From the IMG/VR virus record IMGVR_UViG_3300045988_067234, positions 1-43,132 of that record: a stretch of 43,132 nt of DNA; one strand, written 5' to 3'. Positions 1 to 43,132 of the stretch are shown piece by piece. Made by a program: the position numbers and the translations under genes. The stretch comes from a virus. Every line of letters begins with the position of its first letter. Within the stretch, counting starts at the first letter, position 1. The notes beneath the pieces are model-generated. The model saw nothing but the letters and a program-made list of their open reading frames with translations. It had not been told where the DNA came from and did no database searches.

Positions 1-78
1 CATGACAACAGCTCCGTCTGGGCGGATGGCAACAGCTCCATCTATACGTATGACAACAGCTCCGTCTGGGCGCATGGC
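1..78. repeat. Terminal overlap, identical to 43055-43132
   Basis: The first 78 nt (catgacaacagctccgtctgggcggatggc...tctgggcgcatggc) equal the last 78 nt of the window. Confidence 0.9.
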
Positions 79-222
79 AACAGCTCCGTCTGGGCGCATG
101 GCAACAGCTCCGTCGAGGCGCATGACAACAGCTCCGTCTGGGCGAAGGGCAACAGCTCCGTCTGGGCGGATGGCAACAGCTCCGTCGTGGCGAAGGGCAA
201 CAGCCAAGTTGTTGACGCGCAT
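1..222 (+). repeat. 24-nt tandem coding repeats (continuation of 42947-43132)
   Basis: Near-identical 24-nt units encode x-(D/G)-N-S-S-(V/I)-x-(A/T), decaying by about nt 222. Confidence 0.85.
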
Positions 223-678
223 AGACGAGGCAACATAAAGGTCTCCGGCAACGCCCGCATTGTGTACAACCCCGACAATATCACCGATTGGGCGTCGGCA
301 AACGGTATCACCATAACCGACGGCAAAATCAGACTGTATAAGGCCGTACATAAACGCGATGGCAAATACGTTGCCGATTGGGATAACGATTTTATATACA
401 CCATCGGCGCGGTCGCCGAGGCAAATGGGTTCACCACCGACCCCGAGAAAGATTGCGGGCGGGGAATACACATGGCGACGCTGGGGTGGTCTGCTGCGTA
501 TGGGCGAGACTGGGACGATATAGCGCTGCTGGAGCTTGAGGCCGACGCAGACGAGATAGTCGTGCCGCTGTATAAAACCGGCAAAGTCCGCGCCCCGAAA
601 GCGCTGGTTATCCGCGAGGTACCGCTGGAAGAGGCGGGCATTATGGGCAAGATTCTGGCGAAGAGGAGGGCGAAATGA
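1..678 (+). CDS. Octapeptide-repeat protein, C-terminal part (N-terminal part is 42821-43132; nt 1-78 duplicate the window end)
   Basis: Frame 1 is open from nt 1 (HDNSSVWADGNSSIYTYDNSSVWAHG...) to the TGA at 676-678. It has the same frame and repeat as the ORF leaving the 3' end. A non-repetitive C-terminal domain follows (DGKIRLYKAVHKRDGKYVADW...CGRGIHMATL). Confidence 0.75.
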   Translation, partial: HDNSSVWADGNSSIYTYDNSSVWAHGNSSVWAHGNSSVEAHDNSSVWAKGNSSVWADGNSSVVAKGNSQVVDAHRRGNIKVSGNARIVYNPDNITDWASANGITITDGKIRLYKAVHKRDGKYVADWDNDFIYTIGAVAEANGFTTDPEKDCGRGIHMATLGWSAAYGRDWDDIALLELEADADEIVVPLYKTGKVRAPKALVIREVPLEEAGIMGKILAKRRAK

Positions 679-1325
679 AGGTACTAATAGCCTGCGAGGA
701 GTCGCAGAGAGTGTGCATCGCGTTTAGGGGGCGTGGGCATGAGGCGTACAGCTGCGATATACAGGACTGCTCCGGCGGTCATCCAGAATGGCATATCAAG
801 GGTGACGCGCTCGAAGCCATACGGGGCGGAACTATCACCACCTGCGACGGAGAGCGCCATGATATCGGCAAATGGGACTTGCTGATTGCGCATCCGCCCT
901 GCACTTATCTATCAAACGCCGGCGCGTGCAGGTTGTACCCTCACAAAGGGCAGTTGGATCTGGAGAGATACCGCAAGGGGCTTGCAGCGAAAGCGTTTTT
1001 CTTGGCGTTCCTCAACGCCGACATTCCGCGTGTCGCAGTCGAGAACCCCGTATCATCGAAGATTTTTGATATGCCGGAGCACACACAAGAAATCCAACCG
1101 TACCAGTTCGGGCACCCATACACTAAGAAAACGCGCCTGTGGCTCCGCAATCTGCCGCCGCTAACGCCGACGAACGTTACGGAGCCGGTAGCGCCCTATG
1201 TGCCGTCGGGCACCGGGCGCAAGGACAAGAGCAAATACGGCGCGGCGCGACGCGGAGCGGATGCAAAAGAACGCTCGAAAACATTCCCCGGCATAGCTGA
1301 GGCGATGGCTGCACAGTGGGGGTAA
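675..1325 (+). CDS. C5-cytosine DNA methyltransferase-like protein, atypical (no canonical FxGxG motif I)
   Basis: ATGA start/stop overlap with the upstream gene. Motifs IAHPPCTYLS (PC catalytic-type) and VENPVSS (ENV-type) are present. The N-terminus reads VLIACEESQ. Confidence 0.5.
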   Translation: MKVLIACEESQRVCIAFRGRGHEAYSCDIQDCSGGHPEWHIKGDALEAIRGGTITTCDGERHDIGKWDLLIAHPPCTYLSNAGACRLYPHKGQLDLERYRKGLAAKAFFLAFLNADIPRVAVENPVSSKIFDMPEHTQEIQPYQFGHPYTKKTRLWLRNLPPLTPTNVTEPVAPYVPSGTGRKDKSKYGAARRGADAKERSKTFPGIAEAMAAQWG

Positions 1326-1355
1326 TTTAAACGCGAAAGCGAGAAAGGATAATTT

Positions 1356-1643
1356 ATGAATTACGATAACCTGCAAAATGCTAAAACCTGTGTACCCTGC
1401 GATGAGATGGGTGCTCGGCCTATTCGTGAGCCGCTCACGGGCGTGATGGATCAGGCCAACAATATGGCAGACGAAATTCTGGCGCAGGTGAGCCGCGTGA
1501 AAGCCCTCCTGATTGCCGAGAGTAATCCCGACGAGGAAAAAGATTCTCCTCGGTGCTTCCGCGATGCTGTCAGTCTTCAGGTTTCGACGCTTAGGAAAAT
1601 CGAGACCGAGCTAGTTGAGATCATGCAGGCGTTGGGGGTGTGA
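1356..1643 (+). CDS. Hypothetical protein
   Basis: ORF with an upstream GAAAGGA RBS, co-oriented in the operon. Confidence 0.55.
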   Translation: MNYDNLQNAKTCVPCDEMGARPIREPLTGVMDQANNMADEILAQVSRVKALLIAESNPDEEKDSPRCFRDAVSLQVSTLRKIETELVEIMQALGV

Positions 1644-1852
1644 GTGGCTTGATGGACTGCTTCAATCATTCTTGCCCATTCCGCAGCAACGAAACCAGCA
1701 ACGTGCAGCGTTGCGAGTGTTTGGCTTGCCCAAACAGATGCGGCCGGAGTGTACTGATATCGTCTGACCGCACCTTGACCGACGATGAGCTTGCAAGGAT
1801 TAATACAGAACGGGCTAACGACGCCGACTACGGTGTTGGTATTTACTGCTAA
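1640..1852 (+). CDS. Hypothetical Cys-rich protein
   Basis: GTGA overlap with the upstream stop; several CxxC-like cysteines. Confidence 0.45.
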   Translation: MSGLMDCFNHSCPFRSNETSNVQRCECLACPNRCGRSVLISSDRTLTDDELARINTERANDADYGVGIYC

Positions 1853-1862
1853 GGAGGGCTAA

Positions 1863-2228
1863 ATGGCTGATTGCATAAGCCGCGAATGGGTGCTGAAAAC
1901 ACTTGAAGAACATAAAAACATCAAAACGTGGAATACAGACGTCTGCGATGCTGATACAGTCTTGCGGGTGCTGCAAGTGATCGAGAATGTCGTGAACAGA
2001 GCTCCGGACATTAGCCCGAGACAGTACAGCAACAAGATTTTGGCCGCGAAAAATGCAGCGCTGGAGTTCCAGCTTAAGCACTTAAAAAGACAGCGACAGC
2101 ACGATGATGAGAACTACGTTATAGCCGAAAGCGTTGGCAATGTCATGCCTATGGGATTCTACAAAGGTAGGGTTCAGGTTGAGGAGCAAATAATCGACTG
2201 GCTGGAAAGGATGGTGCGGAATGGCTGA
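1863..2228 (+). CDS. Hypothetical protein
   Basis: TAAGGAGGG RBS 5 nt upstream of the ATG. Confidence 0.6.
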   Translation: MADCISREWVLKTLEEHKNIKTWNTDVCDADTVLRVLQVIENVVNRAPDISPRQYSNKILAAKNAALEFQLKHLKRQRQHDDENYVIAESVGNVMPMGFYKGRVQVEEQIIDWLERMVRNG

Positions 2229-2613
2229 ATACATTGAGCGCGAAGAATACTGCGAAAAGCACTGCCGGTGCAGTAACGAGTATTGCGACAAAGAAAGTTG
2301 CCCTATTTGGAAAGCTCCCGCCGTCGACGTTGCGCCGGTGGGCTGGATCAGCGTCAAAGACAAGCTGCCGGAGCCAGAGCAAGACGTCCTAGTTATAGCG
2401 CACGGCTGGAGTGGCAGGCTGCTGTATATCGGAAGCTACCAGAGGATGGAAGCAGAAACATCATGGCTTACGGGAGTGACAAGCAAAGCGTCGGATTGGT
2501 TGCTCTGGGGGTGGAGTTATCTAAGGGAGCCAGAAGTCACGCACTGGATGCCGCTCCCCGAACCACCGACGAGCGCGAGAATGGACGGAGGTGCTGACAA
2601 TGAGACTGATTGA
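2221..2613 (+). CDS. DUF551-like phage protein
   Basis: Overlapping start; central WISVKDKLPEPEQDVLV motif is typical of DUF551 (recognised from memory). Confidence 0.5.
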   Translation: MAEYIEREEYCEKHCRCSNEYCDKESCPIWKAPAVDVAPVGWISVKDKLPEPEQDVLVIAHGWSGRLLYIGSYQRMEAETSWLTGVTSKASDWLLWGWSYLREPEVTHWMPLPEPPTSARMDGGADNETD

Positions 2614-2905
2614 TGCGGATGCGCTCCCAAAACTGTTAGATGCCGAATATAAACAAACGATGAAACTGATACGGGAAGGGGAAAAGCACCTTGACACTTT
2701 AGCCGAGGGGTTTGCGGAGGCCAGCCACATAGCGAAATATATTGCCCCCACCGTGAATGCAGTGCCGGTGGTACGCTGCGAGGATTGCAAGTATGGCGAG
2801 TTTGTCCCGTGGTGCTCTAAATACTCCTGCCGCAAGGTCGAGGGTTTCCTGAATTTTTACAATTTTTATTGCAAGGATGGTATAAGAAAGGAGGATGCGG
2901 AGTGA
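2600..2905 (+). CDS. Hypothetical protein
   Basis: ATG at 2600 is preceded by GGACGGAGGTG. The product begins MRLIDADALPK. The GTG at 2591 is less likely. Confidence 0.5.
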   Translation: MRLIDADALPKLLDAEYKQTMKLIREGEKHLDTLAEGFAEASHIAKYIAPTVNAVPVVRCEDCKYGEFVPWCSKYSCRKVEGFLNFYNFYCKDGIRKEDAE

Positions 2906-3069
2906 GTGAAAAACGAGAAAAGAGGCGCCGCTACAATCTGCGGCTCGATTTTATCGCGCAGTTTTACAAGTGGCTCGATAGTGAGCCGCCGCGCTGGAAG
3001 CTTGTAAGTTGGCGCAGATGGAGAGATAGCCGACCAACAATGCGCCGTGAGGTGGAAACCGATGTTTGA
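2902..3069 (+). CDS. Hypothetical small basic protein
   Basis: GTG at 2902 (GTGA overlap) follows an AAAGGAGG RBS; the upstream ATG at 2869 lacks an RBS. Confidence 0.4.
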   Translation: MSEKREKRRRYNLRLDFIAQFYKWLDSEPPRWKLVSWRRWRDSRPTMRREVETDV

Positions 3070-3333
3070 CTGGATTATTAAGGAGAGTGACACATGATAC
3101 ATTAGGACAAGTTTTATGATGATTGCCCGTTGCCGGACGCGGAACCGGCGCATAAAAAAGAAAAGGAGATATGAAAAATGGCTGAAAGCAAAAATCTTAG
3201 CAAGCATTGCGAGCGGTGGCAAAGACATACGCAAGTAAACCGCGACTATGGCGAATGCAGACGCTTTTCGCTAACAACGAAAAATGACGATTTTTGCAGC
3301 CGCGGAGAAAGGCGGGGTTGACATCTGCTCGAA

Positions 3334-3765
3334 GTGATTTTTTGGATAATAATCCCCGCAATTCCTATAATTATCCTCGCTGCCAGGTACTACCTAACGC
3401 CAGATGAAGATAACGACAGCTGTCAACCCACAATGGCGTTTTCTCGCTTTCGCAAATTCTATGATTTAGCGCCGGAAAGGTTTGAGTTATTCTACAGCAG
3501 CTTTATATATAACACCCGTTCTGGACACATAGCATTCTATTTCCCGACGCTGGCAGACACTCGCAGATATCAACATTGGCGAAAACACACCGAAGCAAAT
3601 ATTCGCGAGCGTGAAAAGAACAAGCGCGACGCCATTGCTTTGCAAGCGTTCTGCGAGGACATGGAACAAGTAATTCGCGCGAAGCGGGAGGAAGCAATTG
3701 CAACTGCGAAAGCAGAGCAGGACAAGATAATGCAACGGCTTGAAGAAGAAAGGAGAAACACATGA
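3334..3765 (+). CDS. Hypothetical protein with N-terminal transmembrane helix
   Basis: ORF-track start at 3334. N-terminus IFWIIIPAIPIIILAA, then a charged coiled-coil-like C-terminus. Confidence 0.5.
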   Translation: MIFWIIIPAIPIIILAARYYLTPDEDNDSCQPTMAFSRFRKFYDLAPERFELFYSSFIYNTRSGHIAFYFPTLADTRRYQHWRKHTEANIREREKNKRDAIALQAFCEDMEQVIRAKREEAIATAKAEQDKIMQRLEEERRNT

Positions 3766-4052
3766 AAATTTACAAAGAAATCAAAGAGATAGCCAAGTAC
3801 ATAACAAAAATAAACCGCATGGTCGAAAAACTGCAAGACGAAGGTTTTGATATTGAAGGGATAGAATGGTTTACCGCTCAGCTCGTCGCGCTCGACAAGG
3901 AGGACATAGAAAACTTTAAGTACACCAACGGCGTGACGGAAGATTATTTCGTATCGCAGTCCTGCGGCTATCTCGGTGACGACTATAGCGGGCACTTATA
4001 TTTCAAAACCAACGTTCCGGGGCAGTATGTGAGAGTCTACTTTGAGTGTTGA
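3762..4052 (+). CDS. Hypothetical protein
   Basis: ATGA overlap with the upstream gene; GAAAGGAGAAACACATG initiation region. Confidence 0.55.
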   Translation: MKIYKEIKEIAKYITKINRMVEKLQDEGFDIEGIEWFTAQLVALDKEDIENFKYTNGVTEDYFVSQSCGYLGDDYSGHLYFKTNVPGQYVRVYFEC

Positions 4053-4064
4053 AAGGAGAAACAC

Positions 4065-4166
4065 ATGATACATTGGCTATGGGCGCTCGCGGCGTTTATC
4101 CTCGGCGGCTCGCTTGGCACCTTGATAATGGCCGTCATTATCGGAGGGAGCCTCGGCGATGACTGA
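4065..4166 (+). CDS. Small hydrophobic peptide (33 aa, MIHWLWALAAFILGGSLGTLIMAVIIGGSLGDD)
   Basis: Same GAAAGGAGAAACACATG initiation region as at 3750. One predicted TM helix. Overlaps the next ATG. Confidence 0.4.
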   Translation: MIHWLWALAAFILGGSLGTLIMAVIIGGSLGDD

Positions 4167-4779
4167 CGAAGAATACACATTTCGCGCCGACTGCGCAGAG
4201 AAAAAACGTGTGGCGAGAGGAAGCGCCAACAGGCGCAGCCACGTGGGAAGAGGCGGCAGAATGAAAACGCCGTCGGACTATATGACGAAGAAGGAGCGGG
4301 ACAAAATGAACGGTGAAGTGAAGCGTTACAGCATGGCGCACCCGATGAAGTGGGCGCAATTCAAGCAGATGCCAGATGATATCAAGCGCGAATATATCGC
4401 ATCAATTATGGATAAGTTTAACCCCACGCAGGCCGCGGTCGCGGAGATGTTGGGAGTAACTCAGCGCACGCTTAGTAGCCTGTACACGGCGTTGGGCATC
4501 CCATCCCCGCGTGGCTGCCGGAGCGCGTCCGGAAGGAACGATGCGTTCTGGGCATGGGCAAACGCCGCAACTACAGCAGAGCCGACGGACGCGGCGGAAA
4601 AGCCTGAAGGGAAAACCGAGCAGAAGCCGCAGGGGGGGGGAACGGGCACCCTAATAAGCGGCACGCTAGTGTTTTCGGGCGCCTCCGCGCAAGACGCATT
4701 CGCTGCGGCATATGCCCTGCTCGCGACAGTCTCAATGCGCAGAGTGGTTATATCGTGGGAAGCAGCAGCCGAACAATAA
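4159..4779 (+). CDS. Hypothetical HTH-containing protein upstream of the packaging genes
   Basis: The segment NPTQAAVAEMLGVTQRTLSSLY looks like a helix-turn-helix. Contains a G9 run at 4632-4640. Confidence 0.5.
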   Translation: MTDEEYTFRADCAEKKRVARGSANRRSHVGRGGRMKTPSDYMTKKERDKMNGEVKRYSMAHPMKWAQFKQMPDDIKREYIASIMDKFNPTQAAVAEMLGVTQRTLSSLYTALGIPSPRGCRSASGRNDAFWAWANAATTAEPTDAAEKPEGKTEQKPQGGGTGTLISGTLVFSGASAQDAFAAAYALLATVSMRRVVISWEAAAEQ

Positions 4780-4809
4780 TAGCAAGAGTGTGATACAGGA
4801 GGTGCAGCG

Positions 4810-5034
4810 ATGGAATCTTGGCGGGCGGCGGACATAAAATGCCCGTACTACAAAAACTGCGACGACAGCAGGCGGCTTATAATCTGCGAGGGCATCATGG
4901 ATCGGACGACCCTGAGCACGAAGTTCCGCCGCAGGAAGGACATGGCGAACCACATAGCGACGAACTGCGAGCAGATCGCGTCTCCATGCGTTATACGCAA
5001 ACTGAACGACAAGAAATACGAAAACTTGGGGTGA
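4810..5034 (+). CDS. Hypothetical Cys-rich protein
   Basis: CAGGAGG RBS upstream; followed directly by an intrinsic terminator. Confidence 0.5.
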   Translation: MESWRAADIKCPYYKNCDDSRRLIICEGIMDRTTLSTKFRRRKDMANHIATNCEQIASPCVIRKLNDKKYENLG

Positions 5035-5052
5035 AAGCCCCAAGTTTTTTTG
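5024..5052 (+). terminator. Rho-independent terminator
   Basis: Stem ACTTGGGG/CCCCAAGT with loop TGAAAG, followed by a T8 run. Confidence 0.8.
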
Positions 5053-5057
5053 TTTTA

Positions 5058-5091
5058 GGGTTAGAGAAAGGGCGGGCGGATTTAGTAAAAT
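5058..5091 (+). promoter_or_regulatory. Conserved late-promoter-like element, copy 1
   Basis: GGGTTAGAGAAA-N8-GGATTT-N2-TA..TAAAAT. A second copy at 22356-22389 has identical spacing, and both follow a terminator. Confidence 0.5.
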
Positions 5092-5111
5092 AAGCAGGAG
5101 GAGGTGAGCCG

Positions 5112-5597
5112 ATGGGAAAGAAGTCACCGAACTGGATAAAAATCGAAAAAGAATACGTGACGACCGAGGCGAGCCTCCGCCAGCTGGCGGCAAAGTACGG
5201 CGTGGGCATGAGTTCCATGAACCGGCGCTCACGCGAGCGCGGCTGGGTGGCCAAGCGCAAGGCGCACGAGAACGCGGTAGCGGACAAGGTGGGCGCACGA
5301 CTCGCCTCGACGGAAGCTGACGAACAGTCAGACAGGGCTCTGCGGGTAATGCAGGTATCAGACAAGCTGCTTGACCTCTGCGAAAAGATGTGCGACATGG
5401 AGGACATAGCCCCGCGCGATCTGCGGAGCCTGACGGCGGCGCTGATGGATATAAAGGAGATACAGATGATCAAGTCGGCTCTTGATATACGAGAGCAACA
5501 GGCGCGAATCAAGAATCTTGAGAAAGCGGCAAGCCCTGAAGCCGAGGACACCGGCGAGACCGGCGTGATCATCCTGCCGGAGGTGCTGCATGGCTGA
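5112..5597 (+). CDS. terS: Terminase small subunit
   Basis: Lies immediately upstream of, and overlapping, the large terminase. N-terminal HTH-like EASLRQLAAKYGVGMSSMNRRSRERGW. Confidence 0.7.
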   Translation: MGKKSPNWIKIEKEYVTTEASLRQLAAKYGVGMSSMNRRSRERGWVAKRKAHENAVADKVGARLASTEADEQSDRALRVMQVSDKLLDLCEKMCDMEDIAPRDLRSLTAALMDIKEIQMIKSALDIREQQARIKNLEKAASPEAEDTGETGVIILPEVLHG

Positions 5598-7065
5598 GGT
5601 GATATGGACGCCGCAGGAAAAGCAGATCGCCTTTATGGAGCGGCCGGAGTATGAGGCCTTATACGGCGGAGCGGCGGGCGGCGGCAAGAGCGACGCGCTG
5701 CTCGTCGAAGCGCTGCGGCAGGTGGACAACCCCGACTACCGCGGACTAATCCTGCGAAAGACGTACCCGCAGCTGGCGGAGCTGATAGACCGCAGCATGG
5801 CGATATACCCGCTGGCTTTTCCGCGGGCAAAGTACAACGACAGCAAACACGTCTGGATGTTCCCCTCGGGCGCGAAGATATATTTCGGCTCGATGCAGCA
5901 CAGCAAGGACAAGATAAACTACCAGGGCAAGCGCTACGACTTTATAGGCTTTGACGAGCTGACGCATTTTACGTGGGAGGAGTACAGCTACATGTTCTCC
6001 CGCAACCGTCCGAGCCGGAAGCCGAGGAGCACGAAGAAAACCCGCGTATACATACGCGCAACGACAAACCCCGGCGGCATCGGCCACGGCTGGGTGAAGG
6101 ACAGGTTCATCGACGCCGCTCCCCCTCTGACTCCGATGACCGAGAAGGTGGAGATAACGACGCCGGAGGGCAAGCTCATCGAGATGCACCGGGACAGGAT
6201 ATTCGTGCCGGCGACGGTATTTGACAACAAGGCGCTGCTGGAGGCTGACCCTGAATATCTGGCGACGCTGGCACTGCTCCCCGAAAAGGAGCGCGAGGCG
6301 CTGCTGTACGGCAAATGGGACACCTTTGAGGGGCAGTACTTCACGGAGTTCCGCGCCTCGCCAGACGTGGGGAAGTGCGCGGCGGCGGGGATAAGTGTGG
6401 AGGACGCGAAAGCCGAAAGGCGCTTTACGCACGTTATACCGGCCTTTGATATCTCGCACGGCGAGAGCCGCGGCTGGCGAATATACCGGAGCTACGACTG
6501 GGGCTATGCCAAGCCCTTCTCCTGCGCGTGGTGGGCTGTGGACTATGACGGAACGATATACAGGATCATGGAGCTGTACGGCTGCACGCGGACGCCGAAC
6601 GAGGGCGTGAAGTGGTCGAACGAAGAGCAGTTTGCCAAGATCGCGGAGATAGAGAGGACGCACCCGTGGCTCAAGGGCAAGAAAATACAGGGCGTGGCTG
6701 ACCCGTCGATATGGGCAAACAAGGGCGGCGTGAGCATTGCAGAGACTGCGATAAAGTATGGGATATACTTCGACCCCGGCGACAATGAGCGCATACCAGG
6801 CTGGATGCAGTGCCACTACCGGCTGCAGTTTGACGAGCGCGGATATCCGAGGATGTATGTATTCGACACGTGCAAGGCGTTTATACGCACGATCCCCCTG
6901 CTGATGTACAGCCAGACGCACGTTGAGGACGTGGACAGCGACATGGAGGATCATGTGGCCGACGAGTGGAGATATTTTTGCATGTCGCGCCCGATAAAGC
7001 CGATGCGGCCGGTCGAGCAGCCAAACATCATAAACGACCCGCTCAACCAATATAAAAAAAGATGA
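5590..7065 (+). CDS. terL: Terminase large subunit
   Basis: Walker A YGGAAGGGKSDA near the N-terminus; 491 aa; position before the portal gene. Confidence 0.9.
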   Translation: MAEVIWTPQEKQIAFMERPEYEALYGGAAGGGKSDALLVEALRQVDNPDYRGLILRKTYPQLAELIDRSMAIYPLAFPRAKYNDSKHVWMFPSGAKIYFGSMQHSKDKINYQGKRYDFIGFDELTHFTWEEYSYMFSRNRPSRKPRSTKKTRVYIRATTNPGGIGHGWVKDRFIDAAPPLTPMTEKVEITTPEGKLIEMHRDRIFVPATVFDNKALLEADPEYLATLALLPEKEREALLYGKWDTFEGQYFTEFRASPDVGKCAAAGISVEDAKAERRFTHVIPAFDISHGESRGWRIYRSYDWGYAKPFSCAWWAVDYDGTIYRIMELYGCTRTPNEGVKWSNEEQFAKIAEIERTHPWLKGKKIQGVADPSIWANKGGVSIAETAIKYGIYFDPGDNERIPGWMQCHYRLQFDERGYPRMYVFDTCKAFIRTIPLLMYSQTHVEDVDSDMEDHVADEWRYFCMSRPIKPMRPVEQPNIINDPLNQYKKR

Positions 7066-7116
7066 CGCCTTTCGGCATCATCTTCATTTGTACAAAAATG
7101 GCAAGGAGGCCGTTGA

Positions 7117-8943
7117 ATGGACAATATACAAAGCAAAATAACTCCCGAAAGATTGCAGGAGCTGACGCGGATACTGCAAAAATACAAGACCGGCAAAGCG
7201 CACCTTGAGCGCCGCGTAGTGAGCGCAGAAAACTGGTGGAAGCTGCGCAACAGCAGCGAGGAGATGAAAACCACGTCGCTCGACGACGGCGGTTTCCGCA
7301 GCCGCTCCGGATGGCTGCACAACGTCATTGTATCAAAACACGCCGACGCGATGGAGGCGTACCCCGAACCCAACATACTGCCGCGAGAGCCGAACGACCG
7401 CGAAGAGGCGCGGATGCTCAGCAGCATCGTGCCGGTAGTAATGGAGCAAAACCTCTTTGAGGATACATACTGCGATGCGATGTGGCAAAAGCTCAAGACC
7501 GGCACGGGCGTATATAAGGTAACGTGGGACGCGGACAAGCTCGGCGGCCTCGGCGACATCTCGATAGAGCGCGTCGACCTGCTGAACCTCTTTTGGGAGC
7601 CGGGCGTGCGCGACATACAGGACAGCCGGTATTTTTATCACACGGCGCTGCACGACAACGATATCCTGGAGCAGAGGTACCCGCAGCTTGAGGGCAAGCT
7701 CAAGGGCAGCCCGTTCACGGCGACCAAGTTTTTATATGATGACGCGGTCGATACGAGCGGCAAGACGACGGTTATCGACTGCTACTACAAGCTGTGGCAG
7801 GACGGGCGCACGGTGCTTCACTACGTCAAGTACGTCGGCGACACGGTGCTTTACGCGACGGAGGACGAGGGCAAGCCGCTGTATGATCACGGGCTTTATC
7901 CCTTCGTCTTCGACTCGCTGTTCCCGGTCGAGGGCAGCCCTTGCGGCTACGGTTTTGTCGACCTGTGCAGCAACGCGCAGACGGCTATAGACCTGATGGA
8001 CACGGCGTTTGTAAAAAACACTATGGTGGGCGCGATGCCGCGATACTTCAGGCGCAACGACGGCGGCGTACATGAGGACGAGTTTCTCGACCTGTCCACG
8101 CCGCTGGTGACGGTGGACGGCAACCTCGGCGATGATGCGCTTAAAATTATAGATTACCGGCCTCTGAGCGGCAATTACATGGAGTTTCAGGCCGGGAAAG
8201 TGAACGAATTGCGCGAGACTTCGGGCAATACCGAGACGGCCACGGGCTCGACCTCGCAGGGCGTGACGGCGGCAAGCGCCATCGCGGCGCTGCAGGAGGC
8301 GAGCGGCAAGGGCAGCAGGGACAGCACAAAGACCAGTTACAGGGCGTACAGCCAAGTGGTAACGCTGGTGATTGAGCTGATACGGCAGTTTTACGATGTG
8401 CCGCGGCAGTTCCGCATCACGGGCAGCCTCGGCGAAGAGCAGTTTGTGCAGTACGGCAACGCGGGCTTGCGCGGGCAGCCGCTCGGCATGCTGGGCGGGC
8501 AGGACATGGGCATGAGGCTGCCGGTATTTGATATCGAGGTTAAGGCGCAAAAGGCGGCGGCGTATACCAAGATGAGCCAAAACGAGCTGGCACTGCAGTT
8601 TTACTCGCTGGGCTTCTTCAACCCCGCGCAGGCGGACACGAGCCTGATGTGCCTTGACATGATGGAGTTTGACGGCAAAGACGCGCTGATGCAGCGGATT
8701 GCGCAGATGGGCGGGATGTATCAGCAGCTCATCATGTACCAGCAGATGGCGCTGACGCTGGCGCAAAAATACGAGCCAAACCTCGCGGCCGGACTCATGA
8801 CGGCGATAACCGGCGAACAGCCCCAGCAGCGGCAGGCACCGGCGGACATCAACCTCGACGCGGGACAGCCGCGGGAACAGACTCGCGTACAAAACGCGCG
8901 GGCGCGGAGCAGGCAGGCGTCACAGCCGGGAGGCGCCGAATGA
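7117..8943 (+). CDS. Portal protein
   Basis: 608-aa ORF directly after TerL; GGCAAGGAGG RBS; assignment rests on size and position. Confidence 0.8.
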   Translation: MDNIQSKITPERLQELTRILQKYKTGKAHLERRVVSAENWWKLRNSSEEMKTTSLDDGGFRSRSGWLHNVIVSKHADAMEAYPEPNILPREPNDREEARMLSSIVPVVMEQNLFEDTYCDAMWQKLKTGTGVYKVTWDADKLGGLGDISIERVDLLNLFWEPGVRDIQDSRYFYHTALHDNDILEQRYPQLEGKLKGSPFTATKFLYDDAVDTSGKTTVIDCYYKLWQDGRTVLHYVKYVGDTVLYATEDEGKPLYDHGLYPFVFDSLFPVEGSPCGYGFVDLCSNAQTAIDLMDTAFVKNTMVGAMPRYFRRNDGGVHEDEFLDLSTPLVTVDGNLGDDALKIIDYRPLSGNYMEFQAGKVNELRETSGNTETATGSTSQGVTAASAIAALQEASGKGSRDSTKTSYRAYSQVVTLVIELIRQFYDVPRQFRITGSLGEEQFVQYGNAGLRGQPLGMLGGQDMGMRLPVFDIEVKAQKAAAYTKMSQNELALQFYSLGFFNPAQADTSLMCLDMMEFDGKDALMQRIAQMGGMYQQLIMYQQMALTLAQKYEPNLAAGLMTAITGEQPQQRQAPADINLDAGQPREQTRVQNARARSRQASQPGGAE

Positions 8944-9197
8944 TAAGTGTACACGCGGGGCTGACGGGGATAGACATAAAAGGCCATGCGCACTATGCGC
9001 CGCAGGGCGAAGACATTGTTTGCGCGGCGGCGTCGATACTAGCCATGACGCTGCTAGACATCTGTGAGGACGCGGAGGTCAAGCGCGAGGACGGGCACAT
9101 CAGCATCAAGCACGGAGACCCGGCGGCGATACTCTTCGCGCGGCGCGGGTATAAGCTGCTGGCCGATGCGTACCCGGAGTTTGTGGAGGTAATATGA
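8940..9197 (+). CDS. prp: Prp-family cysteine protease (ribosomal-processing protease homologue)
   Basis: 85 aa with KGHAHYAPQGEDIVCAAASIL (His/Cys dyad context of Prp/DUF464). Matching LQ(F/L)F-A motifs sit at the scaffold and capsid N-termini. Confidence 0.8.
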   Translation: MISVHAGLTGIDIKGHAHYAPQGEDIVCAAASILAMTLLDICEDAEVKREDGHISIKHGDPAAILFARRGYKLLADAYPEFVEVI

Positions 9198-11071
9198 CGG
9201 TTACAACGACAGGGCGCGCCGCATACCGCGGAGGTGCGAGCCATACGGGATATCTCGCGGGCTACGAGACGGCGAACAAGCTCACCCGCGTGCTCCGCTA
9301 CACCTTCACAACGCCCGCGGACGGCGTGAGTAAACTGAGCTTCACGGGGGCACATCTGGCGCACAGTGCGTCGTACTCGTGGGGCGGGCTTAACTGGTAC
9401 GCCACCACGTCGCCGACGTCACACGTAAACGCGGGCGCAGGTTCCGCGAGCTGCGGGACGCTGACGATCACCGGCAACGGCAAGGATTATGACATCTCCG
9501 CGGCGGAAGCGGCGGTCAACCTCCCCCCGAACACAGAAGCCTACATATATATATTTCCCAACAACGCGAATTACTTTTTGTGGAATTTTGCAAACGTCGC
9601 GAGCCTGAACATAACGACGGCGGCGGGCAGCTCGACGATCGCGGCGATAACGCAGACGGTCGAAACGCTGGGGACGCTGACGGTGAGCCTTAACAAGGCG
9701 GTGGACGCGTTCCGCCACAGGCTGACGGTGACGGCGGGTGACAAGACGCTGTACACGTCGGAGCTGTTCGACGTTTTGCACAGCGTGACTGTGCCGAGGG
9801 CGTGGTTTGACAGCTTCCCAAGCGTCACGACGATATCTGCCACGGCTACGGTGACGACGTACAACGGCGACACGGCAGTGGGCACGGCGAGCGCGGCGGT
9901 GACGATAACGGCAGACGACGGCATGAGGCCGCAGATATCCGAGGGTTGGGCAACGGCTGCACCGTACAACATCGGCGCAGTGGCAGGGCTGACGGGCTAC
10001 ATCGCGGGCTATTCACAAGCGGAGATAAGCTTCGACGCCGCCAAGCTGACACAGGCGGCGGGGGCTGCGCTTGCAAGCGTCACAGTGACGTGCAGCGGCG
10101 CCGTGGTCACTGCGGCACCTTACAGGACGCCCATTCTTCTCGGCGCGGCTGACGTAGTGTGTGCGGCGACAGACAGCAGAGGCCGGACAGCGACGCAGAC
10201 AATACGGATAGAGCCGATGGCATATGCGCCGCCTACGCTGAGCCAGGTGCAGATACGTCGCTGCACGGCGGCGGGCGTGGAGGCCGAGGACGGCAACTAC
10301 TACAGCGCAAAGGCGACGGCGACATTCAGCGCGCTCGGCGGGCTGAACGCTCTGACGCTGACGGCAGCGCACAAGATACAGGGCGGCGTATACGGCACGG
10401 AGACGGTGCTCACGTCCGGCGCGGCGGCGATCATCGGCACGATATCCCCCGACAGCACGTATCAGGTGCGGATAACGGCGACGGATGCGCTCGGCAATAC
10501 GGCGGTGACGGTGACGTCCCTGCCGACGCGGCAATGGGCGCTGAAATTCCGTGCGGACGGACTCGGTGCGGCTTTTGGAAAAGCGCCGGAGCACGACAAG
10601 GCGCTGGAGATCCCGGGGGACTGGACATTTAGAATAGGCGGCAACGCCTTGACGGCGGAGCTGCTGGCGGAGCTGCTTGCGAGCCTGGCGGCGGACATAG
10701 CGCACCCGGTCGGGATGTATGTATGGCTGGCGGCGGAGACAGACCCGGCGACGCTATGGGGCGGCACATGGGAAAGGCAGCCCGAGGGGCTGACGCTGGT
10801 CTCGGCGGGTGACAACTACCCGCTGAACTCCACCGGCGGCGAAGCAACCCACACACTGACAATAGCTGAAATGCCTTATCACCAGCACCAAATGGTAAAC
10901 GGCAATAATGGTGGTTATGATTATAGTGGATGGACAAAATCAACTATTGTGCTTAGTGATGCAACAAAAGGTTGGGCAGGTAATGCTAATACAAGCTATG
11001 TCGGCGACAGCGCCGCTCACAATAACATGATGCCATACAAAGCGGCCTACTGTTGGCTGCGGACGGCCTGA
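9194..11071 (+). CDS. Tail fibre-like protein with C-terminal phage tail collar-type domain
   Basis: C-terminus GGEATHTLTIAEMPYHQH...GDSAAHNNMMPYKAAYCW resembles the tail-collar/MdpB motif. The body is T/A/G-rich and beta-like. Confidence 0.55.
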   Translation: MTVTTTGRAAYRGGASHTGYLAGYETANKLTRVLRYTFTTPADGVSKLSFTGAHLAHSASYSWGGLNWYATTSPTSHVNAGAGSASCGTLTITGNGKDYDISAAEAAVNLPPNTEAYIYIFPNNANYFLWNFANVASLNITTAAGSSTIAAITQTVETLGTLTVSLNKAVDAFRHRLTVTAGDKTLYTSELFDVLHSVTVPRAWFDSFPSVTTISATATVTTYNGDTAVGTASAAVTITADDGMRPQISEGWATAAPYNIGAVAGLTGYIAGYSQAEISFDAAKLTQAAGAALASVTVTCSGAVVTAAPYRTPILLGAADVVCAATDSRGRTATQTIRIEPMAYAPPTLSQVQIRRCTAAGVEAEDGNYYSAKATATFSALGGLNALTLTAAHKIQGGVYGTETVLTSGAAAIIGTISPDSTYQVRITATDALGNTAVTVTSLPTRQWALKFRADGLGAAFGKAPEHDKALEIPGDWTFRIGGNALTAELLAELLASLAADIAHPVGMYVWLAAETDPATLWGGTWERQPEGLTLVSAGDNYPLNSTGGEATHTLTIAEMPYHQHQMVNGNNGGYDYSGWTKSTIVLSDATKGWAGNANTSYVGDSAAHNNMMPYKAAYCWLRTA

Positions 11072-11082
11072 AAGGAGATAAT

Positions 11083-12156
11083 ATGGCTACTTACGAAGAC
11101 GAACGCAAGAAACAGGAGCAGGCCGCGATGAGCGGCGCGCAGCAGCAGAATACGCAGCAGCCCGCACAGCAGCCGGACAACACGCAGTATCAGGCGACCA
11201 TGCAGGCGCTTGAGGGCGCGAAGACGCAGGCACCGGTATACGGCGGGCAGTATGACCAGCAGATACAGGATATATACCAGCAGATAGTCAACCGCAAAAA
11301 GTTCAGCTATGACGCGGCGGCAGACCCGCTTTTCCAGCAGTACAAGCAGCAGTACACCCAGCAGGGTCAGCAGGCTATGCGCGACACGATGGGGCAGGCG
11401 GCGGCGCTCACCGGCGGCTACGGCAGCAGCTACGGGCAGGCTGTGGGGCAGCAGCAGTATGACGCGTACCTTCAGCGGCTCGGCGAGGTGCTGCCGGAGA
11501 CTTACAGCATGGCGCTCAATCAGTACAACGCTGAGGGCGACGCGCTGACGAACCAGTACGCGATGCTCAACGACATGGCGACGACCGACTACAACCGCTA
11601 CCGCGACCAGCTCGGCGACTGGCAGTACGACGAAGCGCTCAGACGGCAGGACGAGGAGACGGCATACAGCAGGCAGCAGGACGCATACAACAAGCTGCTG
11701 TACCTAATCAACAACACAGGCTACTCCCCTACCGACGACGAACTGACGGCGGCAGGGCTGACACGCGATCAGGCGGACAAGCTGCTCTATATGTGGCAGC
11801 TGCAAAACGCGGGCACAAGCGGTTCCGGCAGCGGCAGCGGGGGCGGCTCGGGCAGGAGCGGGAGCACGGGAGGAGACGGCAGGGCGGACGTCGACGCGAC
11901 AACGCTTGCCGGAATGAAACAGACGATATACAACCTCTACAAATATTACGGCAAGGACGCGGCAGCGGACAGGCTCGACCAGTACGCAGGCCAGCTCAAC
12001 GACGCGCAGTACGCGCAGCTTGTGCAGCAGGCGCAGGAGCTGATGAACGGCGCGGGGCAGGCAAAGAAAACCCCAACAATAAAAAAGCCGGGGCAGAAAA
12101 AGAAGAGCGGCGGCAGCGGCGGCTCCGGCAGACAGAGCACGGCGGCAACAAGATGA
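11083..12156 (+). CDS. Q-rich low-complexity virion protein candidate
   Basis: ATG at 11083 follows AAAGGAG. Q/Y-rich N-terminal half and a GTSGSGSGSGGGSGRSGSTGGDG linker (11812-11880). Confidence 0.5.
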   Translation: MATYEDERKKQEQAAMSGAQQQNTQQPAQQPDNTQYQATMQALEGAKTQAPVYGGQYDQQIQDIYQQIVNRKKFSYDAAADPLFQQYKQQYTQQGQQAMRDTMGQAAALTGGYGSSYGQAVGQQQYDAYLQRLGEVLPETYSMALNQYNAEGDALTNQYAMLNDMATTDYNRYRDQLGDWQYDEALRRQDEETAYSRQQDAYNKLLYLINNTGYSPTDDELTAAGLTRDQADKLLYMWQLQNAGTSGSGSGSGGGSGRSGSTGGDGRADVDATTLAGMKQTIYNLYKYYGKDAAADRLDQYAGQLNDAQYAQLVQQAQELMNGAGQAKKTPTIKKPGQKKKSGGSGGSGRQSTAATR

Positions 12157-12171
12157 AAACGGAGGCGGAGC

Positions 12172-15100
12172 ATGGCTTACAATCCTTTCCGAGACGGCAA
12201 GCAGACGCAGAGCACGCAGACCGGGCGAGTGAATCCGTTCCGGCAGACCAGCGCGGACAGAAGCGACAGAGAGCGCGTGATGCGCAACTGGCAGAGCGAC
12301 GCGGAGCAGCACGGCATATTGAACAATCCCCAGTACACCGACGAGGGCAAAGCGTATCAGCAGATGGCGCAGGAATACGCAAAGTACGGCACACAGTATC
12401 AGAACCAGCTCAAACAGGGCGTGACCGGGCGGCAGTGGGCGGCTGACACGGCGCGGCGGCTTGAGGAGCTTACACAGCAGCAGAGAGCGGCACAGCAGAC
12501 GGAACGGCGCAGGCAGGACGCGGACGCTATAGGCGATCCGGGACTGTGGGTGACTACGACGGAGCAGTATGACGCACTGCCAGAGGCTCGCAGACAGGAG
12601 GAGGCGCGCAAGGCAAAGCAGCGCCCTGCCGTAAGCCTTGCCGACTACGACAAGCGCATAGCGGAGCTGCGCAAGGAAAAAGAGTGGGCAGACTACTTCG
12701 CCGAGGCCGGGCTGCGCGACGAGGCAGGCTACAAGGCCGGCAGCGCCAGGGGCAAGGCCACGTATGAGAGTGCCGACGCTGCGACTGCGCGGAAGCGCAT
12801 CGGCGAGCTTGAACAGCGGCTGGTCGCGCTGAACCAAAACAGCGGCTGGGCGAGCACGGTGGAGCAGTCGGACGAGATCGAGCGTGAGCGGAACGCCATC
12901 CAGCAGGAGCTGGAATCTCTCGGCGCGGGCTACAAGAACGCGCAGCAGGCGGACTATACCACAAGCGCGAGGAATAATATCTCTGACAGATGGACGCGCG
13001 AGGAGCGAAACAACTTTTACTACCTCTACAACGACAATAAGGACGAGGCACAGGCTTATGCGCGGCGCATCAATGACAGATACGCTTATTCGGACGCGCA
13101 GGCGAAGAAGGAAAAGGCCGGCGAGTGGGCAAGTCAGAATTTCTGGACGGGCTTGGCAGGCACGGCGGCTTCCGTGGGGATGACCATGACGTCTCTTGCC
13201 GACACGCTTGACAGGACGAAAGAATATGCGGCGACCGGAGACGTCTCGGCCAAATCCGGCCTCACCCCCGCGGACATAGGCATGGCGATGACGTCCGCAA
13301 TTGCCTCGTCGCTGAACGAGAAGAGCGGGACTATCAACGACAATGTGTGGGTCATCGGCGGCAAGGGCTTGGGCGACCTATACGAGACGGGGGTAAGCAT
13401 CCTCAACTCCCTCGCATCTGTATACATGCTGGGCGGCGTGGGCACGTACGCCAACTTCTTCGGGCAGGCGAGCAAAACGGCCTACGAGGAGGGCATACAG
13501 CGCGGGCTGAGCGTAGATAAGGCGCTGACCTACGGCTACGCAAGCGGTGTCGCCGAGGTCGCGGGCGAGATGTTCTCAATAGAGCATCTGATAAAGATGA
13601 AGAACCCCAGCTCGCTCAAGGGCATTATCAAGAACATCTTCGTCCAGGGCGGTATTGAGGCAAGCGAAGAGTCGGCCACGACGCTGATGAACACGATATC
13701 GGACGCAATAATAAACGGCGACAAGAGCGAACTTGCGAGCAACTACTACGCGCTGATACAGGCGGGTTACAGCCCTGCGGACGCTGAAAAGCTTGTAATA
13801 GCGGACTGGACTCAGGGCGTTATGTATGATGCCTTGGGCGGCTTTGTGAGCGGCGTTGCAAGCGCCGGCGTCCACAGCACCGTGCAGGGCAGCATGACAT
13901 ACAAGGGCGACGCGCAGGAGCTTATCGACTACGCCAAGAGCGAGGGCGCGGACACTGCGGCGGCGAAACGTGCGCAGAAATACGAAAAGCGCCTACAGAG
14001 CGGGAAGCGCATGACGAACTATCAGGCGGGGACGCTCACGGAGCTTGCGCAGGAGGCCGTGGTCTCAAAAGACCTCGATAACATCCGCGAGGCCGTCGGC
14101 AAGCGGCTTGCCGCGCTCGGCGAAAACAGCTCAGCGCTCACGGAAGCCGTTGTGCGGCAGGCGGTGCAGCAGGAGGCAAAGGCGGCGGACATCAGCGTCC
14201 CGAAGGTCACGGAGAAGCAGCGCGGCCTGATCCAGAACAGCAAGGCGGCAAAGCGCGTGCTCTCCGAGATGGACATCGGCAACATGCGCATGGAGACCGC
14301 GGCGGAGCTGAGCGGGCATGACGGCAGCCAGTATCAGCGCTCTAACGAGTGGGCACGGGATATCGGCACACGCATCATTGCACCCGGAGAATACGGTGTA
14401 CGCAGCACCGACACCGTGACCGCAGAGGAGAAGAGGGCTGACGTGAAGGTCGGAGACGAGAGCGGAAAGGTCGTCGGCTTCAAGAACGGCATGGCGCGCG
14501 TCGAGGTCACGGAGAACGGCAAGAGTACCATCCGGGAGGTAAAGCCCGACGACGTGCAGCAGCTCCCCAAGCAGACGCGCAGGCTGTTTGACGAGATATC
14601 CCGCTATGACGGCGACACGCAGGCGGCAATGTACGCGGCGTATATGCCGGGGCAGGACATAGCAGCATACGTGCAGGCGGCGGACACTGCGATGAACCTC
14701 TACGGCGCGCAGACCAAAGCAACACTTGAGCAGGCGCGCAGTTTCGGCAAGGCGACCTTCCGGATGCTGAGCGACGCCCAGCTCGACGCGCTGATGCAGG
14801 CAGGGCGCAAGCTCGCGGATCAGCGGAAAGCGGCGGCGGAGCGCACCGGCGAGGGCAAGGGCGAGGTCAAGCAGGGCAAGGTGTCCTACGACGGCGGTGA
14901 GGCCGGCGGGCGCAAGCTCAAAGCCCCAAGCAAGGAAGCGATAGACCGCATGAGCGACGCCGAGAAGACCCTCGCGGAGGCGCTGACGGCTACGGGTGTG
15001 AACGTTGTGTTCTACGAGAGCGAGGCAAACGCCGAGGGCAGATACAGCGGCGCGCAGGGCATGTACTACAACGGCACGGTTTACCTCGATGTGAACGCAG

Positions 15101-18100
15101 GCATGAACAGCGTGGAGAGCGGGCAGCGGACGATAGTTCTGACGGCGGCGCACGAAATGACGCACTTCATCCGCGAGAACAGCGAGGCCGGATATATAGC
15201 GCTGCGCGAGTACATAACCGACAGGCTCATGCAGCAGGGGCTGGATATCGAAGAGCTTGTCACGCAGAAGCGCGCAAGAGAGAGCCGCGAGCTGAGCTAT
15301 GACGAGGCCGTGGAGGAGGTAATAGCCGACGCGTGCGAGACGGTTCTGACGGAGCCGACGGCAATAAGGCAGCTTGCAAGCGATAATATGCCTCTGGCAA
15401 AGAAGATACGCAAGTGGCTGAATGATTTCTTCAGGAAAATCAAAAGCGCGTTTGCGGGGCTTGAGGCCGTCCACGACGAGGCCAAGGCAATGACCGACTA
15501 CATGGACGAGCTGCGGGCAATGTGGGACGACGCACTCGCCGACGCCGTGCGGAACAGGGCAAATAAAAACGCCGCCGAAAACGGCGACGGGGTAAGACAT
15601 TCTTATGGCGGCAGGGGTGCAGAGAACGCCAACCTTGATGAATTAGACAGGGCTAAGCGTTTGCTTGCGCAAGGAGTTGACAAAGATGCTGTTAGGAGAG
15701 ATACAGGCTGGTTTAGAGGCGCTGATGGTCAATGGCGCTTCGAGATAGACGACAGTGGATTGATTTACAGCAAGACCGGGAATATTCTCGGCTATGCAGA
15801 CAGCGCGAGAGCGCAGCATGAGTATGCGGCGAAGTGGCTTGCGCTTACTTCGGCGGAAATGACGGACGCGCAGCGTGGCGAACTGGCTGAATACATAAAG
15901 CAGCGCGACAACGGCGAGTTCAGCCAAGAGCTGTATAACAAACTAACAGAATATTGGGGAACCGCCTTTGAGGAATACGCCGCAGCGAAAGAGGCAATGC
16001 TTGCCAGGTCAAACGCGTCCGGGGTTACGGTGGGCGACTACATAAAGCACGACGAGCTTTTCGGGCAATACCCGCATCTTAAGGACTTAGGGCTTATTTT
16101 TGAGGACTTGGGCAGCGGAGAAAAAGGATATTTTAATGGGCTCGAGATTGTTATTGACCGCAGTCTAAAAGACGCGCCGGAAAAAACCCTGCTGCACGAA
16201 ATACAGCACGCTATACAGCGGTTTGAGGGTTTCAGCAAGGGCGCATCCGTGGAGTATTGGAATAGGCAACTTGAGGCAGGGAAGAATGTGCGCACGAGAG
16301 CACAGCTCACGGAAGAAGCTCGGATAGAGAACCAGCTTACGGAACTGCGTATTAAGTCGCCAGATTTTTACGCAGATATAATGCAGCTTGAGGAAATGAC
16401 GCCTACCATTCCGAGGGGCAAAATCGACTGGAATACGCTTGAGCAGATAGAACCTGACCCACCGGAATGGCAACGTTATGACACACGCAGAGAGGAACTC
16501 GAACAAAAGTACGGCGAGGACAGGGTGTTCTCTGCGATAGACCTTTTCAATGACCTCACGCAGAGCCGCAAGACGACGCAGCAACTGCCGAGTGAGCTGT
16601 ATTTCAACACAGCCGGAGAGATTGAGGCGCGGGACGTGGCTGCGAGAGCCGCGCTTACAAAAGCCGAGAGAGCCGCCAAAGCGCCAAACCTCGGCGACGG
16701 CAATACGGTTTGGGCGAAGTATTCCATTCGTGAAGACGCTCCGGCGGAGATACACAAAGCCGTAACAGACAAAAACTATGGCGGCGACATCCGACTGACA
16801 GACACTACCCCGAGTATAATGCTTGCTCACAAGGGCGTGCGAAATCTTCCGATGCTCATGAAGGCTTCTCATATCCGCGAGAACATCCTTACGAAGCAGG
16901 AAGCGGCGAAGCTTGGTCTTGATACGGGCAAGGGCATAAATTATCACGGACTTGGCGAGGAGGTTTTCAAAAAAGTTATCGACAGTCTTGACGATATAAG
17001 CGTTGGCTATCGAGGAACGCCGAAATCAAACGACCCGTCCAGACGCGAGAATAGCTTTCTTCTTATCTCTACCGTGAAGGACAACGGCAGGAATACCATT
17101 GTTGTTCCGGTATACATTAACGAGATGGGCAGTTACAACCGTGTGCTCATAAGAACTAACAAGATTGCATCGGTCTATGGTAAAAGCAGCTTGAATGAGT
17201 ATATTAAAAGAGAAATTGCAAAGGGGAATCTTGTACGCATAAAAAAAAGAAGCCCCGCCAACAGTGAATCCCCGGCTCCAATTGCCGTCGATTATAATGG
17301 CGTCACTTCTCAGGCAAAGGCGGCAGATCAGACTGCGATGGCCTTTGGTAATACTAGTATACGCTCCTCTTCCGAAAATAGCAATACCAAAATTAAAAAA
17401 TCTGAGAGAGATGTTGACCTGACTGCAAAATATCCGCAGCTCAACCTCAACGAGGACATATCGGAGCTTGACGGCGTACCCGCAATAGAGCTTACCGACG
17501 GCAGCGTTCTGCCGATAACCGAGCGCGACGGCAGATACCCGACGCACGTTTCATTCATTGAAGCGAACCGCATAGACGTTGACGACCTCAAGAGCGGCGG
17601 CTGGATAGGCAACGGCGTATATGACCCGTCTTTCACCAGCGACACACAGCGCTATATAGAGCGGCAGCAGGCGAGAAAACGCGTGGCAGAGCTGACGGGC
17701 AAGCAGTATGAGCAGTTCAGGTATTCCATGCGCGACGTGACGGTCGATGACACACGGGAGGAGCTGGCACAGCGCAGAGCGGCATACGCAAGGCTTGAGC
17801 GCGAGAACGCGGCACTGAAAGCCCGCGTGGACTACCTCAAAGGGCAAACGAAGCTGACGAAGGAAGCGACGGTGCGCGAGAGCGACGTTGCCAAGTATGC
17901 GCGGAGCATACTCAAGGAGTACACGAGTCGTGCGGACAGCGCGGAGATACAGCAGCAGCTTCAGGAGCTGGGCAACTACATCGTGCAGAACGATGCGCGG
18001 GTACTGAGCTACGACGAGATACGCAGCCGCGCAGAAGATATTGCGGAAACTGTGCTTGACAACGCCCATGCTGTTATCGCCGAAGAAATGCCGGGGCTCG

Positions 18101-21100
18101 GCGAATATAAGGAGTTCTTGAGAAACACGGCGCTGAAGGTGAGCGACAACACACTGAACGATCTGCCGGAGGGATTCCGCAAAGAATACTCGGGCAAGAT
18201 AAAGCTCCGTGCAGACGGGCGCAGCGTAGACAGCGTATGGATGGAACTGCAGGAAAGATACGGTGAGGGCGAGTTCCCAAGCAACATCTACGCGCAGAGC
18301 GATATGCTTGAGATAATGGCCGACAAGTTCAGCACATGGCAGGCCATAGAGGGCAACCCGTTTTACAACTATATGGGCGAGGCAATACAGAGCCTGACGA
18401 ACGACATCATGGACATGGTGCTCGGAGCGGATATACGCCAGACTGCGCCGACGTACGCAGACCGCGCGGCGGCCAAGCTTGCCCGCGAACGCGCGAAAGG
18501 CGCGGAAGCGGTTGCGGCTGAACGGGAACGCGGCAGCGCGCGAGCCGAACGGCTTCAGGCGATGTTAGAGAGCGAACGCGAGCGGCGGCGCGAAGAAGTA
18601 GCCCGCGAAAAGGCTGACAAGTGGGCGGCGGTCGGCTCGGTGCGCGAATACTACCAGAGCATGATAAAGCGCCAGAGGGCGGAGCGCGCAGAGTCAGCGG
18701 ACAGGGGCAAATACCGTGCGCAGGTCGAAAAGCGCACGAAAGAACTCAGCGACTGGCTGCTCACCAACAGCGACAAGCAGCATGTGCCGGAGGTGCTGAA
18801 AAAAACCATAGGCGATTTTCTCGCGACCCTGGATTTCACGAGCCGCAGAGCTCTTGAGGGCGGCACAGCTACGCAGAAGGACGCACGCTTTCAGCAGAGA
18901 CTCAGCGCTTTGCAGGAGCTGCTGAGGAAACAGGCGGCAGCGCTGGAAGAGAACTCCGACGCAGACACCTTTACCGGATATCTGGACATTGACGGAGACA
19001 CGATGGACGCGCTCGCACAGCTCGTGCAGGACGTGAACGCGGCAATCGGCAGCGACCGCACATGGACTGTGAACCGGATGAATGCAGCAGACTTGGCGCG
19101 GCTGGATCAGGTGCTGAAGGTTCTGCAGCACAGCGTGAAAAACATGAATAAGCTGCTGGCAAACGCGCACTTCAAAAGCTCCATAGAAGCGGCGCAGAAC
19201 ACCATGACGCGCATGGACGCACTGAAAACGAACAGAAAGTATGCAGGCAAGGTCAAGGACTTCTTCGCATGGGACAACGTAACGCCGATTTATGCGTTCC
19301 GGCGCTTCGGCGACGGCGGCAAAGCAATTTTCGATTCCTTTACGCGCGGCTGGGACAAGATGGCATTCAACATGAGAACCATCTATGACTATGCCGAGAA
19401 CGCGTACACCGCCGACGAGGTCAGAGCATGGGAAAAGGATATACGCGAGGTTGAGCTGAGCACGGGGAAGAAGGTTCGTATCCCTGTGAGCGCAATCATG
19501 GAACTATATGTGAGCGCAAAGCAGGAGCAGGCTATGAACCACCTGAACGGCGGCGGCCTCCGCGTGAGCGACTTCAAGGATGGCCGGGCGACGGTAAACC
19601 AGACGGAACACTATCTTATGACGGCTGAGGACATCGCGGCAATAACCGGGGAACTGAGCGACAGGCAGAGGGCGGTCGCGGATGCGCTTCAGCGCTTCGC
19701 GGCGGGCACCGGTGCCGCATGGGGCAATGAAGTCAGCATGAAGCGCTTCGGATACAGGGCGTTCACCGAGGAAAGCTACTGGCCGATAGCGACGGATGAC
19801 AACACACGAGACGCCATTGACCCGCAGGCAAGAGCAAACGATATGTACCGTCTGCTCAACATGAGCATGACAAAGGGCAGAAATGCGAAAGCAAACAACG
19901 CACTTGTTGTGGGCAGCATCTTCGACACGTTCTCGGCGCATATGGCAGATATGGCGAAATACAACGCACTTGCATTGCCGGTGCTGGATGCGATGAAGTG
20001 GTACAACTACCGCGAGAAAGAGACTCTTTCAACGGGGCAGATAAAGACCGCTTCCGTGCAGGGCGCGATAGAGGGTGCGTATGGCCGAGGCGCGAACAAC
20101 TACATCGTAACGTTGATGAAGGATATCAACGGCAAACAGGAGCTTGGGCGCGGAGAGGATCTTCCACGGAAGATGATCTCGAACTACAAGGTGGCCTCGG
20201 TGGCGGCAAACGTCCGTGTGGCGCTCCTTCAGCCGACCTCATATGTCCGCGCCGGAATGGAGCTCGACCCGAAGTATCTTGCAAAGGGTGCTTTGATAAA
20301 GGGCGGCGTGCAGGAAATGATGAACTATTCCGGCACTGCAATCTGGAAGGACTTCGGCGGCTATGACACCAACATAAGCCGCAACATCCGCGACCAGATA
20401 AAGCATGACGCCACAGCCGGCGAGCAGATAAAGGAAAAGAGCATGGTGCTTGCTGAACTCGGCGACCGTCTGACATGGGGCGCGCTGTGGAACGCCTGCA
20501 AGCTCGAAGTGCAGGACAAGCAGCATTTGAGCGGCGAGGAACTTATGCAGGCCACGGCAAACAGATTCCGCGAGGTCATCTATCTGACACAGGTAATGGA
20601 CAGCACATTGACGCGCAGCCACAATATGCGCAGCAAGAGCACGTATGCCTCTCTCGCTACGGCGTTTATGTCTGAGCCTACGCTGAGTTACAGCATGGTG
20701 CAGGATGCTTTCATGGATTATATGGACGAACGCAAGATAAGCAAGAACGGGACAGCGGCATGGCAGAAGACACGCGGGAAGCTCGTAAAGGCGCTCGGCA
20801 TATACGCGATGAGCGCGGCTGCAAGCGCCATTATTGAGTCCCTTTGGGATGCATTCCGCGACGATGATGACTACGAGACGCTGCTCGAAAAAATTCTCGA
20901 AGCCATGTTCGGCACAAAGGAGGGTTGGTTCCTCGACGGCAACCTTATAGGCGACCTGCGAATAACCACAAAGCTGCCGCTTGTGAAGGATATCGTTTCG
21001 ATGTTTGACGGCTACAGCAACGACCGCATGGACACGGCGTGGGCGGCAAACCTTGTAAAGGCGTATAAGATATGGAAGGAAACGATAGACCTTGCGACAG

Positions 21101-22290
21101 GCAAGCTCGACAAGCCGACTGACGCCACATATAACGGCAAGATGACTTGGTACGGGAAACTGTACAACACGCTGAAGCCGCTGAGCCAGATGACAGGTTT
21201 TGCAATTGCGAACCTCACGCGCGACGTTTCGGCGATCTGGAACACCACATTCGGCGCATGGACGGGCAAGAAGCTCAGAACATATTACCCCGGCGTGAAG
21301 ACATCCGTAAAATACGCGTATCAGGACGGGTATCTGACAGCTGAGGAGGCCGAGAAGATACTCATTAACGAGGGCGTAGCGGAAGACAAGAATGACGTGT
21401 ACTTTATGCTGGATGAGTGGGACAGCGGAAAGAGCAGCTACAGCAAGTACGGCGCGATCAAGGACGCGGCGAAGGCAGGGGACAAAGCGGCATACAAGAG
21501 CGCGCTTAAAGACCTTACCGACCACGGTATAACAGAAAAGAACGCGCAGAGTGCGATCCGCAGTGCACTCAAGGAGTGGTATCAGGGCACGGAAGACACG
21601 CCGCAAAGCGTAAGCAAGCAGGACACGATCAAAAAGCTTCAGGAATTCACCGGGATGAGCAAGGCCGACGCGGAGGCGACGGCGCTTGAATGGACGTGCA
21701 AGATCGTTACCGGCGTGGAATACAGCGATATAAAGACGGCGTATCTCGATGGCGATGTGAACGCGGTCAAAGCGAAGCAAATGCTTATGAGATACGGCGG
21801 ACTCACCTCCGAGGAGGCGGACAAGCGCATTCAGAACTACAAGTTTGAGGAGCAATACGGGTTCACTTACAGCAGGAGCAACGTGCAGGACGAATATATC
21901 AGAGGCAGTATAAGCGAGGCGACCGCAAAAACCATGCTGACGCAGTACGGGGGTAAGACGGATGAGGAGGCGGAGCGCAGCATACAGGCGTTTAATTTCC
22001 TCCGAAGCTATCCGGAATACGACGCGGAGGATATAACCGAGGCGCAGATAGCAAAGTACTATGAAAGCGTGGACGGCAGCGGCGTGAGCGTACGGGAATA
22101 CGTCAACTACGCCAGCTTTATACGCAGCACAAGCGCCGATGTAGACGCAGACGGCAACGCGATAAACGGCTCGAAGATGCGTAAGGTGATGGAGTATATC
22201 GACAGCCTAAACCTGACGTCGCAGCAGAAAGACGTACTATTCCTGACACAGTACGCGAAGAGCAGCTTGAGAAAGACCCCGTGGCACTAA
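12172..22290 (+). CDS. Giant (3372 aa) polyvalent virion-associated protein with two HExxH zincin-like modules and a MuF-C-like domain
   Basis: Single uninterrupted ORF. HEMTH at 15151-15165 and HEIQH at 16195-16209. GWFRG..WRFEI and AGEIEARD motifs. MuF-C-like block at about 16700-17260. Gly-rich hydrophobic segments at about 13140-13880. Confidence 0.85.
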   Translation: MAYNPFRDGKQTQSTQTGRVNPFRQTSADRSDRERVMRNWQSDAEQHGILNNPQYTDEGKAYQQMAQEYAKYGTQYQNQLKQGVTGRQWAADTARRLEELTQQQRAAQQTERRRQDADAIGDPGLWVTTTEQYDALPEARRQEEARKAKQRPAVSLADYDKRIAELRKEKEWADYFAEAGLRDEAGYKAGSARGKATYESADAATARKRIGELEQRLVALNQNSGWASTVEQSDEIERERNAIQQELESLGAGYKNAQQADYTTSARNNISDRWTREERNNFYYLYNDNKDEAQAYARRINDRYAYSDAQAKKEKAGEWASQNFWTGLAGTAASVGMTMTSLADTLDRTKEYAATGDVSAKSGLTPADIGMAMTSAIASSLNEKSGTINDNVWVIGGKGLGDLYETGVSILNSLASVYMLGGVGTYANFFGQASKTAYEEGIQRGLSVDKALTYGYASGVAEVAGEMFSIEHLIKMKNPSSLKGIIKNIFVQGGIEASEESATTLMNTISDAIINGDKSELASNYYALIQAGYSPADAEKLVIADWTQGVMYDALGGFVSGVASAGVHSTVQGSMTYKGDAQELIDYAKSEGADTAAAKRAQKYEKRLQSGKRMTNYQAGTLTELAQEAVVSKDLDNIREAVGKRLAALGENSSALTEAVVRQAVQQEAKAADISVPKVTEKQRGLIQNSKAAKRVLSEMDIGNMRMETAAELSGHDGSQYQRSNEWARDIGTRIIAPGEYGVRSTDTVTAEEKRADVKVGDESGKVVGFKNGMARVEVTENGKSTIREVKPDDVQQLPKQTRRLFDEISRYDGDTQAAMYAAYMPGQDIAAYVQAADTAMNLYGAQTKATLEQARSFGKATFRMLSDAQLDALMQAGRKLADQRKAAAERTGEGKGEVKQGKVSYDGGEAGGRKLKAPSKEAIDRMSDAEKTLAEALTATGVNVVFYESEANAEGRYSGAQGMYYNGTVYLDVNAGMNSVESGQRTIVLTAAHEMTHFIRENSEAGYIALREYITDRLMQQGLDIEELVTQKRARESRELSYDEAVEEVIADACETVLTEPTAIRQLASDNMPLAKKIRKWLNDFFRKIKSAFAGLEAVHDEAKAMTDYMDELRAMWDDALADAVRNRANKNAAENGDGVRHSYGGRGAENANLDELDRAKRLLAQGVDKDAVRRDTGWFRGADGQWRFEIDDSGLIYSKTGNILGYADSARAQHEYAAKWLALTSAEMTDAQRGELAEYIKQRDNGEFSQELYNKLTEYWGTAFEEYAAAKEAMLARSNASGVTVGDYIKHDELFGQYPHLKDLGLIFEDLGSGEKGYFNGLEIVIDRSLKDAPEKTLLHEIQHAIQRFEGFSKGASVEYWNRQLEAGKNVRTRAQLTEEARIENQLTELRIKSPDFYADIMQLEEMTPTIPRGKIDWNTLEQIEPDPPEWQRYDTRREELEQKYGEDRVFSAIDLFNDLTQSRKTTQQLPSELYFNTAGEIEARDVAARAALTKAERAAKAPNLGDGNTVWAKYSIREDAPAEIHKAVTDKNYGGDIRLTDTTPSIMLAHKGVRNLPMLMKASHIRENILTKQEAAKLGLDTGKGINYHGLGEEVFKKVIDSLDDISVGYRGTPKSNDPSRRENSFLLISTVKDNGRNTIVVPVYINEMGSYNRVLIRTNKIASVYGKSSLNEYIKREIAKGNLVRIKKRSPANSESPAPIAVDYNGVTSQAKAADQTAMAFGNTSIRSSSENSNTKIKKSERDVDLTAKYPQLNLNEDISELDGVPAIELTDGSVLPITERDGRYPTHVSFIEANRIDVDDLKSGGWIGNGVYDPSFTSDTQRYIERQQARKRVAELTGKQYEQFRYSMRDVTVDDTREELAQRRAAYARLERENAALKARVDYLKGQTKLTKEATVRESDVAKYARSILKEYTSRADSAEIQQQLQELGNYIVQNDARVLSYDEIRSRAEDIAETVLDNAHAVIAEEMPGLGEYKEFLRNTALKVSDNTLNDLPEGFRKEYSGKIKLRADGRSVDSVWMELQERYGEGEFPSNIYAQSDMLEIMADKFSTWQAIEGNPFYNYMGEAIQSLTNDIMDMVLGADIRQTAPTYADRAAAKLARERAKGAEAVAAERERGSARAERLQAMLESERERRREEVAREKADKWAAVGSVREYYQSMIKRQRAERAESADRGKYRAQVEKRTKELSDWLLTNSDKQHVPEVLKKTIGDFLATLDFTSRRALEGGTATQKDARFQQRLSALQELLRKQAAALEENSDADTFTGYLDIDGDTMDALAQLVQDVNAAIGSDRTWTVNRMNAADLARLDQVLKVLQHSVKNMNKLLANAHFKSSIEAAQNTMTRMDALKTNRKYAGKVKDFFAWDNVTPIYAFRRFGDGGKAIFDSFTRGWDKMAFNMRTIYDYAENAYTADEVRAWEKDIREVELSTGKKVRIPVSAIMELYVSAKQEQAMNHLNGGGLRVSDFKDGRATVNQTEHYLMTAEDIAAITGELSDRQRAVADALQRFAAGTGAAWGNEVSMKRFGYRAFTEESYWPIATDDNTRDAIDPQARANDMYRLLNMSMTKGRNAKANNALVVGSIFDTFSAHMADMAKYNALALPVLDAMKWYNYREKETLSTGQIKTASVQGAIEGAYGRGANNYIVTLMKDINGKQELGRGEDLPRKMISNYKVASVAANVRVALLQPTSYVRAGMELDPKYLAKGALIKGGVQEMMNYSGTAIWKDFGGYDTNISRNIRDQIKHDATAGEQIKEKSMVLAELGDRLTWGALWNACKLEVQDKQHLSGEELMQATANRFREVIYLTQVMDSTLTRSHNMRSKSTYASLATAFMSEPTLSYSMVQDAFMDYMDERKISKNGTAAWQKTRGKLVKALGIYAMSAAASAIIESLWDAFRDDDDYETLLEKILEAMFGTKEGWFLDGNLIGDLRITTKLPLVKDIVSMFDGYSNDRMDTAWAANLVKAYKIWKETIDLATGKLDKPTDATYNGKMTWYGKLYNTLKPLSQMTGFAIANLTRDVSAIWNTTFGAWTGKKLRTYYPGVKTSVKYAYQDGYLTAEEAEKILINEGVAEDKNDVYFMLDEWDSGKSSYSKYGAIKDAAKAGDKAAYKSALKDLTDHGITEKNAQSAIRSALKEWYQGTEDTPQSVSKQDTIKKLQEFTGMSKADAEATALEWTCKIVTGVEYSDIKTAYLDGDVNAVKAKQMLMRYGGLTSEEADKRIQNYKFEEQYGFTYSRSNVQDEYIRGSISEATAKTMLTQYGGKTDEEAERSIQAFNFLRSYPEYDAEDITEAQIAKYYESVDGSGVSVREYVNYASFIRSTSADVDADGNAINGSKMRKVMEYIDSLNLTSQQKDVLFLTQYAKSSLRKTPWH

Positions 22291-22297
22291 TACGCGG

Positions 22298-22335
22298 ACA
22301 CACTGGGAGAAATCCCAGTGTGTTTTTATGTTTTT
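22298..22335 (+). terminator. Rho-independent terminator
   Basis: 11-bp stem ACACACTGGGA/TCCCAGTGTGT with loop GAAA, followed by TTTTTATGTTTTTT. Confidence 0.85.
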
Positions 22336-22355
22336 TGAAAAATTTTCGCGTTTTG

Positions 22356-22389
22356 GGGTTAGAGAAATGAGAGCGGGATTTGTTATCAT
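22356..22389 (+). promoter_or_regulatory. Conserved late-promoter-like element, copy 2
   Basis: GGGTTAGAGAAA-N8-GGATTT..TATCAT, with the same spacing as copy 1 at 5058-5091. Confidence 0.5.
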
Positions 22390-22439
22390 AAAGCTAAGAG
22401 TCGTGGCCTTAAGCCAGAGAATAAACAAGGAGGCATCCT

Positions 22440-23465
22440 ATGCACACAAAATTTGACTTCGACCTCCAGCTTTTTGCCGAGGGCGGCGCACCCGCAGGCG
22501 AGGGCGGAGGAGAAGCAACGGGCGAAAGTACTGCCGACGCCGGGCAGAGTTTTGAAGCAAGACTTGAGGCCTTGAACGTACCCAAAAGCAAGATAAGAAA
22601 GGGCGCATACAAGAATGCCCCGACACCCGCGGCGCCTGCACAGCAGGAGGAGCCGCACGAGAAGGAGCCGGAGCAGGAAGAAAGCGGAGCCGCCGTCCGC
22701 AAGAGCTGGGATGAGGTCAAGGCAGAGTACAAAGCGGAATTTGACGCAGAGATGCAGGGCACGATCAAAAGACGGCTGAAGAACAGCGACGCAGAGCTTG
22801 AGACACTGCGCGCGAAGGAAGCCGCGGCCGCGCCGCTGTATGACTATCTGGCCAGCCGCTACGGACTCGACGCCGCTAACCTGAACGTGGAGGAGCTTAT
22901 ACAGAAGTTCCGCGAAGACGACGCCATGTTTGAGGAGGACGCGGCGAGACTGGGGACAGACGCAGGCACGGCCAAAAAAATGATTCTGGCCGAGCAGGAC
23001 GGCAAGCGCAAGGCGCGCGAAGATGAAGCCAACCGGCAGGCACGGCAGAAGGAGCTGGAGGACGCATTCAAGCGTCAGCAGGCTTCCAGCCATTTCGACG
23101 AGCTGCGCAGGCAGGGCGAGGAGCTGAAGAAAGAGTTTTCGGACTTCGACCTTGCGGCAGCAATGAGCGACGAAGCGTTCGTGAAATTCACGCAGCCGGG
23201 GAGCAACATAAGCGTACGCGCGGCGTATCTGGCACTGCATCCGGAGGTGCAGGAGCAGCGCGTGCAGCAGGCGGCAGCAAAGGCAACGGAGGCTGTTTCC
23301 GCTTCGGTCGCCGCCAACAGGGCAAGGCCGAGGGAAAACGGCAGCCAGGCCGCCACGCTTGCGACAAACGACCCCAGAAACATGACAAAAGAGGAACGCG
23401 CGGCACTGCGTAAGAGAATTTACGCCGCCGCCTACAACGGGGAAAAGCTCCCGTTAGGAGGCTGA
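22440..23465 (+). CDS. Scaffolding protein
   Basis: Highly charged, helical, E/A/K/R-rich 341 aa directly upstream of the capsid gene. The N-terminus MHTKFDFDLQLFAEGG carries a Prp-type cleavage motif. Confidence 0.75.
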   Translation: MHTKFDFDLQLFAEGGAPAGEGGGEATGESTADAGQSFEARLEALNVPKSKIRKGAYKNAPTPAAPAQQEEPHEKEPEQEESGAAVRKSWDEVKAEYKAEFDAEMQGTIKRRLKNSDAELETLRAKEAAAAPLYDYLASRYGLDAANLNVEELIQKFREDDAMFEEDAARLGTDAGTAKKMILAEQDGKRKAREDEANRQARQKELEDAFKRQQASSHFDELRRQGEELKKEFSDFDLAAAMSDEAFVKFTQPGSNISVRAAYLALHPEVQEQRVQQAAAKATEAVSASVAANRARPRENGSQAATLATNDPRNMTKEERAALRKRIYAAAYNGEKLPLGG

Positions 23466-23488
23466 CCCCATGAGATGAAAGGAAATAT

Positions 23489-24601
23489 ATGAACAAGTTT
23501 TTTAACCTTCAGTTTTTCGCCGATGCGGGTACGCTTGTAAACGCTACCGGCAACTATGTCAACGCGGGCACCGGCACGACCACTGCGTTCGACGGCACCA
23601 ACACCCTCGCACCCGAACTCAAGGCGTTCTACGACACTGAGCTTCTCGAAAACGCCCGCGTAGAACTGTTCTACGCGCAGTTCGGCAAGAAGCAGCCGCT
23701 CCCCAAGAACCACAAGGGGCAGGTCGAGTGGCGCAAGTGGAACGCTTTTGAGCGCGCCTCGAAGCTGACCGAGGGCGTCATCCCCACCGGTCAGAAGTTC
23801 GGCGTTAGCGCTCTGACCGGCAGTATCGACCAGTACGGTACGTACACCTCAATAACCGACAAGCTTGAGCTTCGCGCCTATGACGATGTTATCCTGGGCG
23901 CGACCGAGGAAATGGGCGCGTCGGCAGCGGAAACTCAGGAGTGGCTCATCCGTGACGCGCTGCTCGTCGGCACCAACGTCCTCTACTGTGACAACGTCAA
24001 CAAGGATACCGGCGCGGTCATCGGCACTCCGACCAGCTGTGCGACTATGGGCGCAGGCGGCAGCACTTCTAGCGGCGGCGGCTCCACTCCTGACGGCTGG
24101 GCGCTGCTTACTCCGGCAATGGTCAATAAGGCGGTGACTATCATGAAGAAGAACCGCGTCCCGCGCATCAACGGCCGCTATTACGCGGTCATCCACCCGT
24201 CCGTTGCGCATGACCTGCGCGAGTGCGAGGGCTGGATAGAGGCGCACAAGTACGCAGCTCCCGAGGAGCTGTTCAACGGTGAGATCGGCGAGCTGCACGG
24301 GGTACGCTTCATAGAGGACGCCTTCGCCCCCATTCTCGGCGGCACAAACTATAAGAATAAGTCGGAAGGCGTTACCTATGCGACCTATTTCTTTGGCAAG
24401 GACGCCTTCGGCATCATCGACCCGGAGGGCGGTGCGCTGGAGATGATAATCCACGACAAGAAGGAGGTCGGCGGGCCGCTGGACCAGTTCAGCACCATCG
24501 GCTACAAGTTTGAGACGAACGGCGCGACTATCCTCTATCAGGAGCGTATGCTCCGCGTGATGAGCGTGTCCACCTTCTCCGCAACTGACGAGGCCAACTG
24601 A
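23489..24601 (+). CDS. Major capsid protein
   Basis: 370 aa following the scaffold. The N-terminus MNKFFNLQFFADAG carries a Prp-type motif. A strong hairpin lies downstream. Confidence 0.85.
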   Translation: MNKFFNLQFFADAGTLVNATGNYVNAGTGTTTAFDGTNTLAPELKAFYDTELLENARVELFYAQFGKKQPLPKNHKGQVEWRKWNAFERASKLTEGVIPTGQKFGVSALTGSIDQYGTYTSITDKLELRAYDDVILGATEEMGASAAETQEWLIRDALLVGTNVLYCDNVNKDTGAVIGTPTSCATMGAGGSTSSGGGSTPDGWALLTPAMVNKAVTIMKKNRVPRINGRYYAVIHPSVAHDLRECEGWIEAHKYAAPEELFNGEIGELHGVRFIEDAFAPILGGTNYKNKSEGVTYATYFFGKDAFGIIDPEGGALEMIIHDKKEVGGPLDQFSTIGYKFETNGATILYQERMLRVMSVSTFSATDEAN

Positions 24602-24608
24602 CAACAAA

Positions 24609-24631
24609 CCGGCGGGGACATTCCCCGCCGG
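24609..24631 (+). terminator. Stable hairpin after the capsid gene (attenuator or mRNA stabiliser; no U-tract)
   Basis: Stem CCGGCGGGGA/TCCCCGCCGG. Confidence 0.4.
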
Positions 24632-24650
24632 AACCTGAAAGGAGATTAAC

Positions 24651-24875
24651 ATGGCAAAGAACACCGACATGGTTGAAGTAACCATACCGAGAGGCAGCGA
24701 CAGGGGCGACCCGAACCTCTTCGTAGCTGTCAACGGCGTCAATTATATCCTGCCGCGCGGCAAGAAAAGCACCGTCCCGAAGTTCGTCGCGGACGAGATA
24801 AAGAGAAGCCAGGAAGCCGAAGATGCATTTTATGAGACCAAGGATAAGCTGAGAACGGAATTTCCGAGCTTTTGA
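24651..24875 (+). CDS. Hypothetical small head-module protein
   Basis: AAAGGAG RBS; 74 aa. Confidence 0.55.
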   Translation: MAKNTDMVEVTIPRGSDRGDPNLFVAVNGVNYILPRGKKSTVPKFVADEIKRSQEAEDAFYETKDKLRTEFPSF

Positions 24876-24903
24876 CAGGCGGGCGGCAAACCCGCCTGTT
24901 TTA
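24875..24903 (+). terminator. Rho-independent terminator or attenuator
   Basis: Stem ACAGGCGGG/CCCGCCTGT followed by TTTTAGG. Confidence 0.6.
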
Positions 24904-24913
24904 GGAGATATAC

Positions 24914-25279
24914 ATGACCGTACTTGAAATAATAAATAGGGCGGACACGCTTGAGCCGAACGCATATTCGGCGGACGAGAAAATACGCTGGCTGTCAAAC
25001 CTCGACGGGAAAATCTTCGAGGAGGTCATAAAGACCCACGAGGGCGGCGCGGAGAGCTTCACCCCGTACAGCACAGGCGACGAGGAGCTGCTGCTCGCAG
25101 AGCCGTACGGCGAGGACGTGTACACCCATTACATCGCGGCGATGATCGCGGCGGGAAACTCCGAGGCGAGCCGGTATAATCAGCAGATAGCGATGTACAA
25201 CGCGAACTACGGGCAGTGGTTCAACTGGTACAACCGGACGCACAGGCCGCTGCCGAAAAGCAAACGTTTCGTGTTCTGA
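24914..25279 (+). CDS. Hypothetical structural protein (head-tail adaptor candidate by position)
   Basis: TAGGAG RBS; 121 aa; the assignment rests on position only. Confidence 0.4.
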   Translation: MTVLEIINRADTLEPNAYSADEKIRWLSNLDGKIFEEVIKTHEGGAESFTPYSTGDEELLLAEPYGEDVYTHYIAAMIAAGNSEASRYNQQIAMYNANYGQWFNWYNRTHRPLPKSKRFVF

Positions 25280-25289
25280 GGTAAATAGT

Positions 25290-27050
25290 ATGCCGACATT
25301 CCCATATTTGGACGCGCAGGCCACACAGCGCGACACGACAGATTCGTTTTACGGCTACAATCACCAGACGAAGATAGGCAAAGGCGAATTCTACGAGACA
25401 CGTAATCTGAGCACAGACCACACACCGATGCTTGCGCCGCGCAGGCCGCGCGGGATTACTGAAGTGAGCGGGGAGCTGCAAGGGATAATAGAGAAAGACG
25501 CGCTCGCGTACGTTGCGGGCGGAACGCTCTACTACAACGGCACTGCGACGCCCGTGACGGGACTTGCAAGCGGCTCAAAGCAGCTCGTAAGCATGGGGGC
25601 ATATATAATCATATTTCCGGACAAGGTCTACTACAACACCGCAGACGGCGCAGACTACGGCAGCATGGAGGCGACGTTCGGCACGACCGGAAGCGTAAGT
25701 TATGCGCTGTGCCGCGCCGACGGCGACGAGTATACCGCACCGACGGTATCGGCAACGGAGCCGGACAACCCGCAGAATCTTGACCTGTGGATAGACACAA
25801 GCTCCACGCCGCACGTGCTGCGGCAGTATGGCAGCGCGGCGGGAACGTGGGCGGAGATCGTGACGGTGTACACCAAGCTGACGTTCTCCACGCAGGGGCA
25901 GATACCGGCGCTGTTTGCGAAATACGACGGCGTGACCATCAGCGGCGCAAGCTTCGCCGACGCGAACGGGGACAAGATTATCTATGCCGTCGGCGGCGAG
26001 GCGGACAAGGTGGCGGACTATATCGTCGTCGTGGGGCTGCTGGAGCAGGCATACAGCGACGAGACGAGCGATATCACGATCAAGCGCAGTGTGCCGCAGA
26101 TGGACTATGTCTGCGAATGCCAGAACCGGCTATGGGGCTGCTATTACGGCAACGACGGCACGCAGAACCTCAACGAGCTTTACTGCTGCGCACTCGGCGA
26201 CTTCAAAAACTGGCGGCAGTATCTCGGCCTCAGCACGGACAGCTGGACGGCTTCCGTCGGCTCGGACGGAGTATGGACGGGATGCGTCAACTATCTGGGC
26301 AGCCCACTATTTTTCAAGGAAAACCGAATACACCGCATAACTGTGTCTTCAACGGGGGCGCACAGAGTAGCGGAGACGGTAGCGCGAGGCGTCCAGCGCG
26401 GGAGCGGCCGGAGCCTTGCGGTCGTCAACGAGACGCTGTACTACAAGTCCCGCGAGGACATATGCGCGTATCAGGGCGGCTTCCCCACGGGCGTAAGCGA
26501 GGCGCTTGGGCAGGAGCTGTACAGCGATGCGGCGGCCGGAGCCGTGGGCAGCAAGTACTACATTTCCATGAAGGACAAGGCCGGAGGCTGGCATCTGTTC
26601 TGCTTCGACATCTCGAAAACGTTGTGGATGCACGAAGACGAGCTGCACGGCGAAGCTTTCGCGCGCGTGGATGACGAACTGTACTGCATTGCCGGCGGGA
26701 AGCTTGTCGGTCTGCTGGGCTACGGCGGAACGCGTGAGGCGGACGTCAGCTGGGAAGCGGTCAGCGGGATTATGTACTATGAGTATCCCGGCAATAAATA
26801 CATATCGCGCTATGACATCCGGCTGAACATGGCGAAGGGCGCAAAGTTCGAGGTCTACATCGAATACGACAGCACAGGCGTGTGGCAGCGCGGCGGAAGC
26901 GCGACGGCGTACAGGGAGGGCACGACAAGCTATATGTTCCCGATACGCCCACGACGCTGCGACCATATGCGGCTCAAACTGTGCGGCACGGGAGAGAGCC
27001 GAGTGTTCTCAATCGCGCGAATCCTGGAGATAGGGAGCGACTACCGATGA
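25290..27050 (+). CDS. Hypothetical large structural protein (tail or nozzle candidate)
   Basis: 586-aa ORF in the structural operon. Repeated Y/G-rich beta-like segments. No motif recognised. Confidence 0.45.
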   Translation: MPTFPYLDAQATQRDTTDSFYGYNHQTKIGKGEFYETRNLSTDHTPMLAPRRPRGITEVSGELQGIIEKDALAYVAGGTLYYNGTATPVTGLASGSKQLVSMGAYIIIFPDKVYYNTADGADYGSMEATFGTTGSVSYALCRADGDEYTAPTVSATEPDNPQNLDLWIDTSSTPHVLRQYGSAAGTWAEIVTVYTKLTFSTQGQIPALFAKYDGVTISGASFADANGDKIIYAVGGEADKVADYIVVVGLLEQAYSDETSDITIKRSVPQMDYVCECQNRLWGCYYGNDGTQNLNELYCCALGDFKNWRQYLGLSTDSWTASVGSDGVWTGCVNYLGSPLFFKENRIHRITVSSTGAHRVAETVARGVQRGSGRSLAVVNETLYYKSREDICAYQGGFPTGVSEALGQELYSDAAAGAVGSKYYISMKDKAGGWHLFCFDISKTLWMHEDELHGEAFARVDDELYCIAGGKLVGLLGYGGTREADVSWEAVSGIMYYEYPGNKYISRYDIRLNMAKGAKFEVYIEYDSTGVWQRGGSATAYREGTTSYMFPIRPRRCDHMRLKLCGTGESRVFSIARILEIGSDYR

Positions 27051-27820
27051 GCATTTTTGATATGCCCCCGATCTTGCAGGGGACGCCTGAGCAGCAAATC
27101 TCGGCGCTGCGGAACTTCCTTGTGCGGCTCGCAGACACCTTGCAGGCCGAGTTTGGCGACGACAAGATCAACGAGGCGGTAAAGCAGGCAACCACCGCCG
27201 CCGCGGCAGGAACCGGGAGCGCGGCAAAAGCGGAGATCGACAAGAACGCGCAGAATCTGCGGCAGCTTATCACAAAGACGGCTGACAGCATTTACAGCTA
27301 CGTCGACGAGATAACACAGAATCTGTCCTCTGTATACGTTGCCAAAAGCGAGTTCGGCACGTATCAGGAGACGGTAAACACAACGATACAGCAGACGGCG
27401 AAGCAGACCGTCGAGAGCTATGATTTCCAGAGCCAGATCGACGCGGTGAATTCCCGCGCGGACAGCACGGACAGATTCGTGACGACCATACGCGGGGAGA
27501 TACGGCGCGGGCTTATCACCGACCCCGAAACCGGCGAAACGCAGATGGGTATTGCAATAAGCGAAAACCTCACGTTCACGGGCGAGACCGAGGAAGAAAA
27601 CGGCCTGACGTATTATAAGCTTGCGCCGGGGCAAACGCTTGGCCTGTACACCGCGACCGGCTGGCAGTTCTGGATAAACGGCTCCAAGCGAGGCTGGTTT
27701 GACAGCGAGGACGGGATGCTGCACGTTGCGAACATCGTCGTTGAGGACAAGCTCCAGATCGGCGACGGATGGCTTATGACTACGACCGGAGGCTTCGGTC
27801 TCCGCTACACAGGAGGATAA
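27047..27820 (+). CDS. Hypothetical structural protein
   Basis: ATGA overlap start at 27047 (MSIFDMPPILQG...). The longer 26882 start lies inside the upstream gene. Confidence 0.5.
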   Translation: MSIFDMPPILQGTPEQQISALRNFLVRLADTLQAEFGDDKINEAVKQATTAAAAGTGSAAKAEIDKNAQNLRQLITKTADSIYSYVDEITQNLSSVYVAKSEFGTYQETVNTTIQQTAKQTVESYDFQSQIDAVNSRADSTDRFVTTIRGEIRRGLITDPETGETQMGIAISENLTFTGETEEENGLTYYKLAPGQTLGLYTATGWQFWINGSKRGWFDSEDGMLHVANIVVEDKLQIGDGWLMTTTGGFGLRYTGG

Positions 27821-27821
27821 T

Positions 27822-28589
27822 ATGAGCAAAACAAATACCGGGCTCGTCGAGTACGCACTGGCACAGCTGGGGAAACCCTACTGGTGGGGCACTTTCGGGC
27901 AGACGGCGAACGCCGGACTACTCGCAGCCAAGCGGCAACAGTACCCCGGCTATTACACAGCAAGAGACTTTGCCTCGCAGTTTGGGCAGAAGGTACACGA
28001 TTGCGTCGGGCTTATAAAGGGCTTCCTGTGGTGCGACACACCGGACAGCGAGCCTATATACAAAGCATCGCAGGACGTTGCGGTAAGTGGACTGTATATG
28101 TCCTGCCACGAAAGCGGCAGCATAGACACCATGCCCGACATACCGGGCGTGTGCGTATTTATGCGGGACATGTCCCACGTCGGCGTTTACGTCGGCGGCG
28201 GCGACGTCGTAGAGGCAACCGGCCACGCGCGCGGCGTGGTCAAGACCAAGCTTGCGGGGCGCGGCTGGGGGCTGTGGGGTAAGCCCCGCTGGATAAGCTA
28301 CGAGGCTGCTGCCACTCCTGCACAGCCCGCACAGACCACCACACAGGCGACCACCTCGGCGCTGACCGTCACCGGCTTGCCGCTGCTGCACTACGGCGAC
28401 AAGGGCGAGTGCGTCCGCTCGGCGCAGCTGCTCCTCATCGGGCGCGGCTACTCCTGCGGCAGGTGCGGCGCTGACGGCGAGATAGGGCAGGGCACTTTCA
28501 ATGCGGCGGTGGCGTACCAGAAAGCTTGCGGCTTGCAGCAGGACGGCATCATAGGCGCGCAGACTTGGGCGCGGCTGATAGGAGGTTAA
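27822..28589 (+). CDS. Endolysin: NlpC/P60 (C40) peptidase plus C-terminal PG_binding_1 domain
   Basis: Cys context HDCVGLIKGFLW and His context MSHVGVYVGGGDVVEA. C-terminus LHYGDKGECVRSAQLLL...DGEIGQGTFNAAVAYQKACGLQQDGIIGAQTWARL. Confidence 0.85.
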   Translation: MSKTNTGLVEYALAQLGKPYWWGTFGQTANAGLLAAKRQQYPGYYTARDFASQFGQKVHDCVGLIKGFLWCDTPDSEPIYKASQDVAVSGLYMSCHESGSIDTMPDIPGVCVFMRDMSHVGVYVGGGDVVEATGHARGVVKTKLAGRGWGLWGKPRWISYEAAATPAQPAQTTTQATTSALTVTGLPLLHYGDKGECVRSAQLLLIGRGYSCGRCGADGEIGQGTFNAAVAYQKACGLQQDGIIGAQTWARLIGG

Positions 28590-28592
28590 GGC

Positions 28593-28895
28593 ATGGCATT
28601 CACTTTGGAGGACTTGGCTGTAAAATACGCAGAAATGGAAGCGCGGGGCAAGTCCAACACGCACAGGCTCGACGCGCTGGAGAAGAACCAAAAGGCGCTC
28701 AACGAGCTGACCACGTCCGTCAAGGTGCTCGCCACCGAACAGAGCACCATGAAGACGGACATAGGTGAGATCAAAACCGGCCTCAAAACGCTTACGGACA
28801 AGCCCGGCAAGCGCTGGGAGGCCATCGTAGATAAGGCAATATGGCTGGTAGCCGGTGCGCTTATTGCGTTTGTACTGGCACAGCTTGGATTGTGA
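28593..28895 (+). CDS. XhlA-like lysis-associated membrane protein
   Basis: N-terminal coiled coil and a single C-terminal TM helix (AIWLVAGALIAFVLAQLGL), between the endolysin and the holin. Confidence 0.55.
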   Translation: MAFTLEDLAVKYAEMEARGKSNTHRLDALEKNQKALNELTTSVKVLATEQSTMKTDIGEIKTGLKTLTDKPGKRWEAIVDKAIWLVAGALIAFVLAQLGL

Positions 28896-28909
28896 AAGGG
28901 GGTGAAAAT

Positions 28910-29167
28910 ATGGACTTTGGTATCGCATCCGTAGCAGCCATAACCGTGATCTGCTATCTGGTGGGTCAGGCCGTCAAGGCATCCGGCCTTGACAACAAGT
29001 GGATTCCCATCATCTGCGGCATCGTCGGCGGCATCCTCGGCGTGCTTGCCATGCGCTTCATGGCAGACTTCCCGGCGCAGGACTACATAACCGCAGTTGC
29101 AGTCGGCATTGTATCCGGCTTCGCGGCGACCGGCGTCAACGAGGCAGTCAAGCAGCTCAAGCAGTAA
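28910..29167 (+). CDS. Holin
   Basis: ATG at 28910 follows AAAGGGGGTG. 85 aa with 2-3 TM helices and a charged C-terminus (NEAVKQLKQ). Confidence 0.65.
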   Translation: MDFGIASVAAITVICYLVGQAVKASGLDNKWIPIICGIVGGILGVLAMRFMADFPAQDYITAVAVGIVSGFAATGVNEAVKQLKQ

Positions 29168-29235
29168 TTAAAATCAAAGCGCCGTCCATATGGGCGGCGC
29201 AAAACAAATCCTTGTAAACCGACGACGGAGAACAC

Positions 29236-29418
29236 ATGAAAGAATCCGTTAAACAATTCTGCTCGCTCAATGGCCTCGGCGAGGTAACCGCCGAGATGCT
29301 TTATGACGCATACATAGGGAGTGAGGCCAATGACGACAGCAGAGATAAAAAGCAGCCTGACGACGCCGGGGGCGAAGTGCAAGCTGCAATTCCCGCGGGA
29401 ACTGCGGGAACAGTTTGA
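29236..29418 (+). CDS. Doubtful small ORF overlapping the next gene out of frame
   Basis: GGAG RBS present, but the 3' ~90 nt overlap the 29330 ORF and encode low-complexity sequence. Confidence 0.25.
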   Translation: MKESVKQFCSLNGLGEVTAEMLYDAYIGSEANDDSRDKKQPDDAGGEVQAAIPAGTAGTV

Positions 29419-29593
29419 ACGCGATTGCGGTTTTACCGACGAGGAGCTAGAGATATTCCGGATGCGAGCGCAGGGCATGAGCATCATACAAATCTCGTTT
29501 GCGCTTGGCCGCACGGAGTATTACAGCACCGAGAAGGTGGAGCGCCGCATACGCAGCATAAAGGACAAGATAGCAGCCGCGATTGAGGGATAA
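29330..29593 (+). CDS. Sigma-70 region-4-like / RinA-ArpU-like late transcription regulator candidate
   Basis: GGGAG RBS 8 nt upstream. DEELEIFRMRAQGMSIIQISFALGRTEYYSTEKVERRIRSIKDKI resembles a sigma region 4 HTH. Confidence 0.5.
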   Translation: MTTAEIKSSLTTPGAKCKLQFPRELREQFERDCGFTDEELEIFRMRAQGMSIIQISFALGRTEYYSTEKVERRIRSIKDKIAAAIEG

Positions 29594-29608
29594 TTGCGGG
29601 ATAATTGC

Positions 29609-29639
29609 GGGCAAACCGACGGGTTTGCCCTCTTTTTTT
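29609..29639 (+). terminator. Rho-independent terminator
   Basis: Stem GGGCAAACC/GGTTTGCCC followed by TCTTTTTTT. Preceded by the tandem duplicate ATAATTGCGGG x2 (29590-29611). Confidence 0.85.
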
Positions 29640-29677
29640 ATGCGATGATATAGGCAGAAGAAAGAAGGAGGCACGGT

Positions 29678-29992
29678 ATGTATAACTCAAACTACCCGTT
29701 TAACAATCAGGGCACGGCAGGCTACAACCGCGCCACGCTGCTGTTTGTGCCGACGTTCGCGGATATAGAACGAGTGCCGGTAATGCCCGGAGAGAAGCTC
29801 TGGGTGATGGCAATGGACGAAGCAATTATGGCTTGCCGCACGGGCGGCAACATGGGCGTTGAGACGACGTATTGCCGCATGGAGGAGTACATCCCGCCGT
29901 CTCCACCGAAGCCCGAAGACTACGTAACAAAAGCCGACCTCGAAGCAATGTTCGAGCGGTTTATGAAGCAGGGAGGGACGCAGAATGAGTAA
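29678..29992 (+). CDS. Hypothetical protein (accessory cassette gene 1)
   Basis: GAAGGAGG RBS; 104 aa; no motif recognised. Confidence 0.5.
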   Translation: MYNSNYPFNNQGTAGYNRATLLFVPTFADIERVPVMPGEKLWVMAMDEAIMACRTGGNMGVETTYCRMEEYIPPSPPKPEDYVTKADLEAMFERFMKQGGTQNE

Positions 29993-30191
29993 CCCATTCT
30001 TCAAGCAGGGGGCGGCGGCACCCAGAAACCCGATGCAGATGGTGAGCGAGTTCCGCAAATTCGCGGCGAATATGACGCCGGAAAGAGCGGAGCAGGAAAT
30101 AAACCAGCTGCTCGCTTCGGGAAAGATGAGTAAACAGCAGTTTGAGGATCTGAAGCAGCAGGCAAAGAGCTTCATGCAGTTTCTGCAATAA
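29985..30191 (+). CDS. Hypothetical small helical protein (cassette gene 2)
   Basis: Overlapping start; 68 aa. Confidence 0.5.
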   Translation: MSNPFFKQGAAAPRNPMQMVSEFRKFAANMTPERAEQEINQLLASGKMSKQQFEDLKQQAKSFMQFLQ

Positions 30192-30238
30192 GCCGGGTCG
30201 ACACGGTTTATATAAAAAACTAAGAAAGGAGTACACCA

Positions 30239-30808
30239 GTGGAAAATTTTAGCCTTTCCGACATCGCGGCCGCGACTCGCGGCGCAGACAACGAGAACGG
30301 CTGGGGTTCCGGTTGGTTCCTCATTGTCGTGCTCTTCCTCTTCATGTTCGGCTTTGGCGGCAACGGTTGGAACCGCCAGGGCGAGTTCGGCCAGTACGCG
30401 ACCGCGGCATCTCAGCAGGAGATACTGCTCGGCCAGCAGTTCGGCCAACTCAACGACAGGATCACCAACATCGGCAACGGCATCTGCAACCTCGGCTACG
30501 AGATGCAGGGCAGCATCGGCCAGCTCGGCAAAGAGATGGCACTCGCCCAGAACGCGACCAACATGGCCATCATGCAGACCGGCAACTCCATCGAGCGCCA
30601 GCTCTGCGGCATGAACGCGAACATCGACGCGAAGTTCGCGGCGATGGAAAAGTCGCAGCTTGAGCAGCGTATATCCGAACAGGCCGCGCGCATTGCCAGC
30701 CTTGAAATGGATAACCGCATGTATGGCGTAGTCCGCTACCCCAACGGCTACACTTACAGCGCCGGTGCGTCCCCGTTCTGCGGCTGCAACAACGGCTGCT
30801 GCGCATAA
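30239..30808 (+). CDS. Membrane protein with YjcZ-like Gly/hydrophobic segment, coiled coil and Cys-rich C-terminus (cassette gene 3)
   Basis: GTG start after AAAGGAG. GWGSGWFLIVVLFLFMFGFGGNGW segment. C-terminus FCGCNNGCCA. Confidence 0.5.
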   Translation: MENFSLSDIAAATRGADNENGWGSGWFLIVVLFLFMFGFGGNGWNRQGEFGQYATAASQQEILLGQQFGQLNDRITNIGNGICNLGYEMQGSIGQLGKEMALAQNATNMAIMQTGNSIERQLCGMNANIDAKFAAMEKSQLEQRISEQAARIASLEMDNRMYGVVRYPNGYTYSAGASPFCGCNNGCCA

Positions 30809-30840
30809 CCCCTAATCGTTAACCGCTTTAACAGCGTTAA

Positions 30841-30878
30841 GCCCCGGACGGCAAACGCTGTCCGGGGCACCTACTTTT
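30841..30878 (+). terminator. Hairpin / weak terminator inside the cassette
   Basis: 9-bp stem GCCCCGGAC/GTCCGGGGC, with a T4 run 7 nt downstream. Confidence 0.4.
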
Positions 30879-30893
30879 GAAAGGAGATAAAAT

Positions 30894-31334
30894 ATGTCCT
30901 GTAACTCCAGATTTAAGAATGCCCACTACAAGAGCGCGCAGAACGCGTACAACAACACGCCACAGACCTTCGTAGCGGCGGGTACGCCGGTTAATGTGCT
31001 GGGCATCCTCAGCACCGACACCGGCTGTTCGCTCGATACCGTGACCGGTGGCTTCGTGGTCAATAACAGTGGCCTTTACCGGATCAGCTATGACGTAGTA
31101 TTCACCGCGGGCGGCGCAGGCATCGCAGAACTGAAAGCGCTCAAAGATACCGTCTCGCTCCCGTGCGCCGACGCGCAAGTGACGACCGTGTCCGGCAACA
31201 CCTACACACTGCACGTCGAGACTACCGTATACATCGCCGTATGCTGCAACGGTACGCCGACGATAAGCGCGGCTCTGGGCGGCGTCGCGGGTACTATCAA
31301 CCACGTCTGCGCAAGCATGGTCAAGCTCGCGTGA
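30894..31334 (+). CDS. BclA-C-terminal / C1q-TNF-like jelly-roll domain protein candidate (cassette gene 4)
   Basis: AAAGGAG RBS. The GLYRISYDVVF...TYTLHVETTVYIA...ASMVKLA pattern resembles BclA-C/C1q-like domains (from memory, not searched). Confidence 0.4.
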   Translation: MSCNSRFKNAHYKSAQNAYNNTPQTFVAAGTPVNVLGILSTDTGCSLDTVTGGFVVNNSGLYRISYDVVFTAGGAGIAELKALKDTVSLPCADAQVTTVSGNTYTLHVETTVYIAVCCNGTPTISAALGGVAGTINHVCASMVKLA

Positions 31335-31344
31335 GGTGAGCGCC

Positions 31345-31653
31345 ATGAAAGAGATCAAATGTTTGTACACCAACATCCGCGACGAGATGGAGGACGCCGA
31401 GAAGTACGCCGACCTTGCCCTAAAGTATAAGGACGAAGACCGCGAACTTGCCGACACCTTCGCAAGCCTCTCCAAGCAGGAAGTGACCCATGCTGAGGCA
31501 CTACACGCCGAAGCGGTACGCCTGATAAAGGATTACCGCAGCAGAAACGGGGAGCCGCCGGAGGGCATGAAAGCCGTGTACGACTGGGAACATGAGCGCA
31601 TGATCGGCGATATGGCGGACGTTAAGCGGCTGCATGAGCTGTACCGAGGGTAA
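31345..31653 (+). CDS. Ferritin/rubrerythrin-like helical protein candidate (cassette gene 5)
   Basis: ATG at 31345 follows GAGGTGA. EMEDAEKY and SKQEVTHAEALH (ExxH) helices. Confidence 0.4.
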   Translation: MKEIKCLYTNIRDEMEDAEKYADLALKYKDEDRELADTFASLSKQEVTHAEALHAEAVRLIKDYRSRNGEPPEGMKAVYDWEHERMIGDMADVKRLHELYRG

Positions 31654-31679
31654 AGACGAAAAGCGGCGAGCTGCAAGTG

Positions 31680-31702
31680 TGTAGGCTACGATGTAGGCTA
31701 CG
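31680..31702 (+). repeat. attP arm-type repeats (2 exact copies of TGTAGGCTACG)
   Basis: Copies at 31680-31690 and 31692-31702, plus a degenerate TGTAGAA at 31714. Confidence 0.6.
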
Positions 31703-31787
31703 CATCAGAACTTTGTAGAACCCAACGGAGCCTATCAGCGTATATGCCCGGCTGAGACAAGCGAATAATTTAAACTTAGGCAAAGAA

Positions 31788-31830
31788 AAAGTACCAAGAA
31801 TCAGCCGTTTTGATTGATTCTTGGTACTTT
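31788..31830 (-). terminator. Rho-independent terminator immediately 3' of the tRNA fragment (minus strand)
   Basis: 16-bp stem AAAGTACCAAGAATCA/TGATTCTTGGTACTTT; on the minus strand it is followed by TTTTTCTTTG. Confidence 0.75.
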
Positions 31831-31895
31831 TGGCGCAGAAGGAGGGATTTGAACCCTCGCGCGCTTTTTACACGCCTACTCCCTTAGCAGGGGAA
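31831..31895 (-). other. attP core: 3' part (anticodon arm to CCA) of a tRNA-Ser(GCU); not a full tRNA
   Basis: The minus strand reads UUCCC-CUGCUAA-GGGAG, a long variable arm GCGUG..CGCGC, T-arm GAGGG-UUCAAAU-CCCUC, then CUUCUGC-G-CCA. No D-arm or 5' acceptor strand lies beyond 31895. Confidence 0.7.
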
Positions 31896-31931
31896 AGAAA
31901 AACCTTGATTTATCAATACTTTGCGGGTTTT

Positions 31932-31954
31932 TGTAGGCTATGTTGTAAGCTACG
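31932..31954 (+). repeat. attP arm-type repeats (TGTAGGCTATG, TGTAAGCTACG)
   Basis: Variants of the 11-mer at 31932-31942 and 31944-31954, in the same orientation. Confidence 0.55.
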
Positions 31955-32010
31955 CGATAGCGTCCAACGGAACTTTATGGGTCTTAAAATGGCCTGAATT
32001 CCCCGAAATT

Positions 32011-32021
32011 TGTAGGCTACG
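32011..32021 (+). repeat. attP arm-type repeat (exact TGTAGGCTACG)
   Basis: Third exact copy, framed by the inverted repeat AATTCCCCG/CGGGGAATT (31998-32029). Confidence 0.55.
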
Positions 32022-32047
32022 CGGGGAATTTTCGCGCTGAAATAATA

Positions 32048-33166
32048 TCATTCTTTGCCGCCTTTGTCAAGAACATTGACGGCGTCGTGGGCGCTCTGCA
32101 TATCGGGGTGGATATAGCGCTGGGTGGTTGCGAACTTGGTATGCCGCATGATCTCCTGTATCACGCTGGGCGCAGTCTTGGCGAGCGCCAGCGCCGTCGC
32201 CGTGGTGTGGCGGCACGAGTACGGCGGTAGATCGCGCACCTTAGCCCGCGCAAGGGCGGCATGATACTCGGTATAAAAATTGTCCACGTTCATGCCGACG
32301 ATGCGTCCCTTCTTGCTGCTGACGTTGGCGAGGATATCTTGCACGAGCGGTTCGAGCCAGTCAGGATAGACCAGCGGCGTGGCCTTACGCTTCTTGGTTT
32401 TCAGGCCACAGCCGACGATCTCGTGCGTATCGGTGTGTATCATGTCGGCTGTGCAGCGCAGCAGCTCACCGGGCATCATGCCGCTGTATATCATCAGCAG
32501 CGGGAAGCGCATGAACAAGTCACCGTTGTCGTAGGCCGTCCACATTGCATTTATCTCATCCCCTATAAACGGCTTTTGCTCCGTTTCGGTAAGCGGCGGC
32601 AGTTCGACAAACTCCGCGAGGTTTGTTCGCGTCTGCCCTTCGGCGACGGCGCGCTTGTATAGCTTGCGAAGCATGGTTTTCATGTCCTTCGCGGGATAGT
32701 ACGTATCAGTTTGCGAATCCACGCAGCTTTGCAGATTATCTATTGTAAGCTCCGCTACGGGTACATTTTTGATGGAGTCTAGCCGACGCCACGCGATATC
32801 ATGCGCACACTGCTTGGAGCTGCCGAGCTTATCGTATGCGCCGCTCTTTTCCCACCATTTATGGTAGTCGTTTAAAGTCGGCCGGTACGCCTGTTTTGGC
32901 TCGGTATCCGCAGGACTGGCCGCAAAGGCGAGCGCGGCGGTTTTGGTCGGGAATCCGCCCTTCGTTCCGCGCCGCTGGTGCAGGCTGCCGGACGCATCAA
33001 CAAACGTGTCGATAGTCCATTGCGCTGTCCATGTCTTGCCGCGCCGGTACGCCGTGCCCTGCCCGTTCCCACGCCCCCTACGCGGCTGCGCGTTTTGCCG
33101 CGCCCCGCAGAACATGCAAAATGCGCTTATATCCGGTATTTCTTTCTTGCACTTGCGGCATATCAT
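32048..33166 (-). CDS. int: Tyrosine integrase with N-terminal zinc-ribbon
   Basis: C-terminus YSCRHTTATALAL...IMRHTKFATTQRYIH (H-x-x-R ... Y). N-terminus MICRKCKKEI..CMFCG. The ATG at 33166 forms an ATGA overlap with the upstream gene. The longer 33352 start lacks support. Confidence 0.85.
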   Translation of the reverse strand: MICRKCKKEIPDISAFCMFCGARQNAQPRRGRGNGQGTAYRRGKTWTAQWTIDTFVDASGSLHQRRGTKGGFPTKTAALAFAASPADTEPKQAYRPTLNDYHKWWEKSGAYDKLGSSKQCAHDIAWRRLDSIKNVPVAELTIDNLQSCVDSQTDTYYPAKDMKTMLRKLYKRAVAEGQTRTNLAEFVELPPLTETEQKPFIGDEINAMWTAYDNGDLFMRFPLLMIYSGMMPGELLRCTADMIHTDTHEIVGCGLKTKKRKATPLVYPDWLEPLVQDILANVSSKKGRIVGMNVDNFYTEYHAALARAKVRDLPPYSCRHTTATALALAKTAPSVIQEIMRHTKFATTQRYIHPDMQSAHDAVNVLDKGGKE

Positions 33167-33711
33167 TTTCTTAACATCCTCAGGGCGTACACCATGACAC
33201 ACACAGCAGCAACGACTATCAAACCAAAAATAACAACAAGGACGCTGGATCCGGCGGACTGAAAAAGCCCAGCCGTTGCAAACTGGGCATCCCACACCAT
33301 GTACGAGATTAAACACACGAGCAGCAGGGCGCAGACAGCTAAAAGCGCGCATATGACAGGCCTGCGGCTTGCAAGCTGCGCTTTGAGCATGGCGTTGACC
33401 TCTTCGAGCCGCTTGACGTCTCCGGCCTGACGGACATTATCCATTTCAAGCTCATGCACGGCGGCGAGGTCTGACGCCGGGCAAAGCCCGCACAGTTCAT
33501 CCAGAGACAAGCCGAGGGTATCACATATCGCTGCCTGCTCAAATAGCTTTGGATTTTGCGCCGTATCGGCGCTCTGGGTGGCTATAGCAGAGTATGATAC
33601 GCCGGACTGCTCCGACAATTCGGCGAGGGAAAGGCGCAAGTCATTACGCGCGTCGGTTACTTTACGATTATAGCTGTCAAAGAACGGGATAAGACGCTGA
33701 TACGGGGTCAT
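33163..33711 (-). CDS. Membrane-anchored XRE-family HTH protein
   Basis: GGGAG RBS. HTH LSLAELSEQSGVSYSAIATQ, a coiled coil, then two C-terminal TM helices. Translationally coupled to int. Confidence 0.6.
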   Translation of the reverse strand: MTPYQRLIPFFDSYNRKVTDARNDLRLSLAELSEQSGVSYSAIATQSADTAQNPKLFEQAAICDTLGLSLDELCGLCPASDLAAVHELEMDNVRQAGDVKRLEEVNAMLKAQLASRRPVICALLAVCALLLVCLISYMVWDAQFATAGLFQSAGSSVLVVIFGLIVVAAVCVMVYALRMLRK

Positions 33712-33912
33712 TTCACACACTCCCAAAAGTTTTATTTGTTTCTGGCAACGGGGAAAAGGTCTTTTGCCGCAGACCGAGACGACATCTCGAAACCGGGCGT
33801 GGACTATGCCGGGCGCAGATGATAGGCTATAAGCGTAGCAGATAAGTCGGTTTACAAGGTATCTGTTACATGCCCCGGCGGAGGCTGGCACCAATGCCGG
33901 GGCAAATCTTAA

Positions 33913-34557
33913 TCAATAGGACAAGTCGGGGAAGCCATAAGAGTTTTGCTCGTGGATTCCCACTTCTTCAGAGTTAAGCGTGAGCTTATTTGCCCATACT
34001 GCAAGCGTCAGCGGAGTTTTGGGAGATGCGGTGATGTCTGCCGCGGCAGACCAGTATTCTGTACCATCACCGAATAAATAGCCGCGGTCGTCATTCCATA
34101 GGCCGCACCAGTTAGCCCCACTTCCCGCCGCGCAGTATATTTTGTAGCTTCCTTCCGGAATAGACAATTCGACCGTTTGACCTGAACGAACATAAAACGC
34201 GATGTCATCGGTTGGCGCGTCGCGGAAAGGATTCTTGTTGTCTTTGCTTTTGCGCTGGTCATTCTGGGATACATATTTGAAATATACTACATAATCATAC
34301 CCCTCGGACGCAGAAACACTTACGGAACAATTACTTTCGTATGACGCAGACCGGAAGACATGCCCATTCGCTTCGCGGGCTGCAACTGCCCTCTCGGGGC
34401 GCGGCGTCTGCACTCCGGCCGATGGAGATTCAACCGGCGGTAGAGTGGCAAGCTCAGCGCCATCTCGAAAAACTGCTTGCTTTAAATACGGCAGCGCAGT
34501 GAGAACAACTGCGACGACCGACAAAAAGAAAGTGATCATCGGCAAGGCTTTCTTCAT
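33913..34557 (-). CDS. Exported or signal-anchored protein of unknown function
   Basis: N-terminus MKKALPMITFFLSVVAVVLTAL, followed by a soluble domain of about 190 aa. Possible TATAAT (rc of 34586-34591) upstream. Confidence 0.55.
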   Translation of the reverse strand: MKKALPMITFFLSVVAVVLTALPYLKQAVFRDGAELATLPPVESPSAGVQTPRPERAVAAREANGHVFRSASYESNCSVSVSASEGYDYVVYFKYVSQNDQRKSKDNKNPFRDAPTDDIAFYVRSGQTVELSIPEGSYKIYCAAGSGANWCGLWNDDRGYLFGDGTEYWSAAADITASPKTPLTLAVWANKLTLNSEEVGIHEQNSYGFPDLSY

Positions 34558-34608
34558 CTCTCTAATCACCTTCTTTCATTCATAAATTATACATATTTTA
34601 ACACGAAT

Positions 34609-34631
34609 AACCGGTATATTCCATACCGGTT
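34609..34631. promoter_or_regulatory. Perfect 9-bp inverted repeat AACCGGTAT-N5-ATACCGGTT upstream of the exported-protein gene
   Basis: Seen directly. It could be a regulator binding site or a hairpin. Confidence 0.3.
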
Positions 34632-34702
34632 TTCCAGTTCTACGTTCTTTACAAATAAAATGCACCAAAATAATGCAAAATGACGATAAACGGGGGGAAA
34701 AC

Positions 34703-34813
34703 ATGGAGAACGAACGGGAAATACTGATTGCGGAGCTTGAAAAGCTGGCGGAGAAGTTGACATACGAACAGCTGAGGTCGGTGTACATCTTCACACTTCA
34801 AAAAACAAAATAA
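34703..34813 (+). CDS. Doubtful small ORF (36 aa, MENEREILIAELEKLAEKLTYEQLRSVYIFTLQKTK)
   Basis: GGGGGGAAAACATG initiation region; convergent with the repressor gene; ends at a shared hairpin. Confidence 0.25.
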   Translation: MENEREILIAELEKLAEKLTYEQLRSVYIFTLQKTK

Positions 34814-34817
34814 GCGG

Positions 34818-34858
34818 GAACAAGCCCGGTACGGAATCACTCCGTATCGGGCTTGTTC
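34818..34858. terminator. Bidirectional hairpin terminator overlapping the repressor stop codon
   Basis: 18-bp stem GAACAAGCCCGGTACGGA/TCCGTATCGGGCTTGTTC with one G-U pair. Confidence 0.55.
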
Positions 34859-35220
34859 AGTTTATCGGCGAGTCTTCGGAACACTGCGGAGAGCTCCTTC
34901 CACTCTTCGACAGTGGTCTCGGCCATAAATTCAATAAGCAGCTGCTCGATATCCGAGCGCTTGCCCTCGGAGAGCTGGCCGATGTACTCATCTATAACGT
35001 CGCGCCGCGACTTCTGCGGGAACGGCTGACCGGTGCCGGTACGCAGCCACACCTCATCTACGTTATATACTCGGCAGATTGCTGCAATCATCATGTCGGA
35101 GACGGCTGCGCGGCCATTTTCAACATTATTTATCATGTCTCGGCTCGCACCTAGCGGTTCACCGAACGCGGTTTGCGATAGTTTTTTTAATTTGCGGACT
35201 TGCTTGATTCTTCCGTTCAT
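34837..35220 (-). CDS. CI-like repressor (XRE-family HTH)
   Basis: IKQVRKLKKLSQTAFGEPLGASRDMINNVENGR HTH. Divergent from a consensus early promoter with operators. Confidence 0.8.
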   Translation of the reverse strand: MNGRIKQVRKLKKLSQTAFGEPLGASRDMINNVENGRAAVSDMMIAAICRVYNVDEVWLRTGTGQPFPQKSRRDVIDEYIGQLSEGKRSDIEQLLIEFMAETTVEEWKELSAVFRRLADKLNKPDTE

Positions 35221-35249
35221 TGCTACACCTCCCTTCGTGGCCTAGCATA

Positions 35250-35278
35250 AGAATAGCATATGTTTTTGAGTATGTCAA
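35250..35278 (-). promoter_or_regulatory. Candidate repressor-maintenance promoter (TTGACA-17-TATTCT on the minus strand)
   Basis: -35 is the rc of 35273-35278 and -10 the rc of 35250-35255. The -35 lies inside operator O1. Confidence 0.5.
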
Positions 35279-35283
35279 CTCAA
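35266..35283. promoter_or_regulatory. Operator O1 (TTGAGTATGTCAACTCAA)
   Basis: Imperfect palindrome TTGAGT-N6-ACTCAA, embedded in the longer inverted repeat TTTTTGAGT/ACTCAAAAA. Confidence 0.6.
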
Positions 35284-35306
35284 AAAACATAAAAAATATT
35301 TGCAAA

Positions 35307-35324
35307 ATGGGTTGACAAACTCAG
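35307..35324. promoter_or_regulatory. Operator O2 candidate (ATGGGTTGACAAACTCAG), overlapping the -35
   Basis: 11 of 15 conserved positions shared with O1 and O3. Confidence 0.4.
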
Positions 35325-35340
35325 AAATGCAAGTTATAAT
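35312..35340 (+). promoter_or_regulatory. Early rightward promoter, consensus sigma-70 type
   Basis: TTGACA (35312-35317), 17-nt spacer, TATAAT (35335-35340). Confidence 0.8.
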
Positions 35341-35356
35341 GAGTCCATCAACTCAA
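35339..35356. promoter_or_regulatory. Operator O3 (ATGAGTCCATCAACTCAA), overlapping the -10 and +1
   Basis: 14 of 18 positions identical to O1. Confidence 0.6.
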
Positions 35357-35449
35357 TAAGGCGAGCGCCAGTACACACGAGAGGGGAACACAAGTAAGCC
35401 GATGGGCGGCGGCTAAACCGGCCAGAAAGGATAGAGGGGGAAATAGAAA

Positions 35450-35695
35450 ATGTATAAACTTCCTACAAAAGAAGAGCGAGAAAGTACAGCGCTGGGGCGT
35501 TTCGAGCTGGTTTGCGAAGCATACATTAACGGAAACCAGCAGCAGAGGGAAATAATCTTGTCAATGCTGAATGAAAGCGAACGGGAAACGTTTTTAACCG
35601 GCTGCGGTCTTTATCATCTGTTCACAGACCATCGCTTCTATGATGAAGTGAAAAATGCTGTCGGCGTCCAACTTTATAACGAATTACACAAATAA
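35450..35695 (+). CDS. Hypothetical early protein
   Basis: GAGGGGGAAATAGAAAATG initiation region; first gene after the early promoter. Confidence 0.55.
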   Translation: MYKLPTKEERESTALGRFELVCEAYINGNQQQREIILSMLNESERETFLTGCGLYHLFTDHRFYDEVKNAVGVQLYNELHK

Positions 35696-35727
35696 ACTGA
35701 GCAATCAAGCACATGAGAGGAGAACAC

Positions 35728-36033
35728 ATGATGATCAAAAAGGAAGCTAATCTGAGCGAGCGCATCAAAATGGTAAAGGCGATGGAGTTTATCTGCCGGC
35801 AGATAAACGATGAGGACGTATTTGAGTGCTGGCTCGTGAACGGCGTCGCGGACGGCGACATTGAGTATGGCGACCTGAGCGTGAACACGACGGAGCCGGA
35901 CGCAACATGGTACGCAGAGAACGACGAACGGTTTGCCGACCTGATGGACACCTTCCTATGGTGCATGAAAAAGGCTTACAAGTCCGGTGGCTTGTACTGT
36001 GACAATGTTGTGAGTAAAGAGAAAGCAGACTGA
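35728..36033 (+). CDS. Hypothetical early protein
   Basis: ATG at 35728 follows GAGAGGAG. Confidence 0.55.
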   Translation: MMIKKEANLSERIKMVKAMEFICRQINDEDVFECWLVNGVADGDIEYGDLSVNTTEPDATWYAENDERFADLMDTFLWCMKKAYKSGGLYCDNVVSKEKAD

Positions 36034-36046
36034 AAGGAGAATGACG

Positions 36047-36274
36047 ATGCCAAACATAATAGAATCGACAATTGAAGTATTCAAGCCGAAAGCAGAAGCG
36101 GAAGCCTTGAAGCCTTGTCCCTTCTGTGGCGGAACAGAAATCGTATATGAACGCTATCTGCACATGGCCGGAGAACGGTACCGAGTATGGTGTACGGGCT
36201 GCACGGCGGGAGTTGACCCCGGATATGCACGGGACATCGGAACGGTGCAAAACATGTGGAATCGCAGAGTATAA
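36047..36274 (+). CDS. lar: Lar-family restriction alleviation protein
   Basis: CPFCGGTEI...WCTGC...VQNMWNRR pattern, typical of the Lar family. ATG at 36047 lies 7 nt after GGAG. Confidence 0.6.
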   Translation: MPNIIESTIEVFKPKAEAEALKPCPFCGGTEIVYERYLHMAGERYRVWCTGCTAGVDPGYARDIGTVQNMWNRRV

Positions 36275-36298
36275 GCCGAAACGGCCTGAAAAGGCCGT
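36275..36298 (-). terminator. Minus-strand terminator ending RNA unit A
   Basis: Stem ACGGCC/GGCCGT (36281-36298), followed on the minus strand by TTTCGGCTT. Confidence 0.45.
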
Positions 36299-36680
36299 AG
36301 AGACTGTGCGCATGGCGCGGTAGGGTGGGTGACAGAGAAAGCAAGCGGGGCTGTAACCTCCGCAGGCTTCCTCTGCACAGGCTCCCAATCGGCCGCAGGC
36401 GCTCAATACGGCTCAATTTACAGCCGTCCCGCGGGCGAATTGTGCGGGGTGGGCTGAGGGGCAGCGTCAACCAATGAGCGCATCCTGTTACAGCAGGGGC
36501 TTAGGCCGATTCCGTTCTTTCAGTGTGCGAGCTTCGCGGGCTTTAATCTCCCGCGAACTGAGAACGAGTCACCAGGAGCAACAGGAACGGCGACATGAAG
36601 GAAGCCACTAAGGTTTCCATACGCATCACCTCCTTTCGCTCCGGAGCAAGCCCATCCTATCACGCCATGCGCACAGAGTC
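36299..36680 (-). ncRNA. Structured RNA unit A (candidate; strand assigned from promoter and terminator signals)
   Basis: No credible long ORF. Nested helices: 36302-36329/36651-36680, 36387-36394/36504-36511, 36399-36405/36475-36481, 36533-36540/36550-36557. Homologous to unit B, with compensatory changes. Confidence 0.45.
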
Positions 36681-36682
36681 AA
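36654..36682 (-). promoter_or_regulatory. Candidate minus-strand promoter of unit A (TTGACT-17-TAGGAT)
   Basis: rc of 36677-36682 and 36654-36659, at a position homologous to the unit B promoter. It conflicts with the long closing helix, which includes it. Confidence 0.35.
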
Positions 36683-36708
36683 ACAAAAAACGGGGCTTAT
36701 GCGCCCCG
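36681..36708 (-). terminator. Minus-strand rho-independent terminator ending RNA unit B
   Basis: Stem CGGGGC/GCCCCG (36691-36708), followed on the minus strand by TTTTTTGTTT. Confidence 0.7.
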
Positions 36709-37103
36709 CCTTAATGCAGCCGAGGACGGTCACAAGCCCGTGAAAATGCAGAGTGAGGACAAGGACGCCGAGAGAAAACCGGTGCATCGTCCATACACCG
36801 GTTTCCTCTGCACTTAGCTCCCGACACAGCGCAGATGCTTCCCTACGCCAGAATTCAGCGCCGTTCCGATGCCTGCGAGAGGCGGTTGCGGAAGCGCAGG
36901 GGATGCGAGCCCGGGAAGCATCACTTGGAACGAACAAGTGCTTAGCTGTGTCTCAGTACTTCAACGCACGCGTCGCGCCCGGGGCGAGTACCGGGACGGT
37001 GTACTGAATCAAGGGAGCGCCGGAGAGGCAGCATGAAAGAACCTAAGAGGCTTTCCATGACAACACCCCCTTTCGACCGGCCGGTAAGATTACCGCGGCG
37101 TCC
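36709..37103 (-). ncRNA. Structured RNA unit B (candidate)
   Basis: Helices 36763-36770/37096-37103, 36779-36784/36796-36801, 36823-36830/36945-36952, 36834-36843/36913-36922. A promoter lies immediately upstream on the minus strand. Confidence 0.45.
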
Positions 37104-37105
37104 TT

Positions 37106-37134
37106 ATTCTACAAAAGATTTTAGGAAATGGCAA
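37106..37134 (-). promoter_or_regulatory. Minus-strand sigma-70-like promoter of unit B (TTGCCA-17-TAGAAT)
   Basis: rc of 37129-37134 and 37106-37111. The predicted start coincides with the 5' strand of the unit B closing helix. Confidence 0.55.
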
Positions 37135-37153
37135 GAAAAACGGAGGTGAAACA

Positions 37154-37300
37154 ATGAGCGAGCAGGAGAAAAAGGCGGCGAAGGAGCTGCTGGACGACCT
37201 GAAGAAGATCCCGGCGGACGGCGCGGATTATGTGCGCGGCTATCTGCGGGGCAGGCTGGACGGCCTGAAGAACCGCAAGGACAAGGAGGACGAGGAATGA
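37154..37300 (+). CDS. Hypothetical small charged protein (48 aa)
   Basis: ACGGAGGTGAAACAATG initiation region; ATGA overlap with the next gene. Confidence 0.45.
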   Translation: MSEQEKKAAKELLDDLKKIPADGADYVRGYLRGRLDGLKNRKDKEDEE

Positions 37301-37599
37301 ACGAAGACCGTGCATATAGAGAACAGGGCACCGCGGCGTACCTAAAACTGCGAATACCATTCGACTATTCGAACTTAAAGAAGGAAATCGCCAAGCAGTA
37401 CAAAACGCGAAGAGCCTTTGCACGGGCGATGGGGCTCCCTGAGAACTCGGTGTATCGGAAGTTGAACGGGAAAGCATACTGGAAGCAGCGAGAAATCGTG
37501 GCGGCAAGCATGTTGCTTGACATACCGTTTTATCTGATGCCGGCTTATTTCTTCAACGTGGATACGAAGTGCAAAAAGGAGGCACGACATGACCCTTGA
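37297..37599 (+). CDS. DUF739-like Cro-type regulator candidate
   Basis: FDYSNLKKEIAKQYKTRRAFARAMGLPENSVYRKLNGK...YFF pattern, typical of DUF739 phage HTH proteins. Confidence 0.55.
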   Translation: MNEDRAYREQGTAAYLKLRIPFDYSNLKKEIAKQYKTRRAFARAMGLPENSVYRKLNGKAYWKQREIVAASMLLDIPFYLMPAYFFNVDTKCKKEARHDP

Positions 37600-37810
37600 C
37601 GACATCGAGGCGATGACGGCGGCGACGATAAGCCCGGCACAGGCGGCAAGCGTGATCGGCTGCAACGAGCAGGCGCTGCGCATACAGGCGAGGGAGCGCC
37701 CAGAATGGTTAGGGTTCCCGGTTATCCGCATCAACAACCAGATAAAGATACCCCGCGAGGCGTTTTTGAGATACATGGGGCGGGGCGAGAGGGGGACTGA
37801 GCGATGCTGA
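37589..37810 (+). CDS. Excisionase-like / small HTH DNA-binding protein candidate
   Basis: ISPAQAASVIGCNEQALRIQARE...IKIPREAFLRYM resembles the excisionase-family HTH. Confidence 0.4.
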   Translation: MTLDDIEAMTAATISPAQAASVIGCNEQALRIQARERPEWLGFPVIRINNQIKIPREAFLRYMGRGERGTERC

Positions 37811-37995
37811 GCCCATGCGTCAACTGCGAGGAGCGGGAGGCGGGCTGCCACGGGCGCTGCGGCGCATACAAGGAATGGCGCGAGCGCTACGACGCGGCAA
37901 AGGCCGCGAGGCGGAAAGGCTCGCCGGCGGCGGCGTACCTCTCGGCGTGGAAGCGCAAGAAGAAGCTGCACGAGCAAAGACACAAGCGCAAATAA
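37804..37995 (+). CDS. Hypothetical Cys-rich basic protein
   Basis: Overlapping start; CVNCEEREAGCHGRC. Confidence 0.45.
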   Translation: MLSPCVNCEEREAGCHGRCGAYKEWRERYDAAKAARRKGSPAAAYLSAWKRKKKLHEQRHKRK

Positions 37996-38077
37996 AAAGC
38001 CGCCCACGGGCAGGAACCCCGTAAGGCGGCAAGGAAAACACATAACTATATCTTAGCACAGGAAGAAGGAAAATGCA

Positions 38078-38293
38078 ATGGCAGAATGTGAGCTGCGGAT
38101 GAGCAAATTCGCAAATCTCACTCAAAAATACCCGATGCACCGCGACGGGCGCAAGACGCTGTACTTCGTGGTTGAGCATCAGCCGGAACACACCCGCGCC
38201 GGGTACGAGGTAGAGCAGGGCGGCAAGACCGCACAGTTCGTCGACCTCGCGGATGCGGTGAAGTTCTTCAACGAGAGGAGGCGCAGAAAATGA
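38078..38293 (+). CDS. Hypothetical protein
   Basis: GAAGAAGGAAAATGCAATG initiation region. Confidence 0.5.
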   Translation: MAECELRMSKFANLTQKYPMHRDGRKTLYFVVEHQPEHTRAGYEVEQGGKTAQFVDLADAVKFFNERRRRK

Positions 38294-38460
38294 CGCCGAC
38301 AACGGCAGAGGTCGTTTTATGCGCGGTGCTGGGAATCCCGCTGGCGCTGGGGCTGCTGTGGGCGCTGTTTGTGGCGGCGCTGGCGGCTTACGACGACTAC
38401 CGCAAGGACTACAAGCGGAACCGGCTGCACCCTGAGCGCTACAACGGCTGGAACTACTGA
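38290..38460 (+). CDS. Small membrane protein (56 aa)
   Basis: ATGA overlap; TM helix VVLCAVLGIPLALGLLWALFVAALAA. Confidence 0.45.
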   Translation: MTPTTAEVVLCAVLGIPLALGLLWALFVAALAAYDDYRKDYKRNRLHPERYNGWNY

Positions 38461-38472
38461 GGAGGGATAAAC

Positions 38473-38580
38473 GTGTATCAGATACCGGACGACCCTATAA
38501 TCCGCTGCATGGAGGCGACTGGCTTCCCGCCCTGGATGCAGGGCGATGACTGCGACGAGGAGGACGAGGACGATGAATAA
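38473..38580 (+). CDS. Small acidic protein (35 aa)
   Basis: GTG follows GAGGAGGGATAAAC; overlaps the next start. Confidence 0.35.
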   Translation: MYQIPDDPIIRCMEATGFPPWMQGDDCDEEDEDDE

Positions 38581-39127
38581 CCTCAGACTCTGGCGAGAGA
38601 GCCGCGGACTCAAGCAGACGGAGCTTGCGGCGATGTTGAAGCCCATCGACGCAAGAATCGACAGCAGCATGATAAGCCGCTTTGAAAATGAGATGTGCCT
38701 GCCGACACCAAGCGTATCAAAGGCGCTTGCAAGCGCACTGAACGTGCCGGAGAGCTTTTTATTCGGCGGGACAGAGCAGCTTTACATCTCCGGCGTAGTC
38801 GACGGAGAAGCCCGCGCAGAGCCGGAGAGCATGGACGTGACAGACCTGATAGCCCATTTCCGCGAGGCGGGCAAGGGCGCGGCGATAAGCCGCCGGGCGC
38901 TGGCGAGCATGATGGACGTATCCGACAGGCATCTGCGGCGGATCATCGAGGAGGCGCGGAACTGCGGCTACCTCATAATCAACGACAGCGACGGCACGGG
39001 GTATTTCCTCGCGGCGTCCAGCGCCGAGATAGAGCGGCACTTCCGGCAGGAGAACGCGAGGGCGCTGAGTATATTAAAGCGGCTGAAGGCCGCAAGGACA
39101 AGGCTGAAGGAGGTAGGCGCGATATGA
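38573..39127 (+). CDS. XRE-family transcriptional regulator with a second winged-helix-like C-terminal domain
   Basis: LRLWRESRGLKQTELAAML HTH. ATG at 38573 sits in an ATGAATAA overlap. Confidence 0.6.
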   Translation: MNNLRLWRESRGLKQTELAAMLKPIDARIDSSMISRFENEMCLPTPSVSKALASALNVPESFLFGGTEQLYISGVVDGEARAEPESMDVTDLIAHFREAGKGAAISRRALASMMDVSDRHLRRIIEEARNCGYLIINDSDGTGYFLAASSAEIERHFRQENARALSILKRLKAARTRLKEVGAI

Positions 39128-39318
39128 ACGGCGTGGAGAAATACTCCGAGGCGACGGTGAGCATCTTTTTTGAGCCGGGGCATGAGGCCTGCGCCTATTG
39201 CCCGCTGCTTGAGACCTACGCACGGGCGCAGTGCCGGAAGACCGGCGAATACATAGTTGACACAAGATACACAGTCGGGCGCTGGTGCCCACTAAAATTC
39301 AAGGAGGAAAACACATAA
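39124..39318 (+). CDS. Hypothetical Cys-containing protein
   Basis: ATGA-type overlap; 64 aa. Confidence 0.45.
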   Translation: MNGVEKYSEATVSIFFEPGHEACAYCPLLETYARAQCRKTGEYIVDTRYTVGRWCPLKFKEENT

Positions 39319-39536
39319 TGGAAACAAAGACAAACGCCGAACTGCTGGGCGACACCGTGATGATCGTCCCCGCGGCAGTGTACACGGACTACGTAGAGCG
39401 GGCGGTGCGAGCCGAGACTCTGATAGACCACATGAACGAGAAGGTCAGCGACCTGACCATCAAGAACTGGCGGCTGCAGAAGGACTTGGACAATGCGCTG
39501 GCGAAGCTGGCGGAGCTTGAGGGGGCGGCAGAATGA
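39318..39536 (+). CDS. Hypothetical coiled-coil protein
   Basis: AAGGAGG RBS; TAATG overlap. Confidence 0.5.
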   Translation: METKTNAELLGDTVMIVPAAVYTDYVERAVRAETLIDHMNEKVSDLTIKNWRLQKDLDNALAKLAELEGAAE

Positions 39537-40204
39537 ACGAGACGGACAAGCTGAGATTTTACAACGCGACGGCGGAAGTCCCCCGCGAGGCAAAGAAGCC
39601 TATAACCGCCGGCAGACTCAAGGGCATGACGGACATCAACCCAATGTGGCGTATCAAGAAGCTGACGGAGCTTTTCGGACCCTGCGGCTTCGGGTGGTGG
39701 TACCGCATCACCGAACAGCAGATAGCCCGCGACGAGCACACCAAGCAGGCGGCGGCCTTTGTGAACATCGAGCTTTTCGTGCGGGACCCGGAGAGCGGCG
39801 AGGTATCACAGCCTATCCCCGGCACGGGCGGGGCGGCATTTGTAAGCGCCGAGACCAAGGGGCTCCACCTCGACGATGAGGCTTTTAAAAAAGCGACGAC
39901 GGACGCAATCAGCGTAGCGGCGAAGGCGCTGGGCGTCGGAGCGTCCGTGTATTGGGAGCGTGACCCGGACAAGTACTCTTCAGAGCCCGCCGCACCGAAG
40001 GAGAAGCCGAGAGCGCCGGAATACATATGCGAATGCTGCGGCAGCGTGATAGCGCCGTACAGGGACGGAGCGGGCAAGCCCGTGAATCTGGCCAAGCATG
40101 CGGAACGCAGCCTTGAGAAGTACGGCAAGCTGCTGTGCCTCGACTGCATAGCGGCGGAGGCGAGGACGCGGGAACTGAACAATGGGCAGAAACTGCCGTT
40201 TTAA
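39533..40204 (+). CDS. Rad52/Sak-type single-strand annealing protein with C-terminal zinc-ribbon
   Basis: TDINPMWRIKKLTELFGPCGFGW and KKATTDAISVAAKALGVGASVYW patterns. CECCG...CLDC. Adjacent to SSB. Confidence 0.55.
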   Translation: MNETDKLRFYNATAEVPREAKKPITAGRLKGMTDINPMWRIKKLTELFGPCGFGWWYRITEQQIARDEHTKQAAAFVNIELFVRDPESGEVSQPIPGTGGAAFVSAETKGLHLDDEAFKKATTDAISVAAKALGVGASVYWERDPDKYSSEPAAPKEKPRAPEYICECCGSVIAPYRDGAGKPVNLAKHAERSLEKYGKLLCLDCIAAEARTRELNNGQKLPF

Positions 40205-40218
40205 GGAGGAGGAAGAGA

Positions 40219-40602
40219 ATGCTTAATCACATAGTTATAATGGGGCGGCTGACCGCTGCCCCGGAGCTGCGATACACACAGCAGAACACGCCGGTAGCGT
40301 CGTTCACGCTGGCGGTCGACCGCGACTTCCAGAGCGGCGGCAGCGAGAAGCAGACGGACTTTATACCCTGCGTGGCGTGGCGAAAGACCGCCGAATTTGT
40401 CAGCAAGTACTTCACCAAGGGCAGCATGGCCGCCGTTTCCGGCCGCCTGCAGCTCCGCGACTGGACGGACAAGGACGGCAACAAGCGCCGCACGGCGGAG
40501 GTCGTGGCCGACAACATCTACTTCGGCGAGAGCAAGAAGCGCGACGCGAGCCCCGACGTTCCGTTCGAGGAGATACCCGACGATGGCGAGCTTCCGTTTT
40601 AA
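40219..40602 (+). CDS. ssb: Single-stranded DNA-binding protein
   Basis: MLNHIVIMGRLTAAPELRYT OB-fold start and an acidic DDGELPF tail. AAGGAGGAGG RBS. Confidence 0.9.
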   Translation: MLNHIVIMGRLTAAPELRYTQQNTPVASFTLAVDRDFQSGGSEKQTDFIPCVAWRKTAEFVSKYFTKGSMAAVSGRLQLRDWTDKDGNKRRTAEVVADNIYFGESKKRDASPDVPFEEIPDDGELPF

Positions 40603-40614
40603 GGAGGCTCCGCC

Positions 40615-41334
40615 ATGCCGAACAGGATAATCAAGGAGAGCATATGCTCAAGTGAGAAGCTGGCGGCGCTTTCGGATTTTGAATTCCGGTTATGGGTTGG
40701 ACTTATAACACAGGCAGATGATGCGGGGCGGGGAGACGCCCGCCCCGCCATAATCAAGGGACACATTTTCCCGTTCCGGGAAAGGCTATCCATCAAAGAC
40801 ATAGATGCTGCGCTCCAAGAATTGGCGGCAAAAGGCTGCGTTGCCCTCTACAAAGTGGACGGGAAGCCCTACTTTTTGTTCCCCGGGTGGGTCAAGCATC
40901 AGCGTGTGCGCGATTGCAAGCCGAAGTTCCCCGAACCGCCGGAAAACGGCGCTCTTGATACTTTCGCCGCAGATTGCGGCGAGTTGCCGCAAGTTGCCGC
41001 AGATTGCGGCTATAATCCAATCCAATCCGAATCCGAATCCAATCCGAATCCGAAAGAAGGGGTACGCGCTGCGCGCTTCACCCCGCCCACCGTCGATGAG
41101 GTGCAGGATTACTGCCGAGAGCGCGGAAACTCCGTAGACGCAGAGCGCTTTGTAGACTTTTACACCGCTAAGGGGTGGAAAGTCGGGAAAAGCCCGATGA
41201 AGGACTGGAAAGCTGCGGTGAGAACTTGGGAAAAGGAGGACGGCGATGGAAAACGTAGGAGTCAGCCTCGCGGCGTGGATCGAGAAGAAGCGCAACGAAG
41301 CGACAGCAAATGGGGCATTACCTACAGCACCTGA
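40615..41334 (+). CDS. Replisome organiser / replication initiator (DnaD-like C-terminus)
   Basis: N-terminal phage replisome-organiser-like region, internal iterons, C-terminus FVDFYTAKGWKVGKSPMKDWKAAVRTWE. Confidence 0.6.
   Translation: MPNRIIKESICSSEKLAALSDFEFRLWVGLITQADDAGRGDARPAIIKGHIFPFRERLSIKDIDAALQELAAKGCVALYKVDGKPYFLFPGWVKHQRVRDCKPKFPEPPENGALDTFAADCGELPQVAADCGYNPIQSESESNPNPKEGVRAARFTPPTVDEVQDYCRERGNSVDAERFVDFYTAKGWKVGKSPMKDWKAAVRTWEKEDGDGKRRSQPRGVDREEAQRSDSKWGITYST
40966..41053 (+). repeat. Origin-like iterons inside the replisome organiser gene
   Basis: GCCGCAGATTGCGGC x2 (40966-40980, 40996-41010; each is a palindrome), TTGCCGC x2, then AATCC(G) x7 (41013-41053). Confidence 0.6.
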
Positions 41335-41998
41335 ATACCGCTGCGAGCTTTGCCACGACACGGGGCAGATAATACACCGAGTGCCGGGGAGCATCGAAAT
41401 CTCCGTTTCCGAGTGCGAATGCGCGATAAAACGCAGAAATGCGCTGCGGATCAAGCGGAGCGGCCTTGCGGACGTTATGAGCCGGTACACCTTCGAGGCG
41501 TACAAGACGCCGGACAAGCAGACGGCGGCCATAAAAGCCGCGGCGCTGCGGTACGTTGCCGAGTCTCGCGGCGAATGGTTTGTGATCGTCGGGAGGCCGG
41601 GCAGCGGCAAGACCCACATATGCACGGCCATTGTCGGCAAGCTGATAGAGGGCGGCAAGAACTGCAAATACATGCTGTGGCGCGACGAGGTGCGCGAGCT
41701 GAAAGCCCTTGTGAACGATAACTCCGCGTACCGGGAGCGCATGAACCTGCTGAAAAACGTTGACGTGCTGTATATCGACGATTTCCTCAAGGGCAGGGCG
41801 GTGTCCGACGGAGACCTCAACGTCGCCTTTGAGCTGCTGAACGCACGGTACAACGCACGGAAACGCACGATCATCAGCGGCGAACGCACGATAGGTGCGA
41901 TCATGGACATTGACGAGGCGATAGGCTCAAGGATATACGAACGCTCGAAAAACGGGTACTGCTTCGAGACGTCGCCGGAGAACCGGAGGCTGACATGA
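41246..41998 (+). CDS. DnaC/IstB-like AAA+ helicase loader
   Basis: Walker A GRPGSGKTH and Walker B VLYIDDF. AAGGAGG RBS. 89-nt overlap with the upstream gene. Confidence 0.8.
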   Translation: MENVGVSLAAWIEKKRNEATANGALPTAPEYRCELCHDTGQIIHRVPGSIEISVSECECAIKRRNALRIKRSGLADVMSRYTFEAYKTPDKQTAAIKAAALRYVAESRGEWFVIVGRPGSGKTHICTAIVGKLIEGGKNCKYMLWRDEVRELKALVNDNSAYRERMNLLKNVDVLYIDDFLKGRAVSDGDLNVAFELLNARYNARKRTIISGERTIGAIMDIDEAIGSRIYERSKNGYCFETSPENRRLT

Positions 41999-42495
41999 GA
42001 ATTGACAGCGCAAGGATGCAGGGCGGCGAGCTCGTGCTGACGGCCTCCGTGCCGGACGCGAGGCGGTTTGTGTATGGCTTCAAGCCGGGGGAATATGACA
42101 TCTCCCCCGCCAAGAAGAAGCGCAGCCTCAACGCCAATGCATACGCGTGGCGGCTCATCAACGACATAGCGCTTGCTGTACGCGAGACGCCGGAGACGGT
42201 GTACCGCGAGGCGCTGAAGAACGTGCCGAACATCTGCGAGGTACTTTGCGTACAGGACAAGGCCGTTGACAGCATGGAGCGGCTTTGGACACGCGACCAC
42301 ATAGGGCGGCGTGTCGAGCGCGAGCCAAGCAGGATCAAGGGCTGCACAAACCTGTATATCTACTACGGCAGCTCGGATTTTGACACCCGCCAGATGGCCA
42401 TGCTGATAGACGGCCTCATACAGGATGCACAGGCGCTGGGCATCGAGACGCGGCCGGAGGAGGAAATCAGATCGTTGCTGGAGGAGTGGAAATGA
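41995..42495 (+). CDS. ninB: NinB/Orf-like recombination mediator
   Basis: RSLNANAYAWRLINDIA and SSDFDTRQMAMLIDGLIQDAQALGIE parallel lambda NinB motifs (from memory). Confidence 0.5.
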   Translation: MRIDSARMQGGELVLTASVPDARRFVYGFKPGEYDISPAKKKRSLNANAYAWRLINDIALAVRETPETVYREALKNVPNICEVLCVQDKAVDSMERLWTRDHIGRRVEREPSRIKGCTNLYIYYGSSDFDTRQMAMLIDGLIQDAQALGIETRPEEEIRSLLEEWK

Positions 42496-42809
42496 CCAAC
42501 GAATACGGCGTTACCCTCGACCGCAACGGCTATGCACCGTCGATCGTGCAGGACATCGCGGGCTGCTACTACTGCGCAACGCAATGCGGCAAGCTCGACC
42601 GGCACGAGGTGTTTCACGGCGCGTTCCGCAAGAAATCAAAGGCGCTGGGGCTCTGGGTGCTGCTCTGCCACGACTGCCACATGACGCTGCACCACAAGGA
42701 CGCTGCGCTTGACGCGCTGCTCAAACGGCAGGGTCAGCGCGTGGCAATGCGGCACTACGGCTGGAGCGAGGACGAGTTCCGGGCGCGGTTTGGGAAAAAT
42801 TATATTTAA
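42492..42809 (+). CDS. Cys/His-rich (HNH-like) nuclease-family protein candidate
   Basis: CYYC...HEVFHG...LLCHDCHMTLHH. ATGA overlap. Confidence 0.4.
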   Translation: MTNEYGVTLDRNGYAPSIVQDIAGCYYCATQCGKLDRHEVFHGAFRKKSKALGLWVLLCHDCHMTLHHKDAALDALLKRQGQRVAMRHYGWSEDEFRARFGKNYI

Positions 42810-42820
42810 GGAGACCGCAT

Positions 42821-43132
42821 ATGAACGAGAAAATAGTTACCAGTCAGGCAGAGCTTGACGCGATACCCGTAGATTACAACGGCAGAATCATCATAAAGTT
42901 CGGCACCCCGGCCGAGCGTGCAGTTGTGAGCAAAAAGTATCTGCGCTCCGTCGAGGCGCATGACAACAGCTCCGTCGAGGCGCATGACAACAGCTCCGTC
43001 TGGGCGAAGGGCAACAGCTCCATCTATACGTATGACAACAGCTCCGTCGAGGCGCATGACAACAGCTCCGTCTGGGCGGATGGCAACAGCTCCATCTATA
43101 CGTATGACAACAGCTCCGTCTGGGCGCATGGC
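42821..43132 (+). CDS. Octapeptide-repeat protein, N-terminal part (runs off the window; continues at nt 79 after removing the 78-nt overlap)
   Basis: ATG at 42821 follows TAAGGAG. No stop before the window end (104 full codons). The repeats begin at 42947. Confidence 0.75.
   Translation, partial: MNEKIVTSQAELDAIPVDYNGRIIIKFGTPAERAVVSKKYLRSVEAHDNSSVEAHDNSSVWAKGNSSIYTYDNSSVEAHDNSSVWADGNSSIYTYDNSSVWAHG
42947..43132 (+). repeat. 24-nt tandem coding repeats
   Basis: Units such as catgacaacagctccgtcgaggcg recur with few substitutions. Confidence 0.85.
43055..43132. repeat. Terminal overlap, identical to 1-78
   Basis: Direct string identity. Confidence 0.9.

Follow-up and report, generated by a model that had tools for sequence, protein, structure and literature searches.

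A 2017 prediction casts polyvalent proteins as injected 'first-strike' weapons that combine several enzymes (Iyer et al., 2017; PMC5512222). In gp50 of coliphage N4, an N-terminal injection region precedes a central payload, and the C-terminal region, which contains an MPTase, serves encapsidation (PMC5512222). The 2,811-aa polyvalent protein gp47 of the Stx phage phi24B was found in virions by proteomics, where it is abundant, and is missing from the cryo-EM map; it has been proposed to be an encapsidated ejection protein (bioRxiv 10.64898/2026.04.10.717836). Clostridium (Enterocloster) clostridioforme LM41 carries phi1 and phi4, Lachnospiraceae prophages of ∼41 kb with 8-kb ORFs. They have a single recognisable tail gene ('baseplate wedge'), the giant ORF makes up ∼20% of the genome and has 'limited similarity to LPD3', and LM41 particles, podovirus-like by TEM, are released spontaneously (PMC11318856).

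We analysed a viral stretch of 43,132 nt (IMG/VR record IMGVR_UViG_3300045988_067234), referred to hereafter as the window. To our knowledge, almost none of the polyvalent proteins has been studied by experiment. The class is already known; the very large family described here is itself uncharacterised so far.

A giant gene in the structural module

A reading of the letters alone (the sequence-only reading) had described one ORF of ∼10.1 kb occupying about a quarter of the genome, and this was borne out. The frame runs from an ATG at 12172 to a TGA at 22288-22290 without internal stops, and its 10,119 nt amount to 23.5% of the window. The gene begins 16 nt past the end of the upstream gene and has its own ribosome-binding site, GGAGG at 12161-12165, 6 nt 5' of the ATG.

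12172..22290, + strand: giant gene; single uninterrupted frame, 3,372 aa plus stop
11083..12156, + strand: partner gene, 357 aa; Q-rich, Gly/Ser linker, Lys-rich tail; conserved

The ends of the window share an exact terminal direct repeat of 78 bp, indicating a complete circular assembly. The same 3,372-aa product was called, identical, on four contigs, two of which stem from sequencing runs made independently (ERR13913093 and ERR1136717). In about 100 relatives the equivalent place is occupied by an unbroken ORF of 2,400-4,580 aa.

Profile searches of the window identified terS, terL, a P22/SU10-type portal and Prp 5' of the giant gene, and a scaffold-like protein followed by the major capsid protein (MCP) 3' of it. 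All of these genes, and that of the tail protein, lie on the strand of the giant gene. The location between portal/Prp and scaffold/capsid noted earlier is therefore correct for the window, but it is peculiar to the window's clade: in most relatives the giant gene closes the structural module, with the tail protein gene before it and the lysin gene immediately behind. In related loci it was always within the structural module, beside either tail and lysin or portal and capsid genes. The conserved linkage is that to the partner gene, which in 72 of 120 related loci was the direct 5' neighbour of the giant gene. The partner protein had no PHROG or Pfam match; its paralogy with the Q-rich N-terminus of the giant protein was considered and rejected, as the two share no similarity.

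No match to a tape measure, tail tube or sheath was found anywhere in the genome, in agreement with the earlier claim that tape measure and tail tube genes are missing elsewhere, and the late-operon position was also confirmed. The longest other + strand ORF is at most 625 aa. For the giant protein itself, neither Pfam nor PHROGs gave a match to a tape measure (TMP) family. The virus is a temperate phage of gut Clostridia; a repressor and an integrase are encoded in its genome.

A very large family with a fixed layout

Homologs were searched for with 1,200-aa pieces of the giant protein. The family comprises at least 3,717 clusters (50% identity), nearly all of them proteins of 2,500-4,800 aa. 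They occur in gut and rumen Clostridia, where they belong to phages and prophages of ∼40 kb that have no tape measure, and the giant gene takes up about a quarter of each genome. Carriers include prophages of the cultivable gut Clostridia Waltera, Enterocloster, Butyrivibrio and Alitiscatomonas. Two Enterocloster prophages (L106 and L119) were among the relatives found, and the 8-kb ORFs of LM41 phi1 and phi4, compared by description only, are likely to belong to the family. A megablast of the window against GenBank phages gave no match, tblastn of the giant protein gave matches at the level of cassettes only, and the whole protein retrieved nothing from NCBIfam, PADLOC or PDB sequences.

The layout is fixed: a conserved N-terminal block is followed by hypervariable, low-GC central cassettes and by a universal C-terminal core. 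Among 189 homologs, coverage was universal at aa 2160-3050, ∼70% at aa 860-1140 and ∼5% at aa 1150-1850. GC content drops from 0.60-0.64 to 0.47-0.52 across the cassettes. The parts of the window protein are as follows.

12172..13068, + strand: N-terminal Q/R/E-rich region, aa 1-299; poorly conserved except for a WTxEE...YxYL motif near aa 273-300
13069..14031, + strand: block A1, aa 300-620; Gly/Ala/Ser-rich, conserved, E(G/A)SEE motif, weakly hydrophobic
14749..15591, + strand: block A2, aa 860-1140, zincin-like domain; HEMTH 15151-15165, Glu1049 15316-15318
15592..16713, + strand: cassette 1, aa 1141-1514; LPD23 (15598-15759), then HExQHxIQxxEGF ... TAGEIEARD module; GC ∼0.52
16714..17307, + strand: cassette 2, aa 1515-1712; opens with YSIRE (16720-16734); MuF_C/PBECR-like match; GC 0.47-0.48
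17308..17721, + strand: small conserved segment, aa 1713-1850; SERDVDL...GWIGNGVYD; common to fragment P0004
17722..18648, + strand: block B-N, aa 1851-2159; opens with YSMRD (17722-17736); long charged helices; about half of homologs
18649..21321, + strand: universal C-terminal core, aa 2160-3050; in 189 of 189 homologs compared; mostly alpha-helical
21322..22287, + strand: C-terminal tail, aa 3051-3372; helical hairpins, recurring (Y)GGxTxEEA-type motifs; about half of homologs

The N-terminal block and its zincin-like domain

The composition of the N-terminus is Q/R/E-rich, as had been noted. Of the 97 giants with 2,400 aa or more, block A1 was detected in 45 and block A2 in 79. The Gly-rich segments of block A1 (aa ∼324-570) had been likened to membrane-inserting proteins. 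They are present and conserved in the family, but membrane insertion was not upheld: the maximum 19-residue Kyte-Doolittle mean is 1.19, and the region contains only one uncharged stretch of at least 18 residues (aa 324-343). Judged by hydropathy, these segments are not classical transmembrane helices and do not appear convincingly membrane-inserting. AF2 confidence was low for block A1, as for the LPD23-HExxH cassette (pLDDT <50), which makes the models of both unusable.

The HEMTH site of block A2 lies where it had been placed, at aa 994-998 (nt 15151-15165). H994, E995, H998 and E1049 were invariant in 20 loci, and in an alignment of 104 sequences (the window and 103 homologs) the H, E and H were each the majority residue, at 90% or more. 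The AF2 model of block A2 (pLDDT ∼60-90) has a helix (aa 929-939), three strands (944-948, 963-966 and 969-973), the HExxH helix (987-1003) and a later helix bearing the Glu (1043-1060). This order of secondary structure fits that of zincins; against PDB, Foldseek with the full model of 1,200 aa found nothing significant, and weak local KOW/SH3-like matches to a small beta-barrel at aa ∼757-790 fell short of significance too. A helix-borne HExxH with a downstream conserved Glu, the sequence criterion of the zincin superfamily, was found across homologs. The proposed kinship with the metallopeptidase of polyvalent proteins did not extend to a Pfam match: MPTase-PolyVal (PF18818) gave no match to the window protein at E ≤ 1 and matched one of 20 relatives at E 0.042, while profile searches with block A against Pfam (member by member) and PDB gave nothing above noise. 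We base the zincin call on the four invariant residues and the predicted order of strands and helices rather than on family membership.

Exchangeable cassettes and a motif at their borders

The search of Pfam for LPD families returned LPD23 (PF18838) at the start of cassette 1 (aa 1143-1196, the GWFRG...WRFEIDD block), with E 1e-22 and 80.2 bits against a cut-off of 27, over profile positions 1-54 of 58. The second HExxH site, HEIQH at aa 1342-1346 (nt 16195-16209), lies in the conserved HExxH module of the same cassette, with AGEIEARD downstream, exactly as first placed. A MuF-C-like block had been suggested at ∼16700-17260, and a match to MuF_C/PBECR (PF18819) does fall in that interval (aa 1623-1690, nt 17038-17241). 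This match is partial, covering profile positions 34-96 of 103, and borderline, scoring 27.1 bits with the whole protein and 29.0 bits with a 710-aa segment alone against a cut-off of 27.6.

Among relatives (n = 43), the central region contains ART-PolyVal in 25, LPD3 in 11, MuF_C in eight and ResIII/SNF2/Helicase_C in four to six, along with PBECR5/3/2, Eco57I methylase and LPD1. Polyvalent proteins are defined by domains of this repertoire (PMC5512222). One relative, L001, is 96-98% identical to the window on both flanks and lacks exactly nt 15593-16712, i.e. cassette 1, in place of which it carries a different piece of 613 nt. Cassettes are swapped between near-identical phages.

The motif [KR][YF][SQ]x[RW][DE] recurs at cassette borders. 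It occurred 125 times, as against 14.7 in shuffles, and 110 of the 125 occurrences were inside the variable region (34% expected); it was present in only 76 of 176 giants, and the counts are not phylogenetically independent. Three boundaries were mapped independently in the window, at aa 1143, 1517 and 1851, and the motif stands at each. Instead of a protease site, it might be a recombination joint or the conserved start of a module. Nucleotide identity between the window's motifs extends over 8 nt only, which is uninformative for the recombination-joint model.

The universal C-terminal core

The core, of ∼900 aa, has ∼30 invariant polar or aromatic positions. It had no Pfam or PDB match, either in profile searches member by member or by Foldseek of the AF2 model; the closest structural matches of the model, in BFVD, were the C-terminal pieces of other phage polyvalent giants (E down to 4e-43). 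The C-terminal half had been called large and uncharacterised; it does lack Pfam and PDB matches, yet it is the most conserved part of the protein and defines the family.

Phage_Mu_F (PF04233) was absent from the window protein and from 27 core and 20 block-A segments of relatives, and the Prp cleavage motif LQ[FL]FA was absent from the giant protein. Two candidate assignments were rejected. The family motif P-x-YAF-x-RFG is not the 'PLxRFG' domain of F116-like giants according to hhalign, and that domain had no NCBIfam match in the window protein. The string DIDGD (aa 2272-2276) was tried as a polymerase motif, and the nearest distant homolog, P0002, has D-P-D instead.

A probable delivery protein and its alternatives

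By its domains and gene setting, the giant protein is a polyvalent protein of the phage type as Iyer et al. defined it (2017; PMC5512222): LPD23, a MuF_C/PBECR-like match and two distinct HExxH modules are combined in a phage portal/terminase late-gene setting. We consider it probable that it is a capsid-packaged, ejected effector-delivery protein made of chassis and payload, possibly cut by its own zincin. We infer its virion packaging, ejection and autoproteolysis, and the activities of its cassettes. Domain content, layout, cassette exchange, junction motif, gene context and precedents were counted in favour of delivery.

The protein would be made late, together with the virion proteins. 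Its conserved terminal parts (block A, aa ∼300-1140, and core plus tail, aa ∼1850-3372) would place a few copies in the procapsid and, at infection, conduct the protein through portal and short tail; they may contribute as well to a passage through the Gram-positive envelope. The central cassettes, here the LPD23-linked HExxH module and the MuF_C/PBECR RNase-like module, would be the payload; once in a newly infected cell, they would counter host defence or aid takeover. Block A ends in the zincin-like domain, which might cut at the [KR][YF][SQ]x[RW][DE] junctions and so free the cassettes.

Several observations count against delivery. The core has no recognisable head-incorporation domain, membrane-spanning segments or known ejection-protein similarity. 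The first HExxH had neither a match to MPTase-PolyVal nor a zincin hit by Foldseek. An internal protein of 375 kDa would have to share a presumed T=7 head with a 43-kb genome.

A more specific version, which we offer tentatively, is that block A with its zincin, the ∼1,200-aa C-terminal part (the C-terminal core in a wider sense) and the 357-aa partner form a dedicated capsid-loading and ejection chassis in thousands of gut and rumen Clostridia podophages, with the junctions as zincin cleavage sites.

It is rather unlikely that the protein is mainly a structural ejectosome or tail-extension protein, in which core and block A form a trans-envelope conduit for Gram-positive hosts, standing in for P22 gp7/16/20 or T7 gp14/15/16, while the cassettes are passengers and the HExxH domains act on the cell wall. 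Such a role would suit the universal and strongly constrained core with its ∼30 invariant positions, the conserved, weakly hydrophobic Gly-rich segments, the place of the gene after the tail protein and before the lysin in most relatives, and a genome in which no tape measure, tail tube or further obvious ejection proteins are found; this very role is proposed for gp47 by the phi24B authors. However, no helix reaches transmembrane-grade hydrophobicity, neither AF2 model resembles solved ejectosome or tail-needle structures, and the payload repertoire (ART, RNases, methylase/helicase) aims at cytoplasmic molecules. A structural role is compatible with delivery and does not exclude it.

Lack of a recognisable head-targeting domain, and of the Prp-type N-terminal cleavage motif of scaffold and capsid proteins, would also be expected of a late cytoplasmic polyprotein that is no part of the virion and whose enzymes serve anti-defence, takeover or superinfection exclusion, whether inside the cell that produces it or on co-resident elements; ARTs, nucleases and methylases might function without injection. 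We regard this as improbable. Anti-defence enzymes made late in the producing cell would come too late for incoming DNA, the gene is invariably in the structural module and linked to tail genes, the precedents N4 gp50, P1 Dar proteins and phi24B gp47 are packaged, and a huge conserved non-enzymatic scaffold would be left without explanation.

The size of ∼3,400 aa and the podovirus setting recall N4 gp50 and crAss-like virion RNA polymerases, and a cryptic enzyme of this type in the conserved C-terminal half might be suspected from the DIDGD string. We think this very improbable: the string is not conserved (D-P-D in P0002), the core has no Pfam RNA polymerase match, and PDB gave no significant match of any sort by sequence or Foldseek, hence no solved RNA polymerase. 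Moreover, a temperate phage with repressor and integrase does not need an injected polymerase. Finally, an artefactual ORF produced by assembly or annotation can be dismissed, as can a decaying pseudogene in which several genes have fused, despite the unusual length of the frame and a database fragment, P0004, in which the middle of a homolog is joined to a Prp domain, given the identical ORF in independent assemblies, the proper SD and ATG, the single unbroken frame (2,400-4,580 aa) of ∼100 relatives and the 3,717 clusters that contain the module, nearly all within giant proteins.

The conserved/variable/conserved layout, natural cassette swaps and candidate processing motif offer a tractable system for packaging, ejection and cutting, and the central region is a catalogue of anti-defence and takeover payloads (ARTs, RNases and helicase-methylases) against abundant human-gut bacteria. 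If the chassis exists, it is previously unrecognised, common to thousands of gut and rumen Clostridia podophages, and could be engineered for protein delivery. If cleavage at the junctions is also real, any cassette between two junctions would be packaged, enter the cell by injection and be set free there as an effector. This would be a natural plug-and-play protein-delivery platform, with the first defined processing code for polyvalent proteins.

Comparison with known systems

Like the polyvalent proteins of Iyer et al. (2017; PMC5512222), the window protein is a giant multidomain polypeptide encoded among the virion genes of a portal/terminase phage. It shares LPD23 with them and has the borderline MuF_C match, its relatives add ART-PolyVal, PBECR, SNF2 with methylase, LPD1 and LPD3, and there is an HExxH domain with a proposed role in polyprotein processing. 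It differs in that its N-terminal block and ∼900-aa core match no Pfam LPD or other family, and in that its first HExxH is not recognised by the MPTase-PolyVal model. A text search of PMC5512222 found no fixed chassis, central-cassette layout or junction motif (the word 'linker' is absent).

N4 gp50 is similar in size (∼3,500 aa), podovirus setting and tripartite plan, with a C-terminal ∼1,400 aa for encapsidation and a zincin-like domain. However, the window protein has no RNA polymerase domain and no detected similarity of sequence or fold to gp50. Its zincin is upstream of the payload, whereas that of N4 is downstream; the payload is variable and the phage temperate. Phi24B, like the window, is a short-tailed temperate phage, and its gp47 combines LPD domains with MuF-C, comparable to LPD23 and the borderline MuF_C match here, but its LPD domains are LPD5, LPD1 and LPD38, the host is Gram-negative, and tblastn found no similarity to the window protein.

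MuF/SPP1 gp7 minor head proteins, with toxin domains at their C-termini, and P1 DarB/DdrB resemble the proposed protein in being head-internal and carrying effector domains into the host. The borderline MuF_C (PBECR) match is a further likeness, and in the window's clade the giant gene occupies the gp7/MuF place after the portal; the window protein is ten times larger and lacks Phage_Mu_F (PF04233). The window copy also lacks the DarB-type methylase/helicase, although relatives have such domains.

In F116-like Pseudomonas phages (Hollowayvirus), the 'PLxRFG domain-containing protein' (3,782 aa) is encoded by a temperate podovirus just before the lysis genes. Its C-terminus has no profile similarity to the core of the window family (hhalign probability 0.08), but the cassette of LPD23, HExQHxIQxxEGF and AGE(I/V)EAR is common to both proteins. 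In LM41 phi1 and phi4 the giant gene is at the 3' end of the prophage, the majority arrangement, rather than between Prp and scaffold as in the window.

Genome context of the giant gene

The window is the complete genome of a temperate phage, assembled as a circle, with a 78-bp exact direct repeat at its ends, an integrase gene (32048-33352, - strand), a repressor-like gene and genes for a replication initiator, a DnaC-like loader and a DNA methyltransferase. The repeat, which is the overlap of the circular assembly, sits in a degenerate tandem-repeat region (window 1-204 and 42945-43132) with copies offset by 24 nt (GACAACAGCTCC.TCTGGGCGGATGGCAACAGCTCCATCTATACGTAT...), so that a gene spanning the window ends encodes an imperfect 8-residue repeat.

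The giant ORF starts with ATG, with GGAGG six bases 5' of it, and its 3,372 sense codons account for 23.5% of the genome; every other + strand ORF is at most 625 aa long. It has no internal stop. The identical product was called on four contigs, two of which come from independent sequencing runs, and a single uninterrupted frame of 2,400-4,580 aa is kept in ~100 related loci. This excludes a frameshift or assembly artefact for practical purposes, and the ORF described by the sequence-only reading is real. The podovirus-like character proposed there also stands, as no tape measure, tail tube or sheath was matched among the genes of the genome.

Late genes in order along the window
5112-5597, terS (PHROG)
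5590-7065, terL (PHROG, Pfam)
7117-8943, portal, P22/SU10 type
8940-9197, Prp protease (Pfam, PHROG)
9194-11071, tail protein (DUF859 + Gp10_C)
11083-12156, 357-aa protein, no Pfam or PHROG match
12172-22290, + strand, giant gene
22440-23465, scaffold-like protein (phrog_13908, a PHROG family of unknown function; position and Prp motif)
23489-24601, major capsid protein (PHROG, Pfam)
24914-25279, small protein (PHROG of unknown function)
25290-27050, 586-aa 'internal virion protein' (PHROG phrog_511)
27822-29167, endolysin and holins (PHROG)

The scaffold-like protein (MHTKFDFDLQLFA/EGG; window 22440-22480) begins with a ribosomal-protein-L27-type Prp cleavage motif, as does the major capsid protein (MNKFFNLQFFA/DAG; window 23489-23525). 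Trimming of both N-termini by the phage-encoded Prp would fit; such trimming of scaffold and capsid N-termini is described in Staphylococcus phage 80alpha. The motif is absent from the giant protein.

The gene had been described as embedded in a head-morphogenesis operon. It does lie between Prp and scaffold in the window, but comparison of window 9194-22290 with related loci L002-L120 revealed that this placement of the tail protein, 357-aa protein and giant genes is confined to the window's clade, and is accounted for by module transposition inside the late operon. Most relatives place the giant gene before the lysin, the commonest order being major capsid protein, small protein, 586-aa protein, (tail protein), 357-aa protein, giant, lysin. 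The most faithful neighbour of the giant gene is the 357-aa gene (72 of 120 related loci, always directly upstream). Its product is Q-rich, with a Gly/Ser linker, a Lys-rich tail and a conserved core at aa ~60-180, and is likely a partner of the giant protein, as a candidate chaperone or co-ejected protein. Judged by the family-wide order, the giant gene is meaningfully tied to its partner gene and to the tail/ejection end of the structural module; head morphogenesis in itself is not the relevant association.

A large family with a conserved frame

An exhaustive HMMER search (query aa 1850-3049; clusters defined at 50% identity) found 3,717 clusters at E<=1e-3 (2,838 at the stricter E<=1e-30); almost all consist of proteins of 2,500-4,800 aa, matched near the C-terminus. 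IMG/VR contributed 40 loci, most of them on 20-44-kb viral contigs and a few on shorter fragments. Species-representative genomes gave 219 matches, nearly all in gut or rumen Clostridia (Lachnospiraceae, Oscillospiraceae, Ruminococcaceae, Butyrivibrio, Enterocloster, Waltera). There was no close relative among GenBank phages. On a coverage map against 189 homologs, the family layout is a fixed conserved/variable/conserved one.

Layout of the giant protein and coverage by 189 homologs
Block A1, aa ~300-620, ~45%
Block A2, aa ~860-1140, ~70-80%
Variable region, aa ~1150-1850, ~5%
Block B-N, aa 1851-2159, ~50%
Core, aa 2160-3050, all
Tail, aa 3051-3372, ~50%

Between A1 and A2 lies a small, confidently predicted four-stranded beta-barrel (window 14440-14541, aa ~757-790), whose KOW/SH3-like Foldseek matches were weak and non-significant.

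The core of 27 members was unrecognised by Pfam and PDB profiles. NCBIfam, PADLOC and PDB sequence searches of the giant protein gave no match, and in PHROGs aa 1853-3029 fell in phrog_22978 (E 1e-191; family of unknown function, profile of 3,513 positions). AF2 modelling of aa 2100-3200 from a 36-sequence alignment gave a mostly alpha-helical structure (mean pLDDT 75.6, pTM 0.60) with no significant neighbour in the PDB (best E 0.055, TM <= 0.11). In BFVD it matched C-terminal pieces of many uncultured-tailed-phage giants (E down to 4e-43, TM ~0.4-0.58), whose UniProt names follow their cassettes: MuF C-terminal domain, nuclease, PolyVal ADP-ribosyltransferase or LPD-containing. Since these matches reach environmental phages at 10-15% identity, polyvalent giants seem to use the modelled core fold widely as a carrier module.

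Two HExxH strings had been located from the sequence alone, and both are present, at window 15151-15165 and 16195-16209. The first lies in block A2, where H994, E995, H998 and E1049 were invariant in 20 diverse loci and each of H/E/H was the majority residue in at least 90% of 104 aligned sequences. The block consensus is G.NG.Y..GTIYLD(I/V)NAG...HE(L/M)TH(F/Y)...(D/E)EV(V/I)AD. In the AF2 model (pLDDT ~60-90 in this block) a helix and three strands come before the HExxH helix, and the Glu sits on a helix further along; this is the order in which Iyer et al. (PMC5512222) described zincin-like MPTases. Yet this HExxH was unmatched by Pfam MPTase-PolyVal (PF18818), and Foldseek of the model recovered no solved zincin. 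We therefore call block A2 a conserved zincin-like domain rather than a PF18818 member.

Cassette exchange in the variable centre

Cassette 1 (aa 1141-1514) consists of LPD23 (aa 1143-1196, E 1e-22, Pfam) followed by a module with H..ELF.AYP, LHExQHxIQxxEGF and TAGEIEARD. These motifs were invariant in 12 homologs, including the F116-like protein, bearing out the second HExxH module with AGEIEARD, a candidate second zincin-like domain on its motifs. The AF2 model of cassette 1 was unusable. The LPD23-HExxH cassette was the only part common to GenBank phages (polyvalent giants of Bacillus and F116-like Pseudomonas phages). Cassette 2 (aa 1515-1712) contains a MuF_C match (aa 1623-1690) of 27.1 bits in the whole protein and 29.0 bits in the central 710 aa alone (Pfam cut-off 27.6). 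Of the Pfam families anticipated from sequence, therefore, LPD23 was clear, MuF_C was borderline within the expected interval (about 16700-17260) and MPTase-PolyVal was unmatched. MuF_C was assigned to the BECR RNase fold by Iyer et al. (PMC5512222).

The short conserved segment at aa 1713-1850 is common to the giant protein and P0004, a 980-aa database fragment. In P0004 a Prp domain runs in frame into the end of block A of a homologous giant protein, and LPD23, MuF_C and B-N come after it; the fragment is either a deletion variant that has lost the tail and partner genes along with most of block A, or an assembly chimera.

Pseudomonas phage Baskent_P6 (Hollowayvirus; L121 5566-16914) encodes a 3,782-aa 'PLxRFG domain-containing protein' just upstream of its lysis genes. 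This giant carries an LPD23 + LHELQHAIQ..EGF + AGEVEAR cassette at aa ~2146-2377 and an additional HExxH at aa 2488. Podophage giants from the Gram-negative and the Gram-positive side, with carrier parts that show no sequence relationship, thus have this cassette in common.

The A2-to-core segment ranged from ~350 to ~2,300 aa in 43 relatives, and from ~200 to ~2,600 aa across all 79 giants with both landmarks mapped.

Domains in the A2-to-core segment of 43 relatives
ART-PolyVal, 25
LPD3, 11
MuF_C, 8
ResIII/SNF2/Helicase_C, 4-6
Eco57I-type methylase, 3
PBECR5, 3
DUF3990, 3
PBECR3, 2
Strawberry-notch-type helicase, 2
PBECR2, 1
LPD1, 1

The nearest relative, L001, was 96-98% identical over aa 1-1140 and aa 1714-3372, lacked exactly nt 15593-16712 (the LPD23-HExxH cassette) and carried a different 613-nt piece further on. 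Block A has a GC content of 0.60-0.64; this drops to 0.52 across cassette 1 and to 0.47-0.48 across cassette 2, and rises again beyond them. Together, the L001 difference and the GC drop indicate that cassettes have been exchanged horizontally in the recent past. The GC trough (0.47-0.55) spans window 15172-17571, coinciding with the two cassettes; the rest of the gene lies at 0.56-0.64.

A motif at the junctions

Every mapped boundary in the window protein coincided with a short motif.

Junction motifs
VR-HSYGG, aa 1143, start of cassette 1
AK-YSIRE, aa 1517, start of cassette 2, edge of the L001 indel
FR-YSMRD, aa 1851, start of B-N

Family-wide, 54 of 56 occurrences of [YF]S[LIMFV]R[DE] fell in the variable region, for which length alone predicts 34%. 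The looser [YF][SQ]x[RW][DE] occurred 125 times (14.7 in shuffles), in 76 of 176 giants, with 110 occurrences in the variable region (binomial p 6e-36, relatedness ignored). As a rule the motif comes after a polar linker (...NPDIR, ...NTK) and ahead of the residues with which the next module begins. It may mark a site of protease cleavage, the conserved beginning of a module or a joint left by recombination. Autoproteolysis of polyvalent proteins was proposed by Iyer et al. (PMC5512222); a text search of that paper did not find the word 'linker', and the matched passages held no cleavage-site motif.

Discussion

The polyvalent class is already known, and giant ORFs of this kind have been mentioned briefly in podovirus-like prophages of Lachnospiraceae: in LM41 phi1 and phi4 an 8-kb ORF with 'limited similarity to LPD3' occupies ~20% of the genome (PMC11318856). 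In the searchable literature we found no account of the family's size, its conserved/variable/conserved architecture, the orphan C-terminal core, the linked partner gene or the junction motif.

From its position, content and precedent, the giant protein is most likely capsid-internal and ejected with the DNA. The conserved ends would provide loading into the head and exit, the cassettes would act in the cytoplasm of the infected cell, and the invariant zincin-like domain would cut at the junctions, in the head or after entry. A serious, non-exclusive alternative is that the conserved parts form a structural conduit. P22 packs roughly 2.5 MDa of ejection proteins into a T=7 head that also holds a ~43-kb genome, which would make a handful of 375-kDa copies in the head physically plausible; copy numbers in P22 are about 12 gp7, 12 gp16 and 30 gp20 (PMC8402733).

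Precedents for a capsid-internal protein come from other phages. The Dar proteins of P1 are packaged, and phi24B gp47 is a polyvalent giant detected in virions by proteomics (bioRxiv 10.64898/2026.04.10.717836). In N4 gp50 an N-terminal region serves injection, the payload is central, and a C-terminal region with an MPTase serves encapsidation (PMC5512222).

What the first reader, a model, noticed from the sequence alone, without database searches (positions are those of the whole stretch)
36275..37153. Two diverged tandem copies of a ~400-nt structured element, antisense inside the early operon
Between the Lar-like gene and the next RBS-led ORF (37154) lie about 880 nt with no credible long ORF. 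The region splits into two homologous units, A (~36281-36680) and B (~36681-37103).

Shared sequence blocks:
- TTCCTCTGCAC..GCTCCC at 36368-36386 and 36803-36822.
- CATGAAgGAAgCC..TTTCCAT..CACCyCCTTTCG at 36594-36638 and 37033-37076.

Helices at equivalent positions have different sequences in the two units, which is compensatory change:
- GCGGGG/CCTCCGC in A versus CCGGTG/CACCGG in B.
- AATCGGCC/GGCCGATT in A versus GACACAGC/GCTGTGTC in B.
- GCGCTCA/TGAGCGC in A versus GATGCTTCCC/GGGAAGCATC in B.
- A ~28-bp closing helix 36302-36329/36651-36680 in A versus GGACGCCG/CGGCGTCC in B.

Expression signals point to the minus strand. There are promoters TTGCCA-17-TAGAAT (37134-37106) and TTGACT-17-TAGGAT (36682-36654). 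There are intrinsic terminators at 36708-36681 and 36298-36275. These units would therefore be transcribed head-on against the early promoter at 35312, which must read through them to reach the Cro-like and replication genes.

Each unit starts with a strong SD (AAAGGAGGTG / AAAGGGGGTG) and a short ORF:
- A, 36620-36543: METLVASFMSPFLLLLVTRSQFAGD.
- B, 37058-36942: MESLLGSFMLPLRR...
The first 12 residues are conserved despite synonymous codon differences (TTA/CTC Leu, TCC/TCT Ser, CCG/CCT Pro).

Possible readings are a type I toxin-antitoxin-like pair, an RNA-based immunity or antisense brake on early transcription, or a large ornate phage ncRNA. ROOL and GOLLD class RNAs occur in Firmicute prophages, but I cannot verify membership. 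One G-U pair (GGAAGCC/GGTTTCC) fits the plus strand better, so strandedness is not settled.
Basis: partly seen in the sequence, partly recalled or inferred. Interest (0 to 1): 0.85.

Follow-up and report, generated by a model that had tools for sequence, protein, structure and literature searches.

The report
Paired structured RNA cassettes flanking twister ribozyme

Summary
Units A (36304-36676) and B (36761-37105 plus a 45-nt tail) are homologous (nhmmer E about 1e-6). They share about 11 helices in the same order with different sequences, fold far better than shuffles (z -5.5 to -8), and match no Rfam family.

New findings:
- A plus-strand type-P1 twister ribozyme (36708-36759) lies between the units.
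- Close relatives (gut metagenomes, probably Oscillospiraceae phages) carry A+twister+B, A+twister, twister+B, B alone, twister alone, or deletion remnants. The cassettes are therefore modular accessories, and the twister is independent of them.
- The cassettes vary much less than synonymous sites in neighbouring genes.

The strand is not settled. Wobble counts are symmetric.
- For the minus strand: homologous promoters and SD/AUG in A and B, an always-open 25-codon ORF in A, and a real minus-strand gene abutting A in relatives.
- For the plus strand: A's 26-bp closing helix contains that promoter.

Best guess (0.4): autonomous minus-strand structured RNAs convergent on the early promoter. ROOL/GOLLD membership, a decayed gene and a MITE are not supported.

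The parts
35312..35340 (+). Early promoter TTGACA-17-TATAAT. It drives the plus-strand operon that must read through the whole region.
   Evidence: 12/12 match.
36281..36298 (.). Small hairpin ACGGCC/GGCCGT between the Lar stop codon and unit A. It is a weak minus-strand terminator candidate.
   Evidence: Read. Not flagged by the scan. Relatives carry a strong terminator-like hairpin, a half hairpin, or a minus-gene start at this position.
36304..36676 (.). Unit A: a structured cassette with helices P1-P8. The P1 arms are 36304-36329 and 36651-36676. The conserved block TTCCTCTGCAC is at 36368-36378.
36654..36682 (-). Promoter-like site P_A, TTGACT-17-(TG)n-TAGGAT. It lies in and next to the right arm of P1.
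   Evidence: Identical in all A units that were aligned.
36543..36637 (-). 13-nt SD-like sequence GAAAGGAGGTGAT (36625-36637), ATG at 36620-36618, and a 25-codon ORF ending at 36543. The SD and AUG are buried in hairpin P8.
36691..36708 (.). GC hairpin CGGGGC-TTATGC-GCCCCG. On the plus strand it is the 3' hairpin immediately before the twister cleavage site. On the minus strand, with its T tract, it is a good intrinsic terminator (36712-36687).
36708..36759 (+). Type-P1 twister ribozyme lacking the optional P3 hairpin. Cleavage is predicted between U36712 and A36713.
   Evidence: 55.1 bits, E 4e-11, full-length model. P1, P2 and T1 covary among relatives. A P3-bearing relative passes the Rfam gathering score.
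36761..37105 (.). Unit B: a paralogous structured cassette (P1-P9). The P1 arms are 36761-36770 and 37096-37105. The conserved block TTCCTCTGCAC is at 36803-36813.
36942..37073 (-). SD-like AAAGGGGGTG (37064-37073), ATG at 37058-37056, and a 38-codon ORF.
   Evidence: The SD is destroyed in L010, L112, L137 and L151.
37106..37141 (-). Tail of cassette B carrying promoter-like site P_B, TTGCCA-17-TAGAAT (37134-37106).
   Evidence: Kept in deletion derivatives L138 and L139, next to a minus-strand gene.
37154..37300 (+). First ORF downstream (48 aa). Its SD, AACGGAGGTGA, is complementary to the CACCTCCTTT block of unit A. The DUF739 Cro-like gene follows at 37297-37599.
   Evidence: (I8)

Best explanation
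The gap contains three separable things.

**1. A plus-strand processing module.** It consists of a GC hairpin and a type-P1 twister ribozyme. It cuts the early polycistronic mRNA just upstream of the SD of the next gene. The same module occurs in other gut phages between ordinary genes.

**2 and 3. Two paralogous accessory cassettes, A and B.** They are inserted just upstream and just downstream of that module. Both share one multi-helix architecture.

**Proposed mechanism (inferred, not shown).**
- Each cassette is most likely a self-contained minus-strand transcription unit. It has a sigma-A-type promoter at its right end and a strong SD plus AUG sequestered in hairpin P8. It also has a short ORF (25 or 38 codons) and a multi-branched body of roughly 300 nt.
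- The transcript would be a stable structured RNA made convergently against the early promoter, chiefly while that promoter is repressed in the lysogen.
- It would act as RNA rather than through its peptide. It would damp leaky read-through from the early promoter toward the Cro-like gene by convergent transcription and by pairing with the complementary leader.
- In relatives it would also supply the promoter and long leader for minus-strand moron genes.
- The sense-strand twister physically uncouples the downstream early mRNA from this leader.

**Status of each step.**
- Shown: the homology, the shared architecture, the modularity, the twister, the sequence signals, and the reduced diversity.
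- Inferred: transcription from the minus strand and the regulatory effect.
For: **Promoters.**
- Promoter-like sites lie at equivalent ends of both cassettes.
- The hexamers and the 17-bp spacing are conserved between A and B while the spacers are unrelated.
- The 14-nt difference in promoter-to-AUG distance equals the P9 hairpin present only in B (read).

**SD, AUG and ORF.**
- SD plus AUG with 5-6-nt spacers occur in both units.
- The 25-codon ORF of A is open in all 30 loci that carry it. Changes outside a swapped hairpin fall 7 of about 10 at third codon positions, and the stop codon stays at the same place (TAA or TGA).
- The SD and AUG are sequestered in P8 when the predicted minus transcripts are folded.

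**Minus-strand gene context.**
- A bona fide minus-strand gene of 101 aa directly abuts A's left end in many relatives, with no intervening terminator. Of its 19 variable sites, 17 are at codon position 3.
- Deletion derivatives L138 and L139 have lost A, the twister and B. They retain the B-tail promoter 60-80 nt upstream of that gene. In L138 it is the only minus promoter-like site near the gene.

**Terminators.** Strong minus terminators flank A in a subset of loci.

**Twister independence.** The twister occurs without A or B (L153) and with B only (L149). Its plus-strand polarity therefore says nothing about the cassettes.

**Constraint.** Mean pairwise diversity is 0.010 in B and 0.030 in A. 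Third codon positions of the adjacent genes show 0.08-0.11.
Against: **A's closing helix.** The 26-bp helix contains P_A's spacer and -10 box, so it cannot form in a transcript started at P_A. It can form in the plus-strand read-through RNA.

**Wobble evidence is symmetric.**
- G-U versus A-C counts are 3:3, 4:5 and 1:1 in the shared helices.
- Counts for pairs sandwiched between Watson-Crick pairs are equally balanced.

**B variants in four relatives.** A cluster of C-to-T changes destroys the minus-strand SD and the minus-strand P8 pairing. The same changes keep every plus-strand pair as G-U.

**Terminators.**
- The cassettes carry no terminator of their own at the minus-strand 3' end.
- About ten loci have only half a hairpin at the left flank of A.

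**Peptides.**
- The A and B peptides resemble each other for only 12 residues, with no codon-position bias.
- Changes in B's ORF are mostly non-synonymous.

**Independence and alternatives.**
- All loci come from one phage lineage with the same insertion sites, so orientation is not independently sampled.
- Low diversity could equally reflect recent horizontal spread.
- No expression data are available.
Confidence: 0.4

Rival explanations
1. The cassettes work as plus-strand RNA. They would be large structured domains of the early-operon transcript, either a leader or a discrete ornate ncRNA. Unit A would be released with a hairpin-protected 2',3'-cyclic-phosphate 3' end by the twister, possibly after RNase III cuts the 26-bp stem. 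Unit B would form the 5' leader of the mRNA for the 48-aa and Cro-like genes. Possible roles are mRNA stabilisation, translational control through the anti-SD-like CACCUCCUUUC block, or an early anti-defence RNA.
For: - The cassettes lie in a plus-strand operon behind a perfect promoter in every context. In L003, unit B sits about 45 nt after the early promoter.
- Homology breakpoints coincide with the closing helices. A's 26-bp helix can form only in plus-strand RNA.
- The C-to-T cluster in L010, L112 and L151 preserves plus-strand pairing as G-U.
- Unit A always ends with a linker, a hairpin and the twister cleavage site.
- The 11-nt block TCACCTCCTTT is complementary to the SD of the next gene (I8).
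- Diversity is low.
Against: - The twister module exists without the cassettes, so the association is positional and not obligatory.
- No plus-strand-specific signal belongs to the cassettes themselves.
- The minus strand folds slightly better, both as single sequences and as alignments.
- An A-C mismatch on the plus strand, which is G-U on the minus strand, is conserved in the P2 base of both A and B.
- This reading would have to treat the conserved promoter hexamers, SD and AUG on the other strand as coincidence.
- Plus-strand ORFs are not conserved: the ATG is lost in 13 of 30 loci that carry unit A.
Confidence: 0.3
2. Each unit is a type I toxin-antitoxin-like locus. The minus-strand RNA would be a translationally locked toxin mRNA, with its 5' and 3' ends paired and its SD sequestered, encoding a small peptide. 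Complementary plus-strand RNA would act as the antitoxin.
For: - Short ORFs sit behind strong but sequestered SD sequences.
- The 5' and 3' ends pair in B.
- The two paralogues are adjacent, in a prophage.
- A's peptide has a hydrophobic core and is always intact.
Against: - A's hydrophobic stretch is about 14 residues and contains two prolines in most variants.
- B's peptide is basic and not hydrophobic after residue 12. Its SD is lost in four loci, and its changes are mostly non-synonymous.
- No plus-strand promoter for a small antisense RNA was found.
- No Rfam type I toxin or antitoxin family matches at E<=10.
- Units are lost freely in relatives, with no sign of addiction.
Confidence: 0.1
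3. The units are selfish or decaying insertions with no RNA function. They would be MITE-like elements with terminal inverted repeats, or a DNA-level structure. Their low diversity would reflect recent spread by recombination.
For: - Unit A has 26-bp terminal inverted repeats that begin TG and end CA.
- Presence/absence polymorphism, internal deletions (L144) and solo arms occur.
- Helices are almost purely Watson-Crick, with equal G-U and A-C counts.
- Hairpin-like direct repeats flank A in some loci.
Against: - A and B keep their internal sequence blocks and their architecture but differ completely in the terminal repeats. This is the reverse of what a transposase-recognised element would show.
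- No other copies were found in 185,579 species-representative genomes, in IMG/VR or in JGI metagenomes outside this phage lineage.
- No consistent target-site duplication is present.
- Eleven helices are maintained by compensatory change between paralogues that agree at about half of aligned positions.
Confidence: 0.1
4. The region is a decayed protein-coding gene.
For: Spurious ORFs of 45-129 aa exist on both strands.
Against: - Eight such ORFs give no significant Pfam or PHROG hit.
- Gene callers leave the units empty in ten independent assemblies.
- The conservation pattern is one of helices.
- blastn searches of the phage and plasmid collections matched only the twister region, and no relative retrieved carries an intact long ORF across the units.
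Confidence: 0.02

Closest known systems
Type-P1 twister self-cleaving ribozyme (Rfam RF03160)
   Same: The element at 36708-36759 matches the full model. It has the UAA cleavage site, P1, P2 and P4, and both pseudoknots. P1, P2 and T1 covary among phage relatives.
   Different: It lacks the optional P3 hairpin and so scores 55.1 bits, below the 67.2-bit gathering score. It covers only 52 nt between the units and does not explain the units themselves.
Type I toxin mRNAs with long-range 5'-3' closure and a sequestered SD (hok/sok, AapA1/IsoA1, fst; comparison from my own knowledge)
   Same: - A minus-strand RNA of 370-420 nt.
- A short ORF.
- An SD buried in a hairpin.
- 5' and 3' ends that pair (in B).
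- Adjacent paralogous copies, in a prophage.
   Different: - No small antisense gene is present.
- B's peptide is not hydrophobic.
- The peptides are alike for only 12 residues.
- No family match was found.
- The units are lost freely in relatives.
Dual-function structured sRNAs such as S. aureus RNAIII or B. subtilis SR1 (from my own knowledge)
   Same: A highly structured RNA of several hundred nucleotides that carries a roughly 25-codon ORF near its 5' end.
   Different: There is no sequence or Rfam similarity. No targets were identified; a search for complementary sites elsewhere in the window found only chance-level matches. Transcription itself is unproven.
Phage antisense or convergent regulators of the lysis-lysogeny switch (lambda P_RE, oop and paQ transcripts; P22 sar; P1 c4; P4 CI RNA; from my own knowledge)
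   Same: The units sit between the early promoter and the cro-like gene, and their promoters point back toward the repressor gene. In L003, P_B would read through B into the repressor gene, as P_RE does.
   Different: The known examples are short (about 60-200 nt) or are plain mRNAs. None has a conserved 11-helix fold of about 350 nt.
Large ornate prophage-associated ncRNAs (ROOL, GOLLD; PMC5737381)
   Same: A large, multi-junction RNA without a protein product, in a Firmicute prophage.
   Different: No covariance-model match at E<=10 on either strand. The units are smaller (345-375 nt against about 580-800 nt). They are not near tRNA genes (none in the window). Their distribution is very narrow.
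Bacterial MITEs such as Correia or RUP elements (from my own knowledge)
   Same: The size, the terminal inverted repeat of A, the strong hairpin potential, and embedded promoter- and terminator-like signals.
   Different: The ends differ between A and B while the interior is conserved. No dispersed copies and no target-site duplication were found.

Membership tests
twister-P1 ribozyme (RF03160) | Full-length match to the covariance model at or above the curated gathering score (67.2 bits) | tested here: not met
   The match is 55.1 bits, E 4.3e-11, over model positions 1-68; the shortfall comes from the deleted P3 hairpin. A P3-bearing relative in Subdoligranulum variabile scores 68.3 bits.
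twister-P1 ribozyme (RF03160) | P1, P2 and P4 helices with the U-A cleavage dinucleotide in the P1/P2 internal loop | tested here: met
   See the alignment. P1 takes at least six different complementary sequences among phage relatives. P2 is UGCA/UGCA here against UGAA/UUCA in a relative.
twister-P1 ribozyme (RF03160) | Two pseudoknots: the P4 loop CCC with GGG in the 3' internal loop, and GC after P2 with GC of the P4 loop | tested here: met
   The first is CAC/GUG here against CCC/GGG in Shimadzu and L122, a compensatory change. The GC/GC pairing is present. Assignment of the partners rests on my recollection of the published structure.
twister-P1 ribozyme (RF03160) | Self-cleavage activity | not testable with these tools
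   Requires in vitro transcription and a cleavage assay.
ROOL / GOLLD / other Rfam large ncRNAs | Match to the family covariance model | tested here: not met
   No hit at gathering score in the whole window. No hit at E<=10 in 35300-37400 on either strand, apart from the twister and three chance-level hits.
Type I toxin-antitoxin | Small hydrophobic (membrane-active) toxin ORF conserved as a protein | tested here: inconclusive
   A: 25 aa, always open, third-position bias 7 of about 10, but a short proline-containing hydrophobic stretch. B: not hydrophobic, mostly non-synonymous changes, SD lost in four loci.
Type I toxin-antitoxin | Dedicated antisense antitoxin RNA with its own promoter and terminator | tested here: not met
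   No plus-strand promoter-like or terminator-like site lies inside or next to the units. No Rfam antitoxin family matches.
Type I toxin-antitoxin | Toxin mRNA with a sequestered SD and long-range 5'-3' pairing | tested here: met
   Folds of the predicted minus transcripts bury the SD and AUG in P8. The ends pair in B. In A, only 3-8 bp of closure is possible from the predicted start.
MITE / IS-derived element | Terminal inverted repeats conserved among copies, multiple dispersed copies, target-site duplication | tested here: not met
   The ends of A and B are unrelated. Pattern scans of viral, genome and metagenome collections find copies only in this phage lineage. The flanks show no consistent duplication.
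Autonomous (moron-like) transcription unit on the minus strand | Own promoter, own translation start or RNA product, own terminator; presence/absence among related phages | tested here: inconclusive
   Promoter-like sites and SD/AUG are conserved. Presence/absence polymorphism is shown. A terminator at the 3' end is present only in some contexts. Transcription is not testable here.

The most novel reading that the evidence does not exclude
A and B would be founding members of an undescribed class of large (about 350-375 nt), multi-junction phage RNAs that act as folded RNA. One possibility is discrete early plus-strand particles, trimmed by the twister and by RNase III at the 26-bp stem, that serve as anti-defence decoys or translation modulators through their 16S-3'-end-like CACCUCCUUUC blocks. 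Another is structured antisense immunity RNAs that set the induction threshold of the prophage.
Probability: 0.25. Interest if true: 0.8.

Novelty: new variant of a known kind. Interest (0 to 1): 0.55.

Why it matters
**If the cassettes are functional RNAs.**
- They add a new structured-RNA family to the lysis-lysogeny switch of a very common human-gut phage lineage. The neighbouring 73-aa protein is indexed in 1125 blocks of the assembly collection.
- Natural variants with every combination of units already exist. These form a ready-made deletion series for testing the effect on induction or immunity.

**The twister result stands on its own.**
- It shows a self-cleaving ribozyme used repeatedly as an intercistronic module (stop codon, hairpin, twister, SD) in phage operons.
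- This offers a concrete, testable biological role for bacterial twisters, whose function is still largely unknown.

**If the units are merely selfish inserts**, the finding is of modest interest.

Tried and rejected
**Rfam.** The gathering-score scan of the whole window found nothing. The E-value scan found only the twister.

**Similarity searches.**
- blastn against INPHARED phages matched only the 42-nt twister core.
- blastn against PLSDB plasmids matched only the hairpin-plus-twister region, in Subdoligranulum.

**Pattern scans for distant unit homologues.** One genome scan and one metagenome scan were also run.
- They returned only relatives at about 90% identity or more, plus chance hits. 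L002, L004, L068, L107 and L108 were checked and rejected.
- No third unit type and no distant homologue was found, so no independent covariation test could be made.

**Profile search.** An nhmmer profile of A plus B, run over all 158 loci and the window, gave no new members. It found only remnants.

**Covariance model.** A full-length model was not attempted, because 350-380 positions exceed the calibration limit.

**Strand inference.**
- G-U versus A-C counts, alignment folding energies and sandwiched-mismatch counts all came out symmetric.
- qinsi structural alignment was unavailable.

**Other ideas tested and dropped.**
- Operator copies inside the units: none.
- Trans targets elsewhere in the genome: only chance-level matches.
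- tRNA-like or tmRNA-like elements: none.
- Tandem-repeat structure: none.
- Decayed gene: no family hits.
- Invertible promoter switch: all loci have the same internal orientation.
- Group I or II intron, RNase P, SRP, 6S: considered from memory and by Rfam, with no support.
- Homologues of the 101-aa minus-strand gene, sought for diverged leaders: only near-identical loci were returned.
Full report
**Setting.** The window is a temperate tailed phage from the human gut.
- Its closest database relatives are unannotated human faecal phage contigs.
- The twister region matches Subdoligranulum variabile records, so the host is probably in the Oscillospiraceae.
- An HTH repressor gene lies on the minus strand at 34837-35220.
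- A perfect TTGACA-17-TATAAT promoter at 35312 points rightward.
- Three small plus-strand genes follow it. The last is a Lar-type restriction-alleviation gene at 36041-36274.
- The next plus-strand genes are a 48-aa ORF (37154-37300) and a DUF739 Cro-like HTH gene (37297-37599).
- The finding concerns the 880 nt in between.

**Checking the observation.** The region has no credible long ORF. Eight ORFs of 45-129 aa that overlap it hit nothing significant in Pfam or PHROGs.
- The two units are homologous. nhmmer with unit A finds unit B, and the reverse, at E about 1e-6 over roughly 285 nt.
- Both units fold far better than dinucleotide shuffles, on either strand (z -7.2 / -8.0 for A, -5.5 / -5.5 for B).
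- I verified by script that eleven helices (P1 to P8, some in two parts) occur in the same order in A and B.
  - Each unit has 74-83 Watson-Crick pairs and at most one non-wobble mismatch.
  - Most helices have entirely different sequences in the two units. In P4, 6 of 8 pairs change on both sides.
- Refinements:
  - The unit limits are 36304-36676 (A) and 36761-37105 (B), plus a 45-nt tail that travels with B.
  - The hairpin at 36281-36298 is only a weak terminator candidate.

An Rfam scan at relaxed threshold finds a full-length type-P1 twister ribozyme on the plus strand at 36708-36759. It scores 55.1 bits, E 4e-11. That is below the gathering score because the optional P3 hairpin is absent.
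- The ribozyme is genuine.
  - The same subtype in Roseburia phage Shimadzu and in other gut-phage contigs shows at least six different but complementary P1 sequences.
  - P2 covaries (UGCA/UGCA against UGAA/UUCA).
  - One pseudoknot covaries (CAC/GUG against CCC/GGG).
  - A Subdoligranulum copy that still has P3 passes the Rfam threshold.
- In all these genomes the arrangement is the same: stop codon, GC hairpin, twister, SD, start codon.
Preceded by its A run, it also reads as a good terminator on the minus strand.

**Relatives show modularity.** Pattern scans and look-ups by neighbouring proteins retrieved about 40 loci of the same phage lineage, all from gut samples.
- They carry every combination of parts:
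  - A+twister+B, as in L005, L007, L010 and L011.
  - A+twister directly followed by the SD of the 48-aa gene (L028, L045, L082).
  - Twister+B (L149).
  - The twister alone (L153).
  - B alone, about 45 nt downstream of the early promoter (L003).
- Decayed and deleted forms also occur:
  - L138 keeps only the last 75 nt of B and its tail.
  - L139 keeps the hairpin and the tail.
  - L144 has an internally deleted A.
  - L149, L153 and L110 carry a solo 21-nt left arm of A.
- Homology breakpoints fall exactly at the closing helices.
- The units are thus dispensable cassettes inserted on either side of a pre-existing hairpin-twister module. The twister's polarity does not tell us the polarity of the cassettes.
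- The cassettes are nevertheless much less variable than their surroundings.
  - Mean pairwise difference is 0.010 for B and 0.030 for A.
  - Third codon positions of the adjacent 48-aa and 73-aa genes show 0.08-0.11.
  - This means either purifying selection or recent horizontal spread.

**No wider family.** Nothing in Rfam matches the units.
- blastn against phage and plasmid collections matches only the twister.
- Exact-pattern scans of IMG/VR, the GTDB representative genomes and JGI metagenomes found only this lineage plus chance hits.
- The only deep comparison available is therefore A against B. It proves a conserved fold but is blind to strand.

**Which strand?** Direct tests were inconclusive.
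- G-U versus A-C counts in the shared helices are 3:3, 4:5 and 1:1.
- Mismatches sandwiched between Watson-Crick pairs are equally split.
- The minus strand folds slightly better, both as single sequences and as alignments.

Evidence for the minus strand:
- Promoter-like sites sit at the right end of each cassette.
  - They share their hexamers (TTGACT / TTGCCA and TAGGAT / TAGAAT) and their 17-bp spacing, but nothing in the spacer.
  - Their different distance to the AUG (14 nt) is exactly the P9 hairpin that only B has.
- Both cassettes have an SD (13 nt, GAAAGGAGGTGAT, in A; a 10-nt AAAGGGGGTG in B) followed by an ATG after a 5-6-nt spacer, like the real gene starts of this phage.
- The 25-codon ORF of A is intact in all 30 loci that carry it. 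Outside a swapped hairpin its changes are mostly at third positions, and its stop stays in place.
- Many relatives have a genuine minus-strand gene directly abutting A's left end.
  - It encodes 101 aa with a C-terminal transmembrane helix.
  - Of its 19 variable sites, 17 are at third codon positions.
  - No terminator lies between it and A.
- The two deletion derivatives retain the B-tail promoter just upstream of that gene. In L138 it is the only minus promoter-like site nearby.

Evidence for the plus strand:
- A's 26-bp closing helix contains the spacer and -10 box of its own putative promoter. It can form only in read-through RNA from the early promoter.
- In four relatives, a cluster of C-to-T changes in B destroys the minus SD and the minus P8 helix. 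It leaves every plus-strand pair as G-U.
- The cassettes carry no 3' terminator of their own for the minus direction.

**Peptides.** The A and B peptides are alike for only 12 residues. The nucleotide differences in that stretch are spread evenly over codon positions.
- B's peptide is basic and not hydrophobic.
- B's changes among relatives are mostly non-synonymous.
- Whatever A and B share is therefore RNA-level (or DNA-level), not a protein. This weighs against a classical type I toxin.

**Best reading.** At confidence 0.4, I take each cassette to be an autonomous minus-strand unit producing a stable, highly folded RNA.
- The RNA's SD and AUG are locked in hairpin P8.
- It is transcribed convergently against the early promoter.
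- By inference, it acts as an antisense or interference brake on read-through toward the Cro-like gene.
- In relatives it would also serve as promoter and leader for minus-strand moron genes.
- The twister cuts the sense transcript between the cassettes.

**Rival readings.**
- Main rival (0.3): the fold functions in the plus-strand early transcript, as a leader or a released ncRNA.
- Type I toxin-antitoxin: 0.1.
- Selfish or MITE-like insertion: 0.1.
- Decayed gene: 0.02.

**Assessment.**
- The structured units are real, novel as a family, narrowly distributed and of unknown function.
- The twister module is an instructive by-product.
- Strand-specific transcript mapping would settle most of the open points.

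Noticed in passing
window 36708-36759; L001 2501-2542; L120, L122, L124, L125, L132, L153; L157/L158 about 2500-2590: A twister-P1 subtype recurs in gut phages and Subdoligranulum as an intercistronic module: stop codon, GC hairpin, twister, SD, start codon. P1, P2 and T1 covary. Most copies lack P3 and would be missed at Rfam's gathering score.
   Followed up: yes
L138 3450-3755 (minus strand); same gene in L007, L110, L118, L139, L144, L147, L149, L153: A 101-aa minus-strand gene with a C-terminal transmembrane helix is embedded in the plus-strand early operon of relatives. It is under strong purifying selection (17 of 19 variable sites at codon position 3). It has no Pfam or PHROG family and is absent from this window.
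   Followed up: partly
window 1-200 and 43000-43132: Both ends of the window lie in one ORF built of 24-nt tandem repeats (..NSSVWAHGNSSVWA..). The window is probably a circularly permuted complete phage contig that the assembler broke inside this repeat.
   Followed up: partly
window 12172-22290 (+): A single ORF of 3372 aa lies in the structural region.
   Followed up: no
window 35259-35359: Operator-like repeats surround the divergent promoters: the inverted repeat TTTTTGAGT-N6-ACTCAAAAA and three AACTCA(A/G/T)AAA direct repeats. They do not recur in the units.
   Followed up: partly
L151 1-407: A ToxN-type toxin gene (type III toxin-antitoxin, abortive infection) lies in the lysogeny module of a close relative.
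   Followed up: no
window 35397-35425; L153 about 3264-3290: The sequence GCCGATGGGCGGCGGCTAAACCG.. upstream of the 81-aa gene in the window is a relic of the GC hairpin that precedes the twister in L153 and L149. This points to repeated recombination at these hairpins.
   Followed up: partly
window 36625-36637 and 37139-37149: ATCACCTCCTTTC in unit A is, from my recollection of the Bacillus-type 16S sequence, identical to the 3' end of 16S rRNA. The overlapping block TCACCTCCTTT is complementary to the SD of the next plus-strand gene (I8). On the minus strand the same sequence reads GAAAGGAGG, the sequence I recall for the Bacillus STAB-SD mRNA stabiliser.
   Followed up: no
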